Shown here: piece by piece, positions 1 through 64,000 of the stretch
Layout of the letters: each line of letters starts with the position of its first letter
Numbering within the stretch: position 1 is the first letter of the stretch
Assembly (NCBI GenBank): GCA_964542245.1
Contig: CAZITU010000001.1
Coordinates: 22,627-86,626 of the forward strand
Source of the DNA: an uncultured Nitrospirales bacterium
Lineage (GTDB): Bacteria; Nitrospirota; Nitrospiria; Nitrospirales; NS-4
Reading direction: 5' to 3'
DNA length: 64,000 nucleotides
The notes under the pieces: generated by a model
The model's database searches: none
Told to the model about the DNA's origin: nothing
Seen by the model: only the letters and a program-made list of their open reading frames with translations
Made by a program: the position numbers and the translations under genes

Positions 1-47
1 ATCCCGCCGTCGAGAAGGGAAAGATTGATAAGATCGTCAAGCCCAAG

Positions 48-830
48 ATGGAAACCCCCGAAACCCGCCGGGCCAAGTTGGAAGAACTGATCAAGAAATC
101 GCAAGAACTGCAGGCGAAGGCCGAAGCCTTAACGGCCAAGCTCGAACAGCTCGCCCCGACGCCTTCCGAAGGCGCACCGGGAGGGGCCCCCGTGGCACTG
201 CCGGCTTCCGCCGGTGGAGGCGACATCATCGCCCGCGGCATGGAAGTCTACGACCTGCACGAGTGTTACAACTGCCACAAGATCGGGGGCAAAGGTTCGG
301 TCAAGAAGCGCGGCCCTGTCATGGACAACATCGGCAATCTGCTGACGCAGGAGGACATCAAGAAAAAGGTTTTCGATCCGACCTATCTTTACGCCGAGGG
401 TTTCGAGAAGGAGCACAAGAAGGGGCAGATGCCCGACAAATACAAGGAACTGATGTCGGATGAAGAGGTGACGGCCCTGGCCGCCTACCTGGCCACGCTG
501 AAAAACCCGGCGGTCGAAACTCCGAAGCCGGTCTTCGTGAAGACCAAGGTGGACCATGGCTTCATCGTGTACGGGTACGTGCGGGACAAGGCCGGGAAAC
601 CGGTGCCGGACATGCCGGTCAACGCCCAGCCGCTGAAGCCCGGCCGCGAGGGGCACGGCGGCAAGACGAACAAGGAAGGCTACTACGAGATTTTCCTCCA
701 CATCCACAACGAGGACACCGGCACGAAAATCGTCGTCTCCGCCAATAACGTCAAGAAAGAGATCACGGCCAACTACAACCCCGAGGACAAGGTTACCAAG
801 CGCCAGGCCGCCGTGGACCTCGTGCTGTAG
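48..830 (+). CDS. c-type cytochrome domain protein with a coiled-coil-like N-terminus and a carboxypeptidase-regulatory-like C-terminal domain. The 5' end may lie outside the window.
   Basis: Single CxxCH haem motif (CYNCH, nt 264-278). The C-terminal GYVRDKAGKPV...TNKEGYYEI pattern resembles CarboxypepD_reg beta-sandwiches. The frame is open from nt 3 to the ATG at 48. Confidence 0.7.
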   Translation: METPETRRAKLEELIKKSQELQAKAEALTAKLEQLAPTPSEGAPGGAPVALPASAGGGDIIARGMEVYDLHECYNCHKIGGKGSVKKRGPVMDNIGNLLTQEDIKKKVFDPTYLYAEGFEKEHKKGQMPDKYKELMSDEEVTALAAYLATLKNPAVETPKPVFVKTKVDHGFIVYGYVRDKAGKPVPDMPVNAQPLKPGREGHGGKTNKEGYYEIFLHIHNEDTGTKIVVSANNVKKEITANYNPEDKVTKRQAAVDLVL

Positions 831-831
831 G

Positions 832-1110
832 TCATCCCTTCCGCAGGCGGCGGGGAGGGCCTCCGCGCCGGTGCCGAGCCGTCTTTCCGGCCGGTGGGTG
901 CGCGCGGGCGTCGAGTCGGAGCAGCTCTTCGTGGATGAGCGTCCGCGCAGCGTTGCCGATCCGTTCCCGTAAAGCGCGGTCCACTCCCGCCTCGGCGAGG
1001 GTTTTCCCCGCCGCCCGGGGGGAGCCCCGCGCCAAGAGCACCGTTCTTACGATGGGGACATCGAGTTTGAGCTGCGCGGCGATCTGCTTAGCGAGATCCT
1101 GCAGCTTCAT
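832..1110 (-). CDS. hypothetical small basic protein (92 aa from MKLQDLAKQ)
   Basis: The ORF exactly fills the gap between the cytochrome stop and the dut stop. High third-position GC. ATG at 1108-1110. No recognisable domain. Confidence 0.4.
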   Translation of the reverse strand: MKLQDLAKQIAAQLKLDVPIVRTVLLARGSPRAAGKTLAEAGVDRALRERIGNAARTLIHEELLRLDARAHPPAGKTARHRRGGPPRRLRKG

Positions 1111-1117
1111 TGACGAA

Positions 1118-1561
1118 TCACGTTCCGGTGGACCCGAACCCACCCGTTCCGCGTGGGGACGGCGGCAGGCTGTCGGTTTCCTCCAGCTCAGGCGAGGCGA
1201 TCGGCAGGACAATCAACTGCGCGATCCGCGCGCCTTCCTCCACGACAAAATCCAGGCCTGACAAGTTCTTCAGTTCGACCTGGATTTCGCCTCTGTAATC
1301 CGAGTCAATCCAACCGGCGCCGACTTCGATGTTGTTGCGCGTCGAGAGCCCGGACCGCGAGCCGATCCGTCCCACATGGCCCGGCGGAAGGCTCACGGCG
1401 ATTCCGGTCGGGACCAGGGCGTGTCCGATGTCGGCGCGCCCGTCGCGCGCCACGGAGGCCGGGACGACCGTGCGCTCGCTGGCGAACAGATCATACCCGG
1501 CGGCGCCCTCCGACGCCCGAACCGGGAGCTTCGCCTGAGGCGACAAGCGGATCACTTTCAC
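1118..1561 (-). CDS. dut: dUTP diphosphatase
   Basis: Conserved dUTPase motifs: AAGYDL, GRIGSRSGL, IDSDYRGEI, RIAQL, GGFGSTG. Confidence 0.92.
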   Translation of the reverse strand: MKVIRLSPQAKLPVRASEGAAGYDLFASERTVVPASVARDGRADIGHALVPTGIAVSLPPGHVGRIGSRSGLSTRNNIEVGAGWIDSDYRGEIQVELKNLSGLDFVVEEGARIAQLIVLPIASPELEETDSLPPSPRGTGGFGSTGT

Positions 1562-2238
1562 GGGCGACTGATCGTGAGGATGCCCTGCCGCGTGGCCACC
1601 AGGACAAGATCGGTCCGCCCGACGAAGAGTCCGGTACAGACCACCCCGGGGATCTTCTCCATCTCGATTTCAAGCACTCCCGGCGCCTCGATCTTCGAGA
1701 ACCACAGGTCGAGGATGTAGTGGGCCGCCTCCGTGACGAAGTGCGTCCCGTCTTTCATCCGCGGCACGACCCGACAACCGAGCCCCTCCAATTGTTTCGC
1801 GGTGGCGCGCCAGCCGAATTGGACGACTTCCACAGGCAGCGGAAATGCCCCGCCCAGAAACGGCACCCGCTTCGTCTCGTCCACAATCACCACGAACCGG
1901 GCCGCGGCCCCCGCAACGACCTTCTCCTTCAGAAGGGCGCCGCCGCCCCCCTTGATGAGGTTCAACTGGGGGTCCACCTGGTCCGCCCCGTCCAGCGCCA
2001 GGTCCACGGCCCATTCGGAGTCGTCGGCCAAGAGCGGAATTCCGGCCTCCATCGCCAGGCGCGCCGTCTCGAGGGAAGTGGGCACGCCCCGAATGCGAAG
2101 ACCGTCGCGCACGCGCTCGGCGAGCTTCCTCATCACGTAGCGGAACGTCGAGCCGGTTCCCAGCCCGACGACCTGCCCGTCCCGGATCAACTCGACCGCC
2201 GCCTCGGCCGCCATCCTCTTGAGCGCGTCCTGGTCCAT
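1558..2238 (-). CDS. rpiA: ribose-5-phosphate isomerase A
   Basis: GLGTGST phosphate-binding motif, DGADQVD and KGGGGALLKEK motifs typical of RpiA. 4-nt overlap with the dut start. Confidence 0.9.
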   Translation of the reverse strand: MDQDALKRMAAEAAVELIRDGQVVGLGTGSTFRYVMRKLAERVRDGLRIRGVPTSLETARLAMEAGIPLLADDSEWAVDLALDGADQVDPQLNLIKGGGGALLKEKVVAGAAARFVVIVDETKRVPFLGGAFPLPVEVVQFGWRATAKQLEGLGCRVVPRMKDGTHFVTEAAHYILDLWFSKIEAPGVLEIEMEKIPGVVCTGLFVGRTDLVLVATRQGILTISRP

Positions 2239-2242
2239 GCCG

Positions 2243-4279
2243 TCAGCGCGCCTTCCTGCCGGAGACGGCGCGCGGAGCCTGCTCGACCGACACGGTCTCC
2301 ACCCAGGCTCGGAGCACCTCGGCCACGGTCCACGCCTGCGCGATGCACCCGCGGGGGGTGAACGGCGGATCGCCGTCGAAGATCTCGCTCAGAGTGCCGA
2401 GCCCATGCGTCTCCAGATGCCGAGCCATCGGCTCCAGGAACGACCGCGCCTGAACCGGATTCCGGTAGACCTTCAGGTGCGCGGTGACGAACGGTCCGAG
2501 CAACCATCCCCAGCCGGTGCCCTGGTGGTAGGCCCCGTCCCGGCTGCGCTGGTCGCCCCGATACCGGCCCACGTACTGCGGATGGTCGGGCGCCAGGCTC
2601 CGCAGGCCGTGCGAGGTCACCAGATGGCGCGCGCAGACATCCACGATCGCCTTCTGTCGGGCCAGGCTCAGAGGGCTGGCGGGAAGCGAGACGGCAAAGA
2701 TCTGATTGGGACGCAGCGAAGGATCGTCCCCATCCGGCCCATCCAGCACGTCGAAGCAATACCCCAACGAGTCGTTCCAGTATCGGTCAAAACCTTCGGC
2801 CGCACGCTTCGCCAGATCCTCGTACTCTCCGGCCGGCTTCTTGGCAATCCGGGCCAACGCCGCCAGGGTGAGGAGCGCGTTGTACCACAGGGCGTTGATC
2901 TCGATCGGCTTCCCGACGCGCGGCGTGACGACCCAGCCGCCGACCTTGGCGTCCATCCACGTGAGCTGGACGCCCTCCTCGCCGGCCCGAATGAGGCCGT
3001 CGGCGTGATCCAACCGGATGCCGTACCGTGTCCCCCGGCGGTGCCAAGTCACGATGTCCGCGAGCACGGGAAAGAGCTCCCGCACGAGCTTGTCGTCGCC
3101 CGTTGCCGCATGATAGGCACGAACCGCCTCAACATACCATAGCGTCGCGTCCACGGTGTTGTATTCCGGCCGCTCGCCGGCGTCCGGAAACCGGTTGGGC
3201 ACCATCCCTTTGTCCACGAAACGGGCGAAGGTCTTCAGGATGCCGCGCGCGATGAGGGGTCGGCCGGTCGTCAACGCGAGCCCAGGAAGGGCGATCATCG
3301 TATCGCGGCCCCAATCCCCGAACCAATGGTAGCCGGCGATGACCGAAAGACCGTCCGGGTCCGCTTCGGAGGGCCGCTCCACGATGAACTGGTCGGCAGC
3401 GCGGACGGTCTGGGTGATCCACGCCGGCACGCGCTCCGTCACGGACGGATGAGCTTTGGCAAACGCGGCGGCGAGCGAACGCTCATGCCGGCTCCGACGC
3501 TGGAGCGCCCGCGCGCCGTCGGGCGAGGGGTCCGAGTCGGTGCTCAGGACAACCGTGAGCGGCAGCCCGACCTCGAGATCGGCCAGCATCACCCCGACGT
3601 GCAGGTGATCCTCGCAATCGTCCAGACCGCGGTACCGCTCGACTGCCAGATCGAACCCACGGTGCCACTCGTGCGCCGCTTCGCTCCGGCCCCGATCCGA
3701 CAACAGGCGAACAGGCACGGCGCCCTCGTATGCGGTCACGACCAAGCCGCGGTCCGTCTGCTCTACCTGCATCCGCCAGCCGTCGCCTCGCGTGCTCCCG
3801 TGGTAGTCGCGGTAATTGACCAGCGCCTTGAGGGCCAGCGCGACGGGCCCGGAACCCCGGACCAGTTCGTAGCGAACGTAGGTGGTGTTGGCCCCTTGCT
3901 CCATCCAGACGCGCTTTTCAAGGAGCGCGTCGGCAAGGGCATAGGTCCAGACCGGGGTGGTGCCCTCAAGGCGGAACCGCTCGAGGTGGCGATACCCGTC
4001 CGGATTCACCACCCCGCCGGTCCACCGATTGGTGAATAAAGGGTAGGCGCGGCCGCCGTACTCCGCCGTTTCATCCACCTTGGCGACCAGGAGAGTCCTG
4101 CCCAGGGGCGGTTTCAGGGCCGCCACGAGCAGGCCGTGATACCGTCGCGTGAGCAAGCCGGCGACCGTCCCCGACGCGTACCCACCGATGCCGTTGGTGA
4201 CCAACCACTCGCGGCCTTCGGCATTCGAAAGGTCGCCGCAGATGTCACGTCCGAAGTCAATGACCTCGTTCACGTCCAT
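2243..4279 (-). CDS. glycogen debranching enzyme family protein (amylo-alpha-1,6-glucosidase, archaeal type)
   Basis: GYHWFGDWGRDTMIALPGL and LTWMDAKVGGWVVTPR motifs of the GDE_C/GDE_N_bis family. Start chosen at MDVNEV (ATG 4277-4279), just after the SDR stop. Confidence 0.82.
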   Translation of the reverse strand: MDVNEVIDFGRDICGDLSNAEGREWLVTNGIGGYASGTVAGLLTRRYHGLLVAALKPPLGRTLLVAKVDETAEYGGRAYPLFTNRWTGGVVNPDGYRHLERFRLEGTTPVWTYALADALLEKRVWMEQGANTTYVRYELVRGSGPVALALKALVNYRDYHGSTRGDGWRMQVEQTDRGLVVTAYEGAVPVRLLSDRGRSEAAHEWHRGFDLAVERYRGLDDCEDHLHVGVMLADLEVGLPLTVVLSTDSDPSPDGARALQRRSRHERSLAAAFAKAHPSVTERVPAWITQTVRAADQFIVERPSEADPDGLSVIAGYHWFGDWGRDTMIALPGLALTTGRPLIARGILKTFARFVDKGMVPNRFPDAGERPEYNTVDATLWYVEAVRAYHAATGDDKLVRELFPVLADIVTWHRRGTRYGIRLDHADGLIRAGEEGVQLTWMDAKVGGWVVTPRVGKPIEINALWYNALLTLAALARIAKKPAGEYEDLAKRAAEGFDRYWNDSLGYCFDVLDGPDGDDPSLRPNQIFAVSLPASPLSLARQKAIVDVCARHLVTSHGLRSLAPDHPQYVGRYRGDQRSRDGAYHQGTGWGWLLGPFVTAHLKVYRNPVQARSFLEPMARHLETHGLGTLSEIFDGDPPFTPRGCIAQAWTVAEVLRAWVETVSVEQAPRAVSGRKAR

Positions 4280-4983
4280 CCGTACACCGGTATGGAAGCG
4301 CCGTGGATAACCTCGGCGTCCTCGGAACACAGAAACAGAATGACCTTGGCGATCGCCTCAGGTTGGGGCCATCCGGCGTGGTCGGCACCCGGCATCACGC
4401 GACGGTTGGCCTCGGTATCAATGATGCTGGGCAAGACGGCATTGACGTTGATCCGGTACGGCTTGACCTCCTCGGCCAGACTCTGGGTCAGGACCAAGTC
4501 GCCCGCTTTGGAGGCCGCGTACGCGGCCGCTCCCGCGTCTCCCTTGAGCCCGGCGCGCGAGGCGACGTTGACGATCCATCCCCGGTTCCGCTTGATCATG
4601 TGCGGAACGATCGCCTTGGCGCAGAGGTAAGCCGATGTGAGGTTGAGGGTCATCATGTGATTCCACGTCGCGAGGTCGGTCTCCCAGACGGCCTTCCCGC
4701 CGACGTAGCCTCCCACGATGTTGATGAGGACATCCACCCGGCCTTGCTGGGCGATGGTCTCTTCGGCAAACCGGGTCACGCCGCCTTCATCCGTCACGTC
4801 CACGTTGCGACAGGCCAGACGCGCGCGATAGGGCGCGGCTTCTTTCTGGAGCCGGTCCTGTTCGGCCGGAACCACGTACGTCGTGACGACCGTCGCTCCC
4901 GCCTTGAGAAACCCAAGCGTCACCGCCCGGCCCAGCCCACCCGTCCCGCCCGTGATGACCGCTACCCTGCCCGTGAAGTCCAT
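4270..4983 (-). CDS. SDR family oxidoreductase
   Basis: TGGTGGLG Rossmann motif, NIVG, and the S...YAASK catalytic pattern of classical short-chain dehydrogenases. Confidence 0.85.
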   Translation of the reverse strand: MDFTGRVAVITGGTGGLGRAVTLGFLKAGATVVTTYVVPAEQDRLQKEAAPYRARLACRNVDVTDEGGVTRFAEETIAQQGRVDVLINIVGGYVGGKAVWETDLATWNHMMTLNLTSAYLCAKAIVPHMIKRNRGWIVNVASRAGLKGDAGAAAYAASKAGDLVLTQSLAEEVKPYRINVNAVLPSIIDTEANRRVMPGADHAGWPQPEAIAKVILFLCSEDAEVIHGASIPVYGWT

Positions 4984-5334
4984 CTAAGGCGCCAAGGAGC
5001 GGATATAGGCCAGCACGTGACGCATGTCGCGCTCGTCGAGCTCGCTCATCCAGCCCGGCATGGCCGTGCCCGGGCGTCCGAACTTGAGGACCTGCAGCAG
5101 GTCCGAATCTTTCTTCTCTTGGGTCTTGGCTGACGTCAGATCCGCCGGCTTGGGGTCCAGGTTGGCCGCCACCACGCCGTCGCCTCGACCGGCGGGTCCG
5201 TGGCAGTTCACACAATTCTGCGTGTAGATTCGCCGGCCTTCATCGAGATTGGGCCGCTGACCGGCGGACGAGCCCGCCCACAGAATCACGCTCACCAATC
5301 CGGTCGCCGCAACTTGACCCACCCGACTGACCAT
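4984..5334 (-). CDS. class I c-type cytochrome (small, secreted)
   Basis: CVNCHG haem motif with a distal MPGW Met ligand region. N-terminal hydrophobic signal. Start at MVSRVGQ (ATG 5332-5334). Confidence 0.8.
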   Translation of the reverse strand: MVSRVGQVAATGLVSVILWAGSSAGQRPNLDEGRRIYTQNCVNCHGPAGRGDGVVAANLDPKPADLTSAKTQEKKDSDLLQVLKFGRPGTAMPGWMSELDERDMRHVLAYIRSLAP

Positions 5335-5464
5335 GCCCAGACACCTCGGCGTGCAACCGTTAGTGACGGCGAGCACAGTATCCTACATTTTCACGGAGGC
5401 ATGCAAGGCGGTTCCGGGCTGAGAACGTGGGGACCATTTGATCGGACCTTCGCGTGTTGTTACA

Positions 5465-7276
5465 ATGCCAGGCGATCTCAGCACGGGAGGGGGAACTTTG
5501 AAGATACCGGCGAGTCTCCTGAAGACCTTCAACGCGACCTTGAGCGAACTGGGCGCCGAGTTGTCCCTGGTCGCCCTCAAGGAAGACGGGTTGGGGCCGC
5601 TCCAGTCGCACGCCCACCGAGGCTTTTCTCCACGCGAGGTCCAGGCCATCATCCGCGCTCTCTCATACCCGGAGGTCGGACTTGATGCGCACGCCGGCAA
5701 CGGCGGTGCAGCCTTGACACCGATCCGCATCCGGATGACCGCGCCTGCCCACCGCTCGCTGCTGAGTATCCCCCTCCGGCACGAGGGGCGAGTTTGCGGA
5801 GCCCTGGTGATCGGACGGAAGGACATTTCCTCCTTCCCTGAGAAAGAGCGGCGCCGACTTGAGGGGAGCGCCGAAGAGATCGAGGCGGCTCTCGGAAAGG
5901 CCGGTGTCCTCATGTGGGAGAGCAGCCGCCACCGTCAACCGAGCGCGCCCGTCCCGGCCGGATCAACGCCGGCGCCTTCCGGCGAGGCCGAGAACCAAGC
6001 GGTGGACTCGCTCATGGGGGAGCTTCGGACCTTGATCCCATACGACCGCGCCCTCCTGAGCCGGTACGAGCCCGACACGAAGACTCTGGTGGCCTTCATG
6101 TCCCACACCGGCGGCATCTGCGAGTGGCGGCAGGAGCAGCCCTTAAAGCTCGACGGATCAGCGGCCGGATGGGTCGTCCGGCATAAGAAACCGAGGCTCG
6201 ACCGCGACCTAGCCTCAACCCAGGGACGGTTCCTGGACTATAAGGAACTCTACAAGGACAAGTTCAAGACGGCGCTGGTGCTCCCTTTGCGGAGAGGATC
6301 AGATCTCATCGGAACAATCGCGCTGGGTTCTCGGACACCGAATCTCTATCACACCGACATGACACGCGCGGCAACCGCCTTGCTGGAGCGGCTTGCCGGC
6401 TTCCTCACGACGGTGGGTCTCCGACCGGGAGCCCCCATCGCGACGGAATCGGTCGGAACGCCGGGCGGCAAAATGTTCTTGCAGGCGGACGTCCCAATGA
6501 GCGCCCAAGATCCCTTGGAGGCCCGGGAGTACCTGCTCCGCCAGGAACGGCAAACGGCGATCCGCGAACTGACGGTCTTTCTTGAGCAGGAGATCCAGCG
6601 GCCGCTGACCAAGACCCGCTTGGACTTGGAAGAGACCATGGGCACCCTGGCCTCCGAGGAAACTCCAACGGTGGGCGCCATGCAGCGAGTGGAGAACGCC
6701 TGCCATGACCTGACCCGGATCGAGGCCATCCTCAACGAGATCCTGGACCACGCCAAACCTCTGGACCTTCGCCCGCGCGTGGTCCGGATCCCGGAGATCA
6801 TCGAAAGCGCCGTGTCGGTCATCACCGGCGAGTTGGAGCAGAATCGCATCACCGTCACACGGCAGTTCTCCGACGTCCTCCCGGCCATCAAGGCGGATGA
6901 GGGCAAACTCCAGCAGGTCTTTCTCAGCATTCTCAAGAACGCCCTGGAGGCCATGACGCCGGAAGGGCACATCCATCTCGAGGCGGTCCCCCACAAAGGC
7001 GTGCGCGGCCGGCATGAGGTCGCCATCACGATCCGGAACGACGGCGCCCCGATCCCCACCGAGTATATCGGCAAGCTCTTCGAGCCCGGATTCACCACCA
7101 AGGCCGCCGGAACCGGGCTGGGGCTCTCCTCGGTCAAGAAAATCATCGAGGAACACCGCGGACAGATCTCGATCGCCAGCGGCCCGGGCCAGGGCACGAC
7201 GGTGATCATCCGCCTTCCTGCGCATACCGCTCCACGCCCAGGCGGGCGCGGGCGCCATCGCCCCCGTCGGCGCTAG
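5465..7276 (+). CDS. GAF domain-containing sensor histidine kinase (soluble, orphan)
   Basis: C-terminal HATPase_c motifs (NALEAM, RNDG, GTGLGLS). Upstream GAF-like regions. No TM segments and no adjacent response regulator. The start is uncertain (TTG 5438 or ATG 5465). Confidence 0.8.
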   Translation: MPGDLSTGGGTLKIPASLLKTFNATLSELGAELSLVALKEDGLGPLQSHAHRGFSPREVQAIIRALSYPEVGLDAHAGNGGAALTPIRIRMTAPAHRSLLSIPLRHEGRVCGALVIGRKDISSFPEKERRRLEGSAEEIEAALGKAGVLMWESSRHRQPSAPVPAGSTPAPSGEAENQAVDSLMGELRTLIPYDRALLSRYEPDTKTLVAFMSHTGGICEWRQEQPLKLDGSAAGWVVRHKKPRLDRDLASTQGRFLDYKELYKDKFKTALVLPLRRGSDLIGTIALGSRTPNLYHTDMTRAATALLERLAGFLTTVGLRPGAPIATESVGTPGGKMFLQADVPMSAQDPLEAREYLLRQERQTAIRELTVFLEQEIQRPLTKTRLDLEETMGTLASEETPTVGAMQRVENACHDLTRIEAILNEILDHAKPLDLRPRVVRIPEIIESAVSVITGELEQNRITVTRQFSDVLPAIKADEGKLQQVFLSILKNALEAMTPEGHIHLEAVPHKGVRGRHEVAITIRNDGAPIPTEYIGKLFEPGFTTKAAGTGLGLSSVKKIIEEHRGQISIASGPGQGTTVIIRLPAHTAPRPGGRGRHRPRRR

Positions 7277-7288
7277 TCGCCGCGCCTC

Positions 7289-7318
7289 TTGACAGTGGAT
7301 CGGCGAATCAGGTATGGT
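7289..7318 (+). promoter_or_regulatory. sigma70-like promoter candidate for the first small secreted protein gene
   Basis: TTGACA (7289-7294), 18-nt spacer, TATGGT (7313-7318), about 70 nt upstream of the ATG at 7389. Confidence 0.35.
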
Positions 7319-7388
7319 CGCGGTGATTCGGCGGGCCCCCTTTCTTTCGGGTCATCTAGAATTGGCTCTTTTAATAAGGAGGGTTTCA

Positions 7389-7730
7389 ATGAAACGCACA
7401 CTGCTTGGGATCGCATTGGTTTCAGGGTTTATGTTCATGGTCTCTTCGGCTTTCGCCAACCCGTCGCTGCTGAAGAAACACGAAGGCTACCCCGACGAGA
7501 CGGGGAAGGCGACGACGGCGAGCGGCGAGGCCGCTGCGCAGAAGGCCGCACAAGACGCTCCTAAGACGCTGAAGGATCAAAACCTCTCCGCTTCCGGGGG
7601 CCAGGTTGACACGCTTAAGCGAGGCGAGGCGCGTTCCCTGCCCACGCCCACGGGCCCAGGCTACGTCGGCAAGGGCGTGACCGAAAATCATGTGAAAGAG
7701 GCCACCAAGGTCAACGCCTCGCCAAGATAA
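7389..7730 (+). CDS. small secreted protein, paralog 1 (unknown family)
   Basis: AAGGAGG SD 7 nt upstream of the ATG. Signal peptide MKRTLLGIALVSGFMFMVSSAFA. The mature part aligns colinearly with the 7942-8277 product. Confidence 0.65.
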   Translation: MKRTLLGIALVSGFMFMVSSAFANPSLLKKHEGYPDETGKATTASGEAAAQKAAQDAPKTLKDQNLSASGGQVDTLKRGEARSLPTPTGPGYVGKGVTENHVKEATKVNASPR

Positions 7731-7752
7731 GCCGGCGACAGCGTTCGCATCG

Positions 7753-7789
7753 GGGGAGGGTCCTGACCGGACCCTCCCCTTTTTATTTT
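7753..7789 (+). terminator. rho-independent terminator
   Basis: Perfect 11-bp GC-rich stem GGGGAGGGTCC / GGACCCTCCCC, 5-nt loop, followed by TTTTTATTTT. Confidence 0.75.
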
Positions 7790-7941
7790 CGGTCGGTCTT
7801 GACGTGCGCGCCGTGGGAAGCACAGACTAAGCGCATAATCCGAGCCGGTCGGGAGCATGGGCTGGATTACACGAAAGGAGGTTAGTCGGATCGCCTGTTC
7901 CCCTTCAACCTCGCTCGATCATATATAAGGAGGTACGCACC

Positions 7942-8277
7942 ATGAAAGCCATTTATTACGCAGGGGCAGTGGTCTCCTCTCTCGCCTTCACTGCCACCGT
8001 CGCCCTTGCCAATCCCGCGATGATGAAGAAGAAGTTCGAGGGTTATCCGAACGAGGGAGGCGGCACGACGGCGACCGGAGCGGCGGCCGCGGAAAAAGGC
8101 GCAGCAGATGCCCCGAAGGAATTGAAGGACCAACTGAGAAGTGCCGGCGAAGGGGACCGTCAATTGAAGCGCGGAGGCGATTCGCGCTTACCCACGGTCA
8201 CCGACCCCGGTTATGTCGGCAAGGGCGTGACGGAAGGGCATATCAAGGACGCGACAAAGGTAAGCCCCAACCCGTAA
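7942..8277 (+). CDS. small secreted protein, paralog 2 (unknown family)
   Basis: AAGGAGG SD upstream. Signal peptide ending ALA|NP. Shares the EGYP, DAPKxLKDQ, LKRG and PGYVGKGVTE..ATKV blocks with paralog 1. Confidence 0.65.
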   Translation: MKAIYYAGAVVSSLAFTATVALANPAMMKKKFEGYPNEGGGTTATGAAAAEKGAADAPKELKDQLRSAGEGDRQLKRGGDSRLPTVTDPGYVGKGVTEGHIKDATKVSPNP

Positions 8278-8300
8278 TGTGAGGAGCTACGGCGGGAAAG

Positions 8301-9521
8301 TCAGCGCCCCTGGCTCTCCCGCTCGTCGCCGGCCCACGTTTTTACCCACGGCAACAAGAGAAACGCCGGCCAGGCCAGGAAAAACGTCGCGGTAAAGTAT
8401 GCGGCGTAGCCGAACTCTTCGGTCACCACGCCGGAGAACGTCCCGGACAGAGCACCGGTCAGGCCGAACAGTGCGCTCAAGAGAGCGTACTGCGTGGCCG
8501 CATGAGCCTTCGAACAGATGCTCATGAGGAAGGCCAGAAAGGGCGCGGTCCCCAAGCCGCCACAGAACGACTCGATGAAGGACGCGGCATACATGAGCGG
8601 CGTGGACGGCGGCAGCGCCGCGGCCGCCGCATAGACCAGATTGGAGACCGCCTGGAAAATGCCGAGCACCCAGAGCGCCCGAAAGATCCCCCATCGGCTG
8701 GTCAGCCCTCCGCCCAGCAAGGCCCCGGCAATCGTGGCCACAACCCCGAATGTTCCAGGAATCAGTGCTATCTCGCTCAAGCTAAAATGACGATCCACCC
8801 AAAACGGCTCCACCATCGGGCCGAGGGCCATGTCACCCAGCTTGAACGTCAACACGAAAACGGCCACGCCCAAAAATCCGGGACGCTGGAGAAACAGTCG
8901 CAGCGGTGTGAGGATCGCCTCCTGCAACGACGGCGGAGGGATGACCCCCTCCCGCGCTCCTGCTGAAACCAAAGTGGGCGCCCGAGACGACACCACAGAG
9001 ATTCCAGCCAGAACCAAGGCTGCGCCGATAAACGCCGCCGTCCAACCGAAGAAATCGGCCGCTGCAATCAATATTCCGCCAGAGCCGATAAGGGCCAAGC
9101 GATAAGCCGTCACCCGCACTCCATTGGCCGGCCCCAGTTCTCTCTTCTCCATAAGCTGGATCGTATACGCGTCAATGGCGATGTCCTGGGTAGCCGCGAA
9201 GATGGCCAGGATAACGAGCAGAGCCCCTACCATCCATACGAGATTCGCTGGATGCATGGCTGCAAACCCTAGAAGGGAAACACCTATGAGCGCTTGGGAA
9301 ACCCAGATCCATGTGCGACGGCTTCCCCAAAGATCAACCGCCGGCGCCCATAATAACTTGAGTGTCCACGGCAGACGGGCTAGGCTCAAGAAACCAATAT
9401 CGGCGAGGCTTATCTCTTGGAGCCGCAGATACGTCGGGATGACTTTCACGACTATCCCGAAGGGGAACCCCTCGGCGAAGTACAGGACAGCCACCCAAAA
9501 AAGTTTCTGCCGCGTGCTCAT
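8301..9521 (-). CDS. MFS transporter (AmpG/PAT-like family)
   Basis: About 12 predicted TM helices by eye. N-terminal YFAEGFPFG...LKLLWAP motif resembles AmpG-type MFS permeases. Confidence 0.75.
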   Translation of the reverse strand: MSTRQKLFWVAVLYFAEGFPFGIVVKVIPTYLRLQEISLADIGFLSLARLPWTLKLLWAPAVDLWGSRRTWIWVSQALIGVSLLGFAAMHPANLVWMVGALLVILAIFAATQDIAIDAYTIQLMEKRELGPANGVRVTAYRLALIGSGGILIAAADFFGWTAAFIGAALVLAGISVVSSRAPTLVSAGAREGVIPPPSLQEAILTPLRLFLQRPGFLGVAVFVLTFKLGDMALGPMVEPFWVDRHFSLSEIALIPGTFGVVATIAGALLGGGLTSRWGIFRALWVLGIFQAVSNLVYAAAAALPPSTPLMYAASFIESFCGGLGTAPFLAFLMSICSKAHAATQYALLSALFGLTGALSGTFSGVVTEEFGYAAYFTATFFLAWPAFLLLPWVKTWAGDERESQGR

Positions 9522-9585
9522 GTTAGGAAATCACAAAGGGGAGGTTGATAGCACGTTCACGGCTGAGCGTCAAACTGTCTCAGTC

Positions 9586-9613
9586 TTGATTCGGAGGAGC
9601 GGCATGGTATACT
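9586..9613 (+). promoter_or_regulatory. sigma70-like promoter candidate for the three-gene unknown operon
   Basis: TTGATT (9586-9591), 16-nt spacer, TATACT (9608-9613). GAGGA SD 6 nt before the ATG at 9650. Confidence 0.35.
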
Positions 9614-9649
9614 GAATTCCAGGTAACCCAGCGACAGCGAGGATCGGGC

Positions 9650-9853
9650 ATGAGGCGCTTCACCATCACCGACATCACCGAAGGAACCGGCCAGCCCCAT
9701 CCGGCGTTCACCCGCGATGCGACCTATCCCGTCCTGGAAGTCGTCTGGCAAGGATCCGGCAATTTGCCCGGGCTTCTGGTCGCCGACGATCAAGGCCACT
9801 TCCATCTCATTCGGATGGATCACTGCCGCCTCGGCAAGATCGAGGCTTTCTGA
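9650..9853 (+). CDS. hypothetical protein (67 aa), first gene of the unknown operon
   Basis: ORF with a GAGGA SD. Only a 3-nt gap to the next ORF. C-terminal His/Cys cluster HFHLIRMDHC. No family recognised. Confidence 0.5.
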   Translation: MRRFTITDITEGTGQPHPAFTRDATYPVLEVVWQGSGNLPGLLVADDQGHFHLIRMDHCRLGKIEAF

Positions 9854-9856
9854 CCC

Positions 9857-10369
9857 ATGCTCCAGTCATCGCCGGAGGAGGTCGGGCGCGAGCTGTCCGA
9901 TCTGGCCTTCGGCATCGTCGAGCAGAACTGGCTGGAGCAGCACGTCGGCAAGGCCGTGGACCTCAAGGGGCTCACCCAGGACCAACTGAATGCCGCCGAA
10001 TGGGAGCTGACCTACCTCATCCTGTTTGCCATCACGAAGGGATGCGGGACCTTTTCCGGAACCGATCCGGATCGGACCACGGCCGTTCTCAAAGCTTTCC
10101 ACAACACGCTCCTGCAACACGTCGCGACCCAAGCGGGGCAGGAGATCGCAGACGGACACCAGAAAAACCTCCCGGCCCGCTACCGGCTTTACGCCGAGGC
10201 GATCAAGGGCGAAGACAAGAACGGTTCGTATAGACTGCTGGGGGAGGCGGCCGCCATCCAGATCCTGGGCCGGCCGATCGAGGACCCGCACATCGCCGAC
10301 AACTTCCGCGAGACCATCAAAGTGATCTTCGGGGAGGTGCGGGACACGGCGACGAAAGCAATGGCTTGA
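9857..10369 (+). CDS. hypothetical protein (170 aa), second gene of the unknown operon
   Basis: Codon bias is consistent with neighbours. Looks helical and soluble. No signal peptide, TM segment or catalytic motif recognised. Confidence 0.55.
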   Translation: MLQSSPEEVGRELSDLAFGIVEQNWLEQHVGKAVDLKGLTQDQLNAAEWELTYLILFAITKGCGTFSGTDPDRTTAVLKAFHNTLLQHVATQAGQEIADGHQKNLPARYRLYAEAIKGEDKNGSYRLLGEAAAIQILGRPIEDPHIADNFRETIKVIFGEVRDTATKAMA

Positions 10370-10384
10370 AGAAAGGGCAACGGC

Positions 10385-10810
10385 ATGGACTTTGACATCG
10401 GCTCCAATCAGTATCGAAACGCCACGAACAGCATCGAGATTGACGGGTTGGGACAATTCTCCTTCGAGTTCAACCGTCGCTACAATGAAACCGCGCTGCG
10501 GGGTCTCATCTTCGACCGAAGCGGCGGCCTGGCGGCCAAGATAGCAGACAGCAGCCTGGATCTAAACATCCGCGGCGAGTTCGAAACCTTGTCCGAGCCT
10601 TCAGTCATTAAGCTTGTCCGGCGCCAAACCCAAGAAGTGCTGCTGGAGGTCAAATTTCTGGACAAAGACCGCATCCAGATCCACAAGGCGAAGCTTTACA
10701 CCGGGAAGGGGCATCCCTTCGAGGTGACACCCACCTCCTGGAAGCTCGGAGAAAACTCCCACAGCGGGGAATACAAAGATTGCGCGGGGGGACCGGTTCA
10801 GTTGCAGTGA
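10385..10810 (+). CDS. hypothetical protein (141 aa), third gene of the unknown operon
   Basis: 15-nt gap from the previous ORF. Alternating hydrophobic patterns suggest a beta-rich fold. No family recognised. Confidence 0.55.
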   Translation: MDFDIGSNQYRNATNSIEIDGLGQFSFEFNRRYNETALRGLIFDRSGGLAAKIADSSLDLNIRGEFETLSEPSVIKLVRRQTQEVLLEVKFLDKDRIQIHKAKLYTGKGHPFEVTPTSWKLGENSHSGEYKDCAGGPVQLQ

Positions 10811-10813
10811 GGG

Positions 10814-11617
10814 TTATTTCGCGCTCTGCGCGCAGCGAAAGCCGATAAAGGCGTTGCGCGTCCCGGACGGAATCTTCGTGGTGCGACTCGCGGATAGGAG
10901 GTAGACCGGCAGATCGGACCAGGATCCCCCGCGGGCAATCTTGTACTGGCCGCGGATCGGCCCAGGGGGGTTCTGCTCGGGAGCGTCGCGATAGTACTCG
11001 CCATCGTACCAGTCCTGAACCCACTCCGACACGTTGCCGGCCAAGTCGAAGGCTCCATACGGCCCTTGTCCCATCGGATAGCTGCCGATGGGTTTCAGGA
11101 GATCATACGAAAACCGGGTTCCTAGACCGAACAAAGCAAGCGTCGGATGCGGCCGAGTATCTCCCCACGGATACTTCCGTTCGTTCGTGCCGCGCGCGGC
11201 TTTTTCCCACTCCGCCTCAGTCGGCAGTCGCCGGCCGCTGATCCGGCAATACGCGTCGGCATCGCCCCAATTGACCCCGACCACAGGGCGCGTCCCGTGG
11301 TCCGGAAGCTTGACCAGGTTCCAGTTGGCCGGTTTGTCCCAGCCTGTGAACTCCAGAAACTTGGCGTACTGCTCGGTTGTGACCTCAAACTTATCAATGT
11401 AGTAGGCGTCCAAAAAGACCTTATGACGCGGCTGCTCGTCGTCCAGTCCAACCCCCTCCGGGAGACCCATCCAGAAGTCCCCTGCCGGGACGAGCACCAT
11501 GGGCGTGCCGTCTTTGGCCGTAATCTCTTGAGGCAGGTCGCTGGAGGCTGCAGCGACGTAGGAAATTCCCGCCGACAGCAAAAGCGTTATCACCCATGCC
11601 TGGCTTCCAAACCGCAT
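10814..11617 (-). CDS. formylglycine-generating enzyme (SUMF1/FGE-sulfatase) family protein, secreted
   Basis: Signal peptide. Motifs HKVFLDAYYIDKFEVT, WGDADAYC...RLPTEAEWEKAARG, RGGSW and GFRC are typical of the FGE-sulfatase domain. Confidence 0.85.
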   Translation of the reverse strand: MRFGSQAWVITLLLSAGISYVAAASSDLPQEITAKDGTPMVLVPAGDFWMGLPEGVGLDDEQPRHKVFLDAYYIDKFEVTTEQYAKFLEFTGWDKPANWNLVKLPDHGTRPVVGVNWGDADAYCRISGRRLPTEAEWEKAARGTNERKYPWGDTRPHPTLALFGLGTRFSYDLLKPIGSYPMGQGPYGAFDLAGNVSEWVQDWYDGEYYRDAPEQNPPGPIRGQYKIARGGSWSDLPVYLLSASRTTKIPSGTRNAFIGFRCAQSAK

Positions 11618-11734
11618 ATATCCTTACTCCATTGTCGTGTTCAAGTGTACCATACACCCGCCTTGACTTCATGATCCCCCGCCCCTATAGTGACCGTACC
11701 GCATGTACGCACGCCCTGGATTTCCCGCCGACTG

Positions 11735-13693
11735 ATGTTGTTGCGGCCAGTATTACCTGCCCCTGACCGAGTCCGGCAACTTTTTATCGTCGCGATCGCA
11801 GCGATGGGCTTGCTGATCGGAACCGGCGGGAACGCCCTGTGGGGGCAACCAGCCCTCTCGAATAAGCCGGAGGAACAGGCCAAGGCTCAAATCGAGAAGG
11901 CGAAGAGGTTGATGCAGGCAGGCAAACCCGAGCCGGCCGTCGAGGCGCTCCAAAAGTTGATCGCCGCCTCCCCTGAAAGCGCGCATGTCCCCGAGGCCTA
12001 TCTGCTGCTCGGACAGGTCCTCTCCAGCCTGCACCTCCCGGAAGAGGCGAATTCATATTACCGGCGTCTCTTGGAAGAGTACCCGTCGTCGGAGTTTGCC
12101 CTGCCCGCGCGGCTGGCCTTATCCGTCGGACTTGTGTCAGCCGGTCAGCCGGACGCCGCCCTCCCCTTGTTGATCGAGGCCAAAGAACAGACATCGGACC
12201 CCGCCGGCAAACTGGTGATCCTGTACCAACTCGAAGAGGTGTACCTCGTCAAGCAGGACTATCCGCGGGCCATTGACTCCGCCATCGAGGCGCGCATGCT
12301 CTCAGCCGAGGACAACCGGCGCCAGGTCGAGGACCGCGTGAGAGACCTCATCAAAACCAAGATCGGCGAGCAGGACCTCCGCCGCATCGCGGACCGGTAC
12401 GCGCAGGCCTTCCCGGGGGACATGGCGTTGCTACGTTTGTTGGATTTGTATGCCTCCTCCGGCGAGGACCACAAAGTCACGCGGACGGCACGGGAGTTCC
12501 TGGCGCGATACCCCCGGCATGAGCAAACGGCAACGGTGACGGGCGCGCTGACCGCCCTGCGTAAGAAGCTCAAGGCCAAGAGCATGCTCATGGGAGCGCT
12601 GCTCCCGCTCTCCGGCTCGATGAGCCCGTACGGCAACGAAGTCCTGAACGGAATCAAGGTGGCCCTGGACCAGGCCGCCGAAGCCAACCCTCCCCTCGCC
12701 GTGGGTCTCGTCACGAAAGACACGGAGAGCGATGCCAAGCGATTGGCGCTCGAGCGCGACGACCTGCTGGAGGACTACCGACCGGTCGCCGTCATCGGTC
12801 CCTTGCTGAGCCGCGAAGTCAAGGCCGTCGCCGCCGCCGCCGACTCACACGAAGTGGTCTTCATCACGCCGACGGCGACCCTCACCGACGTCCAGCGCCT
12901 CAGCCGGCACCTCTTTAATGCCGCCGTCAACAACCGCGCCCTCGTGCGCGAACTGGCCGCATACGCCACCGGACCGCTGGGCTGGAATCGCTTCTGCGTG
13001 CTGGCCCCAGGAGACGCTTACGGCACCGAGATGACTCAGATCTTCGCCGAGGAGATCCGCCGACTCGGCGGAGAGATCATCGCGACCGACACTTACGGAG
13101 CCGAGGACAACGATTTCGGCCCCCCGATCAAACGAATCATGGCGGCGGACCTCAAGCGACACGGGAAACTCGAGCCCTCGACAAGGAAGGGCAAGGACAT
13201 CAAAGTCTATGTGCCGGGGTTCGATGCCATCTTCCTCCCCGGCGAGGCCGAAAAGGTCGGCCTGATCGCCGGGCAGGTGATGTTCTACGCAGCCAAGGTC
13301 GGCCTTCTCGGCACCAACAGCATGAATTCCACGGAACTGCTACGGATCGGCGCCCGAGCGGTCGAGGACGCCGTCTTCGCCGATAGTTTTTCCGTGGACA
13401 GTCCTGACCCCGCTGTGCGAAACTTTGTCGAGCGGTACGTGAAGCGGTTCCACGACCCTCCCACGGCGTTCGCGGCCCAGGCCTACGAGGCGACCCGGCT
13501 GGTGCTGGACGCCATTCGCAAGGGAGCCACCACAGGCCGGGCCCTGCGGGAGAGCCTGAAGGCCGCGAAGAACCTGCCCGGCCTCACCGGGCCGCTCACG
13601 ATGTCCCCCGCCGGACACCTGGAGCGGCGCTATGAGCTCATCCAGGTCAAGAACGGCAAGTTCGTGTCGGTGCAGGGTCGTTCCGGTGAATGA
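11735..13693 (+). CDS. TPR-like N-terminal domain plus type-1 periplasmic-binding-fold protein (LpoA-like / LivK-like)
   Basis: N-terminal signal/anchor and TPR-like helices. The C-terminal half has the Leu/Ile/Val-binding-protein fold pattern (GALLPLSG..., IGPLLS, FLPG). The start is uncertain (GTG 11690 or ATG 11735). Confidence 0.7.
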   Translation: MLLRPVLPAPDRVRQLFIVAIAAMGLLIGTGGNALWGQPALSNKPEEQAKAQIEKAKRLMQAGKPEPAVEALQKLIAASPESAHVPEAYLLLGQVLSSLHLPEEANSYYRRLLEEYPSSEFALPARLALSVGLVSAGQPDAALPLLIEAKEQTSDPAGKLVILYQLEEVYLVKQDYPRAIDSAIEARMLSAEDNRRQVEDRVRDLIKTKIGEQDLRRIADRYAQAFPGDMALLRLLDLYASSGEDHKVTRTAREFLARYPRHEQTATVTGALTALRKKLKAKSMLMGALLPLSGSMSPYGNEVLNGIKVALDQAAEANPPLAVGLVTKDTESDAKRLALERDDLLEDYRPVAVIGPLLSREVKAVAAAADSHEVVFITPTATLTDVQRLSRHLFNAAVNNRALVRELAAYATGPLGWNRFCVLAPGDAYGTEMTQIFAEEIRRLGGEIIATDTYGAEDNDFGPPIKRIMAADLKRHGKLEPSTRKGKDIKVYVPGFDAIFLPGEAEKVGLIAGQVMFYAAKVGLLGTNSMNSTELLRIGARAVEDAVFADSFSVDSPDPAVRNFVERYVKRFHDPPTAFAAQAYEATRLVLDAIRKGATTGRALRESLKAAKNLPGLTGPLTMSPAGHLERRYELIQVKNGKFVSVQGRSGE

Positions 13694-13699
13694 CGTACG

Positions 13700-14422
13700 A
13701 TGAACCAGATCGGCTACATTCTCCATACCATCTCGTACATGGCCTTGCCGCTGCTGCTGGCCATGGTCTTGCATGAGTACGCCCACGGCTGGGTGGCGAA
13801 CTACTACGGAGACTCCACGGCCAGGCTGGAGGGACGGCTGACGATGAACCCCCTCGCCCACATTGATCCCTTCGGCACCGTGGTCCTACCGTTGCTGTGC
13901 CTGGTCTTTCCCACCGGGGTTCTCATCGGGTACGCGAAGCCCGTCCCGGTCAACGCCTGGAATCTCCGCAACCCGCGCCGGGACATGGCGCTCGTGGCCG
14001 CCGCGGGCCCCGGCATGAACCTCGCGCTGGCCATCGCGAGCGCGCTGGGACTGAGCATGATCCTCGCCCTCGACCCGACCGTCGCCGATTCCATCTCCGC
14101 GCGCGGCACCCTGGCCCCCCGGCACGACCTTGAGGGCATGATCCTCGTGCCGTTGGCGTGGATGAGCATGTATTCGGTCATGATCAACGTGGTTCTGATG
14201 GTGTTTAACCTCATTCCCATCCCGCCGTTGGACGGAGGCCGGATCCTGGTCAACATCTTGCCCCCCCGACAGGCCGAGACGCTCAGTCGCTTAGAGCCTT
14301 ACGGGATGCTGATCATCTTTTTCCTGGTCATCGCCGACCCGCAAATACACGTGTTCCGAACGATCATGGGGCCTTTGGTGAACACGCTGACGGCGACGAT
14401 CATTTCCACCTTCGCCTCGTAA
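13700..14422 (+). CDS. site-2 protease family (M50) zinc metalloprotease
   Basis: HEYAHG zinc motif within a TM helix. NLIPIPPLDGGR motif. Multiple TM segments. Confidence 0.85.
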   Translation: MNQIGYILHTISYMALPLLLAMVLHEYAHGWVANYYGDSTARLEGRLTMNPLAHIDPFGTVVLPLLCLVFPTGVLIGYAKPVPVNAWNLRNPRRDMALVAAAGPGMNLALAIASALGLSMILALDPTVADSISARGTLAPRHDLEGMILVPLAWMSMYSVMINVVLMVFNLIPIPPLDGGRILVNILPPRQAETLSRLEPYGMLIIFFLVIADPQIHVFRTIMGPLVNTLTATIISTFAS

Positions 14423-14438
14423 CGCGCGCGGACACTCG

Positions 14439-15419
14439 ATGGCCAAACGCGTCCTCAGCGGCATGCAGCCCAGCGGCCCGATGCACCTGGGAAACCTCCT
14501 AGGGGCGCTCGAGAACTTCCGGCGCCTCCAAGCCGACCACGAATGCTTCTATTTCATCGCCGACTGGCACGCCCTCTCCACCAACTACGAGGACACCTCC
14601 CGCATCCGGGAATACGTCCGCGAAATGCTCGTGGATTGGCTCGCCTCCGGGCTCGACCCCGAGCGGTCCACCCTTTTCATCCAATCGCGGGTCCCGGAGC
14701 ACGCGGTCCTGCACCTGTTGCTCTCCATGATCACGCCGGTGCCCTGGCTGGAGCGGAACCCGACGTACAAGGAGAAGCGGGAGAACATCGAGGGCCGAGA
14801 CCTGTCAACCTATGGCTTTCTCGGCTACCCCGTCCTCCAGGCCGCGGATATCTTGTTGTACAAGGGTGACCTGGTGCCCGTGGGTGTGGACCAGCTCCCT
14901 CACCTCGAACTGACACGGGAGATCACCCGCCGGTTCAACTCCCTCTACAAGCCGATCTTCCCTGAACCGCAGGCCCTGCTCACGGAAATCCCCAAAGTGC
15001 CCGGCACGGACGGCCGGAAGATGAGCAAGAGCTACAACAACACGATCAACCTTTCGGACTCCGAAGCCCAGGTCCGGGCCAAGCTCAAAACGATGGTCAC
15101 CGACCCCGCACGCGTGCGGCGGACCGATAAAGGGAATCCGGATGTCTGCCCGGTCTTCACCCTGCACAAGTCCATCTCGGCCCAGGCCGTCATCACTCAG
15201 GTCAACCAGGAATGCCGGTCGGCCGCGATCGGGTGCATTGATTGCAAGAAGCTCGTGGCTGACGCCTTGGTGGGTCATCTCACTCCGATCTGGGAGAAAC
15301 GCCGCGAGCTGGTGCAGCAGCCGAAACGAGTGGACGACATCATCGAAGCGGGCACCCAACGGGCGCTCACCGTCGCCTCCCGGACCATGGCCGAAGTCAC
15401 CGACGCGCTCCGGCTCTGA
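14439..15419 (+). CDS. trpS: tryptophan--tRNA ligase
   Basis: Class I aaRS motifs: GxxPSGxxHLGN (HIGH variant) and KMSKS. Length and overall pattern are those of TrpRS. Confidence 0.95.
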   Translation: MAKRVLSGMQPSGPMHLGNLLGALENFRRLQADHECFYFIADWHALSTNYEDTSRIREYVREMLVDWLASGLDPERSTLFIQSRVPEHAVLHLLLSMITPVPWLERNPTYKEKRENIEGRDLSTYGFLGYPVLQAADILLYKGDLVPVGVDQLPHLELTREITRRFNSLYKPIFPEPQALLTEIPKVPGTDGRKMSKSYNNTINLSDSEAQVRAKLKTMVTDPARVRRTDKGNPDVCPVFTLHKSISAQAVITQVNQECRSAAIGCIDCKKLVADALVGHLTPIWEKRRELVQQPKRVDDIIEAGTQRALTVASRTMAEVTDALRL

Positions 15420-15501
15420 CCTTCATTCCTGTTTCGCTCCCATCCCGTTCGCCCTGAGCTTGTCGAAGGGTCTCCAACAGACCCTCTCCCCTTCTTCAAC
15501 C

Positions 15502-15609
15502 TTCCGGCGCATCAAGGTGTCTCCTAAGGAGGTCAGTACCACGATGCTCTACACCCACGTCTTGAACAGGGGTGGCAAAGGCGTGCGAAGTCCCGTCTAT
15601 TCGCTGTGA
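15502..15609 (+). pseudogene. C-terminal remnant of a tyrosine recombinase (integron-integrase-like tail)
   Basis: Translates to ...VSTTMLYTHVLNRGGKGVRSPVYSL*. This matches the extreme C-terminus (catalytic Tyr box, xxTTMIYTHVLxxGGxGVxSPLD) of IntI/Xer-type recombinases. No upstream recombinase body is present. Confidence 0.5.
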
Positions 15610-15828
15610 ATCCGCGGAAGGGCCGGGGGACTTATACGGAACCATATATGACACGTGCCGGAATGAGCCCAGATGGTGGAACTACTGGAAATAACATCCC
15701 TTCTCGGCTACCATACCGGGAGAACCGTAGGGGGCTTATGCTGCGGGAGGGAAAAACTGGGGTTTTACACGGAACCAGATAATCCATAGTTGGGCGTATC
15801 TATCGTGATCCGTAGAGTATTTTTCGGC

Positions 15829-16893
15829 ATGCCCATCTGGAGCCTTGCCGTGCCGGTGGCAGCCTGCGCCGTGCTCGCCGCAGTTTGGGGGCGTCCGCTG
15901 GACTGGATTCTTGTCCCCTTCGTCGCTGCCGCGCTGGTCGCGGCCGTACTCGTCGCCGTGCACCACGCCGAAGTCGTCGCGTTGCGTGTCGGCGAACCTT
16001 TCGGCACGCTGATTCTGGCCTTGGCGGTCACCGTCATCGAGGTGTCGCTGATCCTCTCGTTGATGACTTCCGGCGGCGCAGCGACCAGCGCGCTGGCCCG
16101 GGATACGGTGTTCGCAACCGTGATGATCATCTGCAACGGTGTCGCGGGCCTGTGCCTGCTGCTGGGGGCCTTGCGGCATCGCGTGCTCGCCTTCCGGGTC
16201 GAGGGCGTCAACCCCGCGCTCTCGGTGCTTGCCACGCTCGTGACTTTGACGCTGGTGCTACCCTCCTACACAACCTCCACGCCCGGGCCAACGTTCTCAC
16301 CCACGCAACTTGCCTTTGCTGGTGTGGTCTCGCTAACGCTCTACGCGGTTTTCGTCTTCGTGCAGACTGTGCGCCATCGGGACTACTTTCTGCCCGTCGG
16401 GGTGGAGTCCGAGGATGCGCACGCGACCCCGCCCCCGGTTCCCGTGGCGCTGATGAGCCTTGCGCTTCTGTTTTTCTCTCTTGTGGCGGTCGTTGGCATG
16501 GCCAAGACACTTGCGCCAAGCATCGAGGCCGCTGTCACGGCGGCATCGGCGCCGCACGCCGTCGTCGGCATCGTCATCGCGCTCCTGGTCCTGCTGCCCG
16601 AAACCTGGGCGGCCGTGCGGGCGGCCCTTCGCAATCGCATGCAGACCAGCTTCAATCTCGCGCTGGGCTCCGCGCTCGCCACCATCGGCCTGACCATACC
16701 GGCTGTGGCGGTCACTTCCATTGTTCTGCGGCTGCCGCTGGAGCTCGGCCTGCCCCCCAAGGAGACCACGCTGCTGGCTCTGACCCTGCTGATTTCGGCG
16801 ATAACCCTTGCCAGGGGGCGTGCCACGGTGCTTCAGGGAGCCGTGCACCTGGTTTTGTTCGCCGTGTTTCTGTTCCTTGCCATCGTGCCGTGA
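15829..16893 (+). CDS. chaA: calcium:proton antiporter (CaCA/ChaA family)
   Basis: About 11 TM helices. GEPFGTLILALAVTVIEVSLI alpha-repeat region and a second repeat ALGSALATIGLTIP. Length is about that of ChaA. Start at ATG 15829 or TTG 15790. Confidence 0.75.
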   Translation: MPIWSLAVPVAACAVLAAVWGRPLDWILVPFVAAALVAAVLVAVHHAEVVALRVGEPFGTLILALAVTVIEVSLILSLMTSGGAATSALARDTVFATVMIICNGVAGLCLLLGALRHRVLAFRVEGVNPALSVLATLVTLTLVLPSYTTSTPGPTFSPTQLAFAGVVSLTLYAVFVFVQTVRHRDYFLPVGVESEDAHATPPPVPVALMSLALLFFSLVAVVGMAKTLAPSIEAAVTAASAPHAVVGIVIALLVLLPETWAAVRAALRNRMQTSFNLALGSALATIGLTIPAVAVTSIVLRLPLELGLPPKETTLLALTLLISAITLARGRATVLQGAVHLVLFAVFLFLAIVP

Positions 16894-17046
16894 CATATGG
16901 AGAGCAGGCGAGCAGCACAAGTCAACTCTGGCCGGCATTGGCGAGATCCGCCCAACAAGTGGTTCCAGTGGACGGTCCTCGCCCTGCGGGCTCGGCCCGC
17001 CGCTGAGCGCCGGCGTCAGGCCCTGCCGCCGTTGGCTAGCCTTACA

Positions 17047-17065
17047 ATAGCATATTTGCTATAAT
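17047..17065 (+). promoter_or_regulatory. inverted repeat overlapping a TATAAT box upstream of the higBA-like operon (operator candidate)
   Basis: ATAGCA-tatt-TGCTAT (17047-17062) overlaps TATAAT (17060-17065), 5 nt before the GTG start at 17070. Confidence 0.35.
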
Positions 17066-17069
17066 CACA

Positions 17070-17408
17070 GTGGTGAACTGGCGGGTCACGTTCTACAGCG
17101 CAGCGTTCCAGAACGAGTTGCTTCATCTGCCTGCCGGTTTCGTGGCGCGCTTTCTTCGGTATGCCGAACGAATGGAACTGTACGGCCCCGACCTCGGTAT
17201 GCCGCACACCCGGGCCATGGGTGACGGCCTGTTCGAACTCAGGCTCAAGGCGGCGGAAGGTCTAGCGCGAGTGTTCTACTGCACACTCGTCGGACGAAGG
17301 ATCGTCATGCTGCACCAGTTCATCAAGAAGTCTGAGAAGACCCCACAGAAAGAACTCGAGATCGCGCGAAAGCGCATGAAAGAGGTGAAAGATGCGGAAC
17401 AGCCTTAA
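17070..17408 (+). CDS. type II toxin, HigB / Gp49 (RelE superfamily)-like
   Basis: The pattern LGDGLFELRLK...RVFYC...VMLHQFIKKSEKTPQKELEIARKR is typical of phage Gp49/HigB-type killer proteins. It precedes and overlaps an XRE antitoxin. Confidence 0.75.
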   Translation: MVNWRVTFYSAAFQNELLHLPAGFVARFLRYAERMELYGPDLGMPHTRAMGDGLFELRLKAAEGLARVFYCTLVGRRIVMLHQFIKKSEKTPQKELEIARKRMKEVKDAEQP

Positions 17409-17742
17409 AGACTTCAAAGCCCGGGCGCTTGCGCGCGCGGACGTGCGGCGCGAGTACGATGCGCTTGCTGAGGAATTCGAGCTTCTGGACGAAATCCTGA
17501 AGGCCCGAGCCGCAGCCGGACTTACCCAGGCCGAGGTGGCAGCCCGGATCGGTACGACTCAATCCGCTGTGGCGCGGCTCGAGTCCGCTATCGGGAAGCC
17601 GTCACCTTCTATCGCGACACTCAAGCGGTACGCGTCGGCCCTGGGGTACCGTTTGCAGGTACGGCTTATCAAAGATCAGGGTCATCAGGGCCTAACCACT
17701 CGCTCAACACGGACGCGCGCAAAAACGGCGCGCGCCGGTTAG
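17392..17742 (+). CDS. type II antitoxin, XRE-family HTH (HigA-like)
   Basis: HTH motif LTQAEVAARIGTTQSAVARLES. 17-nt overlap with the upstream toxin gene. Confidence 0.8.
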   Translation: MRNSLKDFKARALARADVRREYDALAEEFELLDEILKARAAAGLTQAEVAARIGTTQSAVARLESAIGKPSPSIATLKRYASALGYRLQVRLIKDQGHQGLTTRSTRTRAKTARAG

Positions 17743-17885
17743 CGTGGCGTCAGCCTGACATCCTCCCGTTTCTTGTCTTTGGCGCGCTCTTTGAGCAAGG
17801 CCTTGGTGGCGGAGGTCTTGCTTTTGAGCATGCCGCAGAGGGTTTTGATGTTTGGCTTGGTCGCAATAGGTTGCTGTTTGGACAT
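17739..17885 (-). CDS. small ORF (48 aa), not in the supplied track; possible orphan antitoxin-tail fragment
   Basis: I translated this ORF by hand: MSKQQPIATKPNIKTLCGMLKSKTSATKALLKERAKDKKREDVRLTPR. The ATG lies 12 nt downstream of the vapC stop. The GxLK...ALLKER..K.RE pattern resembles C-termini of PIN-associated antitoxins. Confidence 0.25.
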   Translation of the reverse strand: MSKQQPIATKPNIKTLCGMLKSKTSATKALLKERAKDKKREDVRLTPR

Positions 17886-17896
17886 GGGGTAGCTCC

Positions 17897-18286
17897 TTAC
17901 CACACCTCGACCGGCAGGTTCTCGATCTCTTGAAAGTGCTGATCCCGAGATACGACCGTCAAGCCGTGTTGCTGCGCCAGGGCCGCGATCCAGATATCGT
18001 TCTCCGGCAGTGGTTTTCCTTTGTCTCGCAAGTTCTTCTTGATCCGGCCGTAGTGGATCGCGGTAACTGCATCGCAGGCCAGTACAGCGCTGGCTTTCGC
18101 CAGTTCGTCAATTCGGCGAATATTCTCGTCGGCATGCGCTGACTTGTAAGCCCCGAAGTAAAGCTCGCCTAACACGATGCTAGACAGGAACACGTGGTCG
18201 GATTCAGAGAGGCGGGCTTGAATTGATTCTTCCTGGGCAAACAGACCGATGACTATATTCGTGTCAAGGAGGAAACTACCACTCAC
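17897..18286 (-). CDS. vapC: type II toxin VapC (PIN domain ribonuclease)
   Basis: LLDTNIVI N-terminal acidic motif, conserved E/D positions (GELYFG, DIWIAALA, SRDQHF). Overlaps the upstream antitoxin gene by 11 nt. Confidence 0.85.
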   Translation of the reverse strand: MSGSFLLDTNIVIGLFAQEESIQARLSESDHVFLSSIVLGELYFGAYKSAHADENIRRIDELAKASAVLACDAVTAIHYGRIKKNLRDKGKPLPENDIWIAALAQQHGLTVVSRDQHFQEIENLPVEVW

Positions 18287-18506
18287 TCCGGTCTATCCTC
18301 TCGCACCCCTCCTCGATCGCCTTAGCCATCACTTGCAGATCGGCTTTTTCAATGCGTCCCTTGAACTTAAGCAGATCCTTGCCTGACAGCCTACCGGAAG
18401 CCGGAGAGAGGCTCTTTGCAAAGGCCAGCACCCGTTCCTGCTGATCCGGAGGCAAGGACGCCATCTGTTGAAGGATTTGATCTCGTAACTGTGGGCTCAA
18501 TAGCAC
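18276..18506 (-). CDS. VapC-associated antitoxin (unclassified small protein)
   Basis: A 74-76 aa ORF overlapping the vapC start, the usual TA arrangement. The start may be the TTG at 18500, which has better spacing from the AGGGAGG SD. Confidence 0.6.
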   Translation of the reverse strand: MLLSPQLRDQILQQMASLPPDQQERVLAFAKSLSPASGRLSGKDLLKFKGRIEKADLQVMAKAIEEGCERIDRSEW

Positions 18507-18527
18507 TCCTCCCTCTTTAGTGAAAGC

Positions 18528-18556
18528 ATTATCTAACTCTTCAAGAGTTGCGTCAA
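18528..18556 (-). promoter_or_regulatory. promoter with embedded palindromic operator for the vapBC-like operon
   Basis: Minus strand reads TTGACG (18551-18556), 17-nt spacer, GATAAT (18528-18533). The spacer contains the perfect palindrome AACTCTT-n-AAGAGTT (18535-18549). Confidence 0.45.
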
Positions 18557-18575
18557 GAAGAAGGCGAAAAGGCGG

Positions 18576-18604
18576 TTGACTCCGCTACGTTTTTCGCATA
18601 GGAT
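18576..18604 (+). promoter_or_regulatory. sigma70-like promoter candidate for the gap-pgk-tpiA operon
   Basis: TTGACT (18576-18581), 17-nt spacer, TAGGAT (18599-18604), about 40 nt upstream of the gap ATG. Confidence 0.35.
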
Positions 18605-18645
18605 TTGCTCCTCTCTTCACTCGTCATCCATCACGGGAGCATTGA

Positions 18646-19650
<1,005 letters not shown>

Positions 19651-19666
19651 CCGCCGTCGGCTCCGG

Positions 19667-20866
19667 ATGAAACTACAAAAAGTCTCCATCGAGGACCTTC
19701 ACCTCCAGGGCAAGCGCGTCATTGTCCGCGCGGACTTCAATGTGCCGCTGGACGAAAGCGGCCACATCACCGACGACACCCGCATCCGCGGGACCTTGCC
19801 CACGATCAACTATGCCGTTGACGAGGACGCCCGCGTGATTCTCTGCTCCCACCTGGGGCGGCCCAAGGGGAAGGTGGATCCGCGCCTCAGCCTGGCCCCG
19901 GTCGCGCGCCGCTTGCATCGCCTGCTGGGGAAGGAGGTCGTGTTCGCGGAGGACTGCATCGGCGCCCAGGCCGAGATGCTCGTCAACAAGATGAAACCGG
20001 GCGACGTCCTCCTGTTGGAAAATTTGCGATTCCATCCCGGAGAGGAACAGAACGACGAGCAGTTCGCCAAGGCGCTGGCCAACCTGGCCGATGTGTACGT
20101 GAACGACGCCTTCGGCGCCGCGCACCGCAACCACGCTTCCATCGTGGGCATCACGAAGTTCCTGGCCGAGGCGGGCGCCGGCTTCCTTATGCGGAAGGAG
20201 ATCGAGTACCTGGAAGGGGCCGTGGCCAATCCCATGCGGCCTTTCGTGGCCATCCTCGGCGGGGCCAAAGTCTCCGGGAAAATCGGCGTCATTGAGAACC
20301 TGGGGAAGAAGGTGGACAAGGTCATCATCGGCGGCGGGATGGCGTTCACCTATCTCAAGGCCCTGGGTTACGAGGTCGGAAACTCGCTTGTGGAGGACGA
20401 CATGCTGACGTTCGCCAAGGAGATTTACGAGCATGCCGTCAGCCGGGGTGTCAAGTTCTACCTCCCTGTGGACTGCGTCGTTGCGGCCACCCCGGACGAC
20501 GGGGCGGAATCCAAGATCGTCACGTCCCAGGAAATCCCGAAGGGCTGGTACGGCCTGGACATCGGGCCGGCCTCGGTTAAGCTCTTCACCGAGGCGCTCG
20601 GCAACGCCAAGACCATTCTTTGGAACGGCCCCATGGGCATCTTTGAAAAGGACGCCTTTTCACGCGGCACGATGGCGGTGGCCCACGCCGTCGCGGACGC
20701 CTACGCGTTGACGATCGTCGGCGGGGCGGATACCGCCCTGGCCGTGCACCGCGCCGGAGTCTCCGAGAGCATGTCCTTTATCTCTACCGGAGGCGGCGCC
20801 GCCCTGGAGCTCTTGGAAGGCAAGGAGCTCCCGGGGATCGCCGCCATTCCCAATAAATCAACGTAA
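19667..20866 (+). CDS. pgk: phosphoglycerate kinase
   Basis: RADFNVP, SHLGRPKG, NDAFGAAHR and STGGGA motifs. Start at MKLQKVSIEDL (ATG 19667). Confidence 0.95.
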   Translation: MKLQKVSIEDLHLQGKRVIVRADFNVPLDESGHITDDTRIRGTLPTINYAVDEDARVILCSHLGRPKGKVDPRLSLAPVARRLHRLLGKEVVFAEDCIGAQAEMLVNKMKPGDVLLLENLRFHPGEEQNDEQFAKALANLADVYVNDAFGAAHRNHASIVGITKFLAEAGAGFLMRKEIEYLEGAVANPMRPFVAILGGAKVSGKIGVIENLGKKVDKVIIGGGMAFTYLKALGYEVGNSLVEDDMLTFAKEIYEHAVSRGVKFYLPVDCVVAATPDDGAESKIVTSQEIPKGWYGLDIGPASVKLFTEALGNAKTILWNGPMGIFEKDAFSRGTMAVAHAVADAYALTIVGGADTALAVHRAGVSESMSFISTGGGAALELLEGKELPGIAAIPNKST

Positions 20867-20886
20867 ACCGTTCTCCGAGGTCCTCC

Positions 20887-21681
20887 ATGAGCCACCGCCA
20901 ACGGCTGATCGTCGGCAACTGGAAGATGCACAAGACGATCCCCGAGGCGCGAGCTCTCGTTGAGCGTCTGGGCCAACTCCTCCCCCGCTCCCCGTCCGCG
21001 CAGGTCGAGGTCGTGGTGGCCCCTCCTTTCACGGCTCTCGCGGCCGCCGCATCGGCCCTCGCACAGCATGGCCTCTTCCCCACTCCCGTCTTATTGGCCG
21101 CGCAGGACGTCTTCTGGGAAGATTCCGGCGCCTTCACAGGAGAAGTCTCGGCTCCCATGCTCACGGACCTGGGCTGCCGGTACGTGATCGTCGGCCATTC
21201 GGAGCGGCGAAAGTACTTCGAAGAGACCAATGCGATGGTCGGGAAGAAAGTGGCCGCGGCGCTCCGGCATCGGTTGCGGCCCATCCTGTGCATCGGGGAG
21301 ACCTGGGACCAACGGGAAAGGGGACAGACGACTCAGATCCTCTCAGACCAACTAACGGGAGCCCTGTCGGCCGTGGAGAAGGACCAGGCTCCCGAGATCG
21401 TGATCGCGTACGAGCCAGTCTGGGCGATCGGCTCCGGCCACCCCGCCACGCCGGAACAAGCCCGCGAGGCGCACCGGCACATCAGAACACGGATCATGGC
21501 TCACTGGGGACAGGATGCCGGGGAGACCGTGCCGATCCTGTACGGGGGGAGCGTGACCCCCGACAACATCAAAGAGTTCCTGGCCCTGCCGGAGATTGAC
21601 GGCGCCCTCGTGGGCGGAGCTTGCCTCGATCCCGTCCAGTTTGCTAGAATCGTGACGGTCGCCGGTTCCTTATCTTCGTAG
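20887..21681 (+). CDS. tpiA: triose-phosphate isomerase
   Basis: GNWKMH, VGHSERR, AYEPVWAIGSG and YGGSV motifs. Confidence 0.95.
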   Translation: MSHRQRLIVGNWKMHKTIPEARALVERLGQLLPRSPSAQVEVVVAPPFTALAAAASALAQHGLFPTPVLLAAQDVFWEDSGAFTGEVSAPMLTDLGCRYVIVGHSERRKYFEETNAMVGKKVAAALRHRLRPILCIGETWDQRERGQTTQILSDQLTGALSAVEKDQAPEIVIAYEPVWAIGSGHPATPEQAREAHRHIRTRIMAHWGQDAGETVPILYGGSVTPDNIKEFLALPEIDGALVGGACLDPVQFARIVTVAGSLSS

Positions 21682-21725
21682 GGCGCGGTTCCACCGCGCC
21701 TTCTTAATTCTCGGAGGAATACCGC

Positions 21726-22109
21726 ATGTACGCCGCCTTAATCATCCTGCACGTCCTGGTCGCCTTCATTATGGTCGGAGTCATCTTGCTGCAATCAGGC
21801 AAAGGGGCCGAGATCGGAGCGGCATTCGGCGGATCAAGCCAGACCGTGTTCGGCTCGCGCGGGGCCGGCACGTTCCTGGGCAAGGTGACCACCATTACCG
21901 CCACGATCTTCTTTGTCACGTCGTTGTCCCTGGCGATCATGTCGAAACAACGGAACTACTCCTCGACGATCGGCCTGGACAAGCCTGCCGCCGCTCCGGC
22001 TGCGCCGGCGTCGGGCGCCCCGACCGCCAACACCACCGGCAAGAACGAGCACAACTCCCACGACCCCAACGCAGCCGCACCACCCTCTCCCACCCCGACA
22101 AAACCGTAG
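21726..22109 (+). CDS. secG: preprotein translocase subunit SecG (with Ala/Pro-rich tail)
   Basis: LLQSGKGAEIGAAFGG...FG signature, two TM helices, and the conserved position after tpiA. Confidence 0.85.
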   Translation: MYAALIILHVLVAFIMVGVILLQSGKGAEIGAAFGGSSQTVFGSRGAGTFLGKVTTITATIFFVTSLSLAIMSKQRNYSSTIGLDKPAAAPAAPASGAPTANTTGKNEHNSHDPNAAAPPSPTPTKP

Positions 22110-22184
22110 TCGTGTAAGGAGGCCGGCCACGCAAGTCCCTTGCGCGGGAGAGGCCCGCATGCTCTCCTCAGACCAGGATTGACG

Positions 22185-23672
22185 ATGAAGCCCTCGGTAC
22201 CGATCAAAAGGCTGATGGTTCTGCTGGCGCTGGCCCTGCTGATGAGCGGCTCACCCGGGATCGCCGCGGATCCGGCCACCCCGTTTGACGCGTTGACCTA
22301 CTACGACCGCGCTGTGAAGCGAGCGAAAGCGGGCGACCATAAGAGAGCAATCGAGGATTTCACGCAGGTCCTCAGGATGACCCCGAACGACGCGGAGGCG
22401 TATTACCACCGCGGCGTGTCGAAAGGGAAATCGGGGGATCCCCACGGCGCGATCGACGATTTCACCCGCGCGCTCGCGATCAGTCCCAAACTCGCCGAGG
22501 CTTACTACGATCGCGCCCTGACGAAGCGGAAATTAGGCGACCTTCAGGGAGCGCTTGCGGATTTCAGCCAAGCGCTCACGATGAGGCCCAAGCTTGCCGA
22601 GGCCTATCACGATCGCGGCGTGGTAAAGGAAAAATTGGGGGATCTCAAAGGCGGGGTGGAGGACTTCACGCGAGCGCTCGCGCTCAACCCCAAACTCGCG
22701 CACACTTACTACAAGCGCGGCCTGGCAAAGCAAAAACTCGGGGATGTCGCGGGCGCGCAGGAGGACCTCACGCAGGCGCTGACGATCAACCCGGACCTGG
22801 CCGAGACCTTCTACACGCGGGGCCTGTATAAGCGGAATCTTGGAGACCTCCACGGGGCGCTCGAGGACTTCACGCAGGCGCTGACGATCAACCCGGACCT
22901 GGCCGAGGCCTACTACGACCGCGGGCTGGCGAAACGGACCCTGGGGGATGCCACAGGCGCCCAAGACGATGCCGCGCGCGCGCTCGCGATCAGCCCAAAA
23001 CTCGCGTCGGTCTACCACGCTCGGGGGGTGAACAAACGGAAATCGGGCGACTATCCCGGCGCGATCGAGAATTTCACGCAGGCTCTCGCGATGAGCCCGA
23101 CCATGGCTGAAACCTACTACGAGCGCGGCCTGGCCCAAAAGAAGCTCGGCGATCTACCGGAGGCGATCCAGGACTTCACCAAGGCGATCGCGACGAGCCC
23201 CAACCTGGCCGACGCCTACTACGAACGCGGGCTGGCGAAGTGGGAGTCGGGTGACTCCCGAGGAGCACGCGAGGATCTCACGCAAGCGCTCACGCTCAAT
23301 CCCAACGACGCGGTGGCGTACAACAACCGGGGCGTGTTGCGGTGGGAATCGGGTGACTCCCTAGGGGCGATCGAGGATTACACGCAATCCCTCCGGATCA
23401 ATCCCAGCCACGCGTTGCCCCACTATAATCGCGGCATGAACAAGCTGCAGTTGAAAGACTTCCGCGGGGCGTTGGACGACTTCACGCAGGCGCTCAGGCT
23501 GAGCCCCAACGACGCGGACTATTACGTGGGCCGAGGGAAGGCGCACTTGGAGCTGAAGAACAGAGACGCGGCGGTCGCGGATTTCACACAGGCGGCGGAT
23601 CTGCGCCCGAAGCTTTTCGATGAACTTTTAGAAACGCTCCAAGAATACGACAGAACTCTCACCGGCAAATAA
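22185..23672 (+). CDS. secreted/lipoprotein-like tetratricopeptide repeat protein
   Basis: Signal peptide MKPSVPIKRLMVLLALALLMSGSPGIAA followed by 13 contiguous 34-aa TPR units of consensus AEAYYxRGLAKxKLGDxxGAxEDFTQALxxNPxL. Confidence 0.85.
   Translation: MKPSVPIKRLMVLLALALLMSGSPGIAADPATPFDALTYYDRAVKRAKAGDHKRAIEDFTQVLRMTPNDAEAYYHRGVSKGKSGDPHGAIDDFTRALAISPKLAEAYYDRALTKRKLGDLQGALADFSQALTMRPKLAEAYHDRGVVKEKLGDLKGGVEDFTRALALNPKLAHTYYKRGLAKQKLGDVAGAQEDLTQALTINPDLAETFYTRGLYKRNLGDLHGALEDFTQALTINPDLAEAYYDRGLAKRTLGDATGAQDDAARALAISPKLASVYHARGVNKRKSGDYPGAIENFTQALAMSPTMAETYYERGLAQKKLGDLPEAIQDFTKAIATSPNLADAYYERGLAKWESGDSRGAREDLTQALTLNPNDAVAYNNRGVLRWESGDSLGAIEDYTQSLRINPSHALPHYNRGMNKLQLKDFRGALDDFTQALRLSPNDADYYVGRGKAHLELKNRDAAVADFTQAADLRPKLFDELLETLQEYDRTLTGK
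22290..23615 (+). repeat. 13 x 102-bp in-frame tandem repeat array (TPR units) inside the CDS
   Basis: Exact 34-codon periodicity with no spacers. Adjacent units share long identical DNA runs, e.g. cacgcaggcgctgacgatcaacccggacctggccgag occurs twice, 102 bp apart. Confidence 0.8.
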
Positions 23673-23757
23673 TCCCCCCACCGGCGCGTCCCCCCGCCTT
23701 GTTTCCCCTGCCCCAAGGAACCCCTCGTCCCGCTCCCCCACAGATTTCGTATCCGGC

Positions 23758-23786
23758 TTGACTCTTAGGTTTATCCCACTCATAGT
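23758..23786 (+). promoter_or_regulatory. sigma70-like promoter candidate
   Basis: TTGACT (23758-23763), 17-nt spacer, CATAGT (23781-23786), upstream of the GTG at 23830. Confidence 0.3.
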
Positions 23787-23829
23787 GCTGTCGTTCAGCT
23801 TGAAATATCCCAGGAGTTGAGGGAACAAG

Positions 23830-24378
23830 GTGGACGCACGCCGCAAACAGACCAGTCTCCTGCACGTGGGACTGATTGTCGCGCTTGCAATCGGGGTATT
23901 CGTCCTCGACCTGTTGACTCCGTTGGGCGTGTCTGTTCCGGAGTTGTATGTGGCGTTGGTCCTGTTTTCGTTATGGTCCCCTCAGCAACGGCTCACACTC
24001 ACCGTCGCCACGGCTTCCACGGCGCTGACCGGTCTTGGGTTTTTCTTTTCTCCTCCTGGCGGCGGAACTCTCTGGATGGCAATCGCCAATCGCTTGCTCA
24101 CCGTATTCGTCGTCTGGGCGACGGCGATCCTCGTCCTCCGGTACAAGCATAAGCAGGAGGAGATCAAGTTATTGCGGGGACTGTTGCCCATTTGCGCGTC
24201 CTGCAAAAAAATCCGCGACGACAAAGGCTATTGGAACTATCTCGAACTATACATGGAAGATCATTCAGATGTGCAGTTTTCCCACGGGATCTGCCCGGAA
24301 TGTCTGATCAAGTGGTACCCGGAACTCGAGGCAGAACTCTCCGAAGGCCGCTCCGAGGCTCCTCAAGAGGACAAGTAG
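23830..24378 (+). CDS. small membrane protein with a C-terminal Cys-rich LLPICxxCKKIRDD...SHGICPEC motif
   Basis: Four hydrophobic helices in the N-terminal ~110 aa. Then CxxC ... HxxCxxC, a putative zinc-ribbon-like module that I recall at the C-termini of PAS/GAF signalling proteins. Confidence 0.6.
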   Translation: MDARRKQTSLLHVGLIVALAIGVFVLDLLTPLGVSVPELYVALVLFSLWSPQQRLTLTVATASTALTGLGFFFSPPGGGTLWMAIANRLLTVFVVWATAILVLRYKHKQEEIKLLRGLLPICASCKKIRDDKGYWNYLELYMEDHSDVQFSHGICPECLIKWYPELEAELSEGRSEAPQEDK

Positions 24379-24384
24379 ATATTC

Positions 24385-25299
24385 CTACTGCGGCGAGAGC
24401 CATGCGGCATGCTTGGGGTCACGCCCCTTTACGATATTGAAGAAGGCGGTTTGCAGGGTGCTGGTGATGGGGCCCGGCTTGCCGGTGCCGACGGCGCGGT
24501 CGTCCACCTCCCGGATCGGCGTCAGTTCGGCGGCCGTGCCGGTCATGAACACTTCGTCCGCAATGTAGAGCTCGTCGCGGGTAAACCGCTCTTCAAGGAC
24601 CGTCAGCCCGCGCTCGCGGGCGAGTTGCATGATCGAGTTCCGTGTGACCCCCTCCAGAATGGAGGTCAGCGGCGTGGTTTTCACGATCCCGTTGCGCACC
24701 AGGAAGATGTTCTCGCCGGTGCCCTCGGAGACATACCCTTCGGGATCGAGCAGGATCGCCTCGTCGTACCCGCTGGTCTTCACTTCCCGCTTGGCCATGA
24801 TGGAGTTGACGTAGTAGCCCGCGATCTTCGCCCGCGTCATCGTGACATTCACGTGATGCCGGGTGAATGATGACACCTTCGCCCGGATGCCGTTCTTCAA
24901 CCCCTCCTCGCCGAGGTAGGCCCCCCACGGCCAGGCCGCGATCGCCACGCGGATCGGGTTGTCGGGAACATAGAGCCCCATATCCCCGTATCCCACGAAG
25001 ACGATCGGCCGGATGTAGCACTCCTCGAGCTTGTTCGCGCGGACGGTCTCCCGGACGGCGTCGGCGATTTCTTTCTTCCCGAATGGAATCGTGATGAGCC
25101 CGATGTGGGCCGAAGCGAACAGCCGGTCCACGTGCTCGCTCAGGCGGAAGATGGCCGAACCCTGATCCCCCCTGTAGCAGCGGATGCCTTCGAAGGCGGC
25201 CAGGCCGTAATGGAGGCTGTGCGTGAGCACATGGACCTGGGCGTCCTTCCAGGGAACGAGTTTCCCGTCCATCCAAATTTTCTCGGATTCCTTCAACAC
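24385..25299 (-). CDS. ilvE: branched-chain amino acid aminotransferase
   Basis: Fold-type IV PLP enzyme pattern: [21 protein letters not shown]-type motif ([13 protein letters not shown]), MTGTAAE. Confidence 0.9.
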
Positions 25300-25452
25300 C
25301 GCGATCCCTCCCGACCCGGATGGCGCTGACGGAAGGCATGATAGCAGCGGGTCCGGACCATGTCAAACGATCCTTCCCTCCTTGACTTCCAGCGACCCAT
25401 CGTGGTAGAAACACGACGGTTGACACGATGAATTGAAGCGGAGATCACGGCC

Positions 25453-25767
25453 ATGTACGCGATTGTCGAAACAGGCGGAAAGCAATATCGGGTGACGCCG
25501 GGCGATATCCTCGAAGTGGAGCGGCTTGACGGAGACGTGGGGGCCGCCGTCACGCTGGAGAAGGTGTTGCTGGTCTCCGGCGAGGCGGAAACCAAGATCG
25601 GGCATCCCACCGTGGCCAATGTCAAAGTCGCCGGCGAGGTCGTGGCCCACGGCCGGTCCCGCAAAGTCATCGTCTTTAAGAAGAAACGTCGCAAGGCCTA
25701 TCGCCGGACCAATGGTCACCGGCAATCGTTCACCAGGCTCAAAATCACGGGAATTTCAGAGGGCTAG
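25453..25767 (+). CDS. rplU: 50S ribosomal protein L21
   Basis: [15 protein letters not shown]-terminus and KKRRKxYRRxxGHRQ C-terminal motif. Confidence 0.95.
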
Positions 25768-25769
25768 TC

Positions 25770-26048
25770 ATGGCACATAAAAAGGGACAGGGCGCGTGCC
25801 GGAACGGGCGGGACAGCAACCCGCAGTACCTCGGCGTGAAATGCTACGGTGGGGAAACCGTGCCGGGCGGGAGCATCATCGTCCGCCAGCGCGGCACGAA
25901 GTTCCAACCAGGGTTTAATGTCGGCCGAGGGAAGGATGATACGCTGTTCGCCAAGATTGCAGGCACCGTGAGGTTCGAAGGCCCGAAGGACCGGCGGCGG
26001 GTGACCATCATTCCGGTCCAGGGCGCTCCAGCCGCCAAGGCCTCCTAA
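25770..26048 (+). CDS. rpmA: 50S ribosomal protein L27
   Basis: MAHKKGQG...[28 protein letters not shown] signature. Confidence 0.95.
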
Positions 26049-26072
26049 CCAACTCTTCGCGTCCGTCATTCC

Positions 26073-26110
26073 GCCCCTTGCTCGAGCTTGGAGTAAGGGG
26101 CTTTTTATTT
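26073..26110 (+). terminator. rho-independent terminator after rpmA
   Basis: Stem GCCCCTTGCTC / GAGTAAGGGGC (one G:U pair), 7-nt loop, followed by TTTTTATTT. Confidence 0.65.
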
Positions 26111-26121
26111 GGAGGTTGACC

Positions 26122-27606
26122 ATGCGGATCAATCGGGAACGCTTCACCAGGAAAGCCGGAATGCGGCAAGGGTACACGTCCGCCTCCTCGTTCCCCACGA
26201 GAATCGTCTCGAACGAGGAGTTCCCGCCCCTCCCTCAGACCGAGGAGCAACTTCGGGTAGAGCGGCTGATCCATGCGGCCGGGGTGAAGATCAGCCGCTC
26301 GCTTGGGGTAAACCGTCGCGACTTCCTGAAAACCACCGGCGGCATGGCCGTTGCGTTCTTGGCGATGAACAGTGTCTTCGGTCGGTTTTTCGACGTGCTG
26401 GAGGTCGAAGCAGCCGAGACAGCCGCGTTCTCCGAGCGGAGCGGCGTCCCGTCGTTCATCTTTGACGTGCAGACTCACTACGTGAGCCGAGGCTATGATC
26501 CCTCCGATGCGGAAGCCTCGCGCAAGGGCGCGGTGACCAAGCAAGCCCTGCTCGGCCTCCGCCGGCGGGCTCGTGAGCTGGGCATGAACCCCAAGCTGAC
26601 GGGAGACCGAGGGACGATGGAAGACCTGGATTGGGTCAACTTCATCAAGGAAGTGTTTCTGGACAGCGACACGTCGCTCGCGCTCATCAGCACGCCGCCC
26701 GGCCCGTATCCTCAGGAGGCGGTCGTGCCGCCGAAGGAGATGGCGCACATCCGTGATGAGCTGAACCGGCTCAGCGACTCCCAACGGATGCTGGCGCACG
26801 GCCTCGTCACGCCCCAACTCGGCAAGGCCGATCTGGAGTTCATGGAGTTGCAGGCCGCCACCATGAAGGTGGACGCCTGGAAATGCTATACGGGCCATCC
26901 TCCGAAGGGCTTCGACCATGGTTGGTGTATGGACGACGAGAAGCTCGCCTACCCCATGCTGGAGAAGGCCCGAGCGCTTCGCGTGCCGCGCATCTGCGTG
27001 CACAAGGGCTTGCCGCTGGGACCGGTGGAAGACTTCAACCACCCCCGCGACCTGATCAAGGCGGCGAAAGATTTTCCGGACATCAGCTTTCTCGTTTACC
27101 ATTCCGGGTTCAAGGGCGCCCGCACGGTGCCGGAGGACTTCACGCGCACGGGCGAGATCCCGTGGACCACCGAGTTCTGCCGGAAGAAGCGGGCGGAGCC
27201 CGGCATCAACAACATCTACATGGAACTCGGCTCGACCTTCGGGCAGTTGGTCAGCACCTATCCGGAAATCTGCGCGCACCTGCTCGGGCAGATCCTGCTG
27301 TCGTTTGATGAAGACCATGTGCTCTGGGGGACCGATTCGATCTGGTACGGCACCCCCCAGTGGCAGATCGAGGCGTTCCGGCGTTTTCAGATCCCCGATG
27401 CGTTGATCGAACGGCATCGGTATCCGAGCCTGACGCGGGAGGTGAAGACCAAGATTTTCGGCTTGAATGCGGCGCGGATCTTCGGCGTGAATGCGACGGC
27501 CAAGCGCAACGCGCTTCCGGCCGATTATCTGAGCCGGATCAAGATGGCCTACCGGAACGAGGGTCCGGAGCCCAGCCACCGGCTGTACGGCTGGGTGGCA
27601 GGCTAG
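26122..27606 (+). CDS. amidohydrolase family (metal-dependent hydrolase, TIM barrel) protein with an internal twin-arginine-like motif
   Basis: GGAGG SD 6 nt before ATG 26122. [21 protein letters not shown] is a Tat-like segment. The downstream pattern (FDVQTH, VHKG, HSG, LWGTDS) fits amidohydrolase-2-type enzymes. Confidence 0.7.
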
Positions 27607-28253
27607 GGTCTTTGCGGGTGGTCTGGGTTTTCGACCTGTTTGCGGAGTTCGATCAGCTCGCGCTCGAGGGCCTCGAATCGGTCCAGGACGGGGTCGGGGA
27701 TGTTGGTGTGGTCCATCGTCGCTTCGGGCATCCGCTCACCTTCGGCCTTGATGATCCGTCCCGGCACGCCGATCACCGTGGAGTTCGCGGGCACCGACTT
27801 CAACAGCACCGAGTTGGCCCCGATCTTGACGTTGTCGCCGATGCGGATGCCGCCGAGAATCTTGGCCCCGGCGCCGACCACGACGTGATTCCCCAGCGTC
27901 GGATGGCGCTTGCCGCGCTCCTTGCCGGTTCCCCCTAAAGTCACTCCTTGAAAGAGCGTCACGTAGTCGCCGATCTCGGCCGTCTCGCCGATGACGACCC
28001 CCATGCCGTGATCTATGAAAAAGCCTCGGCCGATTCGGGCTGCCGGGTGAATCTCAATGCCCGTCAACAGGCGCGCCACCTGTGAGATAGCGCGCGGGAT
28101 AAACGGGACGCCCCACCCATAGAGCCGGTGCGCGATCCGGTACGCCAACAAGGCATGGAAGCCCGCGTAGGTGAGGATCACCTCCAGCTTGCTGGTCGCC
28201 GCCGGGTCCCGCTCGAAGACCGCCGCGAGGTCGTTTTTGATCTTCACAAACAT
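27603..28253 (-). CDS. cysE: serine O-acetyltransferase
   Basis: Hexapeptide repeats with the [31 protein letters not shown] motif typical of CysE. Start at MFVKIKNDL, after the ispF stop. Confidence 0.85.
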
Positions 28254-28264
28254 GCCGGGTTTGA

Positions 28265-28738
28265 TTATATCCCCTCGATCAGGCATACCGCCTGCGCGGT
28301 CATCGCCTCTTCCCGGCCGACCGCGTCCTGCCCTTCGCCGCTCTTCACCTTCAAATTGATGCGCGCCGGCTCCACCCCCATCGCCTTGGCCAAGGTGTCC
28401 CTCATGGCGGGAAGGTGCGGCCCCAGCCGCGGCGCCTGGGCATTGATAACCGCATCCAGGTTGACCAGCCGACAGCCCTTGCGGCTCATGAGGGAGACGA
28501 CTTGCGCAAGAAGCTGCACGCTCGCAATGTCCTTGTAGTGGTTATCGGATGCTGGAAAATGCGACCCCAAATCCCCCTCCCCCATTGCGCCCAACAGCGC
28601 ATCGCACACCGCATGGATGAGCACATCGGCATCCGAGTGCCCCTTCAGACCCTTACTGTGCGGAACCTCGATCCCGCCCAGAATCAGTTTGCGGCCGGGA
28701 ACCAGGGGATGGATGTCATACCCGACCCCGACTCTCAT
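28265..28738 (-). CDS. ispF: 2-C-methyl-D-erythritol 2,4-cyclodiphosphate synthase
   Basis: [10 protein letters not shown]...[11 protein letters not shown]...GD N-terminus and zinc ligands, colinear with IspF. Confidence 0.95.
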
Positions 28739-29547
28739 GCTCGCATGCCCCCTCTCCTTCCCTTCTCCCGGTAAGCCCGCTGCTCCGGGGAACCCGTTGC
28801 TCTTTCATCTGCAACGGGTCTTCGCACTTGGCGCTCACCTCCCTCTCCCGACCGGGCGGCGAGAATCGCCTCGGCGATGACGAATTCCTCCGGCGTCGTG
28901 ATCTTGATATTGTCCCAGCGACCAGGGACGATACCGACGTTTCGACCCAGCCTCTCAACCAGAGCCGCATCATCGGTCGCGCGCAGGCCATCGCGTTCGG
29001 CCTGCCGGTAGGCCTCCAGAATAAGCTCTCGCCGGAAGGTTTGCGGAGTCTGCGCGAGCCAAAGACCGGAGCGGTCGAGCGTCCGCTGGATCCGACCATC
29101 AGGGCCGACCCGTTTGGGCGTATCCTTCATCGGCACCGCCACGATTGCTCCTCCATCCCGCCGAGCCGCCTCGATGGAGCGCGCGATGAGGTCTTCGGTC
29201 ACGAACGGCCTGACCGCATCGTGAATGACCACGATCTCGGTGTCGTCGTCGGTCTCCCGAAGACCATTGGATACCGATTCCTGCCGGGTCGCCCCGCCCG
29301 CGACTACTTTCAGCACTTTCTTGACGCCGTAACGTTCGACCACCTCCGTGAGGGCGCGGGTACGCTCCCCTTGGGGCACCACCAGAATGACTTCCGCCAC
29401 GCTCGGCGTCCGCTCGAAGACCCGCAGCGCGTGCAACATCAGCGGCCATTCCCCCAACATCATGAACTGCTTGGGGGTGGCGGACCCCATCCGCTTGCCT
29501 GTACCTCCCGCAGGCACCACGGCCACAACACGGCCACGCGTTCTCAT
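28735..29547 (-). CDS. ispD: 2-C-methyl-D-erythritol 4-phosphate cytidylyltransferase with an extra ~35-aa Arg/Gly/Glu-rich tail
   Basis: VVPAGGTGKRMG, VHDAVRP and NIKITTPEE motifs. ATGA overlap with ispF. Start at ATG 29547 or an upstream alternative at 29577. Confidence 0.9.
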   Translation of the reverse strand: MRTRGRVVAVVPAGGTGKRMGSATPKQFMMLGEWPLMLHALRVFERTPSVAEVILVVPQGERTRALTEVVERYGVKKVLKVVAGGATRQESVSNGLRETDDDTEIVVIHDAVRPFVTEDLIARSIEAARRDGGAIVAVPMKDTPKRVGPDGRIQRTLDRSGLWLAQTPQTFRRELILEAYRQAERDGLRATDDAALVERLGRNVGIVPGRWDNIKITTPEEFVIAEAILAARSGEGGERQVRRPVADERATGSPEQRAYREKGRRGGMRA

Positions 29548-29576
29548 TTCAGAAAGCTTCTTCCTCACACTGATCA

Positions 29577-30599
29577 CTACCCGCGGACGGCTTGCAGATC
29601 CTGGCTCTCCGCCTCCTCCTTCAACCGGGTAAATATCATGCGACCGGCCTGTGTCTGCAAGACGCTGGTGACCACCACGTTCACGTTCGACCCGATGAAT
29701 CGCTTGGCGTTGTCCACGACGATCATGGTCCCATCATCCAGGTAGGCCACCCCCTGTCCCGCCTCCTTCCCTTCCTTGAGGACAAAGACCCGCAGTTGCT
29801 CGCCCGGAAGGACGACCGGCTTCAAGGCGTTGCACAGTTCATTGATGTTCAACACCCGGACGCCCTGGAGCTCCGCGACCTTGCTCAGGTTCAGGTCGTT
29901 GGTAATCACCTTGGCGTTCATCTTCTTGGCCAGCATCACGATCTTGGAATCCACCTCTTTCACGTGCGGGAAGTCGTCCTCGACGATGCGGACCTCGACG
30001 TCCACCATTTTCTGAATCTTGTTGAGGACGTCAAGTCCGCGCCGTCCGCGCCCGCGCTTGAGGGTATCCGACGAGTCGGCAATATGTTGCAGCTCATTGA
30101 GGATGAATTGGGGCAGGATAAACGCGCCTTCCAAAAATCCGGTCTCGCACAGGTCGGCCACCCGCCCGTCAATGATGACGCTGGTATCAAGAATCTTATT
30201 GCTGGTGGAGGAAGGAATCGCCCGTTCCCCTTCCCACGACGGTTTGGGGATCCCGGCTTGGGCGAAGATTTTCATCCCATAGATCAGGCCAAGATAAGGA
30301 AAGGCAGCCAGGATCAGAAAGCCCAGCGGAGGGACCGACAAGGCTGAAGGGACCGTGGACTCCAACGCCCAAGCCGCAACGCCGGCCAGGATCAAACCCG
30401 CGGCAAGCCCCGAGGCGCCTCCAAGGAGCACGCCGGGCTTCGCATCCCGCAGCGTGAACTCCACCCCCAGCACGATGCCGGCCACGACCAGGCCGGCCAC
30501 CGCCGCCCAGATCCATCCCCAGTCCTGACCGAACCCGTCCGAAAACAGGGCAAGGCCAGCGACGATGCAAAGAACGACGAATGCCGTACGTAGCACCAT
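29577..30599 (-). CDS. PIN/TRAM domain membrane-anchored protein (YacL-like)
   Basis: N-terminal TM helices, a PIN domain (LDTSVIIDGR), and a C-terminal TRAM-like beta domain. The conserved yacL-ispD-ispF synteny supports the call. Confidence 0.8.
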   Translation of the reverse strand: MVLRTAFVVLCIVAGLALFSDGFGQDWGWIWAAVAGLVVAGIVLGVEFTLRDAKPGVLLGGASGLAAGLILAGVAAWALESTVPSALSVPPLGFLILAAFPYLGLIYGMKIFAQAGIPKPSWEGERAIPSSTSNKILDTSVIIDGRVADLCETGFLEGAFILPQFILNELQHIADSSDTLKRGRGRRGLDVLNKIQKMVDVEVRIVEDDFPHVKEVDSKIVMLAKKMNAKVITNDLNLSKVAELQGVRVLNINELCNALKPVVLPGEQLRVFVLKEGKEAGQGVAYLDDGTMIVVDNAKRFIGSNVNVVVTSVLQTQAGRMIFTRLKEEAESQDLQAVRG

Positions 30600-30710
30600 T
30601 CTGCCACCCCCTTTCGTAAGAGGTATGATGAAATCCCGTTGAGCAGGCCTCATGATACCACAGAATCGGCCCGATCGATAAGTAGACGATTCGACTGGAA
30701 GTGATTGCGC

Positions 30711-32238
<1,528 letters not shown>

Positions 32239-32258
<20 letters not shown>

Positions 32259-33165
32259 AGATTCCCGCGATCGTCCGGAGGAATTGGAGCGCATCGGCCT
32301 TCTTGCGCTGGAAAGAATTACGCCCCATGATGGACCCAAACCCGCCCCCGTCTCGAATGGCACGGACCTCGTCGAAGATGGCCTTGTCGTCTTCCTTGGT
32401 GGCCCCGCCGGAGAAGATCACGACGCGGCGCCCGTCGAAGGAGGACTGCACGACGTGCCGGACCCGTTCGGCCTGGGTTTTAATCGGGACCTGTTGGGTC
32501 TCATAGACCTTCTTGGCCGCCGCCTGCTCCAGGTGATCGGTCGGCAGCTTGACCTTGATGATGTGGGCCCCCAACTGGGCCGCAATTTGCGCCGCGTAGG
32601 CGACGACGTCAACGGCCGTCTCCCCTTCCTTGCTGATCTGACTTCCGCGGGGATAGGACCAGACCACGACGGCCAGGCCATGGTCCTTGGCTTCTGTGAC
32701 GATCTCGCGCAGCTGCTCGTACATGACCTTGCAATGCGCCGACCCGGGGTAGATGGTGTAGCCCACGGCCGCGCACCCCAGCCGTAAGGCGTCATGCACG
32801 CTCCCCGTCACGGCCGGGACCGGATCCTTATCCTCGTGCAGGGAATCGTGATTGTTCAATTTGAGGATCAACGGAATCTCGCCGGCAAACTCGGCGGCGC
32901 CGGCCTCCAGGAAACCCAGCGGCGCGGCGTAGGCGTTACAGCCGGCCTCAATGGCCAATTCAAAGTGATACCGGGGATTATAGCCCGGAGGATTGACGGC
33001 AAAGCTCCGCGCGGGGCCGTGCTCGAAGCCCTGATCCACGGGAAGAATCAGGCACTTTCCAGTCCCCTTCAGCGTCCCTTGATTCAAGATACGGGCGAGG
33101 TTCGATTTGACACCGGCATTATCATTGCCGTACCAGGTCAAGATCTCACGGACACGGTTCGTCAT
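32239..33165 (-). CDS. class I fructose-bisphosphate aldolase (DhnA/archaeal-type, DeoC/LacD superfamily)
   Basis: LILPVDQGFEHGP, the IIKVKLP Schiff-base lysine region and FSGG motif. Adjacent to fbp. Confidence 0.78.
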
Positions 33166-33174
33166 GGCTCACCT

Positions 33175-34182
33175 CTATTTCTGTTTTCCTTGGATGAACG
33201 CCTCGGCCAGGCCGACATCGTCCGAACTGCCGATGAGCAGCGGCACCCGTTGGTGCAGGGTTTTTGCCGCGACGTCCAGGATGCGCTCAGTCCCCGTTCC
33301 GGCGCGACCTCCGGCCTGCTCCACGACCATCGCCAGCGGGTTCCCTTCATACAGCAGGCGCAGCTTCCCCTCCGGCTTCGCCGTCTCGCCCGGATAGAGA
33401 TAGATGCCCCCGCCGAGCAGAATGCGATGCACGTCGGCCACCAGGCAACCCGAATACCGCCCCGAATAGGGCCGTCCCGTCGGCTTGTCGGACGCTTTGA
33501 GATAATCCACGTACCGCCGAGTGCCCTCCGGCCACTTCTGATAGTTGCCCTCGTTCGTGCAGTACACCGAGCCCTTCGCCGGCATCCGGATGTTCTCGTG
33601 GGAGAGCAGGTATTCCCCAATGCCGGGGTCCAGCGTGAACCCGTGCACCCCCTGACCAGACGTGAAGACCAGCATGGTGCTCGACCCATACATGAGATAC
33701 CCAGCCGCCACCTGCTCGGTCCCTTTGCGAATCAACTCCGACTCGGGGGGCAGCCCGGCCTTTCCATCGTACCGAAGGATGGAGAAGATCGTCCCCATCG
33801 GCATGTTGACGTCGGTGTTGGAGGATCCGTCCAGCGGGTCGAACAGCAGCATGTACTTGCCGTGCGGCCAGTTCTCGGGGAGATGGACCGGCTTCTCCAT
33901 CTCTTCCGAAGCCAGCGCGCAGACCAACCCGCTATATTGGAACGACTTGATGAAGGTCTCGTTGGCGAGCTCATCCAGCTTCTTGACGGCCTCCCCCTGG
34001 ACGTTGGTCTCCCCGGTGTAACCCAGGATATTGATCAACCCGGCCCGGCGAAGGTCGTTGGCGATCCTCTTGCCGGCCAGGCCGATCTGGGCCAATAAGG
34101 CGGAGAACTCCCCGGTAGCGGCCGGATACCCGGCCTGCGTCTCGATGATGAACCGGGTCAATGTGACGCCGATACGGCTCAT
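33175..34182 (-). CDS. fbp: class 1 fructose-1,6-bisphosphatase
   Basis: TLTRFII..., DPLDGSSN metal-binding motif, and GGIYLYP/GKLRLLYE motifs. Start at MSRIGVTLTRF (ATG 34180-34182). Confidence 0.9.
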   Translation of the reverse strand: MSRIGVTLTRFIIETQAGYPAATGEFSALLAQIGLAGKRIANDLRRAGLINILGYTGETNVQGEAVKKLDELANETFIKSFQYSGLVCALASEEMEKPVHLPENWPHGKYMLLFDPLDGSSNTDVNMPMGTIFSILRYDGKAGLPPESELIRKGTEQVAAGYLMYGSSTMLVFTSGQGVHGFTLDPGIGEYLLSHENIRMPAKGSVYCTNEGNYQKWPEGTRRYVDYLKASDKPTGRPYSGRYSGCLVADVHRILLGGGIYLYPGETAKPEGKLRLLYEGNPLAMVVEQAGGRAGTGTERILDVAAKTLHQRVPLLIGSSDDVGLAEAFIQGKQK

Positions 34183-34218
34183 CGCAGCGGGCCTCCTCGA
34201 ATCAACTCCCCTAATGAT

Positions 34219-34241
34219 CCCTCTCCCCTGGAGGGAGAGGG
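34219..34241. repeat. short GC-rich perfect hairpin element in the fbp upstream region
   Basis: CCCTCTCCC-ctgga-GGGAGAGGG followed by tcagggtgaggggg. Its translation gives the LTLTLSLQGRG string seen in the over-extended ORF. Confidence 0.5.
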
Positions 34242-34346
34242 TCAGGGTGAGGGGGAGTCTTAGCAGCTCTGAGTATATCGGCTTGCCACAAAGCTGGCAA
34301 TGCCTGAGACGGTAGGGAGCAGAGCACGCCCTGCTCCCGACATTAT

Positions 34347-35129
34347 TCACGGGCGGGCCGTCAGGGTGGCCCCCTCAATTGACACCAGCGTCGCGGACAC
34401 GGACCCGATGATGACCTTGGCCCTCATGTATACGGGGATCCGCGCGGCATCGTTGGTCACCCAGACCCGGATATTGCCTTCGTTCAGGAACAGTCCTTTG
34501 AAGGGCATGACGGCCAGGATCCGGATCGTGTCGAACTCGCCGAGGGGCCCTTTCAGGCGCTCCGTGCCCTCGATGCGCAGCTCGAGGCGGTAGTTCTTCT
34601 TGTCGTGATGCACGTCGACGAACGTGGACGAGCCGATGGTAATTGAGGGGAGCGTCCGGAAGAAGTAGAGAATGGACAGGGTATCCTGGGCCTGGGCGGG
34701 AATGTCCAGCGTCTCGGTGTTGCCGTCCTTGGTCACCGTGGCCCGATGGGCGGCCTGGTCGAACTGGACTTCGAAATCGTTCTTCCGCTTGCCTTCGCGC
34801 CGCTTGAAGAAGAGCCGGTGGGGATAGCGCGCCTCCTCGTCCAGCAAGGTCTCGACACGATTGTTGACTGGATAAAAGACCGAAACGAAATCATTCGAGC
34901 GGGCGGTATGGATGACCTTGACCACGGCCCGTCCCCGGAGGGCCTGGCGCTCGGCGACCTCAAAGACGGCCGTGCCGGCGGACACAATCCCCCAGCTCAG
35001 CGCATACGTCAGCCGTTCACCGACCGTGAAGTGATCCGTGCCCGGCGCATGGGACGGATGGGCCTCGCGCGGCGCCGCCACGACTATCAGGCCCGTTGTA
35101 AACGCGACGACCAGAAGCAGGCGGCCCAT
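34347..35129 (-). CDS. DUF3108 domain-containing protein (secreted)
   Basis: Signal peptide MGRLLLVVAFTTGLIVVAAP. Beta-rich body ending ...RIPVYMRAKVIIGSVSATLVSIEG, as in DUF3108 proteins. Confidence 0.7.
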   Translation of the reverse strand: MGRLLLVVAFTTGLIVVAAPREAHPSHAPGTDHFTVGERLTYALSWGIVSAGTAVFEVAERQALRGRAVVKVIHTARSNDFVSVFYPVNNRVETLLDEEARYPHRLFFKRREGKRKNDFEVQFDQAAHRATVTKDGNTETLDIPAQAQDTLSILYFFRTLPSITIGSSTFVDVHHDKKNYRLELRIEGTERLKGPLGEFDTIRILAVMPFKGLFLNEGNIRVWVTNDAARIPVYMRAKVIIGSVSATLVSIEGATLTARP

Positions 35130-35139
35130 GAGCCTCTCC

Positions 35140-36507
35140 TTAGTGTGCGGCCGGCCCTCCGCTGATGTATTGCTTGACCTGGGACTCCACGACCTCCCGG
35201 ATCCGCTGCAAGGCCGACTCGGAGGTGGCTTCGAATCGCAAGACCAGCGCCGGTTGGGTATTCGAGGCACGGATCAGCCCCCACCCATCGGGGAAGAGGA
35301 CACGGACTCCGTCAATGTCGATGATCTTGTACTCCCGGGCTAGTTGCTTCTTGGCTTCCTCCACGACCTGGAACTTGACGTCGTCCGGGCAGTCCACCCG
35401 GATCTCCGGCGTGGCGACCGTCGCTGGCAGATCGGCCAGCAAGGAGGAGAGCGGTTTTCCGGCTTTCGCCATGATCTCGATCAAACGACACGACGCGTAG
35501 ACGGCATCGTCGTACCCGAAGTAGCGGTCGGCGAAAAACATGTGGCCGGACATCTCGCCGGCCAGCGCGGCGCGCTCCTCCTTCATCTTCGCCTTGATCA
35601 CTGAGTGGCCGGTCTTCCACATGATGGGCTTACCGCCGTGCTTCTCGACGTCCTCGTAGAAGACCTGAGAAGCCTTGACTTCGGATATGATCGTGGCGCC
35701 GGGCCGGTCTTTCAGGACATCGCGGGCGTACAGCACCATGAGCTTGTCGCCCCAGATGATCTGGCCTTTCTCGTCCACCGTCCCGATCCGGTCGGCGTCC
35801 CCGTCGTAGGCGATCCCCACGTCGGCGCCGGTCTCGCGCACTTTGCGAATCAGGTCCTGGAGATTCGCCACCACCGTGGGGTCGGGGTGGTGGTTTGGAA
35901 ATCGGCCGTCAACATCCACATACAGCCCGGTCACACGGCACCCCAGCAGGCGCAGGGCATCCGGGCCCACGAGCCCGCCCATGCCGTTGCCGCAATCCAC
36001 GACGGCGTGCAGCCGGTCGGCCCTGAGGTGAGCAAACGACTTCTTTATGTAGGCCAGGTAATCAGGAATGATAGCGTGCTCCGATACACGCCCCGGCGGC
36101 CCGGACTCGAACTGCCCTCGATCAATCTCGGCCTTCACGTTCTGGATGGCGGACCCGTGCAGGGAATCCTTCCCCAGACAGAGCTTGAACCCGTTGTATT
36201 GGGGGGGATTGTGGCTGGCCGTGATCATCACGCCTCCGCCAACCGGCAACGTGAAGAGGGCGTAGTACAGCAACGGCGTGGGGCAGACCCCGATATCCAC
36301 CACATCCAGCCCGCATCCCAGCAACCCCTTCAGCAGAGCCTCCCGCATCTCCAGCGCGCTGGTCCGCCCGTCCCGGCCGACGGCCACGGACTTGGCGCCC
36401 GCACGGACGGCGATGGAACCGTACGCCCGTCCGATCTGCTCGGCGAGCGCCACTGTGAGGTCCGTCCCCACGACGCCCCGGATGTCATATTCGCGGAAAA
36501 TGCTCAT
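35140..36507 (-). CDS. phosphomannomutase/phosphoglucomutase
   Basis: ITASHNPPQYNGFK phosphoserine loop, GIAYDGDADR Mg loop, GEMSGH sugar-binding loop. Confidence 0.9.
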   Translation of the reverse strand: MSIFREYDIRGVVGTDLTVALAEQIGRAYGSIAVRAGAKSVAVGRDGRTSALEMREALLKGLLGCGLDVVDIGVCPTPLLYYALFTLPVGGGVMITASHNPPQYNGFKLCLGKDSLHGSAIQNVKAEIDRGQFESGPPGRVSEHAIIPDYLAYIKKSFAHLRADRLHAVVDCGNGMGGLVGPDALRLLGCRVTGLYVDVDGRFPNHHPDPTVVANLQDLIRKVRETGADVGIAYDGDADRIGTVDEKGQIIWGDKLMVLYARDVLKDRPGATIISEVKASQVFYEDVEKHGGKPIMWKTGHSVIKAKMKEERAALAGEMSGHMFFADRYFGYDDAVYASCRLIEIMAKAGKPLSSLLADLPATVATPEIRVDCPDDVKFQVVEEAKKQLAREYKIIDIDGVRVLFPDGWGLIRASNTQPALVLRFEATSESALQRIREVVESQVKQYISGGPAAH

Positions 36508-36531
36508 TTCCTCCTCACCCTTCCCTCGCCC

Positions 36532-37995
36532 TCATAGATGAGAAGGGGTGGCTGTGCGGCCGTAGTCGTCCGCCAGACGCACGATGTCGTCTTCGCCGAC
36601 GTAGTCGCCGCTTTGCACTTCGATGATATCGAGCGGAACAGCGCCCGGATTCTCCAGCCGGTGCGGCGTCTCCTGGGGAATAGCCGTGCTCTCGTTGACA
36701 TGGAGATCAAAGACCCGGTCGCCACGAGTCACCCGGGCGACTCCGGCCATGACCACCCAGTGCTCGCTGCGATGATGATGATATTGAAGCGACAGGCGCC
36801 CGCCGGGATGGACCGTCACGCGCTTCACCTTGTAGCGCGGGCCTTCTTCCAGCACCGTATAACTTCCCCAGGGCCGATACACAGTCTTGTGGATGAGATG
36901 CTCAGGGGCCTTTTGCCGGCGCAGCAGGTCCACCACCCGCTTGACCTCCTGGGTCAGCGCCTTGGGGCAGACCAACGTGGCATCGGCCGTATCCACGACC
37001 ACCATGTCCTTCAATCCGATGGTGGCCACCAACCGGTGCTCGCCATACAGGATGGAATCGCGGCTCCCGAGATCCACGACCCGTCCGATCCGGACATTGC
37101 CGGCCCGATCGGTGTCGGCGACCTCGTCGAGACTGCTCCAGTTGCCGACGTCACTCCAGCGGAAGGGTGCCGGAATGACGGCCGCTCTGCGGCTTCGCTG
37201 CAGCACGCCGTGGTCAATGGAGATCGCCTCAGCCCGTTTGTAAAACAGCTCGAGCGCCTGATTTGCGTTGGGCGTCCCCAATGCCTTGCCCAACCGCCTC
37301 AACCCGCGGGCCAATTGTGGGAGCGCGGTGCTCATCTCGTCGAGGATCGCGTCGGCCCGCCAGACGAAGATGCCGCTGTTCCAGTAGAACCGACCGTCGC
37401 GTAGGTAGCGCTTCGCTGTAGCCAAACCCGGCTTCTCCACAAAACGTGAAACGACCAGCGCCTTGAGCCCGCCTCGACTCATCAACGGACGACCGGCTTC
37501 GACCCGGATGTAGCCGTAGCCGGTCTCCGGGCGCGTGGGCTTGACCCCAAAGGTCACAAGCCGCCCTTCCTGGACCACACGCACCCCCAGGGCGGCCGCC
37601 CGGAGAAACTTCCTCTCATCGGGAATGACATGGTCGGCCGGCATTACCAGCATGACGCCGTCAGGGTCCCGCCGCCGGACGGCCTCTGCCGCCCAACCGA
37701 TCGCCGCGGCGGTGTTGCGGGCGACCGGCTCGATCAAAATATTTTCCTTCGGGACTCCATCAGGCCTTTCCAGTTGAATGCGGATCGCCTCGGCGTGTCC
37801 GGCACCGGTCACCACGAGAACGCGCTCGCCCGGGACGATCGCCCTGACCCGTTGGACCGTCCGCTGGATCAACGTCCGGTCGCTCAGGACCTTGAGGAGC
37901 TGCTTGGGGTAGAGCTCACGGCTGAGGGGCCAGAATCGGGTTCCGCTCCCCCCGGCCAGCACGACGGCGTAGAGATGGGGAATCGGTCGTCTCAC
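36532..37995 (-). CDS. manC: mannose-1-phosphate guanylyltransferase / mannose-6-phosphate isomerase (type II PMI-GMP)
   Basis: N-terminal LAGGSGTRFWPLSR nucleotidyltransferase motif. C-terminal cupin with RPWGSY...SLQYHHHRSEHW. Confidence 0.9.
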   Translation of the reverse strand: MRRPIPHLYAVVLAGGSGTRFWPLSRELYPKQLLKVLSDRTLIQRTVQRVRAIVPGERVLVVTGAGHAEAIRIQLERPDGVPKENILIEPVARNTAAAIGWAAEAVRRRDPDGVMLVMPADHVIPDERKFLRAAALGVRVVQEGRLVTFGVKPTRPETGYGYIRVEAGRPLMSRGGLKALVVSRFVEKPGLATAKRYLRDGRFYWNSGIFVWRADAILDEMSTALPQLARGLRRLGKALGTPNANQALELFYKRAEAISIDHGVLQRSRRAAVIPAPFRWSDVGNWSSLDEVADTDRAGNVRIGRVVDLGSRDSILYGEHRLVATIGLKDMVVVDTADATLVCPKALTQEVKRVVDLLRRQKAPEHLIHKTVYRPWGSYTVLEEGPRYKVKRVTVHPGGRLSLQYHHHRSEHWVVMAGVARVTRGDRVFDLHVNESTAIPQETPHRLENPGAVPLDIIEVQSGDYVGEDDIVRLADDYGRTATPSHL

Positions 37996-38957
37996 AGTCC
38001 CTTATCAATGAGGTCGTGCAGGTGAATCATTCCGCGGACGACCGACTCGGCATCCACCACCGGCAACACCGCGAGCGGCTTCTCCCGATCCTCCATGATC
38101 CTGAGCGCCTGGATCGCTTTTTCCTCCACGGTGACACGGACCGGGTTCGGATTCATGATCTCCCGGAGACTCATCGTAAAGATGTTCAGCCCCTCGCCGA
38201 TCGCGCGCCGGATGTCATAGTCAGTCACCAGGCCGACCAGCTTCCCGGCGTCGTCCACGATGGACACCGCGCCGGTGTGCTTCGCGGTGATCTCGGAAAA
38301 CATCTCTTGCACGGAGGCCTGCACATGCACCACTGGGTTCCGGGCGCCCGTTCGCATGAGATCGCCTACCGTCAGCAGCAAGCGCTTGCCGATCTGCCCC
38401 CCGGGGTGGTACAAGGCGAAGTCGTCCGGCTGGAAGTTGCGGAGCTTCATCAGGGCCATCGCCAGCGCGTCGCCCACGACCAGAGCCGCCGTCGTGCTGC
38501 ATGTCGGAGCCATGTTCAGCGGGCAGGCCTCTTCTTCCACAGGAGTGAGCAGGACGATATCGGACCGTCGAGCCACGGTGGAATCCGCATTCGCGGTGAT
38601 AGCGATGAGGCGTGCCCCGATCCGCCGCACCGACGGCAGAAGGGCAATCAGTTCTTCGCTCTCACCCGATTTAGTGATCGCGAGAATGACGTCATCTTTG
38701 TGCGCGATCCCGATATCCCCATGCGCGCCCTCCGCCGGGTGGAGGAACATCGCCGGCGTTCCTGTGGAGACCAGGGTTGACGCGATCTTCTGGGCGATGA
38801 TCCCGGACTTGCCGATGCCGGTCACGATGACCTTGCCCGGACAGGAGTAGAGCAGGAGCACGGCTTTCTCGTAGGCCGGCCCCACGGCCTTGCGCAGCCG
38901 CTCGAGCGTACGGCCTTCGAGCTCCAGGACTCGATTGATCTCACTCAGGATGTCCAT
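37992..38957 (-). CDS. kpsF: KpsF/GutQ family arabinose-5-phosphate isomerase (SIS + 2 CBS)
   Basis: GIGKSG SIS motif and two C-terminal CBS repeats. Start at MDILSEINRV (ATG 38955-38957). Confidence 0.85.
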   Translation of the reverse strand: MDILSEINRVLELEGRTLERLRKAVGPAYEKAVLLLYSCPGKVIVTGIGKSGIIAQKIASTLVSTGTPAMFLHPAEGAHGDIGIAHKDDVILAITKSGESEELIALLPSVRRIGARLIAITANADSTVARRSDIVLLTPVEEEACPLNMAPTCSTTAALVVGDALAMALMKLRNFQPDDFALYHPGGQIGKRLLLTVGDLMRTGARNPVVHVQASVQEMFSEITAKHTGAVSIVDDAGKLVGLVTDYDIRRAIGEGLNIFTMSLREIMNPNPVRVTVEEKAIQALRIMEDREKPLAVLPVVDAESVVRGMIHLHDLIDKGL

Positions 38958-38983
38958 CGCCGCGATTGTAGCAGGAAATACGG

Positions 38984-39028
38984 GAAAAGGGGACAACCCC
39001 CTTCATCGCGGGGACTGTCCCCTTTTTC
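38984..39028 (-). terminator. hairpin, candidate terminator between kdsC and kpsF
   Basis: Arms GAAAAGGGGACA / TGTCCCCTTTTTC with an inner CCCC..GGGG pairing. On the minus strand the stem is followed by TTTTCCCGTATTT. Confidence 0.45.
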
Positions 39029-39118
39029 CCCCATGTGGAGGGTCTGAAATCTGATCTTTGCGACTGTTCGGGGAGAGAGGAGAAGTTCAGCGGTGGGGAG
39101 AGAACTTGGTATGTCGGC

Positions 39119-39646
39119 TCAGGCCTTGGCTTTCAGGATGAGGTCGGTGAGTTCGCGGACGGCGCCTTCGCCGCCCTTCTTGGCGCAGACGTAATGGACG
39201 TCCTGGAGGACGGACGGCATGGCATCAGCAGGAGCGGCTGAGAATCCGGCTGCACGAAGAGCGTTCAGGTCGTTCACGTCATCTCCGATGAAGGCGACTT
39301 GGCCGAGCGTGAGCCCGTACTTTCTGGCCATGCGTGCGAGGATCGCCAGCTTGTCGTCTACCCCTTGGTGGACCTCGGGCACCGCCAGCTTCTGACCGCG
39401 CCGTTCGACGATGGCGGTCTTTTCTCGAGTGATGAAGGCCGTGACCAGACCGGCCGCCTGCAGCATCTTGATCCCCATCCCGTCGCGGGTGTTGAACTTC
39501 TTCTGTTCATCACCCGACTCCGTGTAGTACATGCCGGCATCGGTCAGGACGCCGTCCACATCCATGGCCAGCATCCGCACCCGCCTGAGCCGGGCCAGGA
39601 GCGCCTTGCCAGGGGCCCCGGAACGAGGTCCCTTACTTCGCGACAT
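39119..39646 (-). CDS. kdsC: 3-deoxy-D-manno-octulosonate 8-phosphate phosphatase (HAD-IIIA, KdsC family)
   Basis: DVDGVLTD nucleophile motif, FNTRDGMGIKML, GDDVNDL. Confidence 0.8.
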   Translation of the reverse strand: MSRSKGPRSGAPGKALLARLRRVRMLAMDVDGVLTDAGMYYTESGDEQKKFNTRDGMGIKMLQAAGLVTAFITREKTAIVERRGQKLAVPEVHQGVDDKLAILARMARKYGLTLGQVAFIGDDVNDLNALRAAGFSAAPADAMPSVLQDVHYVCAKKGGEGAVRELTDLILKAKA

Positions 39647-41561
39647 CGGTGGAGTCCAGTCTGAAAGCGGGCACCATTTCCTGGAGCTTACGCACGATCC
39701 CTTCCGAATCAGAATCCCGGAGTAACCTTTCCAGCTCCCGAACGTGGCGATCGAGTTCGGCCGGTTGAAAGATTGTCCGGCTCACTGCCCGCTTGATCTT
39801 CTCATGCGAGGTCGGCTCGACGCGTTCCTGGTGATCGAACAGCTCCTCATATAATTTTTCGCCGGGACGGAGGCCGGTGTACGTGATTTTGATGTCCTGG
39901 TCCGGCACATGCCCCGAAAGGAGGATCATATTGCGGGCAAGATCCGCCACGCGGATCTGTTCGCCCATATCCAGAACGAAGACGTCGCCTCCCTGCCCCA
40001 TCACGCTGGCTTGAAGGACCAATTGGACCGACTCGGGAATGGTCATGAAGTAGCGTTTGATCTCAGGGTGCGTCACGGTCACGGGCCCGCCCTGACGGAT
40101 CTGCTCGGTGAATATGGGGACGACGCTGCCGTTGCTGCCCAGCACATTCCCGAAGCGAACCACCGTGAAGCACGTCGAACCCGCCCTGTTCATATCCTGG
40201 ACCATGTGCTCGGCGATTCGCTTGGTCGCCCCCATCACACTGGACGGATTGATCGCCTTGTCGGTCGAGATCAACACGAACCGCTCCACCCCCGTCGCCA
40301 GGGACGCCTCGATGACACTGCGCGTCCCCAAGACGTTGTTCCGGACCGCCTCCCCCGGATTGTGCTCCATCATCGGAACATGCTTATGCGCCGCGGCGTG
40401 AAAGATCAAATTCGGGGCGCAGGCCCGGAAGACCTCCGTCACCCGATGGGGAAGAGTGATGTCCCCGAGCACCGCAAGGGTCTTGATCTGGGGAAACGTC
40501 CCGCGCAGCTCCAGATCGAGAGCGTACAGGCTGTTCTCGTGCCGCTCGAAGAGGACCAGCAGCGCCGGACGATACCGGGCGATCTGCCGGCACAGCTCGG
40601 AGCCGATGGACCCTCCCGCGCCGGTGACCACGACGCTCTTGCCCTCCAGCAACGGGTGCAACTCTTGAAGGTCGGTTTTGATCGGCTCGCGCTGCAGCAG
40701 ATCCTCCAGGCTCACCGGTCGTACCTGTCGCATTGAAACGGAACTGTCGAGGAGCTGTTTGATGTTGGGCAGGGTCTTGATGGTGACTCGGCAGGACTCG
40801 GACGCCGCCAGAATCCGTTGCATCAGTTGCGGAGAGGCCGAAGGAATGGCCACGACGATCTCCCTGGCCTCCGTCAGCTCAACGGCCCTCGTGATGTCTG
40901 CGATCGGGCCCACCACCGGAACGCCGTGGATCCTGGCTTTGCGCTTGGCGGGATCGTCATCCATAAACGCGACAGGGCGGTAGTTGTACGAAGGATTGGT
41001 CTGAATGTCCCGGACAAGCAACTCGCCGGCGTTACCGGCCCCTACGATGAGAATCCGCTTGGCCGAGGGACCGACGATGTGCAGCCACTCGCGAAACCCC
41101 CGGACGGCCAGACGAATGCCGCCGAGAAACCCCATGCTCAGGAGCCCGGTCAAGATGATCACCGAGCGGGGATAGTCCGTCCATCCCATCACCCCGTGGA
41201 TCAGGACATACAGCACGGCCGTGCTGGCCAGGGTCGCCCACAGAATCTTTCCCAAGTCATGCAGGCCGACGTACCGCCAGAGGCCCCGCTGGATCCCGAA
41301 CGCCCACAGGCCGGCGAGATAGAGGACCGCAACGAATGGCGCGCCGAGGAGCATGCGCTGCCGGTAGTTCTCGGGAACTTGCCCTTCGAATCGCAGGATG
41401 AAGGCCATCAGATTGGCGGCAAGTATGAGGCTGCCCTGGACACCGGTGATGATGACAAAGCGATGCCGAAGCAGCAGGTCCCCGAAGGTCTTCGCCAACA
41501 GGTGAACCACCTTTGCGGCGGTGCGTCGCATCATCCCCCCAGACACCTTACGGTTCAACAC
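39633..41561 (-). CDS. polysaccharide biosynthesis protein, CapD/WbpM/PglF-type membrane-anchored NDP-sugar 4,6-dehydratase
   Basis: Four N-terminal TM helices. Two Rossmann regions (VGAGNAG; VTGAGGSIGSEL). The YGATK-like catalytic motif appears as MGATKR. Confidence 0.85.
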   Translation of the reverse strand: MLNRKVSGGMMRRTAAKVVHLLAKTFGDLLLRHRFVIITGVQGSLILAANLMAFILRFEGQVPENYRQRMLLGAPFVAVLYLAGLWAFGIQRGLWRYVGLHDLGKILWATLASTAVLYVLIHGVMGWTDYPRSVIILTGLLSMGFLGGIRLAVRGFREWLHIVGPSAKRILIVGAGNAGELLVRDIQTNPSYNYRPVAFMDDDPAKRKARIHGVPVVGPIADITRAVELTEAREIVVAIPSASPQLMQRILAASESCRVTIKTLPNIKQLLDSSVSMRQVRPVSLEDLLQREPIKTDLQELHPLLEGKSVVVTGAGGSIGSELCRQIARYRPALLVLFERHENSLYALDLELRGTFPQIKTLAVLGDITLPHRVTEVFRACAPNLIFHAAAHKHVPMMEHNPGEAVRNNVLGTRSVIEASLATGVERFVLISTDKAINPSSVMGATKRIAEHMVQDMNRAGSTCFTVVRFGNVLGSNGSVVPIFTEQIRQGGPVTVTHPEIKRYFMTIPESVQLVLQASVMGQGGDVFVLDMGEQIRVADLARNMILLSGHVPDQDIKITYTGLRPGEKLYEELFDHQERVEPTSHEKIKRAVSRTIFQPAELDRHVRELERLLRDSDSEGIVRKLQEMVPAFRLDSTDVAK

Positions 41562-41618
41562 CTCCGCACACGGTCGCTCCCCTCACGCGTCCCGATCGTC
41601 CCGACCAACGGGCCGCCA

Positions 41619-42905
41619 TTACCGTGAACCCGAATGTGACGCCTGGGCGGGAGCGCTGGATACCGCCATCGCCATGGCCACAAGGACCCAAAATTGAATA
41701 GCCAGAGTGCCGACCAGCATCTGATCAAAACACACACGAACCGTCAATCCGATCAGGCCGACGCCGATGCCCAGGAGAACCGCCCGCTGCCAGACATCAG
41801 CCGCGCGATGATACCCCGTCAGCGTCGAGGCGACAATCCGGTACAACAACCACACAAACAAGGCGAGCCCCGGGAAGCCCACCCCTAACGCCAGGTCAAG
41901 AAAGAGGTTATGGGTCCCGACGTTCATGACGGGAGTATGGCCCGGCTGGACCTCTTCTTTGGTTTGACCAAATACGAGCCTGAAGTTGTCCTTCCCGTAG
42001 CCGATACCCACGACAGGATGCTCCGCGAGTTTCGCCGCCGTAAAGTTCCAGATGTCCAGGCGATGAATGAAGGTGTCGGCGCTCAGCCGAAAATGGATGC
42101 CCGTACCGGGAATCGTCCGGACATCGCTGTAGAGCAGCATCCCCGCCGTCGCGACGACGGCGAGACTGGCCAAAGCCGCCGCGATGAGAGCGCGCCGGCG
42201 CTTGATCAGCCACACGAAGACCCAGAGTTCACACACCAACGCCAGCAGGCCGGCCCGCGAGAAGGTGAAGATCAAACAGAGCAGCGCCATGACTCCCGTT
42301 ATGGCATAAAGCATCCGGAGCCCCCGCTTCGCCTCAAAGCATGCGAGCGAAACGCTGAGCGGGACAAGGAGGACCAGGTAGGTGGTCAGCCAGACCTCGC
42401 CGGACATGACCGATTCGAGCAGAGGAGCGTTTCCCGCCTCATCCACCGTGACTCGCCCGGTCACCATGTCCCCGAACTGCCGGAGCCCGTATGCGCTGAC
42501 GATGAACAGGGTGGCCATGAAGGTCCACACCAGACGTGTGCCGTGACGCCCTTCTCTGAAAAAATACAGGACGACATAGAACAGCAGGCCTTGCTGTAAC
42601 AGTTTGGCGAACTCCTTGCCGCTGTAAGCCGGAAACGTGGCGAAAGGAACCGTAAATGCCACCCAGGCCACGAAGGCGAGCAGGGAAACGTCGATCGGCG
42701 TTCGGGTGAAGAAATGCCGCCGGTTGACGGCGCACCAGAGCACCAACAACGCGACCAGGATGATGAACCCGTTCCGTTCAATGAAGAGCAGTCTATTGAA
42801 GGGCAAGCTGAAAATATAGACGTAGAGCAGACCGCGGATGATCGTTTCAAGATTCGGAAGCGCGGTCGCGGAGGCCTCCGCAGCGGGAACGGCGGACGCC
42901 CTCAT
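41619..42905 (-). CDS. O-antigen ligase family (Wzy_C domain) integral membrane protein
   Basis: 10 or more TM helices with a central SRAGLLAL loop motif typical of O-antigen ligase/polymerase-like proteins. ATGA overlap with the upstream gene. Confidence 0.7.
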   Translation of the reverse strand: MRASAVPAAEASATALPNLETIIRGLLYVYIFSLPFNRLLFIERNGFIILVALLVLWCAVNRRHFFTRTPIDVSLLAFVAWVAFTVPFATFPAYSGKEFAKLLQQGLLFYVVLYFFREGRHGTRLVWTFMATLFIVSAYGLRQFGDMVTGRVTVDEAGNAPLLESVMSGEVWLTTYLVLLVPLSVSLACFEAKRGLRMLYAITGVMALLCLIFTFSRAGLLALVCELWVFVWLIKRRRALIAAALASLAVVATAGMLLYSDVRTIPGTGIHFRLSADTFIHRLDIWNFTAAKLAEHPVVGIGYGKDNFRLVFGQTKEEVQPGHTPVMNVGTHNLFLDLALGVGFPGLALFVWLLYRIVASTLTGYHRAADVWQRAVLLGIGVGLIGLTVRVCFDQMLVGTLAIQFWVLVAMAMAVSSAPAQASHSGSR

Positions 42906-43978
42906 CCAGCCGCCCTCCACGCGCGCGTATGCCGCTCCACGACCCGGACCCCCAACGCCAGAGCCCCGTACACGAGGAGCCAGCCCACCAGGATGGAGGC
43001 GCGCGCCGGCCCCTCCGCCTGTGTATACAGCACCGCCGTCCCCCCACAGACCGCCATCAGGAGATATTCCGCCAGCATGGTCTTTCGATGGCTCCAGCCC
43101 GCCAGCACGAGCCGCTGGTAATAATGCTCCCGATGCGCCCGCCAGACTTTTTCTCCGTGCAGCAATCGCCGGAAAAGCGTGACCGTCGCATCCGCCACGA
43201 ACGGAGAAAAGACCAGCACCGGCACCCAGATGTCGAACACGCCGTCACGCACCCCCATCACCGCCAAGGCCCCAGCCAGAAAGCCCATGGGGATGCTGCC
43301 CACGTCCCCCAGGAAGATCCTGGCGGGGGGCAGGTTAAAGAGGAGGAATCCGCCGGCGGCCATCGCGACCAGGAGCGAGATCCCCATCATCACGTGATGG
43401 CCCGCCCTCCAGGCCATATAGCCGAGCACGCCGTACCCGAGCACGGTCATCCCGGCGGCCAGGCCGTCCATCCCGTCCATGAAATTATAGAGATTGGTCA
43501 TCCAGACAAGGAACAACATTGTCAAGGGCGGGGCGAGCCATCCGAGCGACACGTCGCCGAGCACCGGGATCGCAACGACGTTCACCGTCAGACCGGCGCC
43601 CCACACGACGCAGCCGGCCGCCACGGCATGCACGCCCAGTCGCAGTCCGACCGGCAGACTCGCTTGATCGTCCCAGAAGGATAGGAGGCCCACGACCAGA
43701 GTGATCCCCAACACCCAGAGGCCCGTCCCTCCCCATCCCGCCGGACCCGGACTGACGACGCCGCCCGACCACTCCAGCATCAGGCTCAACGCGAGCCCCA
43801 GGAACACGCTGCCGAACACGGCAAGGCCGCCCGTCCGAGGCACCGGCATCGCATGGAGCGACCGTTCGTTGGGTAGATCGAGCAACGCCCACCTGGAGGT
43901 CGGTGCACTGAGCACCCGCGTCAGTCCCACCGCCGCAAGAAAGACCACGCCAAGAAGGCCGAGAACGCCCGGGGTCAC
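42902..43978 (-). CDS. MraY/WecA/WbpL-family polyprenyl-phosphate N-acetylhexosamine-1-phosphate transferase (GT4 family of the MraY superfamily)
   Basis: NLYNFMDGMDGLAAG motif, multiple TM helices, LGDVGS motif. Confidence 0.85.
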   Translation of the reverse strand: MTPGVLGLLGVVFLAAVGLTRVLSAPTSRWALLDLPNERSLHAMPVPRTGGLAVFGSVFLGLALSLMLEWSGGVVSPGPAGWGGTGLWVLGITLVVGLLSFWDDQASLPVGLRLGVHAVAAGCVVWGAGLTVNVVAIPVLGDVSLGWLAPPLTMLFLVWMTNLYNFMDGMDGLAAGMTVLGYGVLGYMAWRAGHHVMMGISLLVAMAAGGFLLFNLPPARIFLGDVGSIPMGFLAGALAVMGVRDGVFDIWVPVLVFSPFVADATVTLFRRLLHGEKVWRAHREHYYQRLVLAGWSHRKTMLAEYLLMAVCGGTAVLYTQAEGPARASILVGWLLVYGALALGVRVVERHTRAWRAAG

Positions 43979-44964
43979 GCTTTTTCCTTCCGGTACCAGG
44001 CGATGAGGTCAGGCAGAGCGTCTTCAAAGGCGACGGAAGGACGGTACCCCGCCACTCGCGCGATCTTCTCGGAGCTGTACCAGGCCGATCCGATCAACTT
44101 CGCCAGGGCGTCTGAGTCGAAGAAGGCCCGACGCCCGCGAACGCGTCCCATCAGATCACCCGCGCGCGCCAGCGCCTTGAGCGCGCCCACCGGCACATGC
44201 CATGAGGGGACCGGCTTCCCCATCCCCCGGCAGATCATGACGTAGAGCTCGCGCGTCGAATAGGGTCTGGCATCCGCGACGATGAAGCATTGTCCGTTCG
44301 CTCCCGGAGTCCCGGCCGCCAGCAGCGCGGCGTCCACCACGTTCAGGACATGGACCATGCTGCGACGGTTGCTCACTTCCGGGAGCGGCGGGAACAAGCC
44401 TCTCTCAATCGCGGTCATCATGCGGTAGAGGTTGCCCTTGTTGCCGGGCCCATAGACAAGCGGCAGCCTGAGGCACACGACATGCAGCCCGGCCCGCAGC
44501 CCACCGTCCAGCACCACCCGTTCCGCCGCCAGTTTGGACCGACCGTAAGGGTTGACCGGGCGCGCGTCCGAAGACTCGTCCCGGCAGCAGGCGGTCTCTT
44601 CGCCCATGGCCTTCACGCTGCTGAAGTACACGAACCCCTGAGCCCCGCCGACGACGGCGCCCTCCCACACATTGCGCGTGCCGTCCACATTGACTGCGTA
44701 ACAGGCCGATTCGTCGCCGGATGAGACCGACGGATCATGCGCCTTGCCTGCCAGGTGAAACACCAGCTCCACGCCGGCGGCGGCCGACCTCATGGCCATT
44801 GGATCCCGGACATCTCCGGTCACGACTTCCACAGTCGGGAGCCAATCCGGCCCGGGCGCCCCCTCGCGCACCAAGACCCGGACGTGCAGCCCGTCGCGCA
44901 GCAATCGCTCGACCAGATGCCGGCCGATGAAGCCGGAGGCGCCTGTCACCAGCACTCGGGTCAT
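43975..44964 (-). CDS. NAD-dependent epimerase/dehydratase family protein
   Basis: VTGASGFIGRHL Rossmann motif and YGRSK catalytic YxxxK. ATGA overlaps at both ends. Confidence 0.85.
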   Translation of the reverse strand: MTRVLVTGASGFIGRHLVERLLRDGLHVRVLVREGAPGPDWLPTVEVVTGDVRDPMAMRSAAAGVELVFHLAGKAHDPSVSSGDESACYAVNVDGTRNVWEGAVVGGAQGFVYFSSVKAMGEETACCRDESSDARPVNPYGRSKLAAERVVLDGGLRAGLHVVCLRLPLVYGPGNKGNLYRMMTAIERGLFPPLPEVSNRRSMVHVLNVVDAALLAAGTPGANGQCFIVADARPYSTRELYVMICRGMGKPVPSWHVPVGALKALARAGDLMGRVRGRRAFFDSDALAKLIGSAWYSSEKIARVAGYRPSVAFEDALPDLIAWYRKEKA

Positions 44965-46127
44965 GGCCGGCTCAGCGAGTACGACATCGGCCAAGTCTCT
45001 TCCAACAACCCGCGATAGACCGCCAACGTTTCCCGCACGATCCGCTCGCTTGAAAATTCCTTCACGACCCGCTCACGCCCGCAGGCGCCCATCCGCGCGC
45101 GCATGGCGGCGTCCTCCACGAGCGTCGCGATGGCCATGGCGAGTTGCTGCGGATTCCGTACGGGCACCAGCAGGCCATTCTCACCGTCCCGGACCACTTC
45201 CCGACATCCCGGCACGTCCGTCGCCACGATGGGCCTGGCGCAGGCCGCCGCTTCCAACAGGATCTTAGGGAGGCCTTCGCGATAGGACGGCAGCACGACG
45301 ACGTGGGCCGCCGACAGGACCTGCGGCATATCCTCGCGATGCCCCCACCACTCCACCACTCCCTCCGCCTGCCATCGCCGCAGCTGGCGTTCCGGAACGT
45401 GCGCGGGATTGTCCTCATCCACCATGCCCACCAGCACGCACTTGGCGCGAACATTCCGTTCTTTTATCAGCCGGGCGGCTTCCACAAAGTCTCCGACCCC
45501 CTTGTCCCACAGCATCCGCGAGGCCAGGACCACGAGCGGCTCGCCCTCCGGTTCAGGGCTCGGCGTGAATGCCGCGGGATCAACGCCGGCGCCCGGAATG
45601 ATGACCGTCTGCGCTTGGCGCACCACGCCGGCGCGGGCGAAAAGCTCGCGATCCTCGGCATTCTGAAAAACCGCCCGCGAGCGAGGCGCCGCGAGCGCCC
45701 ATCGCAGCGCCCGCCCGAGCAGAACACGCACGCACCCGGCCCACCGACCGGTCGCGATGAAGACATAGCCGAGACCGGCGAACGCATTGACCACCGCCGG
45801 TACACGCGCCAGTCGGGCCGCGAGTGACCCGTAGAGGATGGGCTTCACCGCCACATGGTGCACAATGTCCGGGCGCTCCCGCCGGTACAGTCGGACGAGT
45901 TCCATCACCGCGATCAATTCCCGCAGCGGATGTCGGCTCCGCCGGATCAGTCGGATGGGAAACAGCTTGAATCCCTCCATCTCGATCCGCTTCCCATGAT
46001 CCTGAACGCGCGTGGCGACCAGCACATCGAACCCGGCGTCGCGCGCCGCCCTTGCCAGATCAAGCCGGTGCGACCAGAAATACCAGTCCTCAGTGATCAG
46101 AAACAGGAGACGCGGCTTGGGGGTCAT
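44961..46127 (-). CDS. glycosyltransferase family 4 (GT-B, RfaB-like)
   Basis: C-terminal PSYREGLPKILLEAAACARPIVATDVPGCRE EX7E-type motif. Start at MTPKPRLLFL. Confidence 0.8.
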   Translation of the reverse strand: MTPKPRLLFLITEDWYFWSHRLDLARAARDAGFDVLVATRVQDHGKRIEMEGFKLFPIRLIRRSRHPLRELIAVMELVRLYRRERPDIVHHVAVKPILYGSLAARLARVPAVVNAFAGLGYVFIATGRWAGCVRVLLGRALRWALAAPRSRAVFQNAEDRELFARAGVVRQAQTVIIPGAGVDPAAFTPSPEPEGEPLVVLASRMLWDKGVGDFVEAARLIKERNVRAKCVLVGMVDEDNPAHVPERQLRRWQAEGVVEWWGHREDMPQVLSAAHVVVLPSYREGLPKILLEAAACARPIVATDVPGCREVVRDGENGLLVPVRNPQQLAMAIATLVEDAAMRARMGACGRERVVKEFSSERIVRETLAVYRGLLEETWPMSYSLSRP

Positions 46128-46138
46128 GCTCGCGGCAC

Positions 46139-48143
<2,005 letters not shown>

Positions 48144-48159
48144 GATTTCTCCAGGCCGG

Positions 48160-48888
48160 TCACGCGGTTTTTTCCAACACCACAAGGATACGGAACGCCA
48201 ACATCTTGTCGAGAAACCCCAGCGCGCGCTCCAGGGCCAGCAACGGCCGCACGAGCGCCAGGGGCACGAGCGACGGATGATCGAAGCCGCCGCTCAACGG
48301 ATAGGCGAAGAAGGCCATCCGGCGATGCACGCGCTTGGCGAACTGGGGGTAGTGCCGATGGAACCCCTCATTGCCGCGCTCGAACAGGAGGGTCGCCACC
48401 GCCTGGTTTGCATCGAACGGCTTGCGATCCGGACGAGGCGACTTAAACCCCAACGGGTCTTCGGTGAAATCCACCGGCTCAGGATGGAGGAATCGGTAGA
48501 CCGGCCATGAGAGCCAGGAGATGTACGGATCGAGGACGACGAGGCGCCCGCCCGGTCGCAGCACGCGCAGGGCCTCATCGAAAAACAATCGGACGTTCTC
48601 GATGTGGTGCAGGACATCGAACAGAATGATGTTGTTCAGGCTCCCGACGGCGAACGGCAGATGTTGCGCATCGGCCACCGCGTCCAGCCAAGGCAGGGCG
48701 ACGATATCGGTGGACACCACGTGGGGAGCGAACTCCTTGAGGTTGCCGCTCCCCCCGCCCAGTTCCAGTGTCCGCCCGGGACGCATGTGCGCGACGATCT
48801 CCTCGTACCAGCTCGTATACAGCGCCCGGAGCACCGGCTTCGTCTGCCAGATCGCCCGATGCCGGTGCAGAACTTCCAGGGACGTCAC
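48160..48888 (-). CDS. class I SAM-dependent methyltransferase
   Basis: LELGGGSGN motif I and [12 protein letters not shown] post-motif III region. Confidence 0.72.
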
Positions 48889-50312
48889 ACCGCTTTGAGC
48901 CTAAAGAAGGCGAAGAACGTCATCTTGAGCAGGAGCCACCCGTGGGCGAACCTCCGGATGTTCGTCGTCCCATAATACCGCTCCTGGTACCGGATCGGCA
49001 CTTCCAGAATCTTCAGGTTGAGCTTGGAGGCCCCGAACAGCAGGTCGAAGTCTCCGAACGGATCGAACTCGCCGAAGTAGCAGCGATTCTGCTCAATGCG
49101 ACGGTAGTCTTCGCGAAACAACGCCTTCGTCCCGCAGAGCGTGTCCTTGATCCGTTGGTTGAGCAGCCACGAAAACGCCATGCTGAAGAACTTGTTGCCC
49201 AACAGGTTGAGCGCCCGCATCGCCTCTTTCTCCATCGGATAGACCAGCCGGCAGCCGTTGATGAACTCCCCCTTGCCGCCGGCAATGGCCTGGTAGAACT
49301 TCGGCAGGTCTTCAGGGGGCATCGTCAGGTCCGCATCGAGAATCATGAAGATGTCGCCTGTGGCGTGGGCGAAGCCCATGCGCACGGCATCACCCTTGCC
49401 CTTGCCCTCCTGGACGAGGAGGCGAATGTCCCGTTGCGGGTACGCGCGGATCACGCGCTCGACTTCCTCCTTCGTACCGTCGGTGGAGTGCCCTTCCACG
49501 AAAATCATTTCCTGGCGCTTGCCGAAATACGGGGTCCGCTGGACGGCGGCCTCGATGTTCCCCCGTTCATTCCGGCAAGGGATCACAATGGAGACGGAGT
49601 GTTCCGCCTCGCCGCTGGGAGAGGACGGCCGGGCCACGACATAGTGGGACAAGCACGCCGCCCCCACCCCGGGCAAGAACGCGAGGAAGCGGTTGGCGAC
49701 CGCGGACAGCACCGGGACCCACTTGGGCAGCAACAGGCGACGTTCGGTCTTGACGACTTCAAAATCCGCCAGTTGGAGCAGATTGACGATGTCCGCCGGC
49801 GCCAGCCAGTTCTGATGCTGTTGCGGCATCTTCAAACCGAGCGACTCGGCCACGCGCAGGATCGGCTCCCAGAGGAAATTGTAATAGGAGATGATGAGGC
49901 GGGTTTGGGGGGCGCAACACCGCCGCAGATTCCGCAAGGCGGTCTCCACATCGAGCAGGTGGCCGACCACATCGGCCAGGATGATCACATCAAAGGGTTC
50001 CTCCAGATCGAGGTCCTCGACATCGCCCGTGCGAAACTCCAGGTGGGGATGGCGGCGCCGGGCCTCCGCGACCATCGCCTCGCTGAGATCGATGCCCAGA
50101 CCCCTCGCCGGCTTGACGGCCGCCAGCAAATCGCCCAGCCCGCAGCCGATTTCCAGAACACGGAGTCCTTCCGGCACCAGGAAGCGGAAGAAGCGCCGCT
50201 GGTCTTCGTAGTAATAACGGTTCTTCCGCTGCCAGCGCTCGCGGTCCGCGGCCAGCCGGTCGAAGCGCTCCCTGATGGCCTTCTTCTTGGCCTCGTCTCG
50301 AAAGCTCGTCAT
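48885..50312 (-). CDS. bifunctional class I SAM-dependent methyltransferase / family 2 glycosyltransferase fusion
   Basis: N-terminal VLEIGCGLGDL methyltransferase domain. C-terminal GT2 domain (VSIVIPCRNERGNIE ... ILDADLT). Start at MTSFRDEAKK, overlapping the asnB stop (ATGA). Confidence 0.8.
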   Translation of the reverse strand: MTSFRDEAKKKAIRERFDRLAADRERWQRKNRYYYEDQRRFFRFLVPEGLRVLEIGCGLGDLLAAVKPARGLGIDLSEAMVAEARRRHPHLEFRTGDVEDLDLEEPFDVIILADVVGHLLDVETALRNLRRCCAPQTRLIISYYNFLWEPILRVAESLGLKMPQQHQNWLAPADIVNLLQLADFEVVKTERRLLLPKWVPVLSAVANRFLAFLPGVGAACLSHYVVARPSSPSGEAEHSVSIVIPCRNERGNIEAAVQRTPYFGKRQEMIFVEGHSTDGTKEEVERVIRAYPQRDIRLLVQEGKGKGDAVRMGFAHATGDIFMILDADLTMPPEDLPKFYQAIAGGKGEFINGCRLVYPMEKEAMRALNLLGNKFFSMAFSWLLNQRIKDTLCGTKALFREDYRRIEQNRCYFGEFDPFGDFDLLFGASKLNLKILEVPIRYQERYYGTTNIRRFAHGWLLLKMTFFAFFRLKAV

Positions 50313-52321
50313 GCTTGGCAAGGCATCCCGGTGGAGGACTGCTTGTACTCGTCGAGCCACGCTTGGAACATCAGGATGTCCCACAGATGATACTGCCAAT
50401 CGCGCCGACCCGAGAGATGCTCGGCCCATTTTTCACGGATGGGGTCCGGTTGAAAAAAACCTTCCTCGCTCAGGCGTTTCTCAGCCAGAAGCGCCTCTGC
50501 CCATTCGCGCAGGGGTCCCCGCAGCCAACTATCAATCGGAACGGCGAAACCCATCTTGGGCCGGTCAAAGAAGGCCTCGGGCACGTACTTATACAGCACT
50601 TGCCGCAGCAGCCATTTCCCTTGACCGCCACGGATCTTCATGCGCATAGACAGCCGCCAAGCGAACTCCATCAGTCGGTGGTCCAGCAGCGGCACCCGCG
50701 CCTCCAGACCAAACCCCATGCTGGCCCGGTCCAGCTTGACCAGCAGGTCATCCGGCAAGTACGTCACGGTATCCAGGAACATCATTTGTTCCGTAAAATC
50801 CGGCAGCGTGGCCCACCGCGAACGATCCGTTACGGTCGTGGGCGGTTCGTCCGTCCCGATGACCGGGAGCTGGCCTTCCTTCCAATGGGAGACCAGTCCC
50901 AGATACATGGCCTCAGGGCCATCCGCTTCCAGGATCTCCGCGAGCTTGTGGAGCTTAGAGCCTGGAGTCCTCTGGCGCATCTCCGAAGGCAACAGAGAGG
51001 CGAGCGCCTGAAACGCCGACTCCCAATAGGAAGGCTTGAACGCGGTGACCGTCCGGGCTACCTGACGCCGGACCGGCTTCGGCACCCACCGAAGCCGCCG
51101 TCCAAGCCGTGCGCACCATGCGTGGCGGTTGTAGCCGGCGAACAGCTCATCACCGCCGTCGCCCGACACACACACGGTGACATGGCGCCGGGTCAACTGA
51201 CAGAGGAGGATGGTGGGCAGTTGAGACGAATCGGAAAACGGCTCATCGAAGAGGGTCGGGATCCGGGGAATCACGGCCAAGGCGTCGGCGGGACTCGTAT
51301 ACAGCTCCGTGTGGTCCGTGCCGAGATGCCGCGCCACCGCCCGGGCTTCAGGCGCCTCGTCGAACGCCTCCTCCCGGAACCCGATGGTAAAGGTCTTGAC
51401 CGGGCGATCGCTCTGCGCCTGCATCAGCGCCACCACGGTGGACGAGTCAATGCCGCCGGAAAGGAAAGCGCCCAGGGGCACGTCCGCAACCATGTGCGCC
51501 CGGACGGCTTCGCAAAGCAGGGCCTCCAGGTCATGCCCGGCTTCTTTCTCAGTCAGCGGCGCTCGTTCAGCGCTCCCCCGTTCCACCATCTCACGAGCCG
51601 ACCAGTACCGCACCGGTTTCCATGTCCCGGTCGGATCATCGGGATCCGGCGAAAACGCGCCCGGTCGGGCCATCAGCGTCGAGCGGACGGCCAGGAGGCA
51701 GCCGGGAAGCAGTTTGTAGACATTCCGATAGATGGAGAACGGCGCCGGGATGCAGTTGAACCGCAGGTAGAGAGGCAGCGCCTGGCGGTTGACCGCGCCC
51801 GCAAAGGCAGGGGAGGCTCGCAAGGCCTTCAATTCGGACCCAAACAGAAAGGTCGGACCGGCCCAGCCGAAGTAGAGCGGCTTGATCCCGAGCCGGTCTC
51901 GGACGAGGTACAGAGTCCGCGCTTCCCGATCCCAGAGACCGAACGCGAACATGCCGACAAACCGACGGATCGCCGCCTCCACACCCCAATGCTCGAAGGC
52001 GGCGAGCATGACCTCCGTATCGGAACGGCCCCGGAAGCCGTAGCCGGCTCGGCTCAGATCACGCCGCAGTTCCTCGAAATTGTAGACTTCCCCGTTGTAC
52101 GTGATCACATAACGCCCCGACCGGGAGGCCATCGGTTGATGGCCTTCCGGCGACAGATCAAGAATCGAGAGACGGGCATGGCCCAATGCCAACGGGATAT
52201 CCTTCTCACACCAGACGCCCGCATCGTCCGGCCCGCGAGAGCGGAGCGCCCCGACCATCCGCCAAGCGGTTTGCTCCAGGTCACCCTGGGGATCTCCCCA
52301 TACGCCGGCAATTCCGCACAT
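50309..52321 (-). CDS. asnB: asparagine synthase (glutamine-hydrolysing) family amidotransferase (WbpS-like context)
   Basis: N-terminal MCGIAG nucleophile, YNGEVYNF, and the PP-loop SGGIDSS. Located inside the glycan cluster. Confidence 0.88.
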   Translation of the reverse strand: MCGIAGVWGDPQGDLEQTAWRMVGALRSRGPDDAGVWCEKDIPLALGHARLSILDLSPEGHQPMASRSGRYVITYNGEVYNFEELRRDLSRAGYGFRGRSDTEVMLAAFEHWGVEAAIRRFVGMFAFGLWDREARTLYLVRDRLGIKPLYFGWAGPTFLFGSELKALRASPAFAGAVNRQALPLYLRFNCIPAPFSIYRNVYKLLPGCLLAVRSTLMARPGAFSPDPDDPTGTWKPVRYWSAREMVERGSAERAPLTEKEAGHDLEALLCEAVRAHMVADVPLGAFLSGGIDSSTVVALMQAQSDRPVKTFTIGFREEAFDEAPEARAVARHLGTDHTELYTSPADALAVIPRIPTLFDEPFSDSSQLPTILLCQLTRRHVTVCVSGDGGDELFAGYNRHAWCARLGRRLRWVPKPVRRQVARTVTAFKPSYWESAFQALASLLPSEMRQRTPGSKLHKLAEILEADGPEAMYLGLVSHWKEGQLPVIGTDEPPTTVTDRSRWATLPDFTEQMMFLDTVTYLPDDLLVKLDRASMGFGLEARVPLLDHRLMEFAWRLSMRMKIRGGQGKWLLRQVLYKYVPEAFFDRPKMGFAVPIDSWLRGPLREWAEALLAEKRLSEEGFFQPDPIREKWAEHLSGRRDWQYHLWDILMFQAWLDEYKQSSTGMPCQA

Positions 52322-52325
52322 CGGG

Positions 52326-53705
52326 TTACGTCCGCTCCGGAACAGGAACCGGTGAGCCCCGCATGGATCGGAAGACGCAGAGCGCACCGGCGGCAGCAAA
52401 AACGGTCAGGATCGGCTCAAGCGGCAGCCGATACTTCACGCCGACGACTGGGCCTGTAATGGCAAGAATGTAGAACCCGACGACGACCAGATACAGCAAG
52501 GCCCCGCTGACTATCAGACGGCGCCCGTCGCGGCACAGGAGCCCCCACACCTGCACGCCACGGACCACAATCGTCACGACGATCGCAGGAATCATCCATG
52601 CAAGGTAGGCGGTGTTGCCTGGATGGCTCAGAAAGTTCCAGACCTTTTCCAGCGACGTCTTGCCTGAAACCTCGTAGAACCTTGGTCGTTCTATGTTGCT
52701 GACCAACGGAACCGAGCTCAAGCTGGGGACGAACAGATTGACCATCACGCCGGCACCCCAGGCCTGAACCAGTTCTCCGAAACCCATTTCCCGCAACGCG
52801 CCGAGAGCGACTTCCATATGCTGCCTGCTGGATTCAAAGGGGTTTTGCGGTTGCCCCTGCTGCCCCTGCTGCCGATACTGAAGCTCCAGTCGGCGGCGCA
52901 TCTCGTCCTGGGTTTGCGTAAAAGGAATGCCGCGGGAGAATTCCCTGGCCAACGGCACGACCCAGTACAGACTGTGGGTGCCCCCCTGGCTCGTCAGGCT
53001 GAAATGTCCATAGGCAGCGGCATTTCTCACCATAAGAGGCCCGACCAGTACCACAAGAGGGACGAAACAGGCAACGACCACCCATCCCATGGCCTTGAGG
53101 CCGACTTTGTGGTGCCAGGCGGCAATCAGGACAGTCGCCAGCAGGAGTGGGACAAAGTAAAGCAGTAACGACCGGGTCAGCAAGGCCACGGCGGAAAACG
53201 CACCGGCCCACAGCGCATCCCGCGTGGTAGGTCGTCGAATGAACCGAGCCATCATCAGCAGATGGGCCGTAAACGGCACAAGGAACAGACTGTCGGGGAG
53301 GATCAGCGCAGCGTGTGCGATAAAATTCAGGTTGCACGCTGCCAAGAGCCCGGCGAGGAGGGCAAGGTCCCGATGGAACTGCGCCGCCAGGAGCCCGATC
53401 AGGAGGCATGTCAGCGAGTCCAGCGCGCATTGCCCCAGCACAGGCCAGATAGGACTCGTACCGAGAAACGTTCGAAAAGCAGCGAGATAGACGACGTAAA
53501 GAGGGGCTCGCTCAGTTTCAGCAATAAATCCCGCCAGAGTCTGGCGATTGAACCCGGCGGAAACGATCATATCGTCGGCGAGCTTTTCATAGAGGCGGGA
53601 ATCCGGCATATAGAGACTTTCGGTATGGGGAATGACGATTCCCAAATAACCCAGCCGCAGTACCAGAGCCAGGACAAGAATGGTCAGTGCGGTCGATCGC
53701 GTCAC
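52326..53705 (-). CDS. GT39/GT83-like (PMT_2/ArnT-like) integral membrane glycosyltransferase
   Basis: About 12 TM helices. The N-terminal loop with DSRLYEKLA resembles the acidic first-loop motif of GT-C transferases. Family assignment is by topology only. Confidence 0.55.
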   Translation of the reverse strand: MTRSTALTILVLALVLRLGYLGIVIPHTESLYMPDSRLYEKLADDMIVSAGFNRQTLAGFIAETERAPLYVVYLAAFRTFLGTSPIWPVLGQCALDSLTCLLIGLLAAQFHRDLALLAGLLAACNLNFIAHAALILPDSLFLVPFTAHLLMMARFIRRPTTRDALWAGAFSAVALLTRSLLLYFVPLLLATVLIAAWHHKVGLKAMGWVVVACFVPLVVLVGPLMVRNAAAYGHFSLTSQGGTHSLYWVVPLAREFSRGIPFTQTQDEMRRRLELQYRQQGQQGQPQNPFESSRQHMEVALGALREMGFGELVQAWGAGVMVNLFVPSLSSVPLVSNIERPRFYEVSGKTSLEKVWNFLSHPGNTAYLAWMIPAIVVTIVVRGVQVWGLLCRDGRRLIVSGALLYLVVVGFYILAITGPVVGVKYRLPLEPILTVFAAAGALCVFRSMRGSPVPVPERT

Positions 53706-53730
53706 TTAAGAGAGCCCTCGCCGGCCATCT

Positions 53731-54846
53731 TCACGGCCCTGAATTCTCCTGATGCAGCGCATCAAACGCGCGAGCCGCACGGCTCAGCGAGAAGTGCTCT
53801 TCAATGCGCCGGCGCGCCCGCTTCCCGCGCTCGGCTCGCTGCGCCGGCGGCTCATTCAGCAGGGTGGTCATCGCAGCGGCAAGCGCCGCCGGATCGCGCG
53901 GGGGAACGACCAGTCCGGTGTCACCGACGACCCGGGCCGCGTCGCCCACGTTCGTCGCCACGGGCGGCAGGCCGCACGCCATCCCTTCGGCAATGGTATT
54001 CGAGAAGCCCTCGCCGAATGCGGAACTGGACACCACGATGTCGCAGGCGGCCAGCAGGCCCGGCACATCGGAGCGCACGCCCAGGCGGTACAGGCCGGGG
54101 AGTTCAGGCAACTGCTCCGTGCCTTCCCCGACAGCCAACGCGCCGACGCCGGACAGTCGCCTGAAGGCGTCGAGAAAACAGGCCTGATCCTTCATCGGAT
54201 CCACCCGCGCCACCATCGCGAGGAGCGGCCTCGCCTGATCAATACCCAGTTCGGCTCTGACGCGCGTCCGGCCGGTCTCGTCCGGACAAAACCGCGCCGT
54301 GTCGATGCCGTTGTCAATGACGTCAAAGCGCCGCGTCCGGTACCCGATCCGCCGATGATAGTCACGGCCGCTCTCCGAGTTTGCGATGATCGCATCCGGC
54401 ACGTGCGACAGACGCGCGCAGGCACGGACCGCCAGGCGAAACGACCACCCATACAGGCCAGGGTCCATATCGGAGCAGCGGATTCCCCAGTACAGGCGGG
54501 TCCGACGCCTTCGGCCGGAAAGGGTCAACGCCAAGGCCGCCATAAGGTTGGCATGATACATCCAGCCCTGAATGACGTGGGGGCGCTGGGCGCGGATCAA
54601 CCGGGTCAAGCGGATGAGGGCTCCGACGCTGGGGCGACCACGGGTCATGCCGAGGTCCGTGACGTCCACCCCTGAGGCTCGCAACCGATCGCACGTGGCG
54701 CCGCCCGGCAGGAGACTGACCACCCGCGCCGATGGCGCACCCGGCCGCTTCGCCAGCACCAGGGAGGCCAACATGCTCTCGGCGCCACCGGTCTGGAGCG
54801 TGGTGATGACGTGGAGCACTTTTCGGTCGGTGTCTGCTACACTCAC
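53731..54846 (-). CDS. glycosyltransferase family 4
   Basis: N-terminal VITTLQTGGAE and C-terminal SSAFGEGFSNTIAEGMACGLPPVATNVG EX7E motif. Confidence 0.8.
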   Translation of the reverse strand: MSVADTDRKVLHVITTLQTGGAESMLASLVLAKRPGAPSARVVSLLPGGATCDRLRASGVDVTDLGMTRGRPSVGALIRLTRLIRAQRPHVIQGWMYHANLMAALALTLSGRRRRTRLYWGIRCSDMDPGLYGWSFRLAVRACARLSHVPDAIIANSESGRDYHRRIGYRTRRFDVIDNGIDTARFCPDETGRTRVRAELGIDQARPLLAMVARVDPMKDQACFLDAFRRLSGVGALAVGEGTEQLPELPGLYRLGVRSDVPGLLAACDIVVSSSAFGEGFSNTIAEGMACGLPPVATNVGDAARVVGDTGLVVPPRDPAALAAAMTTLLNEPPAQRAERGKRARRRIEEHFSLSRAARAFDALHQENSGP

Positions 54847-54849
54847 GGC

Positions 54850-55827
54850 GTGAATTTAAAAGCCTTGGCCAAGCGCAGCGTCGTGATGACGTGCGCCTAC
54901 TACCTCTTCGATGACTGGCGAGTCCGGCGAAGATGGGCAGCCGGCAGACACGTTACGAAATCGGGCACCCGCCACGCGAAGCTGGACCTTCAGGACTCCC
55001 TCGCCTATATCGAGAAAATTCACGCCGACTACCTCCGCTACGCCGGGCTCGATTGCTTCACCGGCACGGTCGCGGAGATCGGCCCAGGCGATAACTTCGG
55101 CCTTGCTCTCCTGTTGCTCGGGCACGGCGCCGACGAAGTGCATGCGATCGATCGGTTCTGGCCGCAACGCGACCCGGCGCGCCAGGCCGCCATCTATGAG
55201 GCGCTCGCGGAGCGACACGGCCTCCAGAACCGCTTCGACGGCCCGCCTGCCGAGAGCACGTTACGCGGCCTTCACTACTACCGGGGGCAAGCGGCAGAAA
55301 CCTTCTTCCGGAAAACACCGCTTCGGTTCGACGCCATCCTCTCGCGCGCGGTCATCGAACATCTCTACGACCCCACGGCGGCGCTCTCCGACATGCTGGG
55401 AGCGCTGCGGCCCGGCGGCATCATGGTCCACCGCATCGACCTGCGCGACCACGGTATGTTCGCGGGGCACCATCCGTTGACCTTCCTGACCATCCACGAG
55501 TCCCTCTACCGGCGCATGACCCGAGGCTCGGGCCGGCCCAACCGAGCGCTGCTGCCGGTGTACCGGGACTGGCTGCGGTCATCAGGCGCCTCCGGCAGCC
55601 TCGAGATCACGCGACTGGCCGGAGTGGAGCAAGAGGTCGGCCCGGCGCTCTGGGAGGATCTCGACGCTACGCTGAAGGCCCGCGCCGTCCATCACGTCGC
55701 CCGCGTTCGCACTGCTCTCGCCGCCCCGTTCAAGGACTGGCCCGACGCCGACCTTGCGGTCAGCGGCTGTCTGCTGGTGGCGCGGAAATCGAAGTGGCAA
55801 TCCAGCTTAATCTGGGTCAAACGATGA
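54850..55827 (+). CDS. class I SAM-dependent methyltransferase (only plus-strand gene in the cluster)
   Basis: VAEIGPGDNFG motif I, VIEHLYDP, LRPGGIMVHRID. The start is uncertain (GTG 54811, GTG 54850 or ATG 54886). Confidence 0.62.
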   Translation: MNLKALAKRSVVMTCAYYLFDDWRVRRRWAAGRHVTKSGTRHAKLDLQDSLAYIEKIHADYLRYAGLDCFTGTVAEIGPGDNFGLALLLLGHGADEVHAIDRFWPQRDPARQAAIYEALAERHGLQNRFDGPPAESTLRGLHYYRGQAAETFFRKTPLRFDAILSRAVIEHLYDPTAALSDMLGALRPGGIMVHRIDLRDHGMFAGHHPLTFLTIHESLYRRMTRGSGRPNRALLPVYRDWLRSSGASGSLEITRLAGVEQEVGPALWEDLDATLKARAVHHVARVRTALAAPFKDWPDADLAVSGCLLVARKSKWQSSLIWVKR

Positions 55828-57642
55828 CGCATAGTCCCGTTTGAACTGCGGGTTCTGCTCCTCCTTGCACAGGAAGCAGGCGCCGATGGCCAGAGCTTCG
55901 ATTTCCGTCCCCATGAAGCAGCGGAAGGCGTCCTCCGGTGTGCACACGATCGGCTCGCCGCGCACGTTGAAGCTGGTGTTGACCAGCACCGGGCAACCGG
56001 TGCGCTTCTTGAACAGCGTGAGGAGGCGGTGGAAAGCCGGATTTGTCTCGGCATGGACCGTCTGTATCCGCGCCGAGTAGTCCACGTGGGTCACCGCCGG
56101 GATTTCGGAACGCGGCACCTTGAGCTTATCGATGCCGAACAACCGCTGCTCCTGCCCGGTCATGGACCGCCGCCTACGCCCGGCCACATCGGCGACCAGG
56201 AGCATGTAAGGACTGTCCACATCGAGATCAAACCAATCCCGGAGATCCTCTCGCAGGACTGCCGGCGCGAAAGGCCTGAATGACTCACGGTATTTCACCT
56301 TGAGGTTCAGTACCGATTGCATTGTGGGTGAGCGCGCATCCCCCAGGATTGACCGTGTCCCGAGCGCCCGAGGCCCGAACTCCATCCGGCCCTGAAACCA
56401 CCCCAGCGCCTTGCCGTCGGCGAGAGCCTCCACGGCCGCCAAAAACAAAGTGTCGTCGTTGAGAACGGAAAACCGCGCCCCTGCCACCGACAGCCGGCGC
56501 TCGATATCGGCCTGTGAGAAGCACGGGCCAAGATATGACCCGCACATGCCGTCTTGAGTCACATTGGGTCGGCGCGGTTGTCCCAGATACAGGTGATAGG
56601 CCGCCAGCGCTGCTCCCAATGCCCCGCCGGCGTCGCCCGCCGCCGGCTGGATCCACAGGCGCGAGAACCGGCCGTCGCGCAAGACTTTCCCATTGGCCAC
56701 ACAATTGAGCGCGACGCCGCCGGCGAGACAGAGATTCTTGAGGCCGGTCTCGGCGGCGATGCCGCGTGTCAAACGCAAGATCGCTTCCTCAAGCACTGTC
56801 TGGATCGACGCTGCCAGATCCATGTGCCGCTGCGTCAAAGGTTCGTCAGGCCCTCGGGCGGGACCCCCGAACAAGGCATCAAACTTGTCATTCGTCATCC
56901 TGAGTCCGGTGCAGTAGTCGAAATACGAAAGGTCCAGGCGAAACGACCCGTCCGGTTTGAGATCAATCAGGTGGTCAAAGATCAGTTGAGCGTATTTCGG
57001 CTCACCGTAAGGAGCCAGACCCATGGCCTTGTACTCACCCGAGTTGACCTTGAACCCCGTGTAGTACGTGAACGCCGAGTAGAGCAGGCCGAGCGAATGG
57101 GGAAAGTGGATCTCCTTCGTGATCTGCAGCTGGTTGCCGCAACCTATGCCGAAAGAGGTCGTTGCCCACTCGCCGACACCATCCATCGTCAGGACCGCCG
57201 CCTGCTCGAACGGCGAAGCAAAGAAGGCGCTTGCTGCGTGGCTTTGGTGATGCTCGGCAAAGAGCAGTTTTTTCTCGCTGTCGAAGTATGGCGAGAAACG
57301 GCTGAGCTCGTCGCGCAACAGCGCCTTCTGGAAGAGTTTCTCCTTGATCCACAGCGGCATCGCCATGCTGAACGAGCGGTAGCCCTGAGGGGCCAGCGCG
57401 ACATAGGTTTCAAGCAGGCGTTCGAACTTGAGGAACGGCTTGTCGTAGAAGACGACGTAATCCACGTCGTCAAGCGAGACCCCCTCCTCCGCCAGACAAT
57501 AGGCGATCGCGTGGCGCGGGAATCGGGCATCAAACTTCTTACGGGTGAAGCGCTCTTCCTGGGCCGCCGCCGCCACTTCACCGTCGCGGACCAGCGCCGC
57601 GGCGCTGTCGTGGTAGAAGGCCGAGATGCCGAGTATACGCAT
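55807..57642 (-). CDS. carbamoyltransferase (NodU/CmcH/SxtI family)
   Basis: MRILGISAFYHDSAAALV...EERFTRKK N-terminal ASKHA-like domain, and C-terminal YrdC/Kae1-like region with NTSFNVRGEPIV. Confidence 0.9.
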   Translation of the reverse strand: MRILGISAFYHDSAAALVRDGEVAAAAQEERFTRKKFDARFPRHAIAYCLAEEGVSLDDVDYVVFYDKPFLKFERLLETYVALAPQGYRSFSMAMPLWIKEKLFQKALLRDELSRFSPYFDSEKKLLFAEHHQSHAASAFFASPFEQAAVLTMDGVGEWATTSFGIGCGNQLQITKEIHFPHSLGLLYSAFTYYTGFKVNSGEYKAMGLAPYGEPKYAQLIFDHLIDLKPDGSFRLDLSYFDYCTGLRMTNDKFDALFGGPARGPDEPLTQRHMDLAASIQTVLEEAILRLTRGIAAETGLKNLCLAGGVALNCVANGKVLRDGRFSRLWIQPAAGDAGGALGAALAAYHLYLGQPRRPNVTQDGMCGSYLGPCFSQADIERRLSVAGARFSVLNDDTLFLAAVEALADGKALGWFQGRMEFGPRALGTRSILGDARSPTMQSVLNLKVKYRESFRPFAPAVLREDLRDWFDLDVDSPYMLLVADVAGRRRRSMTGQEQRLFGIDKLKVPRSEIPAVTHVDYSARIQTVHAETNPAFHRLLTLFKKRTGCPVLVNTSFNVRGEPIVCTPEDAFRCFMGTEIEALAIGACFLCKEEQNPQFKRDYASSFDPD

Positions 57643-57649
57643 AGATGCC

Positions 57650-57799
57650 TCAGAAAATCGTATAGATGAAAGGCGCGACCGCCGACCCCTGGGTCAGCAC
57701 GATCAGGCCACCCAACATCAGCAACATCAGAATGACTGGCAGGAGCCAGTACTTTTTCCGCACGCGCAGGAACGCCCAAAATTCAGCCAGAAAAGACAT
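57650..57799 (-). CDS. DUF5989-like small membrane protein (SxtK-like, 49 aa); not in the supplied track
   Basis: I translated this ORF by hand: MSFLAEFWAFLRVRKKYWLLPVILMLLMLGGLIVLTQGSAVAPFIYTIF. It lies between the carbamoyltransferase (7-nt gap) and the SxtJ-like gene (11-nt gap). Confidence 0.6.
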   Translation of the reverse strand: MSFLAEFWAFLRVRKKYWLLPVILMLLMLGGLIVLTQGSAVAPFIYTIF

Positions 57800-57810
57800 G
57801 TGTTCCCCTG

Positions 57811-58227
57811 CTAAAACTGATTCGTCATCGTCTCCGGAGACGGACCCGGCGGTTCACGTTTAATCCAGTAACTGTCGGCTTCTTGGTCGCGCGACAACCT
57901 GAGCGGGTCCTTGCCAAACAGGCGCATGAGCAGACCTGTGGGCGTGACCACCAGATAGAAAAGGACGCCCATCACGATCGGCGTCGTCACCTTGTTGAGC
58001 AGCAGCCCGAACCGAGTCCAAAGCCGGTTCAACGGCGCGAGAAGCGACGGCCTGGCCAAGGAGGCGATGAGAAACGCGCCGGCGACGACGAGCGCCCAGA
58101 CGCGCGGCGTCCCGCCACGGAGCAGAGGCCAGAGGCCACCCGCCAGAAAGACGGCCGCAAATACCAGACCGAAGGACCGGTCAGACGAGCCGTTAAGTTC
58201 TATGTGTCCTGGACCTGTTTTCATCAC
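57811..58227 (-). CDS. SxtJ family membrane protein
   Basis: SDRSFGLVFAAVF...LNRLWTRFGLLLNKVTTPIVMG...LFGKDPLRL...SYWIKREPPGP matches my recollection of SxtJ-family proteins that accompany carbamoyltransferases. Confidence 0.7.
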   Translation of the reverse strand: MMKTGPGHIELNGSSDRSFGLVFAAVFLAGGLWPLLRGGTPRVWALVVAGAFLIASLARPSLLAPLNRLWTRFGLLLNKVTTPIVMGVLFYLVVTPTGLLMRLFGKDPLRLSRDQEADSYWIKREPPGPSPETMTNQF

Positions 58228-58258
58228 ATGCCTCCACTGCCTCCACTTTGCACCATCG

Positions 58259-59338
58259 CTAAGTCCACTTCTTAATCAGCCTATTAAGAATTTTGCCAAA
58301 TGCGACATCGGCAATCTCAAGCGTATACCGCTCCGGCAGAAGATTTCGTCGCAGGGAAGAGCGCGGACAGGGTGCGACCGCACGCATCGCCGCCACGAAG
58401 GGTTCCCCTGCCTCCGCCACGGTCACCGCGCCGGGCAAGGTCTCGGCAGCGACCTCAAGAATGCCGCCGGCTTCCGGAGTTGCGATGACCGGCGTGCCGC
58501 AAGCAAGCGCCTCCAGCGCCGCATTGGGCATTCCTTCCCAGCGCGAAGGCAGCAGAAAGGCGTCGGCGCCGGCGTAAGCGGGCCAGGGAACCGGATCAAA
58601 CCCCGCAAAGCGGACTCGCCGCTCCACGCCGAGTCGGGCGACCAGCGCGGCCAGCGCACCTGCTTCGGGGCCTTCGCCGAAGATCGTCAGGTGGGGCTCC
58701 CCCGGCACCTTGGCCAACATCTCGAGCAACCGGTCGAAGCCCTTCTGTGGAGTCAACCGACCGGCCGCCGCAAAACGGACTCCGTCACCGGGGATGCGCC
58801 GGGGGACAGCCGCAAGTCGCCGTATGGCGACGACATCCACTGGATTGGCAAGACAGTACAGCCGCGCCTCCGGAACCGAGAAATCACGACGCATCTCCTC
58901 CAGCATCATCCGTGATTGGCAGAGTACGCCATCCGCGTGGGGATAGAACAGTCGGTAGCCGAGATGGAACAGGGTCGGCCATGGCGTGGTCGGCAAGCTA
59001 CGCGAGGGAGTATTGGCTTCGCGCACGAGAATGCGTGGCTTCGGGGTGAGGAAGGGACGCAGCGCGAGGAGTGCAAGGTTAATATAGCCGAGCGTGGAGA
59101 CGATCACCGCCGGTCGCAGCCGACGGAGCGCGGTCACCAGGGCAGCAACCGCGTAGCGAAGCCGCGGTCGCTGCAGATCGTGAACGGCAATATCCGAAGG
59201 AAGAGCCGTCTTGAGAGGTCCCCGCCCATCGAGGACCATGACTTCCGGCCGGAAGCGGTCGCGATCCAGGCCCGCCGCCAGCGACACCAGGACCCGTTCC
59301 GCCCCGCCGCCCGCGAACGAGGGAAGCAGGAAGACCAC
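58259..59338 (-). CDS. glycosyltransferase family 4
   Basis: N-terminal FLLPSFAGGGAERV and C-terminal PSRWEGMPNAALEALACGTPVIAT motif. The start is uncertain: GTG 59338 avoids overlapping the upstream gene, and the track start is 59410. Confidence 0.75.
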   Translation of the reverse strand: MVFLLPSFAGGGAERVLVSLAAGLDRDRFRPEVMVLDGRGPLKTALPSDIAVHDLQRPRLRYAVAALVTALRRLRPAVIVSTLGYINLALLALRPFLTPKPRILVREANTPSRSLPTTPWPTLFHLGYRLFYPHADGVLCQSRMMLEEMRRDFSVPEARLYCLANPVDVVAIRRLAAVPRRIPGDGVRFAAAGRLTPQKGFDRLLEMLAKVPGEPHLTIFGEGPEAGALAALVARLGVERRVRFAGFDPVPWPAYAGADAFLLPSRWEGMPNAALEALACGTPVIATPEAGGILEVAAETLPGAVTVAEAGEPFVAAMRAVAPCPRSSLRRNLLPERYTLEIADVAFGKILNRLIKKWT

Positions 59339-59346
59339 CCGAGGGA

Positions 59347-60543
59347 TTACGCCCGAACCAGTTTCGTCCACACTGCCAACAGATCCGCCGCACGGTCCGG
59401 GCCATGACACAGCCGGGCGACGTGTTGTCGCGCTGCTTCGCTCATAACGGCCAACCGGCTCCGGTCATCACCCAAACCGACGAGCTCGCGGGCCAGGGCT
59501 CCGGCATCGAACGTGGTCTGCAAGATACCGGTTTCGCCGTTTTGCACGAAGCCATCCCATCGGCCGACGGTCAGCACCGGACGCCCAGCGGCAAGCCCCT
59601 CGATAATGTCCCGCCCCCACGGATTGTCTTCGCGTGTTGGCTTGACCAATACATCGCAGGCAGCCAGCACACGTTCCGGGTCCGGCACATGACCAAGGAA
59701 CAGAAACAGATCACCGACGCCGACTTCCTTGACATAGTCTGCAAGAGTGCCTCCACGCCGGCCGATCCTGCCTAAAAGGCCCGGTAGTGACCGTGACAAT
59801 GCCATATGCCCGGCCACCACGAAGAGGAAATCACGCCTGCCCAAGGCGGCCAGCTCGACGGCAATCTCCACCAGACGGTCGGTCCCACGGACCCATGCGA
59901 AGTTGCTGAGCGAGGCGATCTTCAACCGTCCGTCGCGCGGAACGGACTCGTGCGGCAGGACCGTCTCCAGCAGAGCAGCAGCAATGTTGTAGACGACCGT
60001 GCCGTTAGGACGCCCTCCCATCTTGGCGAATCCGCTCTGTTCATTTTCGGTGATGAAAACCAGGTGGTCAACCGCGCGAGAAATGGTCCGCGCGTGATAT
60101 CGCGTGAATACATTGTCGTACTCCCAACAAATCGTGCGAATGTGCATACTGAATGGGACGGAGGTTCGCCTCCTCAACCAAGACGCCAGGAGGAACAGGC
60201 TCTCGTGATTGAAGTGGACCACATCAAAGCGCTTATTGACCTGATGGGCCAGCTCCGTTCTGAACGATTCGGCCCTCCAGAACCGCCAAAGGAAGTAGGC
60301 GTGTTCGAGCATATTGCGGGAAATTGTTGGAAGCGGGCTGACATTGGGCAGCTCCGGCACAATCTGGCAGGGAATACCGCGCTTCCGATACCGTTCTTGT
60401 ATCGGACCGTGCCTGCGACACCACACCTCCGCATAGACAGCCGACCGGTCCATGTGGTTCAGCGATTCGTAGAGGCTGCGCGAGGAGCCTCCGTAGCCTC
60501 CCTCGATGTCCAGGCACAAGACGCGCACAGGTTCAACTTTCAT
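59347..60543 (-). CDS. glycosyltransferase family 4
   Basis: C-terminal GT-B fold pattern ...LVKPTREDNPWGRDIIEGLAAGRPVLT. 4-nt overlap with the WbqC-like gene. Confidence 0.78.
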   Translation of the reverse strand: MKVEPVRVLCLDIEGGYGGSSRSLYESLNHMDRSAVYAEVWCRRHGPIQERYRKRGIPCQIVPELPNVSPLPTISRNMLEHAYFLWRFWRAESFRTELAHQVNKRFDVVHFNHESLFLLASWLRRRTSVPFSMHIRTICWEYDNVFTRYHARTISRAVDHLVFITENEQSGFAKMGGRPNGTVVYNIAAALLETVLPHESVPRDGRLKIASLSNFAWVRGTDRLVEIAVELAALGRRDFLFVVAGHMALSRSLPGLLGRIGRRGGTLADYVKEVGVGDLFLFLGHVPDPERVLAACDVLVKPTREDNPWGRDIIEGLAAGRPVLTVGRWDGFVQNGETGILQTTFDAGALARELVGLGDDRSRLAVMSEAARQHVARLCHGPDRAADLLAVWTKLVRA

Positions 60544-61244
60544 GCCGCCACCACACTTTTGGAAATCAACTCCGCGGTCGCTGACAAGCCGATCCGGAGC
60601 AAAGGATCCACGATAGAAAGCCCTGCTTCAAATGTCGCTCGACCTTGGTCGTATCGCGGATGCAAGAAATTAACATACCGAAAGCCAAGCCCGGCCTTCC
60701 TATATTTTTCAGGGTCCTGGTAGTCGGCAGCCCCTTTGCCGGAAAGGTACGTTGCTGTTGGGTGAATGGTCGCTACCAGAGAGACCAGTCGGTCATCTCT
60801 CCTCTTACCGCCGACGTCCATATCCGACGAAGCCAAGAAGCGACAGCGCAGGTTCATCTCTCGGCAGAGATTCTCCACCAGATACCGGTTAATGGCTGCA
60901 AGGTTAGCTTGGGGAACGCCGAGAAGCAGATCCTTGAGCTTAGGCCAGACAGCTCGGAAAGCAGGCGTGTGAGAATACAGGTTCCGCAACGAATCAAGAT
61001 GACTATTGGGCCAATCCGATACAGCCGGGCGCACCGTATGAATCCCGTCTCCAAAGCTGTAGGACACTGGGATGGTCAACCACCCCGGCCCATTCGGTCC
61101 CAGTATTTTGACTCGGTTTATGTAACTGTTTTTGCTGTACTGGGCGTCATCCAGAAAGATGAACGCATCGGCAGCGGCGATCTTGTGGAAATAGCCCAGC
61201 CATGGGAGATAGTTCGGCTGATGAATCGCAACTGTTGTTTCCAT
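60540..61244 (-). CDS. WbqC family protein
   Basis: The N-terminus VAIHQPNYLPWLGYFHKIAAADAFIFLDDAQYSKNSYINR is characteristic of WbqC-like proteins of O-antigen clusters. Confidence 0.8.
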   Translation of the reverse strand: METTVAIHQPNYLPWLGYFHKIAAADAFIFLDDAQYSKNSYINRVKILGPNGPGWLTIPVSYSFGDGIHTVRPAVSDWPNSHLDSLRNLYSHTPAFRAVWPKLKDLLLGVPQANLAAINRYLVENLCREMNLRCRFLASSDMDVGGKRRDDRLVSLVATIHPTATYLSGKGAADYQDPEKYRKAGLGFRYVNFLHPRYDQGRATFEAGLSIVDPLLRIGLSATAELISKSVVAA

Positions 61245-61246
61245 GT

Positions 61247-62257
61247 TCAGTTGCGACTATCCAAGGCCCCAAATCTCCGACGATACAGAACCTCCATCTC
61301 CTCCGAAGAGAGATCATCAGGCGCCCTGATTTCCCATGTCTCGTCGTTCACGATAGCGTAACTCGACTGGGGCAGAAAGCCAAACTTCCGCTTCTGGGAA
61401 AAGGCCCCTCTCATCCCGTCGATTGCCATTCCTCTTTCTGCACAAGATTGAATGACTCCAAGAATGACCGCTCCTGATGCGTTGTTGGGAAACGGCTTGT
61501 ACAGATTGAAAAGATACACCGCATTTTTGTTCTTTTCATCCACAGCCCATAGGCCAAGGCCCACGTCAATACCCTGGAAGCTAACCTTAACGCAATTTAG
61601 CATTCCCTTTGCGTCAATCAATCTCAGCATTGCCAGGGCAGATTCTCTGTACTTCGGATCACCGTAAATACATGACTTGCCTCTGCGAATGAAGCTCCTC
61701 GCCGTATGCTCCATATACGAAACGCACAGGGACTCCCACGCACCATCTCGCGCATCTGTACCATAATCCATCTGGAATCGCCGGAGCGTGTATCTGACCT
61801 CCTTCCGCCTACTAGGGCTCAACGTCATCAGGTAGTCCTCAAAGCTACAATATCTCGGTACTACCCAGTACTGGTTATATGGCACATCCCACCACCTGCA
61901 GGATTCAGGCAGATACGGCAACGGGTCCTGATCCCAGGAAAGCAATCGAAAGCGAAACCCGCCCGTTTTCAGAAATTCGAAAATGTCCCTCTCCCCACCA
62001 GAAGGTCCTAAAAATCCGTTTCTTTCGTTATAATAAAGACCACCATAGAAAGAGAGCGTTCCGTTCACCATCCCGGCCGGAAGTATGGTCCCGGTTGTCC
62101 TGTTTACAATAAAAAAAGGCTTCATGCCGGAAATTTCCGATAACGATACTCTGAGCTCCCAATCCGAAAAGACACTCGATTCGCGACGGGATTGAACCCA
62201 TAGTTTCTCGCAGGCATTCATCGCACACGTTATCTCAATATTCTCATCGTGTCCCAT
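61247..62257 (-). CDS. GNAT-fold acyltransferase, FemAB/BioF2-like (Acetyltransf_6-like)
   Basis: The C-terminal region ...YLFNLYKPFPNNASGAVILGVIQSCAERGMAIDGMRGAFSQKRKFGF resembles FemAB-like GNAT domains. Markedly lower GC than upstream genes. Confidence 0.55.
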   Translation of the reverse strand: MGHDENIEITCAMNACEKLWVQSRRESSVFSDWELRVSLSEISGMKPFFIVNRTTGTILPAGMVNGTLSFYGGLYYNERNGFLGPSGGERDIFEFLKTGGFRFRLLSWDQDPLPYLPESCRWWDVPYNQYWVVPRYCSFEDYLMTLSPSRRKEVRYTLRRFQMDYGTDARDGAWESLCVSYMEHTARSFIRRGKSCIYGDPKYRESALAMLRLIDAKGMLNCVKVSFQGIDVGLGLWAVDEKNKNAVYLFNLYKPFPNNASGAVILGVIQSCAERGMAIDGMRGAFSQKRKFGFLPQSSYAIVNDETWEIRAPDDLSSEEMEVLYRRRFGALDSRN

Positions 62258-62299
62258 GGCCCCGGCTATTTCCTCAACTTTCCCGAACCTCCACAGAGA

Positions 62300-63007
62300 T
62301 CATCCAGACTTCCCAAATCCCATAGCCTCGTAAATTACGATCGTGTTCTTAAAACCCTTGAGTTCGTGCAACGCTCTCAACCATGGAACGCTCTCAATAT
62401 ATTGGCGATGTTCTCTGGGATTATAATAGCAAAGCCGAAGAGTCCTCGGATTAGACTTGAGGCTGTGTTCAATATTTTGCATGACAGACCTAAGGGTATT
62501 TATCCCAAACGGATTTGCGATGAGAATGATCGTTTCATCACGAATCTCAACAGAACATGCATCCTCGTTTATAAATTCTATTTTTGACTTGTCGAACCGA
62601 AAGCTCCTCGCATTTCTGATACAATAGTCGTACGCGACATCGTGTAGTTCAATCCCCCTGGACCGCCTCGCGTAAGATCTCGCGAAAACAAAGACGGCCC
62701 GTCCCGTTCCACATCCCACATCCATGAAGACATCTTCATGAGTCGGGCACAAAAACGTCCTCAGGCGGACCAACCAGACCACGGGCGTTGGTATGTTGGC
62801 CTTCGAATCTCGAAACTTCCCTCCAATCCAGTCGCCAGGCTTGTATTTGGCGACCAGGGATGTCTCTATGCCGTATCCGAGATCGAAGAGCGCATCTATC
62901 ACGCGGTTGCCACGCTGATATGCCGTTTCAACGACCTGCCATAGTTTTCCTCGAAGAGAAAGCGGAAGAATGTGCCATAGGTCGGAAATAAGGTGGCGTG
63001 GCATCAC
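62300..63007 (-). CDS. class I SAM-dependent methyltransferase
   Basis: VFMDVGCGTGRAVFVFA motif I and downstream GIELH acidic loop. Low-GC gene. Confidence 0.7.
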   Translation of the reverse strand: MMPRHLISDLWHILPLSLRGKLWQVVETAYQRGNRVIDALFDLGYGIETSLVAKYKPGDWIGGKFRDSKANIPTPVVWLVRLRTFLCPTHEDVFMDVGCGTGRAVFVFARSYARRSRGIELHDVAYDYCIRNARSFRFDKSKIEFINEDACSVEIRDETIILIANPFGINTLRSVMQNIEHSLKSNPRTLRLCYYNPREHRQYIESVPWLRALHELKGFKNTIVIYEAMGFGKSG

Positions 63008-63015
63008 CTGATCAC

Positions 63016-64000
63016 TTAGTTAGCCTGAGTCCAGCGATCGAAGTAGTGGGCGATATTTTCCGTCAGATTCTCGGTCTCCAAGATTTCTACGAACTCGCCA
63101 AACTGTCGCTTAATGGCGATTCTATCTTGCTCTTGGAGCTCAGTGGAGCGGTAAACGCTCACCTTGTAGTCAAGGAGGCGCGCCTCAGGTCCTATCAGGT
63201 TGTTGGCCTTAGCATGAATGAATGCGCGCATGACATGAGATTCGGAGTCCTGAAATTCACTGGAACACCACGCCGCAATGAGCTTGCACGTCGGTTTTTC
63301 TCGTCGAAAGTGGGTGGCGTAATCGGAGATATCGCTGATCATGTTGAAAATCTCGTCCTGGTGGAATCGTGCGAAGGCAAACAGCCGCTCGGCTTTGTCT
63401 TCCACGAGCATATGCAGGTGCTTGGTATCGGCACTGATGGGAGTCAGGTTGAGAACGCCGCTTTCCCCGCGAATGTGATTCAATCGGGACTGGGAGGTAA
63501 TGCATAAGCGTCGGGCCTGTAACGTGGCTCTATCGGTTCTGACATGCACAAGTTTAGCGGATTCCTGAACGCAGATCTCCAGCGCTGTGGTTTCCGTCAA
63601 AATCCTCACGGAATCATGATTGAGCAGAGCGCGGAGGCGACGGATAAAGCGAGGAGCGCCCCCCATGGGATACCTGGCCCGAGGTGCGCCGACCTTCACG
63701 AAGCGCCAAAACCACATGAGACTTATCACCAGAGGCACAAAGACTGTTTGCTTTGGATTCCTGAGTACTTCCTGGAGGCCAGCTCGCGAAAAGAAACGCC
63801 CCAATGCAGGAAAGAGGACAAGGTTCCACACGTGTGCGCAAGGTGTCCTGGTGGGCATCGGTCCGTATTTCGGCAGAATCCAAAAGGGCTCGGGTTGCAT
63901 GCGCGTCATCGGGATGCCAAGGACATTTTCAATATACCGGTAGCCTTTCCGCCAGTGCCTCATGATGTGGGCGCCGATTTCGACCTCTTCAAACCCGAAC
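63016..64000 (-). CDS. hypothetical protein, possibly the C-terminal part of a FAD/NAD(P)-dependent oxidoreductase (amine-oxidase-like); 5' end beyond the window
   Basis: The frame stays open upstream of the ATG at 63963 to the window edge (..FGFEEVEIGAHIMRHW..). YPMGGAPRFIRRLRALL...VRILTETTALEI...RRLCITS resembles the substrate-domain pattern of flavin amine-oxidase-like enzymes. The assignment is weak. Confidence 0.4.
   Translation of the reverse strand, partial: FGFEEVEIGAHIMRHWRKGYRYIENVLGIPMTRMQPEPFWILPKYGPMPTRTPCAHVWNLVLFPALGRFFSRAGLQEVLRNPKQTVFVPLVISLMWFWRFVKVGAPRARYPMGGAPRFIRRLRALLNHDSVRILTETTALEICVQESAKLVHVRTDRATLQARRLCITSQSRLNHIRGESGVLNLTPISADTKHLHMLVEDKAERLFAFARFHQDEIFNMISDISDYATHFRREKPTCKLIAAWCSSEFQDSESHVMRAFIHAKANNLIGPEARLLDYKVSVYRSTELQEQDRIAIKRQFGEFVEILETENLTENIAHYFDRWTQAN

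Follow-up and report, generated by a model that had tools for sequence, protein, structure and literature searches.

Three small adjacent genes of an uncultured Nitrospirales bacterium, here called A, B and C, form a true transcription unit that has a promoter of its own and is inherited vertically, and their products are members of three unannotated protein families. The window analyzed was the whole 64,000-nucleotide stretch of DNA that contains them. All three proteins are soluble, mildly acidic and cytoplasmic, and we give close to an even chance to the reading that their translation is coupled and that they work together in one heteromeric complex. A lineage-specific, housekeeping-type role, for example that of an enzyme or sensor handling small molecules or metals, is more probable for them than a part in a conflict system.

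Organization of the transcription unit

A reading of the window made from the sequence alone (the sequence-only reading) had proposed a compact operon of three ORFs of 67, 170 and 141 aa, separated by 3 and 15 nt, and the coordinates, lengths and gaps were reproduced exactly (Table 1). The features by which bacterial operons are recognized were found here, namely co-directional genes, short gaps, one promoter-like site and no terminator-like site on the + strand inside the trio. The promoter candidate TTGATT-16-TATACT of that reading proved to be the sole sigma-70-like site in positions 9300-11000, a region where 0.4 would be expected by chance, and was found to carry an extended -10 TG. The GAGGA box ahead of A was recovered as well, together with the divergent MFS gene and the convergent FGE gene, whose stop lies 3 nt from that of C. 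The stop of A and the start of B are in the same frame. A search with Rfam revealed no riboswitch or leader RNA in positions 7000-12000.

Table 1. Genes and signals of the A-B-C locus and its neighbors, in positions of the window
Feature	Position	Strand	Description
Divergent MFS gene (AmpG-family)	8301-9521	minus	Upstream neighbor of the trio
Promoter of the trio	9586..9613	+	-35 TTGATT 9586-9591, 16-nt spacer, -10 TATACT 9608-9613
Extended -10 TG of the trio promoter	9605-9606	+	Within the 16-nt spacer
Shine-Dalgarno GAGGA for A	9639..9643	+	6 nt ahead of the ATG; read from the sequence
Gene A	9650..9853	+	67 aa, soluble, unannotated family
Shine-Dalgarno GAGG for B	9842..9845	+	Within the 3' end of A
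Gene B	9857..10369	+	170 aa, soluble, 7 predicted helices, unannotated family
Shine-Dalgarno-like AAGGG for C	10373..10377	+	Read from the sequence
Gene C	10385..10810	+	141 aa, soluble, predicted all-beta, unannotated family
Convergent FGE-sulfatase gene	10814-11617	minus	Stop 3 nt from the stop of C

The ORFs had been judged host-like in GC content and codon usage and not to be noise. The GC3 of the trio (0.73-0.83) agreed with that of the adjoining genes (0.72-0.88), the third codon position was the most variable one in the + frame, and dN/dS values of 0.08 (A), 0.20 (B) and 0.19 (C) ruled out noise ORFs. An antisense ORF of 196 aa at 9866-10456 was dismissed as a high-GC artefact. The pI of the three proteins was between 5.2 and 6.0 and, as had been claimed, none of them contained a transmembrane segment (maximum Kyte-Doolittle value of a 19-residue window ≤1.07).

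Conservation of the trio and of its surroundings

All 64 loci that reach the region contained the complete trio, with its genes in one and the same order; the set covers 20 GTDB species and 43 unique trio sequences, all from Nitrospirales-type MAGs. The carriers fall within a single clade of uncultured Nitrospirales, recovered from soil, groundwater and sediment metagenomes. Within this clade the trio was single-copy, at a fixed chromosomal position and free of presence/absence polymorphism, and no paralogs of A, B or C were found in the window or in the fetched loci when all six-frame ORFs were searched with local HMMs. Hence, the gene-neighborhood check proposed in the sequence-only reading showed a set that always co-occurs, and the compact operon was upheld by the 64 loci, the tight gaps, the conserved promoter and the Shine-Dalgarno sequences located within the preceding gene or directly behind it.

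The A-B gap was 2-7 nt across loci and exactly 3 nt in 50 of 59, and this spacing, with the Shine-Dalgarno of B embedded in A, has been maintained over a dS of ~1.1. The B-C gap ranged from -11 to 73 nt, and C and the FGE gene were 1 to 4499 nt apart, with cargo that differed between loci. The strict promoter motif TTGATT-N13-TGnTATAY was detected in 34 of 40 unique upstream regions, the remaining 6 being near-variants, and a GGAG-type box occupied the position equivalent to the Shine-Dalgarno of A in most of the related loci. The upstream AmpG-type gene has been repeatedly exchanged between two ~35%-identical cassettes of opposite orientation, and the site directly after C is an insertion spot in related loci. 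The interior of the trio was uninterrupted in every locus. Rearrangements on both flanks therefore spare the interior of the trio. Nevertheless, the order of ~10 kb of flanking genes is also conserved in the carrier clade, and the co-occurrence of A, B and C is thus partly due to shared descent.

The constant presence of an AmpG-family gene directly upstream, in every locus and despite the repeated cassette replacement, bears on a different explanation, in which the trio would serve peptidoglycan recycling or cell-envelope metabolism as an accessory module. The muropeptide permease would import a cell-wall fragment, which A-B-C would bind or process in the cytoplasm. This explanation is also favored by the genes just downstream, which encode a TPR plus LppC/LpoA-like periplasmic binding protein and an M50 peptidase, and by the co-directional arrangement of permease and trio in the "plus"-type loci. 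Nevertheless, a conserved promoter of its own precedes the trio whichever way the permease gene is oriented, the permease is divergently transcribed in the window, and the adjacency may be inherited and not selected, since the whole region is syntenic. Furthermore, no similarity to NagZ, AmpD, LdcA, AnmK, MurQ or Mpl was detected, and canonical AmpG-bearing bacteria do without the trio. We consider both the link to the permease and the import-and-processing scheme quite unlikely.

Shared ancestry leads to another explanation, that A, B and C are functionally unrelated lineage-specific genes which merely remained adjacent, with no complex and no common pathway. All carriers fall in one clade in which the flanking gene order is conserved too, and the remote genes resembling B have different neighbors; both observations are expected if this were so. 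Against it stand the rearrangement-prone flanks around a trio that is never split, the conserved A-B spacing with its embedded Shine-Dalgarno, the single conserved promoter and the existence of an A-B fusion variant. Hence, functional independence of the three genes is highly unlikely.

The fusion was found on contig L036 (Ga0137365_10059676), where the stop codon of A (TGA) is changed to TGC and the GAGG of B to GAAG, so that both the stop and the Shine-Dalgarno are lost and the two genes are joined in frame. Only this one metagenome contig shows it, and an error of assembly or sequencing could be the cause. The TGA-CCC-ATG junction, in frame in 50 loci, had also suggested programmed UGA read-through from A to B; as a conserved feature this was rejected on account of 9 loci with TAA, TAG or out-of-frame gaps.

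The three proteins and their relatives

The A, B and C proteins of the window gave no matches at E≤0.1 in Pfam, NCBIfam or PHROGs, and scans of curated families with all of the alignment members returned only sub-threshold matches. No match at E≤1 was obtained with the defense HMMs of PADLOC-DB v2, and no match below E 0.1 came from PDB profile and sequence searches with A1, A2, A3, A4 and P0253. Together with the Foldseek searches of B and C described below, these results sustained the view that none of the three has a recognizable family. Likewise, motifs of the HEPN, PIN, P-loop or nuclease type (Rx4-6H, acidic quartet, GxxxxGK[ST]) were absent from the invariant columns and without Pfam matches, in line with what had been read from the sequence. 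A set that is not conserved and membership of ordinary families had been named as findings that would count against the sequence-only reading; both were looked for and neither was found.

Protein A was the most conserved of the trio, always 67 aa long and with 79-96% identity in every locus. Among 38 unique sequences 43% of its residues were invariant, including H17, H52, D57 and C59. The His/Cys cluster noticed earlier at its end therefore stands in part, as H52 and C59 are invariant and H50 and H58 vary. Judged from residue identity alone, H17/H52/D57/C59 are a candidate metal site. No Pfam, NCBIfam, PADLOC, PHROGs or PDB sequence match was found for A; DUF7393, with 12.5-15.3 bits over 11-12 residues (LVADDQGRFHLI) of a 48-position model that requires at least 27 bits, was rejected as a short-motif coincidence.

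The all-helical nature proposed for B was confirmed by its AlphaFold2 model, which contains 7 helices (pLDDT 93.9, pTM 0.90). Foldseek detected no fold neighbor with E<0.1 in PDB or BFVD, the best values being E 0.35-0.4 with TM≤0.3. An exhaustive HMM search of 1.84 billion proteins recovered only its own cluster and two marginal singletons, P0253 and P0254, and a metagenome scan for further remote relatives returned the trio itself and P0254 only. The polar residues E48, E50, H82, R108, Y109 and Y112 of B are invariant and common to both remote relatives, as are the motifs E-W-E-L, (F/Y)-H and R-Y-x-x-Y. Only two His, H82 and H101, are invariant in B, and its Rx5H sequence (R139..H146) was discarded as a HEPN-type motif, since it lies on variable columns. 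The genes adjoining P0253 and P0254 are unlike A and C; hence, the A-B-C partnership would not be ancient.

The beta-rich character claimed for C also held, its AlphaFold2 model being all-beta with 11 strands (pLDDT 68.4), a value to be read with the fact that just one of the five models exceeded pLDDT 60. Its termini (residues 1-13 and 123-141) are conserved yet had pLDDT <50 in the monomer model, and the C-terminal region includes the invariant E129, D132 and C133. Homologs of C were 61-100% identical and all on Nitrospirales-type contigs. Foldseek found no neighbor of C in PDB with E<0.1; the structural comparison suggested in the sequence-only reading thus gave the same outcome for B (PDB and BFVD) and for C (PDB). 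The family DNA_ligase_A_M (E 0.07-0.18) was rejected for C and accounts for one spurious JGI name. LPD18 stayed below threshold, with 17.8 bits in 4 of 33 members (best E 0.0036) against the at least 26.8 bits needed. Moreover, LPD18 is a domain of the large polyvalent proteins that phages and conjugative elements encode, whereas C is a stand-alone chromosomal protein of 141 aa.

Two further weak matches were obtained. The remote relative P0254 matched DUF6985 (PF22481) over its B-homologous residues 69-142, at positions 9-82 of the 148-position model (E 0.013, 16.4 bits), and none of the 34 B members of the trio matched this family, whose threshold is 24.5 bits. DUF6984 (PF22480) was matched over ~35 residues by 3 of 33 C members (best E 0.0027) and by the C consensus (E 0.071, 13.6 bits, positions 52-86 of a 101-position model), its threshold being 24.6 bits; all these scores are far below the thresholds. 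DUF6984 and DUF6985 are uncharacterized families with consecutive accessions; that proteins like B and proteins like C should match two families numbered in succession is unlikely by pure chance and hints that the two families may be partners too. No annotated DUF6985 members were recovered when P0253 and P0254 were compared with plasmids by tblastn, and a literature search for both families by name found no papers. LPD18, DUF6984 and DUF6985, all sub-threshold sequence matches, are kept as leads only.

These leads, from some C proteins and from P0254, are among the points in favor of reading the trio as a small conflict system, that is, a toxin-antitoxin-chaperone set, an anti-phage defense or toxin-immunity proteins. 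So are the tight packing of three tiny genes of unassigned family and the cargo seen after C in other loci, which comprises a RelE/ParE-type pair, a UvrD-like helicase and a protease with an endonuclease-like gene. Nevertheless, no PADLOC or PHROGs match was obtained, and no relatives of the trio were present in 50,697 phage records, 72,556 plasmids, IMG/VR contigs or BFVD. The patchy, mobile distribution of defense or toxin-antitoxin genes was not found either, the locus being fixed and syntenic in 64 of 64 loci, and the single copy, vertical inheritance, host-like GC3, strong purifying selection and lack of presence/absence polymorphism all point the other way. No conserved nuclease, HEPN or PIN motif was seen, the sole Rx5H of B being at variable positions. 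We therefore give this explanation very little probability.

A possible heteromeric complex

The heteromeric complex remains the reading that we prefer, with the tentative weight given above. The points counted as signs of physical association are the Shine-Dalgarno of B inside A, the fusion on L036, the 43% of invariant residues in A and the conserved termini of C with pLDDT <50. In the proposed mechanism, translation of A, B and C would be coupled and the proteins produced together. B would supply a ligand-binding, metal-binding or catalytic pocket, as Glu48/Glu50/His82/Arg108/Tyr109/Tyr112 are the only part common to B and its distant relatives; the metal or ligand site is inferred solely from which residues are conserved. 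A would be a mini-domain of roughly five strands with the invariant His17/His52/Asp57/Cys59, C would be rich in beta structure, with strongly conserved termini that stay unfolded when C is alone, and both would be obligate partner subunits binding B. A fuller proposal, a novel heterotrimeric and possibly metal-dependent cytoplasmic enzyme or sensor, restricted to a single clade and built around a new alpha-helical fold in B, with B and C as the tip of a DUF6985/DUF6984 pair, is in our view somewhat unlikely.

If the trio is a complex, three new protein families would be added, B would bring a confidently predicted fold without a neighbor among solved or viral structures, and a lineage-specific function would be recognized in widespread uncultured soil and groundwater Nitrospirales. 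If the DUF6985/DUF6984 reading is true, the trio could also help to crack the function of a wider pair of partners. The small size, solubility and self-contained layout of the operon make it easy to approach by co-expression, structure determination and screening of ligands or metals. Clade-restricted conserved hypothetical operons are common in metagenome-derived genomes, and the expected pay-off is moderate, because the findings neither conflict with what is already known nor open up a long-standing question.

Comparison with known systems

The trio resembles the three-gene toxin-antitoxin and defense modules covered by PADLOC in its short, tightly linked ORFs of unassigned family beside a variable insertion spot. 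It is unlike them in having no PADLOC match, no mobility and no patchy distribution, and in its strong purifying selection.

Like the heme-oxygenase-like and TenA-like proteins, including the HO-like di-iron oxidases, B is a soluble protein of ~170 aa with 7 helices, and its conserved Glu and His lie on different helices of the core. Among the top Foldseek matches of B, heme oxygenases and TenA came up repeatedly, at ranks 2, 4-6, 8, 11, 14, 17 and 19. Nevertheless, a heme-oxygenase-like fold was rejected for B, since these matches had E 0.7-3, TM 0.15-0.25 and rmsd 14-18 Å against the E<1e-3 and TM>0.5 required, the best heme oxygenase having E 0.72 and TM 0.22. No sequence match to these proteins was found for B. 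HO-like di-iron enzymes carry a 3-His/3-carboxylate set, and B differs from them in having two invariant His.

No named heteromeric complex showed detectable likeness to A, B or C in sequence or fold. In its organization, the trio is like the small operons in which the subunits of heteromeric enzyme complexes are translationally coupled, with which it shares the tight stop-start spacing, the embedded Shine-Dalgarno sequences and the single promoter, as well as strict co-inheritance and occasional gene fusion.

The A-B-C operon and its conservation

Genes A, B and C formed an operon that is conserved, has a promoter to itself and encodes three soluble proteins under purifying selection; the operon itself is hardly in doubt. 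A mechanical ORF list reproduced exactly the three co-directional frames and the 3- and 15-nt gaps of the sequence-only reading, and the flanks that it had named, a divergent MFS permease gene and a convergent FGE-sulfatase-domain gene (FGE), agreed in orientation. Its TTGATT-16-TATACT promoter candidate proved to be the lone sigma-70-like site in 9300-11000 (0.4 expected from shuffles), with an extended -10 TG besides, and the GAGGA box lay ahead of A as it had stated. The GAGG box of B lay within the coding end of A.

Features of the trio and its surroundings in the window, with gap ranges among related loci
Feature	Position or size	Strand	Basis or remark
Promoter candidate	TTGATT 9586-9591, 16-nt spacer, TATACT 9608-9613	+	extended -10 TG
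Shine-Dalgarno of A, GAGGA	6 nt 5' of A ATG	+	sequence reading
Gene A	9650-9853	+	67 aa; mechanical ORF list
Gene B	9857-10369	+	170 aa; mechanical ORF list
Gene C	10385-10810	+	141 aa; mechanical ORF list
Shine-Dalgarno boxes of B (GAGG) and C (AAGGG)	8-11 nt upstream of starts	+	sequence reading
MFS gene, upstream of trio	8301-9521	minus	ORF list and domain search
FGE-sulfatase-domain gene, convergent, downstream of trio	10814-11617	minus	stop 3 nt from C stop
A-B gap	3 nt in window; 2-7 nt among loci		in frame at exactly 3 nt in 50/59 loci
B-C gap	15 nt in window; -11 to 73 nt among loci		
C to FGE gap	3 nt in window (10811-10813); 1 to 4499 nt overall		
Small paralogue 1	7314-7730	+	138 aa
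Small paralogue 2	7942-8277	+	111 aa
TPR and periplasmic-binding-protein domain protein	11690-13693	+	667 aa

When one genome per GTDB species was searched for C, the gene was found in 20 species, all Nitrospirales-type MAGs save two bins labelled Acidobacteriota and Deltaproteobacteria, which were taken to be mis-binned contigs because the same syntenic genes were carried there. Contigs retrieved by protein identity and a scan of metagenomes brought the set to 64 loci, 51 with the complete trio (43 of them unique). The order A, B, C was kept wherever the contig extended, and no solo copy of A, B or C was seen among the 64 loci; the trio, proposed earlier as an operon, was thus always found together. 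Database searches found 114 relatives for B, 157 for C and, for A, 15 called ones; none fell below about 60% identity, and all that bore a name originated in MAGs of Nitrospirae, Nitrospirota, Nitrospirales or Nitrospiraceae. The three-gene set is specific to this Nitrospirales clade.

Gene A was under-called by gene finders, yet it was found at the DNA level in every locus, always with 67 aa and at 79-96% identity. Pairwise Nei-Gojobori dN/dS over 21 loci was 0.08 for A, 0.20 for B and 0.19 for C (median dS about 1.1), and variability was greatest at the third position of + frame codons. The three are real genes under purifying selection; their GC3 of 0.73-0.83, like that of neighbouring genes, and the low dN/dS agreed with the earlier view that their composition is host-like and not that of noise ORFs. 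A long antisense ORF (9866-10456) was rejected as a high-GC artefact, since third-position variability and dN/dS fitted the + frame.

Of 40 unique upstream regions, 34 carried the strict motif TTGATT-N13-TGnTATAY and the other six near-variants. Since it was kept for either orientation of the upstream gene, the promoter belongs to A-B-C itself. In three related loci (L006:5760-5796, L014 and L019) the conserved -10 box stood just 9-10 nt before the A ATG, a distance at which the mRNA of these lineages would be leaderless or nearly so; elsewhere the leader measured 42-47 nt and carried a GGAG box.

Variable flanks of the trio

The C-FGE spacer was a variable insertion spot (in related loci, for example, L023:5430-7120, L044:5900-9483 and L026:2096-6597), with cargo unrelated between genomes: a receiver-domain protein with a PilZ protein, a YaaC-like protein, a trypsin-like protease with a small ORF (140 aa), a UvrD-like helicase with a RelE/ParE-type pair, an ankyrin protein or a DUF3050-like protein. 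Upstream, the AmpG-family slot held one of two alternative cassettes, on opposite strands, about 35% identical and never together: the 'minus' type of the window (320 bits on TIGR00901, under the 350 cutoff) and the 'plus' type (486 bits). Because the two were interleaved on the trio's own tree, recurrent replacement by recombination is implied. With cargo 3' of C and swapped cassettes 5', both flanks are therefore rearrangement-prone; although both vary, a split of the trio was never observed in the 64 loci.

Additionally, many relatives had 3' of C a GC-rich element roughly 115 nt long, which contains a long-range inverted repeat, TTGAGCGGGT...ACCCGCTCAA. It occurred at L023:5465-5578 and, inverted, at L023:6995-7109, and also in L010, L012, L016, L020, L027, L034, L039, L048, L050, L054, L061 and L065, and bracketed inserted cargo as an inverted pair in four loci. 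The element, absent from the window, is not a tRNA, belongs to no Rfam family, and could be MITE- or REP-like or an attachment site.

Upstream of the MFS gene, all related loci carried one or two copies of the small paralogous proteins, both of which showed an N-terminal signal-like hydrophobic stretch and the C-terminal motif LPxxTGPGYVGKGVTExHxKxATKV, and had no NCBIfam match. Orthologues of the 667-aa protein matched Pfam LppC (LpoA-like); this gene, the AmpG gene upstream and an M50 peptidase gene downstream together give the neighbourhood a cell-envelope flavour. At 60000-64000 the GC content of the window dropped from about 0.62 to 0.51-0.53, over genes for a GT4 glycosyltransferase, a WbqC-like protein, a methyltransferase and two ORFs without Pfam match; these resemble a cluster of polysaccharide or O-antigen type that may have been gained by horizontal transfer.

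The persistence of AmpG adjacency through cassette replacement, and the LpoA-like gene close by, would fit a peptidoglycan-recycling accessory tied to AmpG, but this is rather unlikely: a promoter of its own precedes the trio, synteny extends over the entire region, and no resemblance to any known recycling enzyme was found. In a soil contig (Ga0137365_10059676, L036:2076-2837), the A stop TGA was changed to TGC and the B Shine-Dalgarno GAGG to GAAG, yielding an in-frame A-B fusion ORF. This fusion, seen once in a single contig where sequencing or assembly error is possible, lends weak Rosetta-stone support to a physical A-B association. That three unrelated genes are adjacent merely by descent is quite improbable, given the micro-spacing that stays invariant although the flanks rearrange, the single promoter and the A-B fusion.

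Protein features and remote relatives

All three proteins were soluble, with a maximum Kyte-Doolittle 19-residue window of at most 1.07, which upheld the reported absence of TM helices, and a pI of 5.2-6.0. Window A, B and C gave zero matches at E<=0.1 in Pfam, NCBIfam, PADLOC and PHROGs, and PDB profile searches reached a best E of 0.14; with the Foldseek results, also without significant match, the earlier statement that no family was recognisable stands. In A, five short hydrophobic stretches alternated along the sequence, and 43% of residues were invariant, including H17, H52, D57 and C59; DUF7393 was rejected, its match spanning just 11-12 residues.

The AlphaFold2 model of B, a very confident one (pLDDT 93.9, pTM 0.90), had seven helices and that of C eleven strands (pLDDT 68, moderate, one of five models good), in line with the all-helical and beta-rich characters foreseen for them. 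B had no structural neighbours in PDB (best E 0.4, TM 0.24) or BFVD (best E 0.35), and C none in PDB; heme oxygenase/TenA recurred in the fold-match list of B and was discounted at TM about 0.2. The termini of C (residues 1-13 and 123-141; N-terminus MDFDIGSN-YRN; E129, D132 and C133 invariant) were highly conserved yet poorly modelled, as is typical of segments that fold on a partner.

An exhaustive B-profile search of 1.84 billion representative proteins gave 11 matches at E<=0.001, nine being the B family itself or fragments and two marginal singletons, P0253 and P0254 (E about 1e-4; hhalign probability against B 95-96%), whose neighbours resembled neither A nor C. Because the invariant motifs of B (E-W-E-L, (F/Y)-H and R-Y-x-x-Y) are exactly those common to these singletons, B is a member of a superfamily that is very sparse and unannotated and has a Glu/Glu/His/Arg/Tyr/Tyr constellation as its defining mark. 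Below significance, P0254 matched Pfam DUF6985 (PF22481; E 0.013) exactly over the B-homologous stretch, although B members themselves gave zero matches to it, and C matched DUF6984 (PF22480) over about 35 residues (best E 0.0027 among three members, 0.071 for the consensus); the consecutive accessions are a suggestive coincidence, and no literature was found on either family. Similarly weak matches to LPD18 (E 0.0036) came from 4 of the 33 C members.

A conflict system, for which the small, tight layout, the weak LPD18 and DUF matches and the adjoining insertion spot would speak, is highly improbable in view of zero PADLOC matches, no trio relatives in phages, plasmids, IMG/VR contigs or BFVD, and a fixed locus under strong purifying selection.

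A putative A-B-C complex

In the proposed mechanism, A, B and C would be made by coupled production and assemble into one cytoplasmic complex, with B as the pocket-bearing core and A (His2-Asp-Cys) and C as its obligate partners; judged by residue identity alone, its activity could plausibly depend on a metal or a small molecule. The complex may be given an even chance and a ligand or metal pocket is doubtful, while the mechanism in full, as worded here, falls slightly short of even.

None of the comparisons run placed A, B or C in a known family or system. Hypothetical operons confined to one clade are common, and the trio presents no paradox; it represents a clean, tractable target and not a surprise.

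Follow-up and report, generated by a model that had tools for sequence, protein, structure and literature searches.

Gene content of the locus

The locus lies on the minus strand of a 64-kb window (the whole stretch of DNA analyzed) and comprises three closely spaced genes, termed below J, K and CT, which are bordered by two context genes:

58259-59410, minus strand: GT4 glycosyltransferase (Pfam), directly upstream of J with a 31-nt gap; context, outside the cassette
57811-58227, minus strand: J, SxtJ-family membrane protein, 138 aa from a GTG start (Pfam PF19588)
57800-57810, minus strand: J-K spacer of 11 nt, holding a Shine-Dalgarno-like AGGGGA, as read from the sequence
57650-57799, minus strand: K, DUF5989 microprotein, 49 aa (Pfam PF19451)
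57653-57670, minus strand: codons of the C-terminal hexapeptide of K (F44-I-Y46-T-I-F49), a match to the FXYXXF motif
57643-57649, minus strand: K-CT spacer of 7 nt, with a Shine-Dalgarno-like GAGG that overlaps the stop codon of K, as read from the sequence
55807-57642, minus strand: CT, NodU/CmcH/TobZ-type O-carbamoyltransferase, 611 aa (PF02543 and PF16861)
54811-55827, plus strand: class I methyltransferase (Pfam), convergent, its 3' end overlapping that of CT by 21 nt; context

Re-reading of the sequence recovered the three ORFs of the initial annotation at the same positions and on the same strand, together with the sequence of the 49-aa ORF and the 11- and 7-nt gaps. This ORF is also called, and tagged DUF5989, in public metagenome gene calls of an identical locus, while the public call for J (P0001) begins at an ATG at 58224 and yields 137 aa. 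The two spacers suggest translational coupling of the cassette. The J-K-CT transcription unit ends at the convergent methyltransferase, whose arrangement relative to CT is the same in public copies of the locus.

Family relationships and predicted topology of J and CT

Profile searches against Pfam recovered matches far beyond chance for each of the three predicted proteins, and the families to which they had been assigned on first inspection were borne out in every case. The hits of CT to PF02543 (E=3.5e-107) and PF16861 (E=3.5e-71) are both full length, and the protein combines an N-terminal Kae1-like with a C-terminal YrdC-like domain. Among solved structures it matches NovN (2e-95), GdmN (2e-93) and TobZ (2e-81), with an overall range of E=2e-95 to 1e-80, and its translation contains the conserved GPRALG.RS motif in the form EFGPRALGTRS. 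CT is accordingly classified as a NodU/CmcH/TobZ-type O-carbamoyltransferase, predicted to depend on carbamoyl phosphate and ATP. It has no TM segment and is expected to act in the cytoplasm, because its chemistry requires both of these substrates. Assignment as a NodU equivalog, i.e. a Nod-factor carbamoyltransferase, was considered and rejected, as the protein scores 150.4 bits against a cutoff of 1000 for the NCBIfam model NF041651.

J is recovered by PF19588 with E=6.9e-12 (46.4 bits against a cutoff of 24.4). Its homologs are named "SxtJ family membrane protein" in RefSeq, and its gene adjoins a DUF5989 gene and a carbamoyltransferase gene, the neighborhood typical of this family. Hydropathy and the family alignment point to three hydrophobic helices, of which TM2 and TM3 are separated by an amphipathic helix, and to a conserved C-terminal tail (GKDPLRL...SYWI.R.PPGP...QF-COOH); no conserved polar or catalytic residues were found in the helices of the family alignment. 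Counts of K+R under the positive-inside rule favor a predicted topology in which the tail of J and the N-terminus of K are both cytoplasmic. Natural fusions of J to K likewise place the C-terminus of J and the N-terminus of K on the same side of the membrane, though each of these fusions was seen only once, on a short contig, and could reflect a sequencing error. An AF2 model of one such fusion has a pLDDT of 80, falling below 50 in its C-terminal tail.

The DUF5989 microprotein and its C-terminal motif

K matches PF19451 over residues 1-49 of 49 (E=1.2e-26, 92.9 bits against a cutoff of 27). It consists of an N-terminal amphipathic helix ending in RVRKK, a single TM helix and a short C-terminal tail, and the positive-inside counts predict that its C-terminus is extracytoplasmic. 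Alignment of the family shows that conservation is concentrated in the tail that follows the TM helix, with an invariant core SA.APFIYT.F, while the TM helix itself is variable. The C-terminus takes the form F-[IV]-Y-T-[ILV]-F in all 72 K proteins of the J-anchored sample, which was gathered without using K as bait, and K proteins from Planctomycetota share this ending. The ending FIYTIF-COOH of the window K, including the invariant tyrosine, matches FXYXXF, which at the C-terminus is the "acyl shuttle" motif of DltX and MBOATs (PMC12148441, PMC13653941).

Among 10,097 ORFs of the fetched loci a C-terminal F.Y..F was recovered only in K and in AlgI/PatA-like MBOATs, with 3 chance cases as the sole exceptions; the number expected by chance is about 0.23. 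The MBOATs in four fetched loci end in FIYFDF or FIYFQF. A comparison of K with the Pfam DltX model gave no match at E<=10, in a search whose HMMER speed filters discard most hits with E-values higher than about 0.1, and the K profile showed no significant match to MBOAT C-termini beyond "QGS..FIY". Given these profile comparisons, the link between K and DltX or the MBOATs is one of motif, with homology not demonstrated. Members of DUF5989 also occur beside MBOAT-SGNH operons that lack both J and CT, as in L049 (K2-SGNHx3-MBOAT) and L076. The initial annotation had regarded the two small proteins as accessory factors, a description that undersells K in view of its invariant FIYTxF and the match of this to the DltX/MBOAT motif.

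Phyletic spread and genomic context of the cassette

J-K-CT is a very widespread cassette of fixed order, phylogenetically broad and mostly unrelated to toxins. The order J-K-CT, with tight spacing, was observed in 73 of the 79 assessable genome loci anchored on K; in metagenome loci anchored on J, K follows in 76/76 and CT comes next in 65/66. The hosts include Proteobacteria (among them SAR11), Nitrospira, Acidobacteriota, Planctomycetota and S. meliloti (on pSymB), and the families are large, with 10,081 cluster representatives at 50% identity for SxtJ and at least 6,635 clusters at 90% identity for DUF5989. Beyond this genome the triad is nearly invariant across phyla. A CT-J-K order (equivalent to I-J-K) was recovered in the Nitrospira locus L022 and in Planctomyces. 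On plasmids J/K accompany only about 44 of 439 CT-bearing records; in a taxon-level comparison, the carriers are the same taxa as those of the 45 CTs at >=60% identity.

The window genes around the cassette belong, by Pfam, to a surface polysaccharide pathway: GT4 glycosyltransferases, a methyltransferase-GT2 fusion, a WecA-like GT, Wzy_C, a WbpM-like protein, Gmd, epimerases, ManB/ManC, AsnB, a PMT_2 GT-C protein and WbqC. With a WecA-like initiator, a Wzy_C-type protein, several GTs and nucleotide-sugar genes, this is an O-antigen or surface polysaccharide cluster, and judged by neighboring gene families the triad was correctly placed inside a glycan cluster. The acceptor in the window would most likely be a methylated 6-deoxyhexose-containing polysaccharide built by the surrounding genes. 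Most copies of the cassette stand alone, and the glycan-cluster setting is an atypical exception: glycosyltransferase families account for only about 4 of 143 immediate neighbors, and any glycan-type gene lies within 8 kb in only 17/80 loci. The earlier argument that the small proteins are generic, not toxin-specific, since they sit among glycosyltransferases therefore holds only through the broader survey, which does support its conclusion. Nor is the window the tractable setting it was taken for, because it comes from an uncultured metagenome-assembled genome; S. meliloti 1021 carries the same cassette on pSymB.

An SGNH protein as a recurrent partner

The only recurrent neighbor of the cassette is a GDSL/AlgX-like SGNH protein, adjacent in 33/80 loci and within 8 kb in 39/80. 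Its catalytic Ser and His are invariant, and the domain recognized in the family is of the AlgX transferase type. A TM anchor at the N-terminus is present in 41-45 of 48 proteins, which makes the cassette SGNH protein extracytoplasmic. This anchored SGNH protein is a recurrent partner that the initial annotation overlooked, and it is the equivalent of SxtL. CTs that are 52-58% identical, from Ralstonia and Acinetobacter, are paired with a soluble SGNH protein of the same family and lack K. About half of all loci have no SGNH gene within 8 kb, and neither the 64-kb window nor the adjoining 9 kb yielded one. The cluster genes of the window that were scanned include no MBOAT, MBOATs lie near the triad in only 4/80 loci, and no MBOAT- or AT3-like conduit was recovered.

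Functional implications

The best reading of these architectural and contextual features, held with slightly less than even confidence, is that J-K-CT, together with the SGNH protein where present, constitutes a trans-membrane carbamoylation system using a carbamoyl-tyrosine shuttle. The cassette would be self-contained, with J, K and CT as its conserved core and often with an added fourth gene encoding the membrane-anchored SGNH protein, and it would carbamoylate an envelope or extracytoplasmic acceptor. The cytoplasmic CT would convert carbamoyl phosphate and ATP into carbamoyl-AMP, the established chemistry of the TobZ family, and the conserved tail of SxtJ on the cytoplasmic side might serve as its docking site at the membrane. 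The motif, size, architecture and gene neighborhood of K suggest that the carbamoyl group could then be loaded onto Tyr46 of FIYTxF, which would act as a covalent shuttle at the membrane's outer face, in the manner of DltX or the C-terminal arm of PatA-type MBOATs. SxtJ would be the only candidate conduit from the cytoplasmic CT to this tyrosine, predicted to lie outside. Where present, the SGNH protein (AlgX/PatB/DltD-, SxtL-like) might unload the tyrosine through its catalytic serine and pass the group to the final acceptor.

In favor of this shuttle are the fixed gene order, the tail motif of K, the SGNH adjacency, the position of sxtL beside sxtK, the absence of K where the SGNH protein is soluble, the DUF5989 members in MBOAT-SGNH operons, and the topology indicated by the fusions and K+R counts. 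Its weak points are that it gives no account of how the group crosses the membrane and that no SGNH unloading enzyme lies near the window cassette. Against it also count the small size of J, with three TM helices devoid of conserved polar or catalytic residues, the limitation of the DltX and MBOAT resemblance of K to the motif, and the standing of the topology as a prediction, with an AF2 tail of low confidence. Furthermore, carbamoyl-serine enzyme intermediates are usually long-lived, and carbamates inhibit serine hydrolases, which again counts against a shuttle.

The main rival, less probable than the shuttle but ahead of the other alternatives, corresponds in essence to the view of the initial annotation. 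Here J and K only tether or orient CT on the inner side of the cytoplasmic membrane, where an undecaprenyl-linked glycan or some other substrate bound to the membrane is O-carbamoylated by CT prior to its export; the K tail is a protein or lipid contact and no covalent carrier, and adjacent SGNH proteins have independent O-acetyl or esterase functions. CT belongs to the TobZ/NovN family of cytoplasmic, ATP-dependent enzymes, the long conserved tail of J, probably cytoplasmic and ending in QF-COOH, could dock it, and the products of the window cluster look cytoplasmic apart from Wzy_C, the WecA-like protein and PMT_2, with no SGNH protein among them; the many loci lacking a nearby SGNH gene, and the want of an evident conduit for trans-membrane transfer, point the same way. 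However, simple anchoring leaves unexplained the invariant post-TM tail of K with its exact C-terminal FXYXXF, the sole enriched neighbor being an anchored and catalytically intact AlgX-like SGNH protein, the absence of K beside a soluble SGNH partner, and the DUF5989 paralogs in MBOAT-SGNH operons. Moreover, one TM helix suffices as an anchor, and two dedicated proteins are hard to justify.

It is improbable that CT carbamoylates its substrate directly while J, K and the SGNH protein remove or relocate the carbamoyl group or regulate CT. [quoted passage not shown] J/K are also kept with CT (in the 73/79 loci) even without an SGNH gene, and are therefore tied to CT and not to the SGNH protein. 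Slighter still is the prospect that J and K act as a small exporter or flippase with a genetic link to CT, moving either the carbamoylated product or a precursor. Both are integral membrane proteins whose genes always accompany that of CT, and the related K-less clusters of Acinetobacter and Ralstonia encode LysE or MFS exporters instead. Nevertheless, J and K total four helices with no conserved charged or polar intramembrane residues, no structural similarity to solved transporters was found, and transport would account for neither the C-terminal tyrosine motif nor the SGNH association.

Ever since its first description the saxitoxin cluster has left sxtJ and sxtK without assigned roles, an 18-year-old puzzle for which the cassette supplies a concrete, testable mechanism. 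The motif match makes for a falsifiable proposal, with Tyr46 as carbamoyl carrier and the SGNH protein as terminal transferase. If true, it would assign functions to SxtJ, SxtK and SxtL, extend the acyl-tyrosine shuttle principle of Dlt and PatAB to a new chemical group and a new class of donor enzyme, and imply a widespread, undescribed carbamoylation of envelope polymers in abundant environmental bacteria. It would also place free DltX-like shuttles in Gram-negatives, including SAR11 and rhizobia, where the literature considers them lacking (PMC12148441). If the shuttle is wrong, the cassette still represents a distinct membrane-tethered subclass of carbamoyltransferases, with S. meliloti as a tractable model.

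Comparison with known systems

The closest counterpart is sxtI-sxtJ-sxtK(-sxtL) of the cyanobacterial saxitoxin cluster, where three contiguous genes specify proteins of about 611, 135 and 50 aa, respectively a carbamoyltransferase, an SxtJ-family membrane protein and a microprotein. Size (54 aa; 162-165 bp) and synteny, i.e. the position after sxtJ, lead us to infer that SxtK is a DUF5989 protein. The GDSL lipase gene sxtL adjoins sxtK, much as an SGNH gene adjoins the surveyed cassettes. The window differs in its J-K-CT order and polysaccharide setting, and in lacking a toxin pathway or an sxtL-like gene. The triad association noted initially is real but was already recognized in the sxt literature and in RefSeq names; the accompanying remark that sxtJ and sxtK are without assigned roles is still true of recent saxitoxin literature, where they are only "hypothesised to work in conjunction" with SxtI.

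TobZ, NovN, GdmN, NodU/NolO and WapO (PA5005) share the two-domain fold and motifs of CT, and NodU and the LPS-core enzyme WapO are likewise glycan modifiers. However, these enzymes work on their own, without J/K partners, and their substrates are soluble or lie at the cytoplasmic face, whereas the CT described here has both partners.

The cassette is further reminiscent of Dlt (DltA/DltC, the MBOAT DltB, DltX and the SGNH protein DltD), in which an activated group is moved to an envelope polymer by means of a cytoplasmic adenylate-forming enzyme and an anchored extracytoplasmic SGNH protein; DltX, like K, has 49 aa, a single TM helix and a FIYxxF ending. In contrast to Dlt, the cassette has no MBOAT or carrier protein, SxtJ stands in the place of DltB, the group is carbamoyl and not aminoacyl, the hosts are Gram-negative, the window lacks an SGNH gene, and the likeness to DltX is confined to the motif. 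In PatA/PatB, AlgI/AlgJ/AlgX and WssH-type systems a peripheral helix, a TM helix and a C-terminal FXYXXF recur in the same layout as in K, and the partners are AlgX-like SGNH proteins. There the motif is fused to the MBOAT, whereas here it resides on a free microprotein and the donor is a carbamoyltransferase; MBOAT-SGNH O-acetylation pathways are described as having no DltX-like microprotein (PMC12148441). It is possible, though less likely than not, that SxtJ, DUF5989 and CT, with the anchored SGNH protein where there is one, define a third class of bacterial trans-membrane group transfer beside MBOAT-SGNH and AT3-SGNH, operating via O-carbamoyl-tyrosine on the free microprotein.

The SxtJ-DUF5989-carbamoyltransferase triad and its neighborhood

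As the initial annotation had described, three tightly spaced open reading frames occupy the minus strand at 55807-58227:

57811-58227, minus strand: SxtJ-family membrane protein (J), 138 aa from a GTG start; public gene calls begin at the ATG at 58224, giving 137 aa (P0001)
57650-57799, minus strand: DUF5989 microprotein (K), 49 aa, identical in sequence to the peptide quoted in the initial annotation
55807-57642, minus strand: NodU/CmcH-type carbamoyltransferase (CT), 611 aa

The J-K and K-CT spacers measure 11 and 7 nt, and a purine-rich Shine-Dalgarno-like element can be read from the sequence in both. Searches with Pfam profiles bore out the proposed family memberships, all with scores well over the curated thresholds: J matches SxtJ (E=6.9e-12), K matches DUF5989 along its entire length (E=1.2e-26), and the CT matches both Carbam_trans_N (E=3.5e-107) and Carbam_trans_C (E=3.5e-71). 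The CT is a homologue of the structurally solved carbamoyltransferases NovN, GdmN and TobZ and possesses the GPRALG.RS motif cited for SxtI; by NCBIfam it is not a NodU orthologue, scoring 150 bits where the cutoff is 1000. Several metagenome assemblies contain the same locus encoding identical proteins, and their gene calls include the 49-aa frame. The uncultured organism has a G+C content of ~62%, and the nearest relatives of the triad genes come from alphaproteobacterial MAGs.

The triad was correctly placed inside a glycan cluster by the initial annotation: it is surrounded by a surface-polysaccharide cluster extending on the minus strand from ~35 kb to past the window end. The components of this cluster are:

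ManB, ManC, a KpsF-like isomerase, a WbpM-like dehydratase, epimerases or reductases, and a GDP-mannose 4,6-dehydratase
A Wzy_C protein, a WecA-like initiating transferase, a PMT_2 (GT-C) membrane protein (52326-53705), four GT4 enzymes, and WbqC
Several methyltransferases (at least four), a methyltransferase-GT2 fusion, and two asparagine-synthase-like glutamine amidotransferases (50309-52399 and, past the window end, 4926-6785 of the fetched locus L170)

A GT4 gene precedes J-K-CT by 31 nt, and the unit ends at a convergent methyltransferase gene that overlaps the 3' end of the CT gene by 21 nt. The cluster also encodes a PIG-L deacetylase and a NodB-like 246-aa protein, and its glycan is probably heavily decorated, with part of the modification probably taking place on the periplasmic face. 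The segment at 60001-64000 has a G+C of 0.53 and 0.51, versus ~0.62 elsewhere in the window, and looks like a piece of the cluster that was acquired on its own; within it lie WbqC, a methyltransferase, a 336-aa protein without a Pfam match and the beginning of a 380-aa FAD-like protein. Upstream of the cluster lies a 523-aa open reading frame without a Pfam match (26008-27579, minus strand), which is overlapped by a long opposite-strand frame; either could be the real one.

Phyletic spread and fixed order of the cassette

With E<=1e-3, the SxtJ family numbers 10,081 cluster representatives at 50% identity, and DUF5989 at least 6,635 clusters at 90% identity. Because the broad SxtJ alignment (A1) was too diverse to serve as the seed, one genome per species was scanned with a DUF5989 alignment and a K peptide pattern. 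Among the best 80 loci, drawn from at least 592 positive species, 73 of the 79 that could be assessed have the order J-K-CT on one strand. Four more have the complete trio arranged differently, among them a Nitrospira locus with the sxt-like order CT-J-K, and two have K without J or CT. The hosts of these 80 include many Alphaproteobacteria (~22 SAR11), Beta- and Gammaproteobacteria, Nitrospira and Acidobacteriota. Counts of the K motif in this K-seeded set (L005-L084) are partly circular, for which a metagenome scan seeded with J only provides the correction: K follows J in all 76 loci with room for it, and the CT comes next in 65 of 66, the sole exception being a decayed locus. The triad is a conserved cassette. 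Kellmann and coworkers are said to have noted in 2008 that carbamoyltransferase genes often lie beside sxtJ/K homologues.

On plasmids, CT homologues occur in 439 records versus 42-44 for J or K; those of at least 60% identity (45 records) fall in the same taxa as the J/K carriers, mainly Sinorhizobium and Ensifer. The cassette is present on pSymB of S. meliloti 1021 (9794-13996 of locus L004; ~482-486 kb of the replicon), where a divergent gene for an anchored SGNH protein is followed by J, K and CT. This copy, in a region unannotated in the PLSDB record, adjoins a histidine kinase/response regulator pair and a peptide ABC transporter, with no polysaccharide cluster there. A Planctomyces plasmid carries CT-J-K within an exosortase/EPS locus, with the RefSeq names "SxtJ family membrane protein" and "DUF5989 family protein".

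Glycosyltransferase families account for just ~4 of 143 immediate neighbors of the triad in the best 80 genomes, most being unrelated housekeeping genes, and phmmer recovered a glycan-type gene of any kind within 8 kb in only 17 of these 80 loci. Given this scarcity, the cassette is self-contained and its position in the window unusual. The part of the original interpretation that held J and K to be generic membrane partners of carbamoylation, not toxin-specific ones, stands, whereas the glycan setting from which it was argued is atypical. The position within the glycan cluster is nevertheless informative on the likely acceptor in the window.

In the ~22 Pelagibacteraceae loci of the same set (e.g. 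L009-L011, L016 and L019) the J-K-CT genes overlap or are separated by 1-3 nt, and in several a low-G+C gene for an anchored SGNH protein directly follows. Retention in the streamlined genomes of SAR11 suggests an important, previously undescribed envelope modification. Apparent K-CT fusions (P0455, P0465 and P0466) were rejected as chimeras or frameshift read-throughs and provide no Rosetta-stone evidence; together with P0457 and P0464 they join DUF5989 to carbamoyltransferase or truncated SxtJ segments through frameshifts or misassembly, and domain-architecture counts of such tiny genes in metagenome catalogues need caution.

The DUF5989 microprotein and the acyl-shuttle motif

Alignments of DUF5989 reveal a variable TM helix followed by an invariant tail, ...SA.APFIYT.F-COOH. 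In the J-anchored sample, each of the 72 complete K proteins has F-[IV]-Y-T-[LI]-F as its terminus, and a Planctomyces K found by plain tblastn has this ending too. An F.Y..F end is present in only 89 of the 10,097 open reading frames of the fetched loci (~0.23 expected), namely 82 K proteins, the C-termini of four AlgI/PatA-like MBOATs (FIYFDF or FIYFQF) and three that seem to be coincidental.

The FXYXXF motif at the extracellular C-terminus of DltX has been termed an "acyl shuttle": in DltX, a single-TM microprotein of 49 aa that ends FIYNEF in L. plantarum, the tyrosine accepts D-alanine from the MBOAT DltB and passes it on to DltD, an SGNH protein, while PatA-type MBOATs have their own C-terminal FIYANF, after a peripheral helix and the last TM helix, and hand acetyl-Tyr to the SGNH protein PatB (PMC12148441, PMC13653941). 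K, which ends FIYTIF, equals DltX in length, with a single TM helix and a motif starting F-I-Y at the extreme C-terminus; like the C-terminus of PatA-type MBOATs it comprises a peripheral or amphipathic helix (RVRKK in K), a TM helix and a terminal F-I-Y motif. The Pfam DltX model does not match K, and a K profile search against MBOAT C-termini was not significant; judged by sequence, the likeness is one of motif and architecture.

MBOAT-SGNH pathways other than Dlt are described as having no DltX-like microprotein (PMC12148441). A Thalassospiraceae MAG (L049, 4483-9246, minus strand) encodes a further, divergent DUF5989 member, 43 aa long and ending FLYALF (Pfam E=8e-8). Its gene is the first of an operon that also comprises three SGNH genes and an MBOAT with its own FIYFDF end and that runs divergently from a canonical J-K-CT; this protein is a DltX-like microprotein within a Gram-negative MBOAT-SGNH operon. 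In L076 (9992-14586) a solo K precedes an SGNH gene, with an MBOAT and another SGNH gene alongside, and in L038 (10001-10150) a DUF5989 gene stands alone; neither has SxtJ or a carbamoyltransferase nearby. The notion that the solo K of L076 donates the motif to a short DltB-like MBOAT was discarded, as that MBOAT is short only through an assembly frameshift and bears a FIYFDF end of its own.

Architecture of SxtJ

J has three hydrophobic helices devoid of conserved polar residues, an amphipathic helix between TM2 and TM3, and a conserved tail, GKDPLRL...SYWI.R.PPGP...QF-COOH. Its Lys+Arg counts slightly prefer an N-terminus outside and a C-terminal tail inside (8.5 vs 5.6). Three natural J-K fusions (P0255, P0392 and P0228) link the J tail to the N-terminus of K across four to six residues, which would place both on one side of the membrane; as singletons on short contigs, with the stop codon replaced by W or Y, they are weak evidence. 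An AF2 model of one fusion (mean pLDDT 80) is very confident for TM1-TM2 and of low confidence for the K tail, and a Foldseek search with it against the PDB recovered no structural match. We infer that J is a putative membrane partner of K, with its tail a putative dock for the CT.

An SGNH protein as fourth partner and relatives lacking K

Unbiased clustering of the neighbors in the best 80 loci recovered one family spanning many lineages, a 330-440-aa GDSL/SGNH protein with AlgX-type similarity. It directly adjoins the triad in 33 of these 80 loci, often with a gap of a few bases, and lies within 8 kb in 39. The block I serine and block V histidine are invariant, and an N-terminal hydrophobic anchor precedes the catalytic domain in 41-45 of 48 copies. 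PatB, AlgJ and DltD have the same anchored layout and act outside the cytoplasmic membrane. In the saxitoxin cluster, sxtK is followed by sxtL, a GDSL lipase similar in size to the cassette SGNH, and one phylogenetic origin class is common to sxtI, J, K and L. About half of the loci, the window included, are without a nearby SGNH gene: none was found in the 64 kb or in the next 9 kb of the contig, and the unannotated neighbors (336, 380 and 246 aa) lack a TM anchor and are not SGNH-like, a marginal c15 match being confined to the 380-aa protein.

Outside the J/K-associated clade, the nearest CTs come from Ralstonia megaplasmids (133 records, 58% identity) and from Acinetobacter (53%). In both, the gene after the CT encodes a member of the same SGNH family (profile E=1e-15 and 2e-13) that lacks the N-terminal anchor; K is absent from both, and in Ralstonia J is just a 68-aa one-helix remnant. 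Thus, in a comparison comprising two lineages, K and full-length J accompany the CT-SGNH pair when the SGNH lies outside the membrane but do not when it is soluble, which fits the prediction of a trans-membrane shuttle. These loci (L086, 5989-10977, R. solanacearum megaplasmid; L087, 3162-8896, A. baumannii) combine the CT and soluble SGNH with an "iron-containing redox enzyme" and exporters, and the Ralstonia locus also has a second, shorter carbamoyltransferase; they look like small-molecule clusters with an unassigned product.

Functional implications

The above observations lead us to propose, at slightly less than an even chance, that the triad follows the Dlt/PatAB logic with a carbamoyl group as its cargo. 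The CT would make carbamoyl-AMP in the cytoplasm, Tyr46 of K would then be O-carbamoylated, and the anchored SGNH, where present, would move the group to an extracytoplasmic acceptor, which in the window would be the polysaccharide of the surrounding cluster. In chemical terms an aryl carbamate can pass its carbamoyl group to a serine nucleophile, although carbamoyl-serine intermediates usually turn over slowly. The cassette is without an MBOAT- or AT3-like conduit by which the carbamoyl group could cross the membrane. As the main alternative, J and K might only tether the CT at the inner face, where a lipid-linked intermediate would be carbamoylated, a less likely reading that agrees with the gene content of the window but does not account for the invariant FXYXXF tail, for the association with SGNH or for the K-less soluble systems. 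We consider an editing or regulatory module improbable, and a small exporter slightly more so.

The trio itself had been described in the sxt cluster and is covered by Pfam and RefSeq annotation, and the window copy is one more member. A search of the literature recovered nothing on DUF5989 or on acyl shuttles tied to carbamoylation; as far as the searchable literature shows, the occurrence of the DltX/MBOAT shuttle motif in DUF5989, how far the cassette extends, with SGNH as its fourth gene, and the contrast with K-less soluble CT-SGNH pairs are new. The window organism, an uncultured MAG, is not the tractable setting that it had been taken for; S. meliloti carries the cassette, and, with K as the putative SxtK equivalent, the long-standing SxtJ/K question is now directly testable there. 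The role of K is likely more specific than the "accessory" one first assigned to it. DUF5989 is a widespread candidate for a DltX-like microprotein, one attached to a different donor enzyme.
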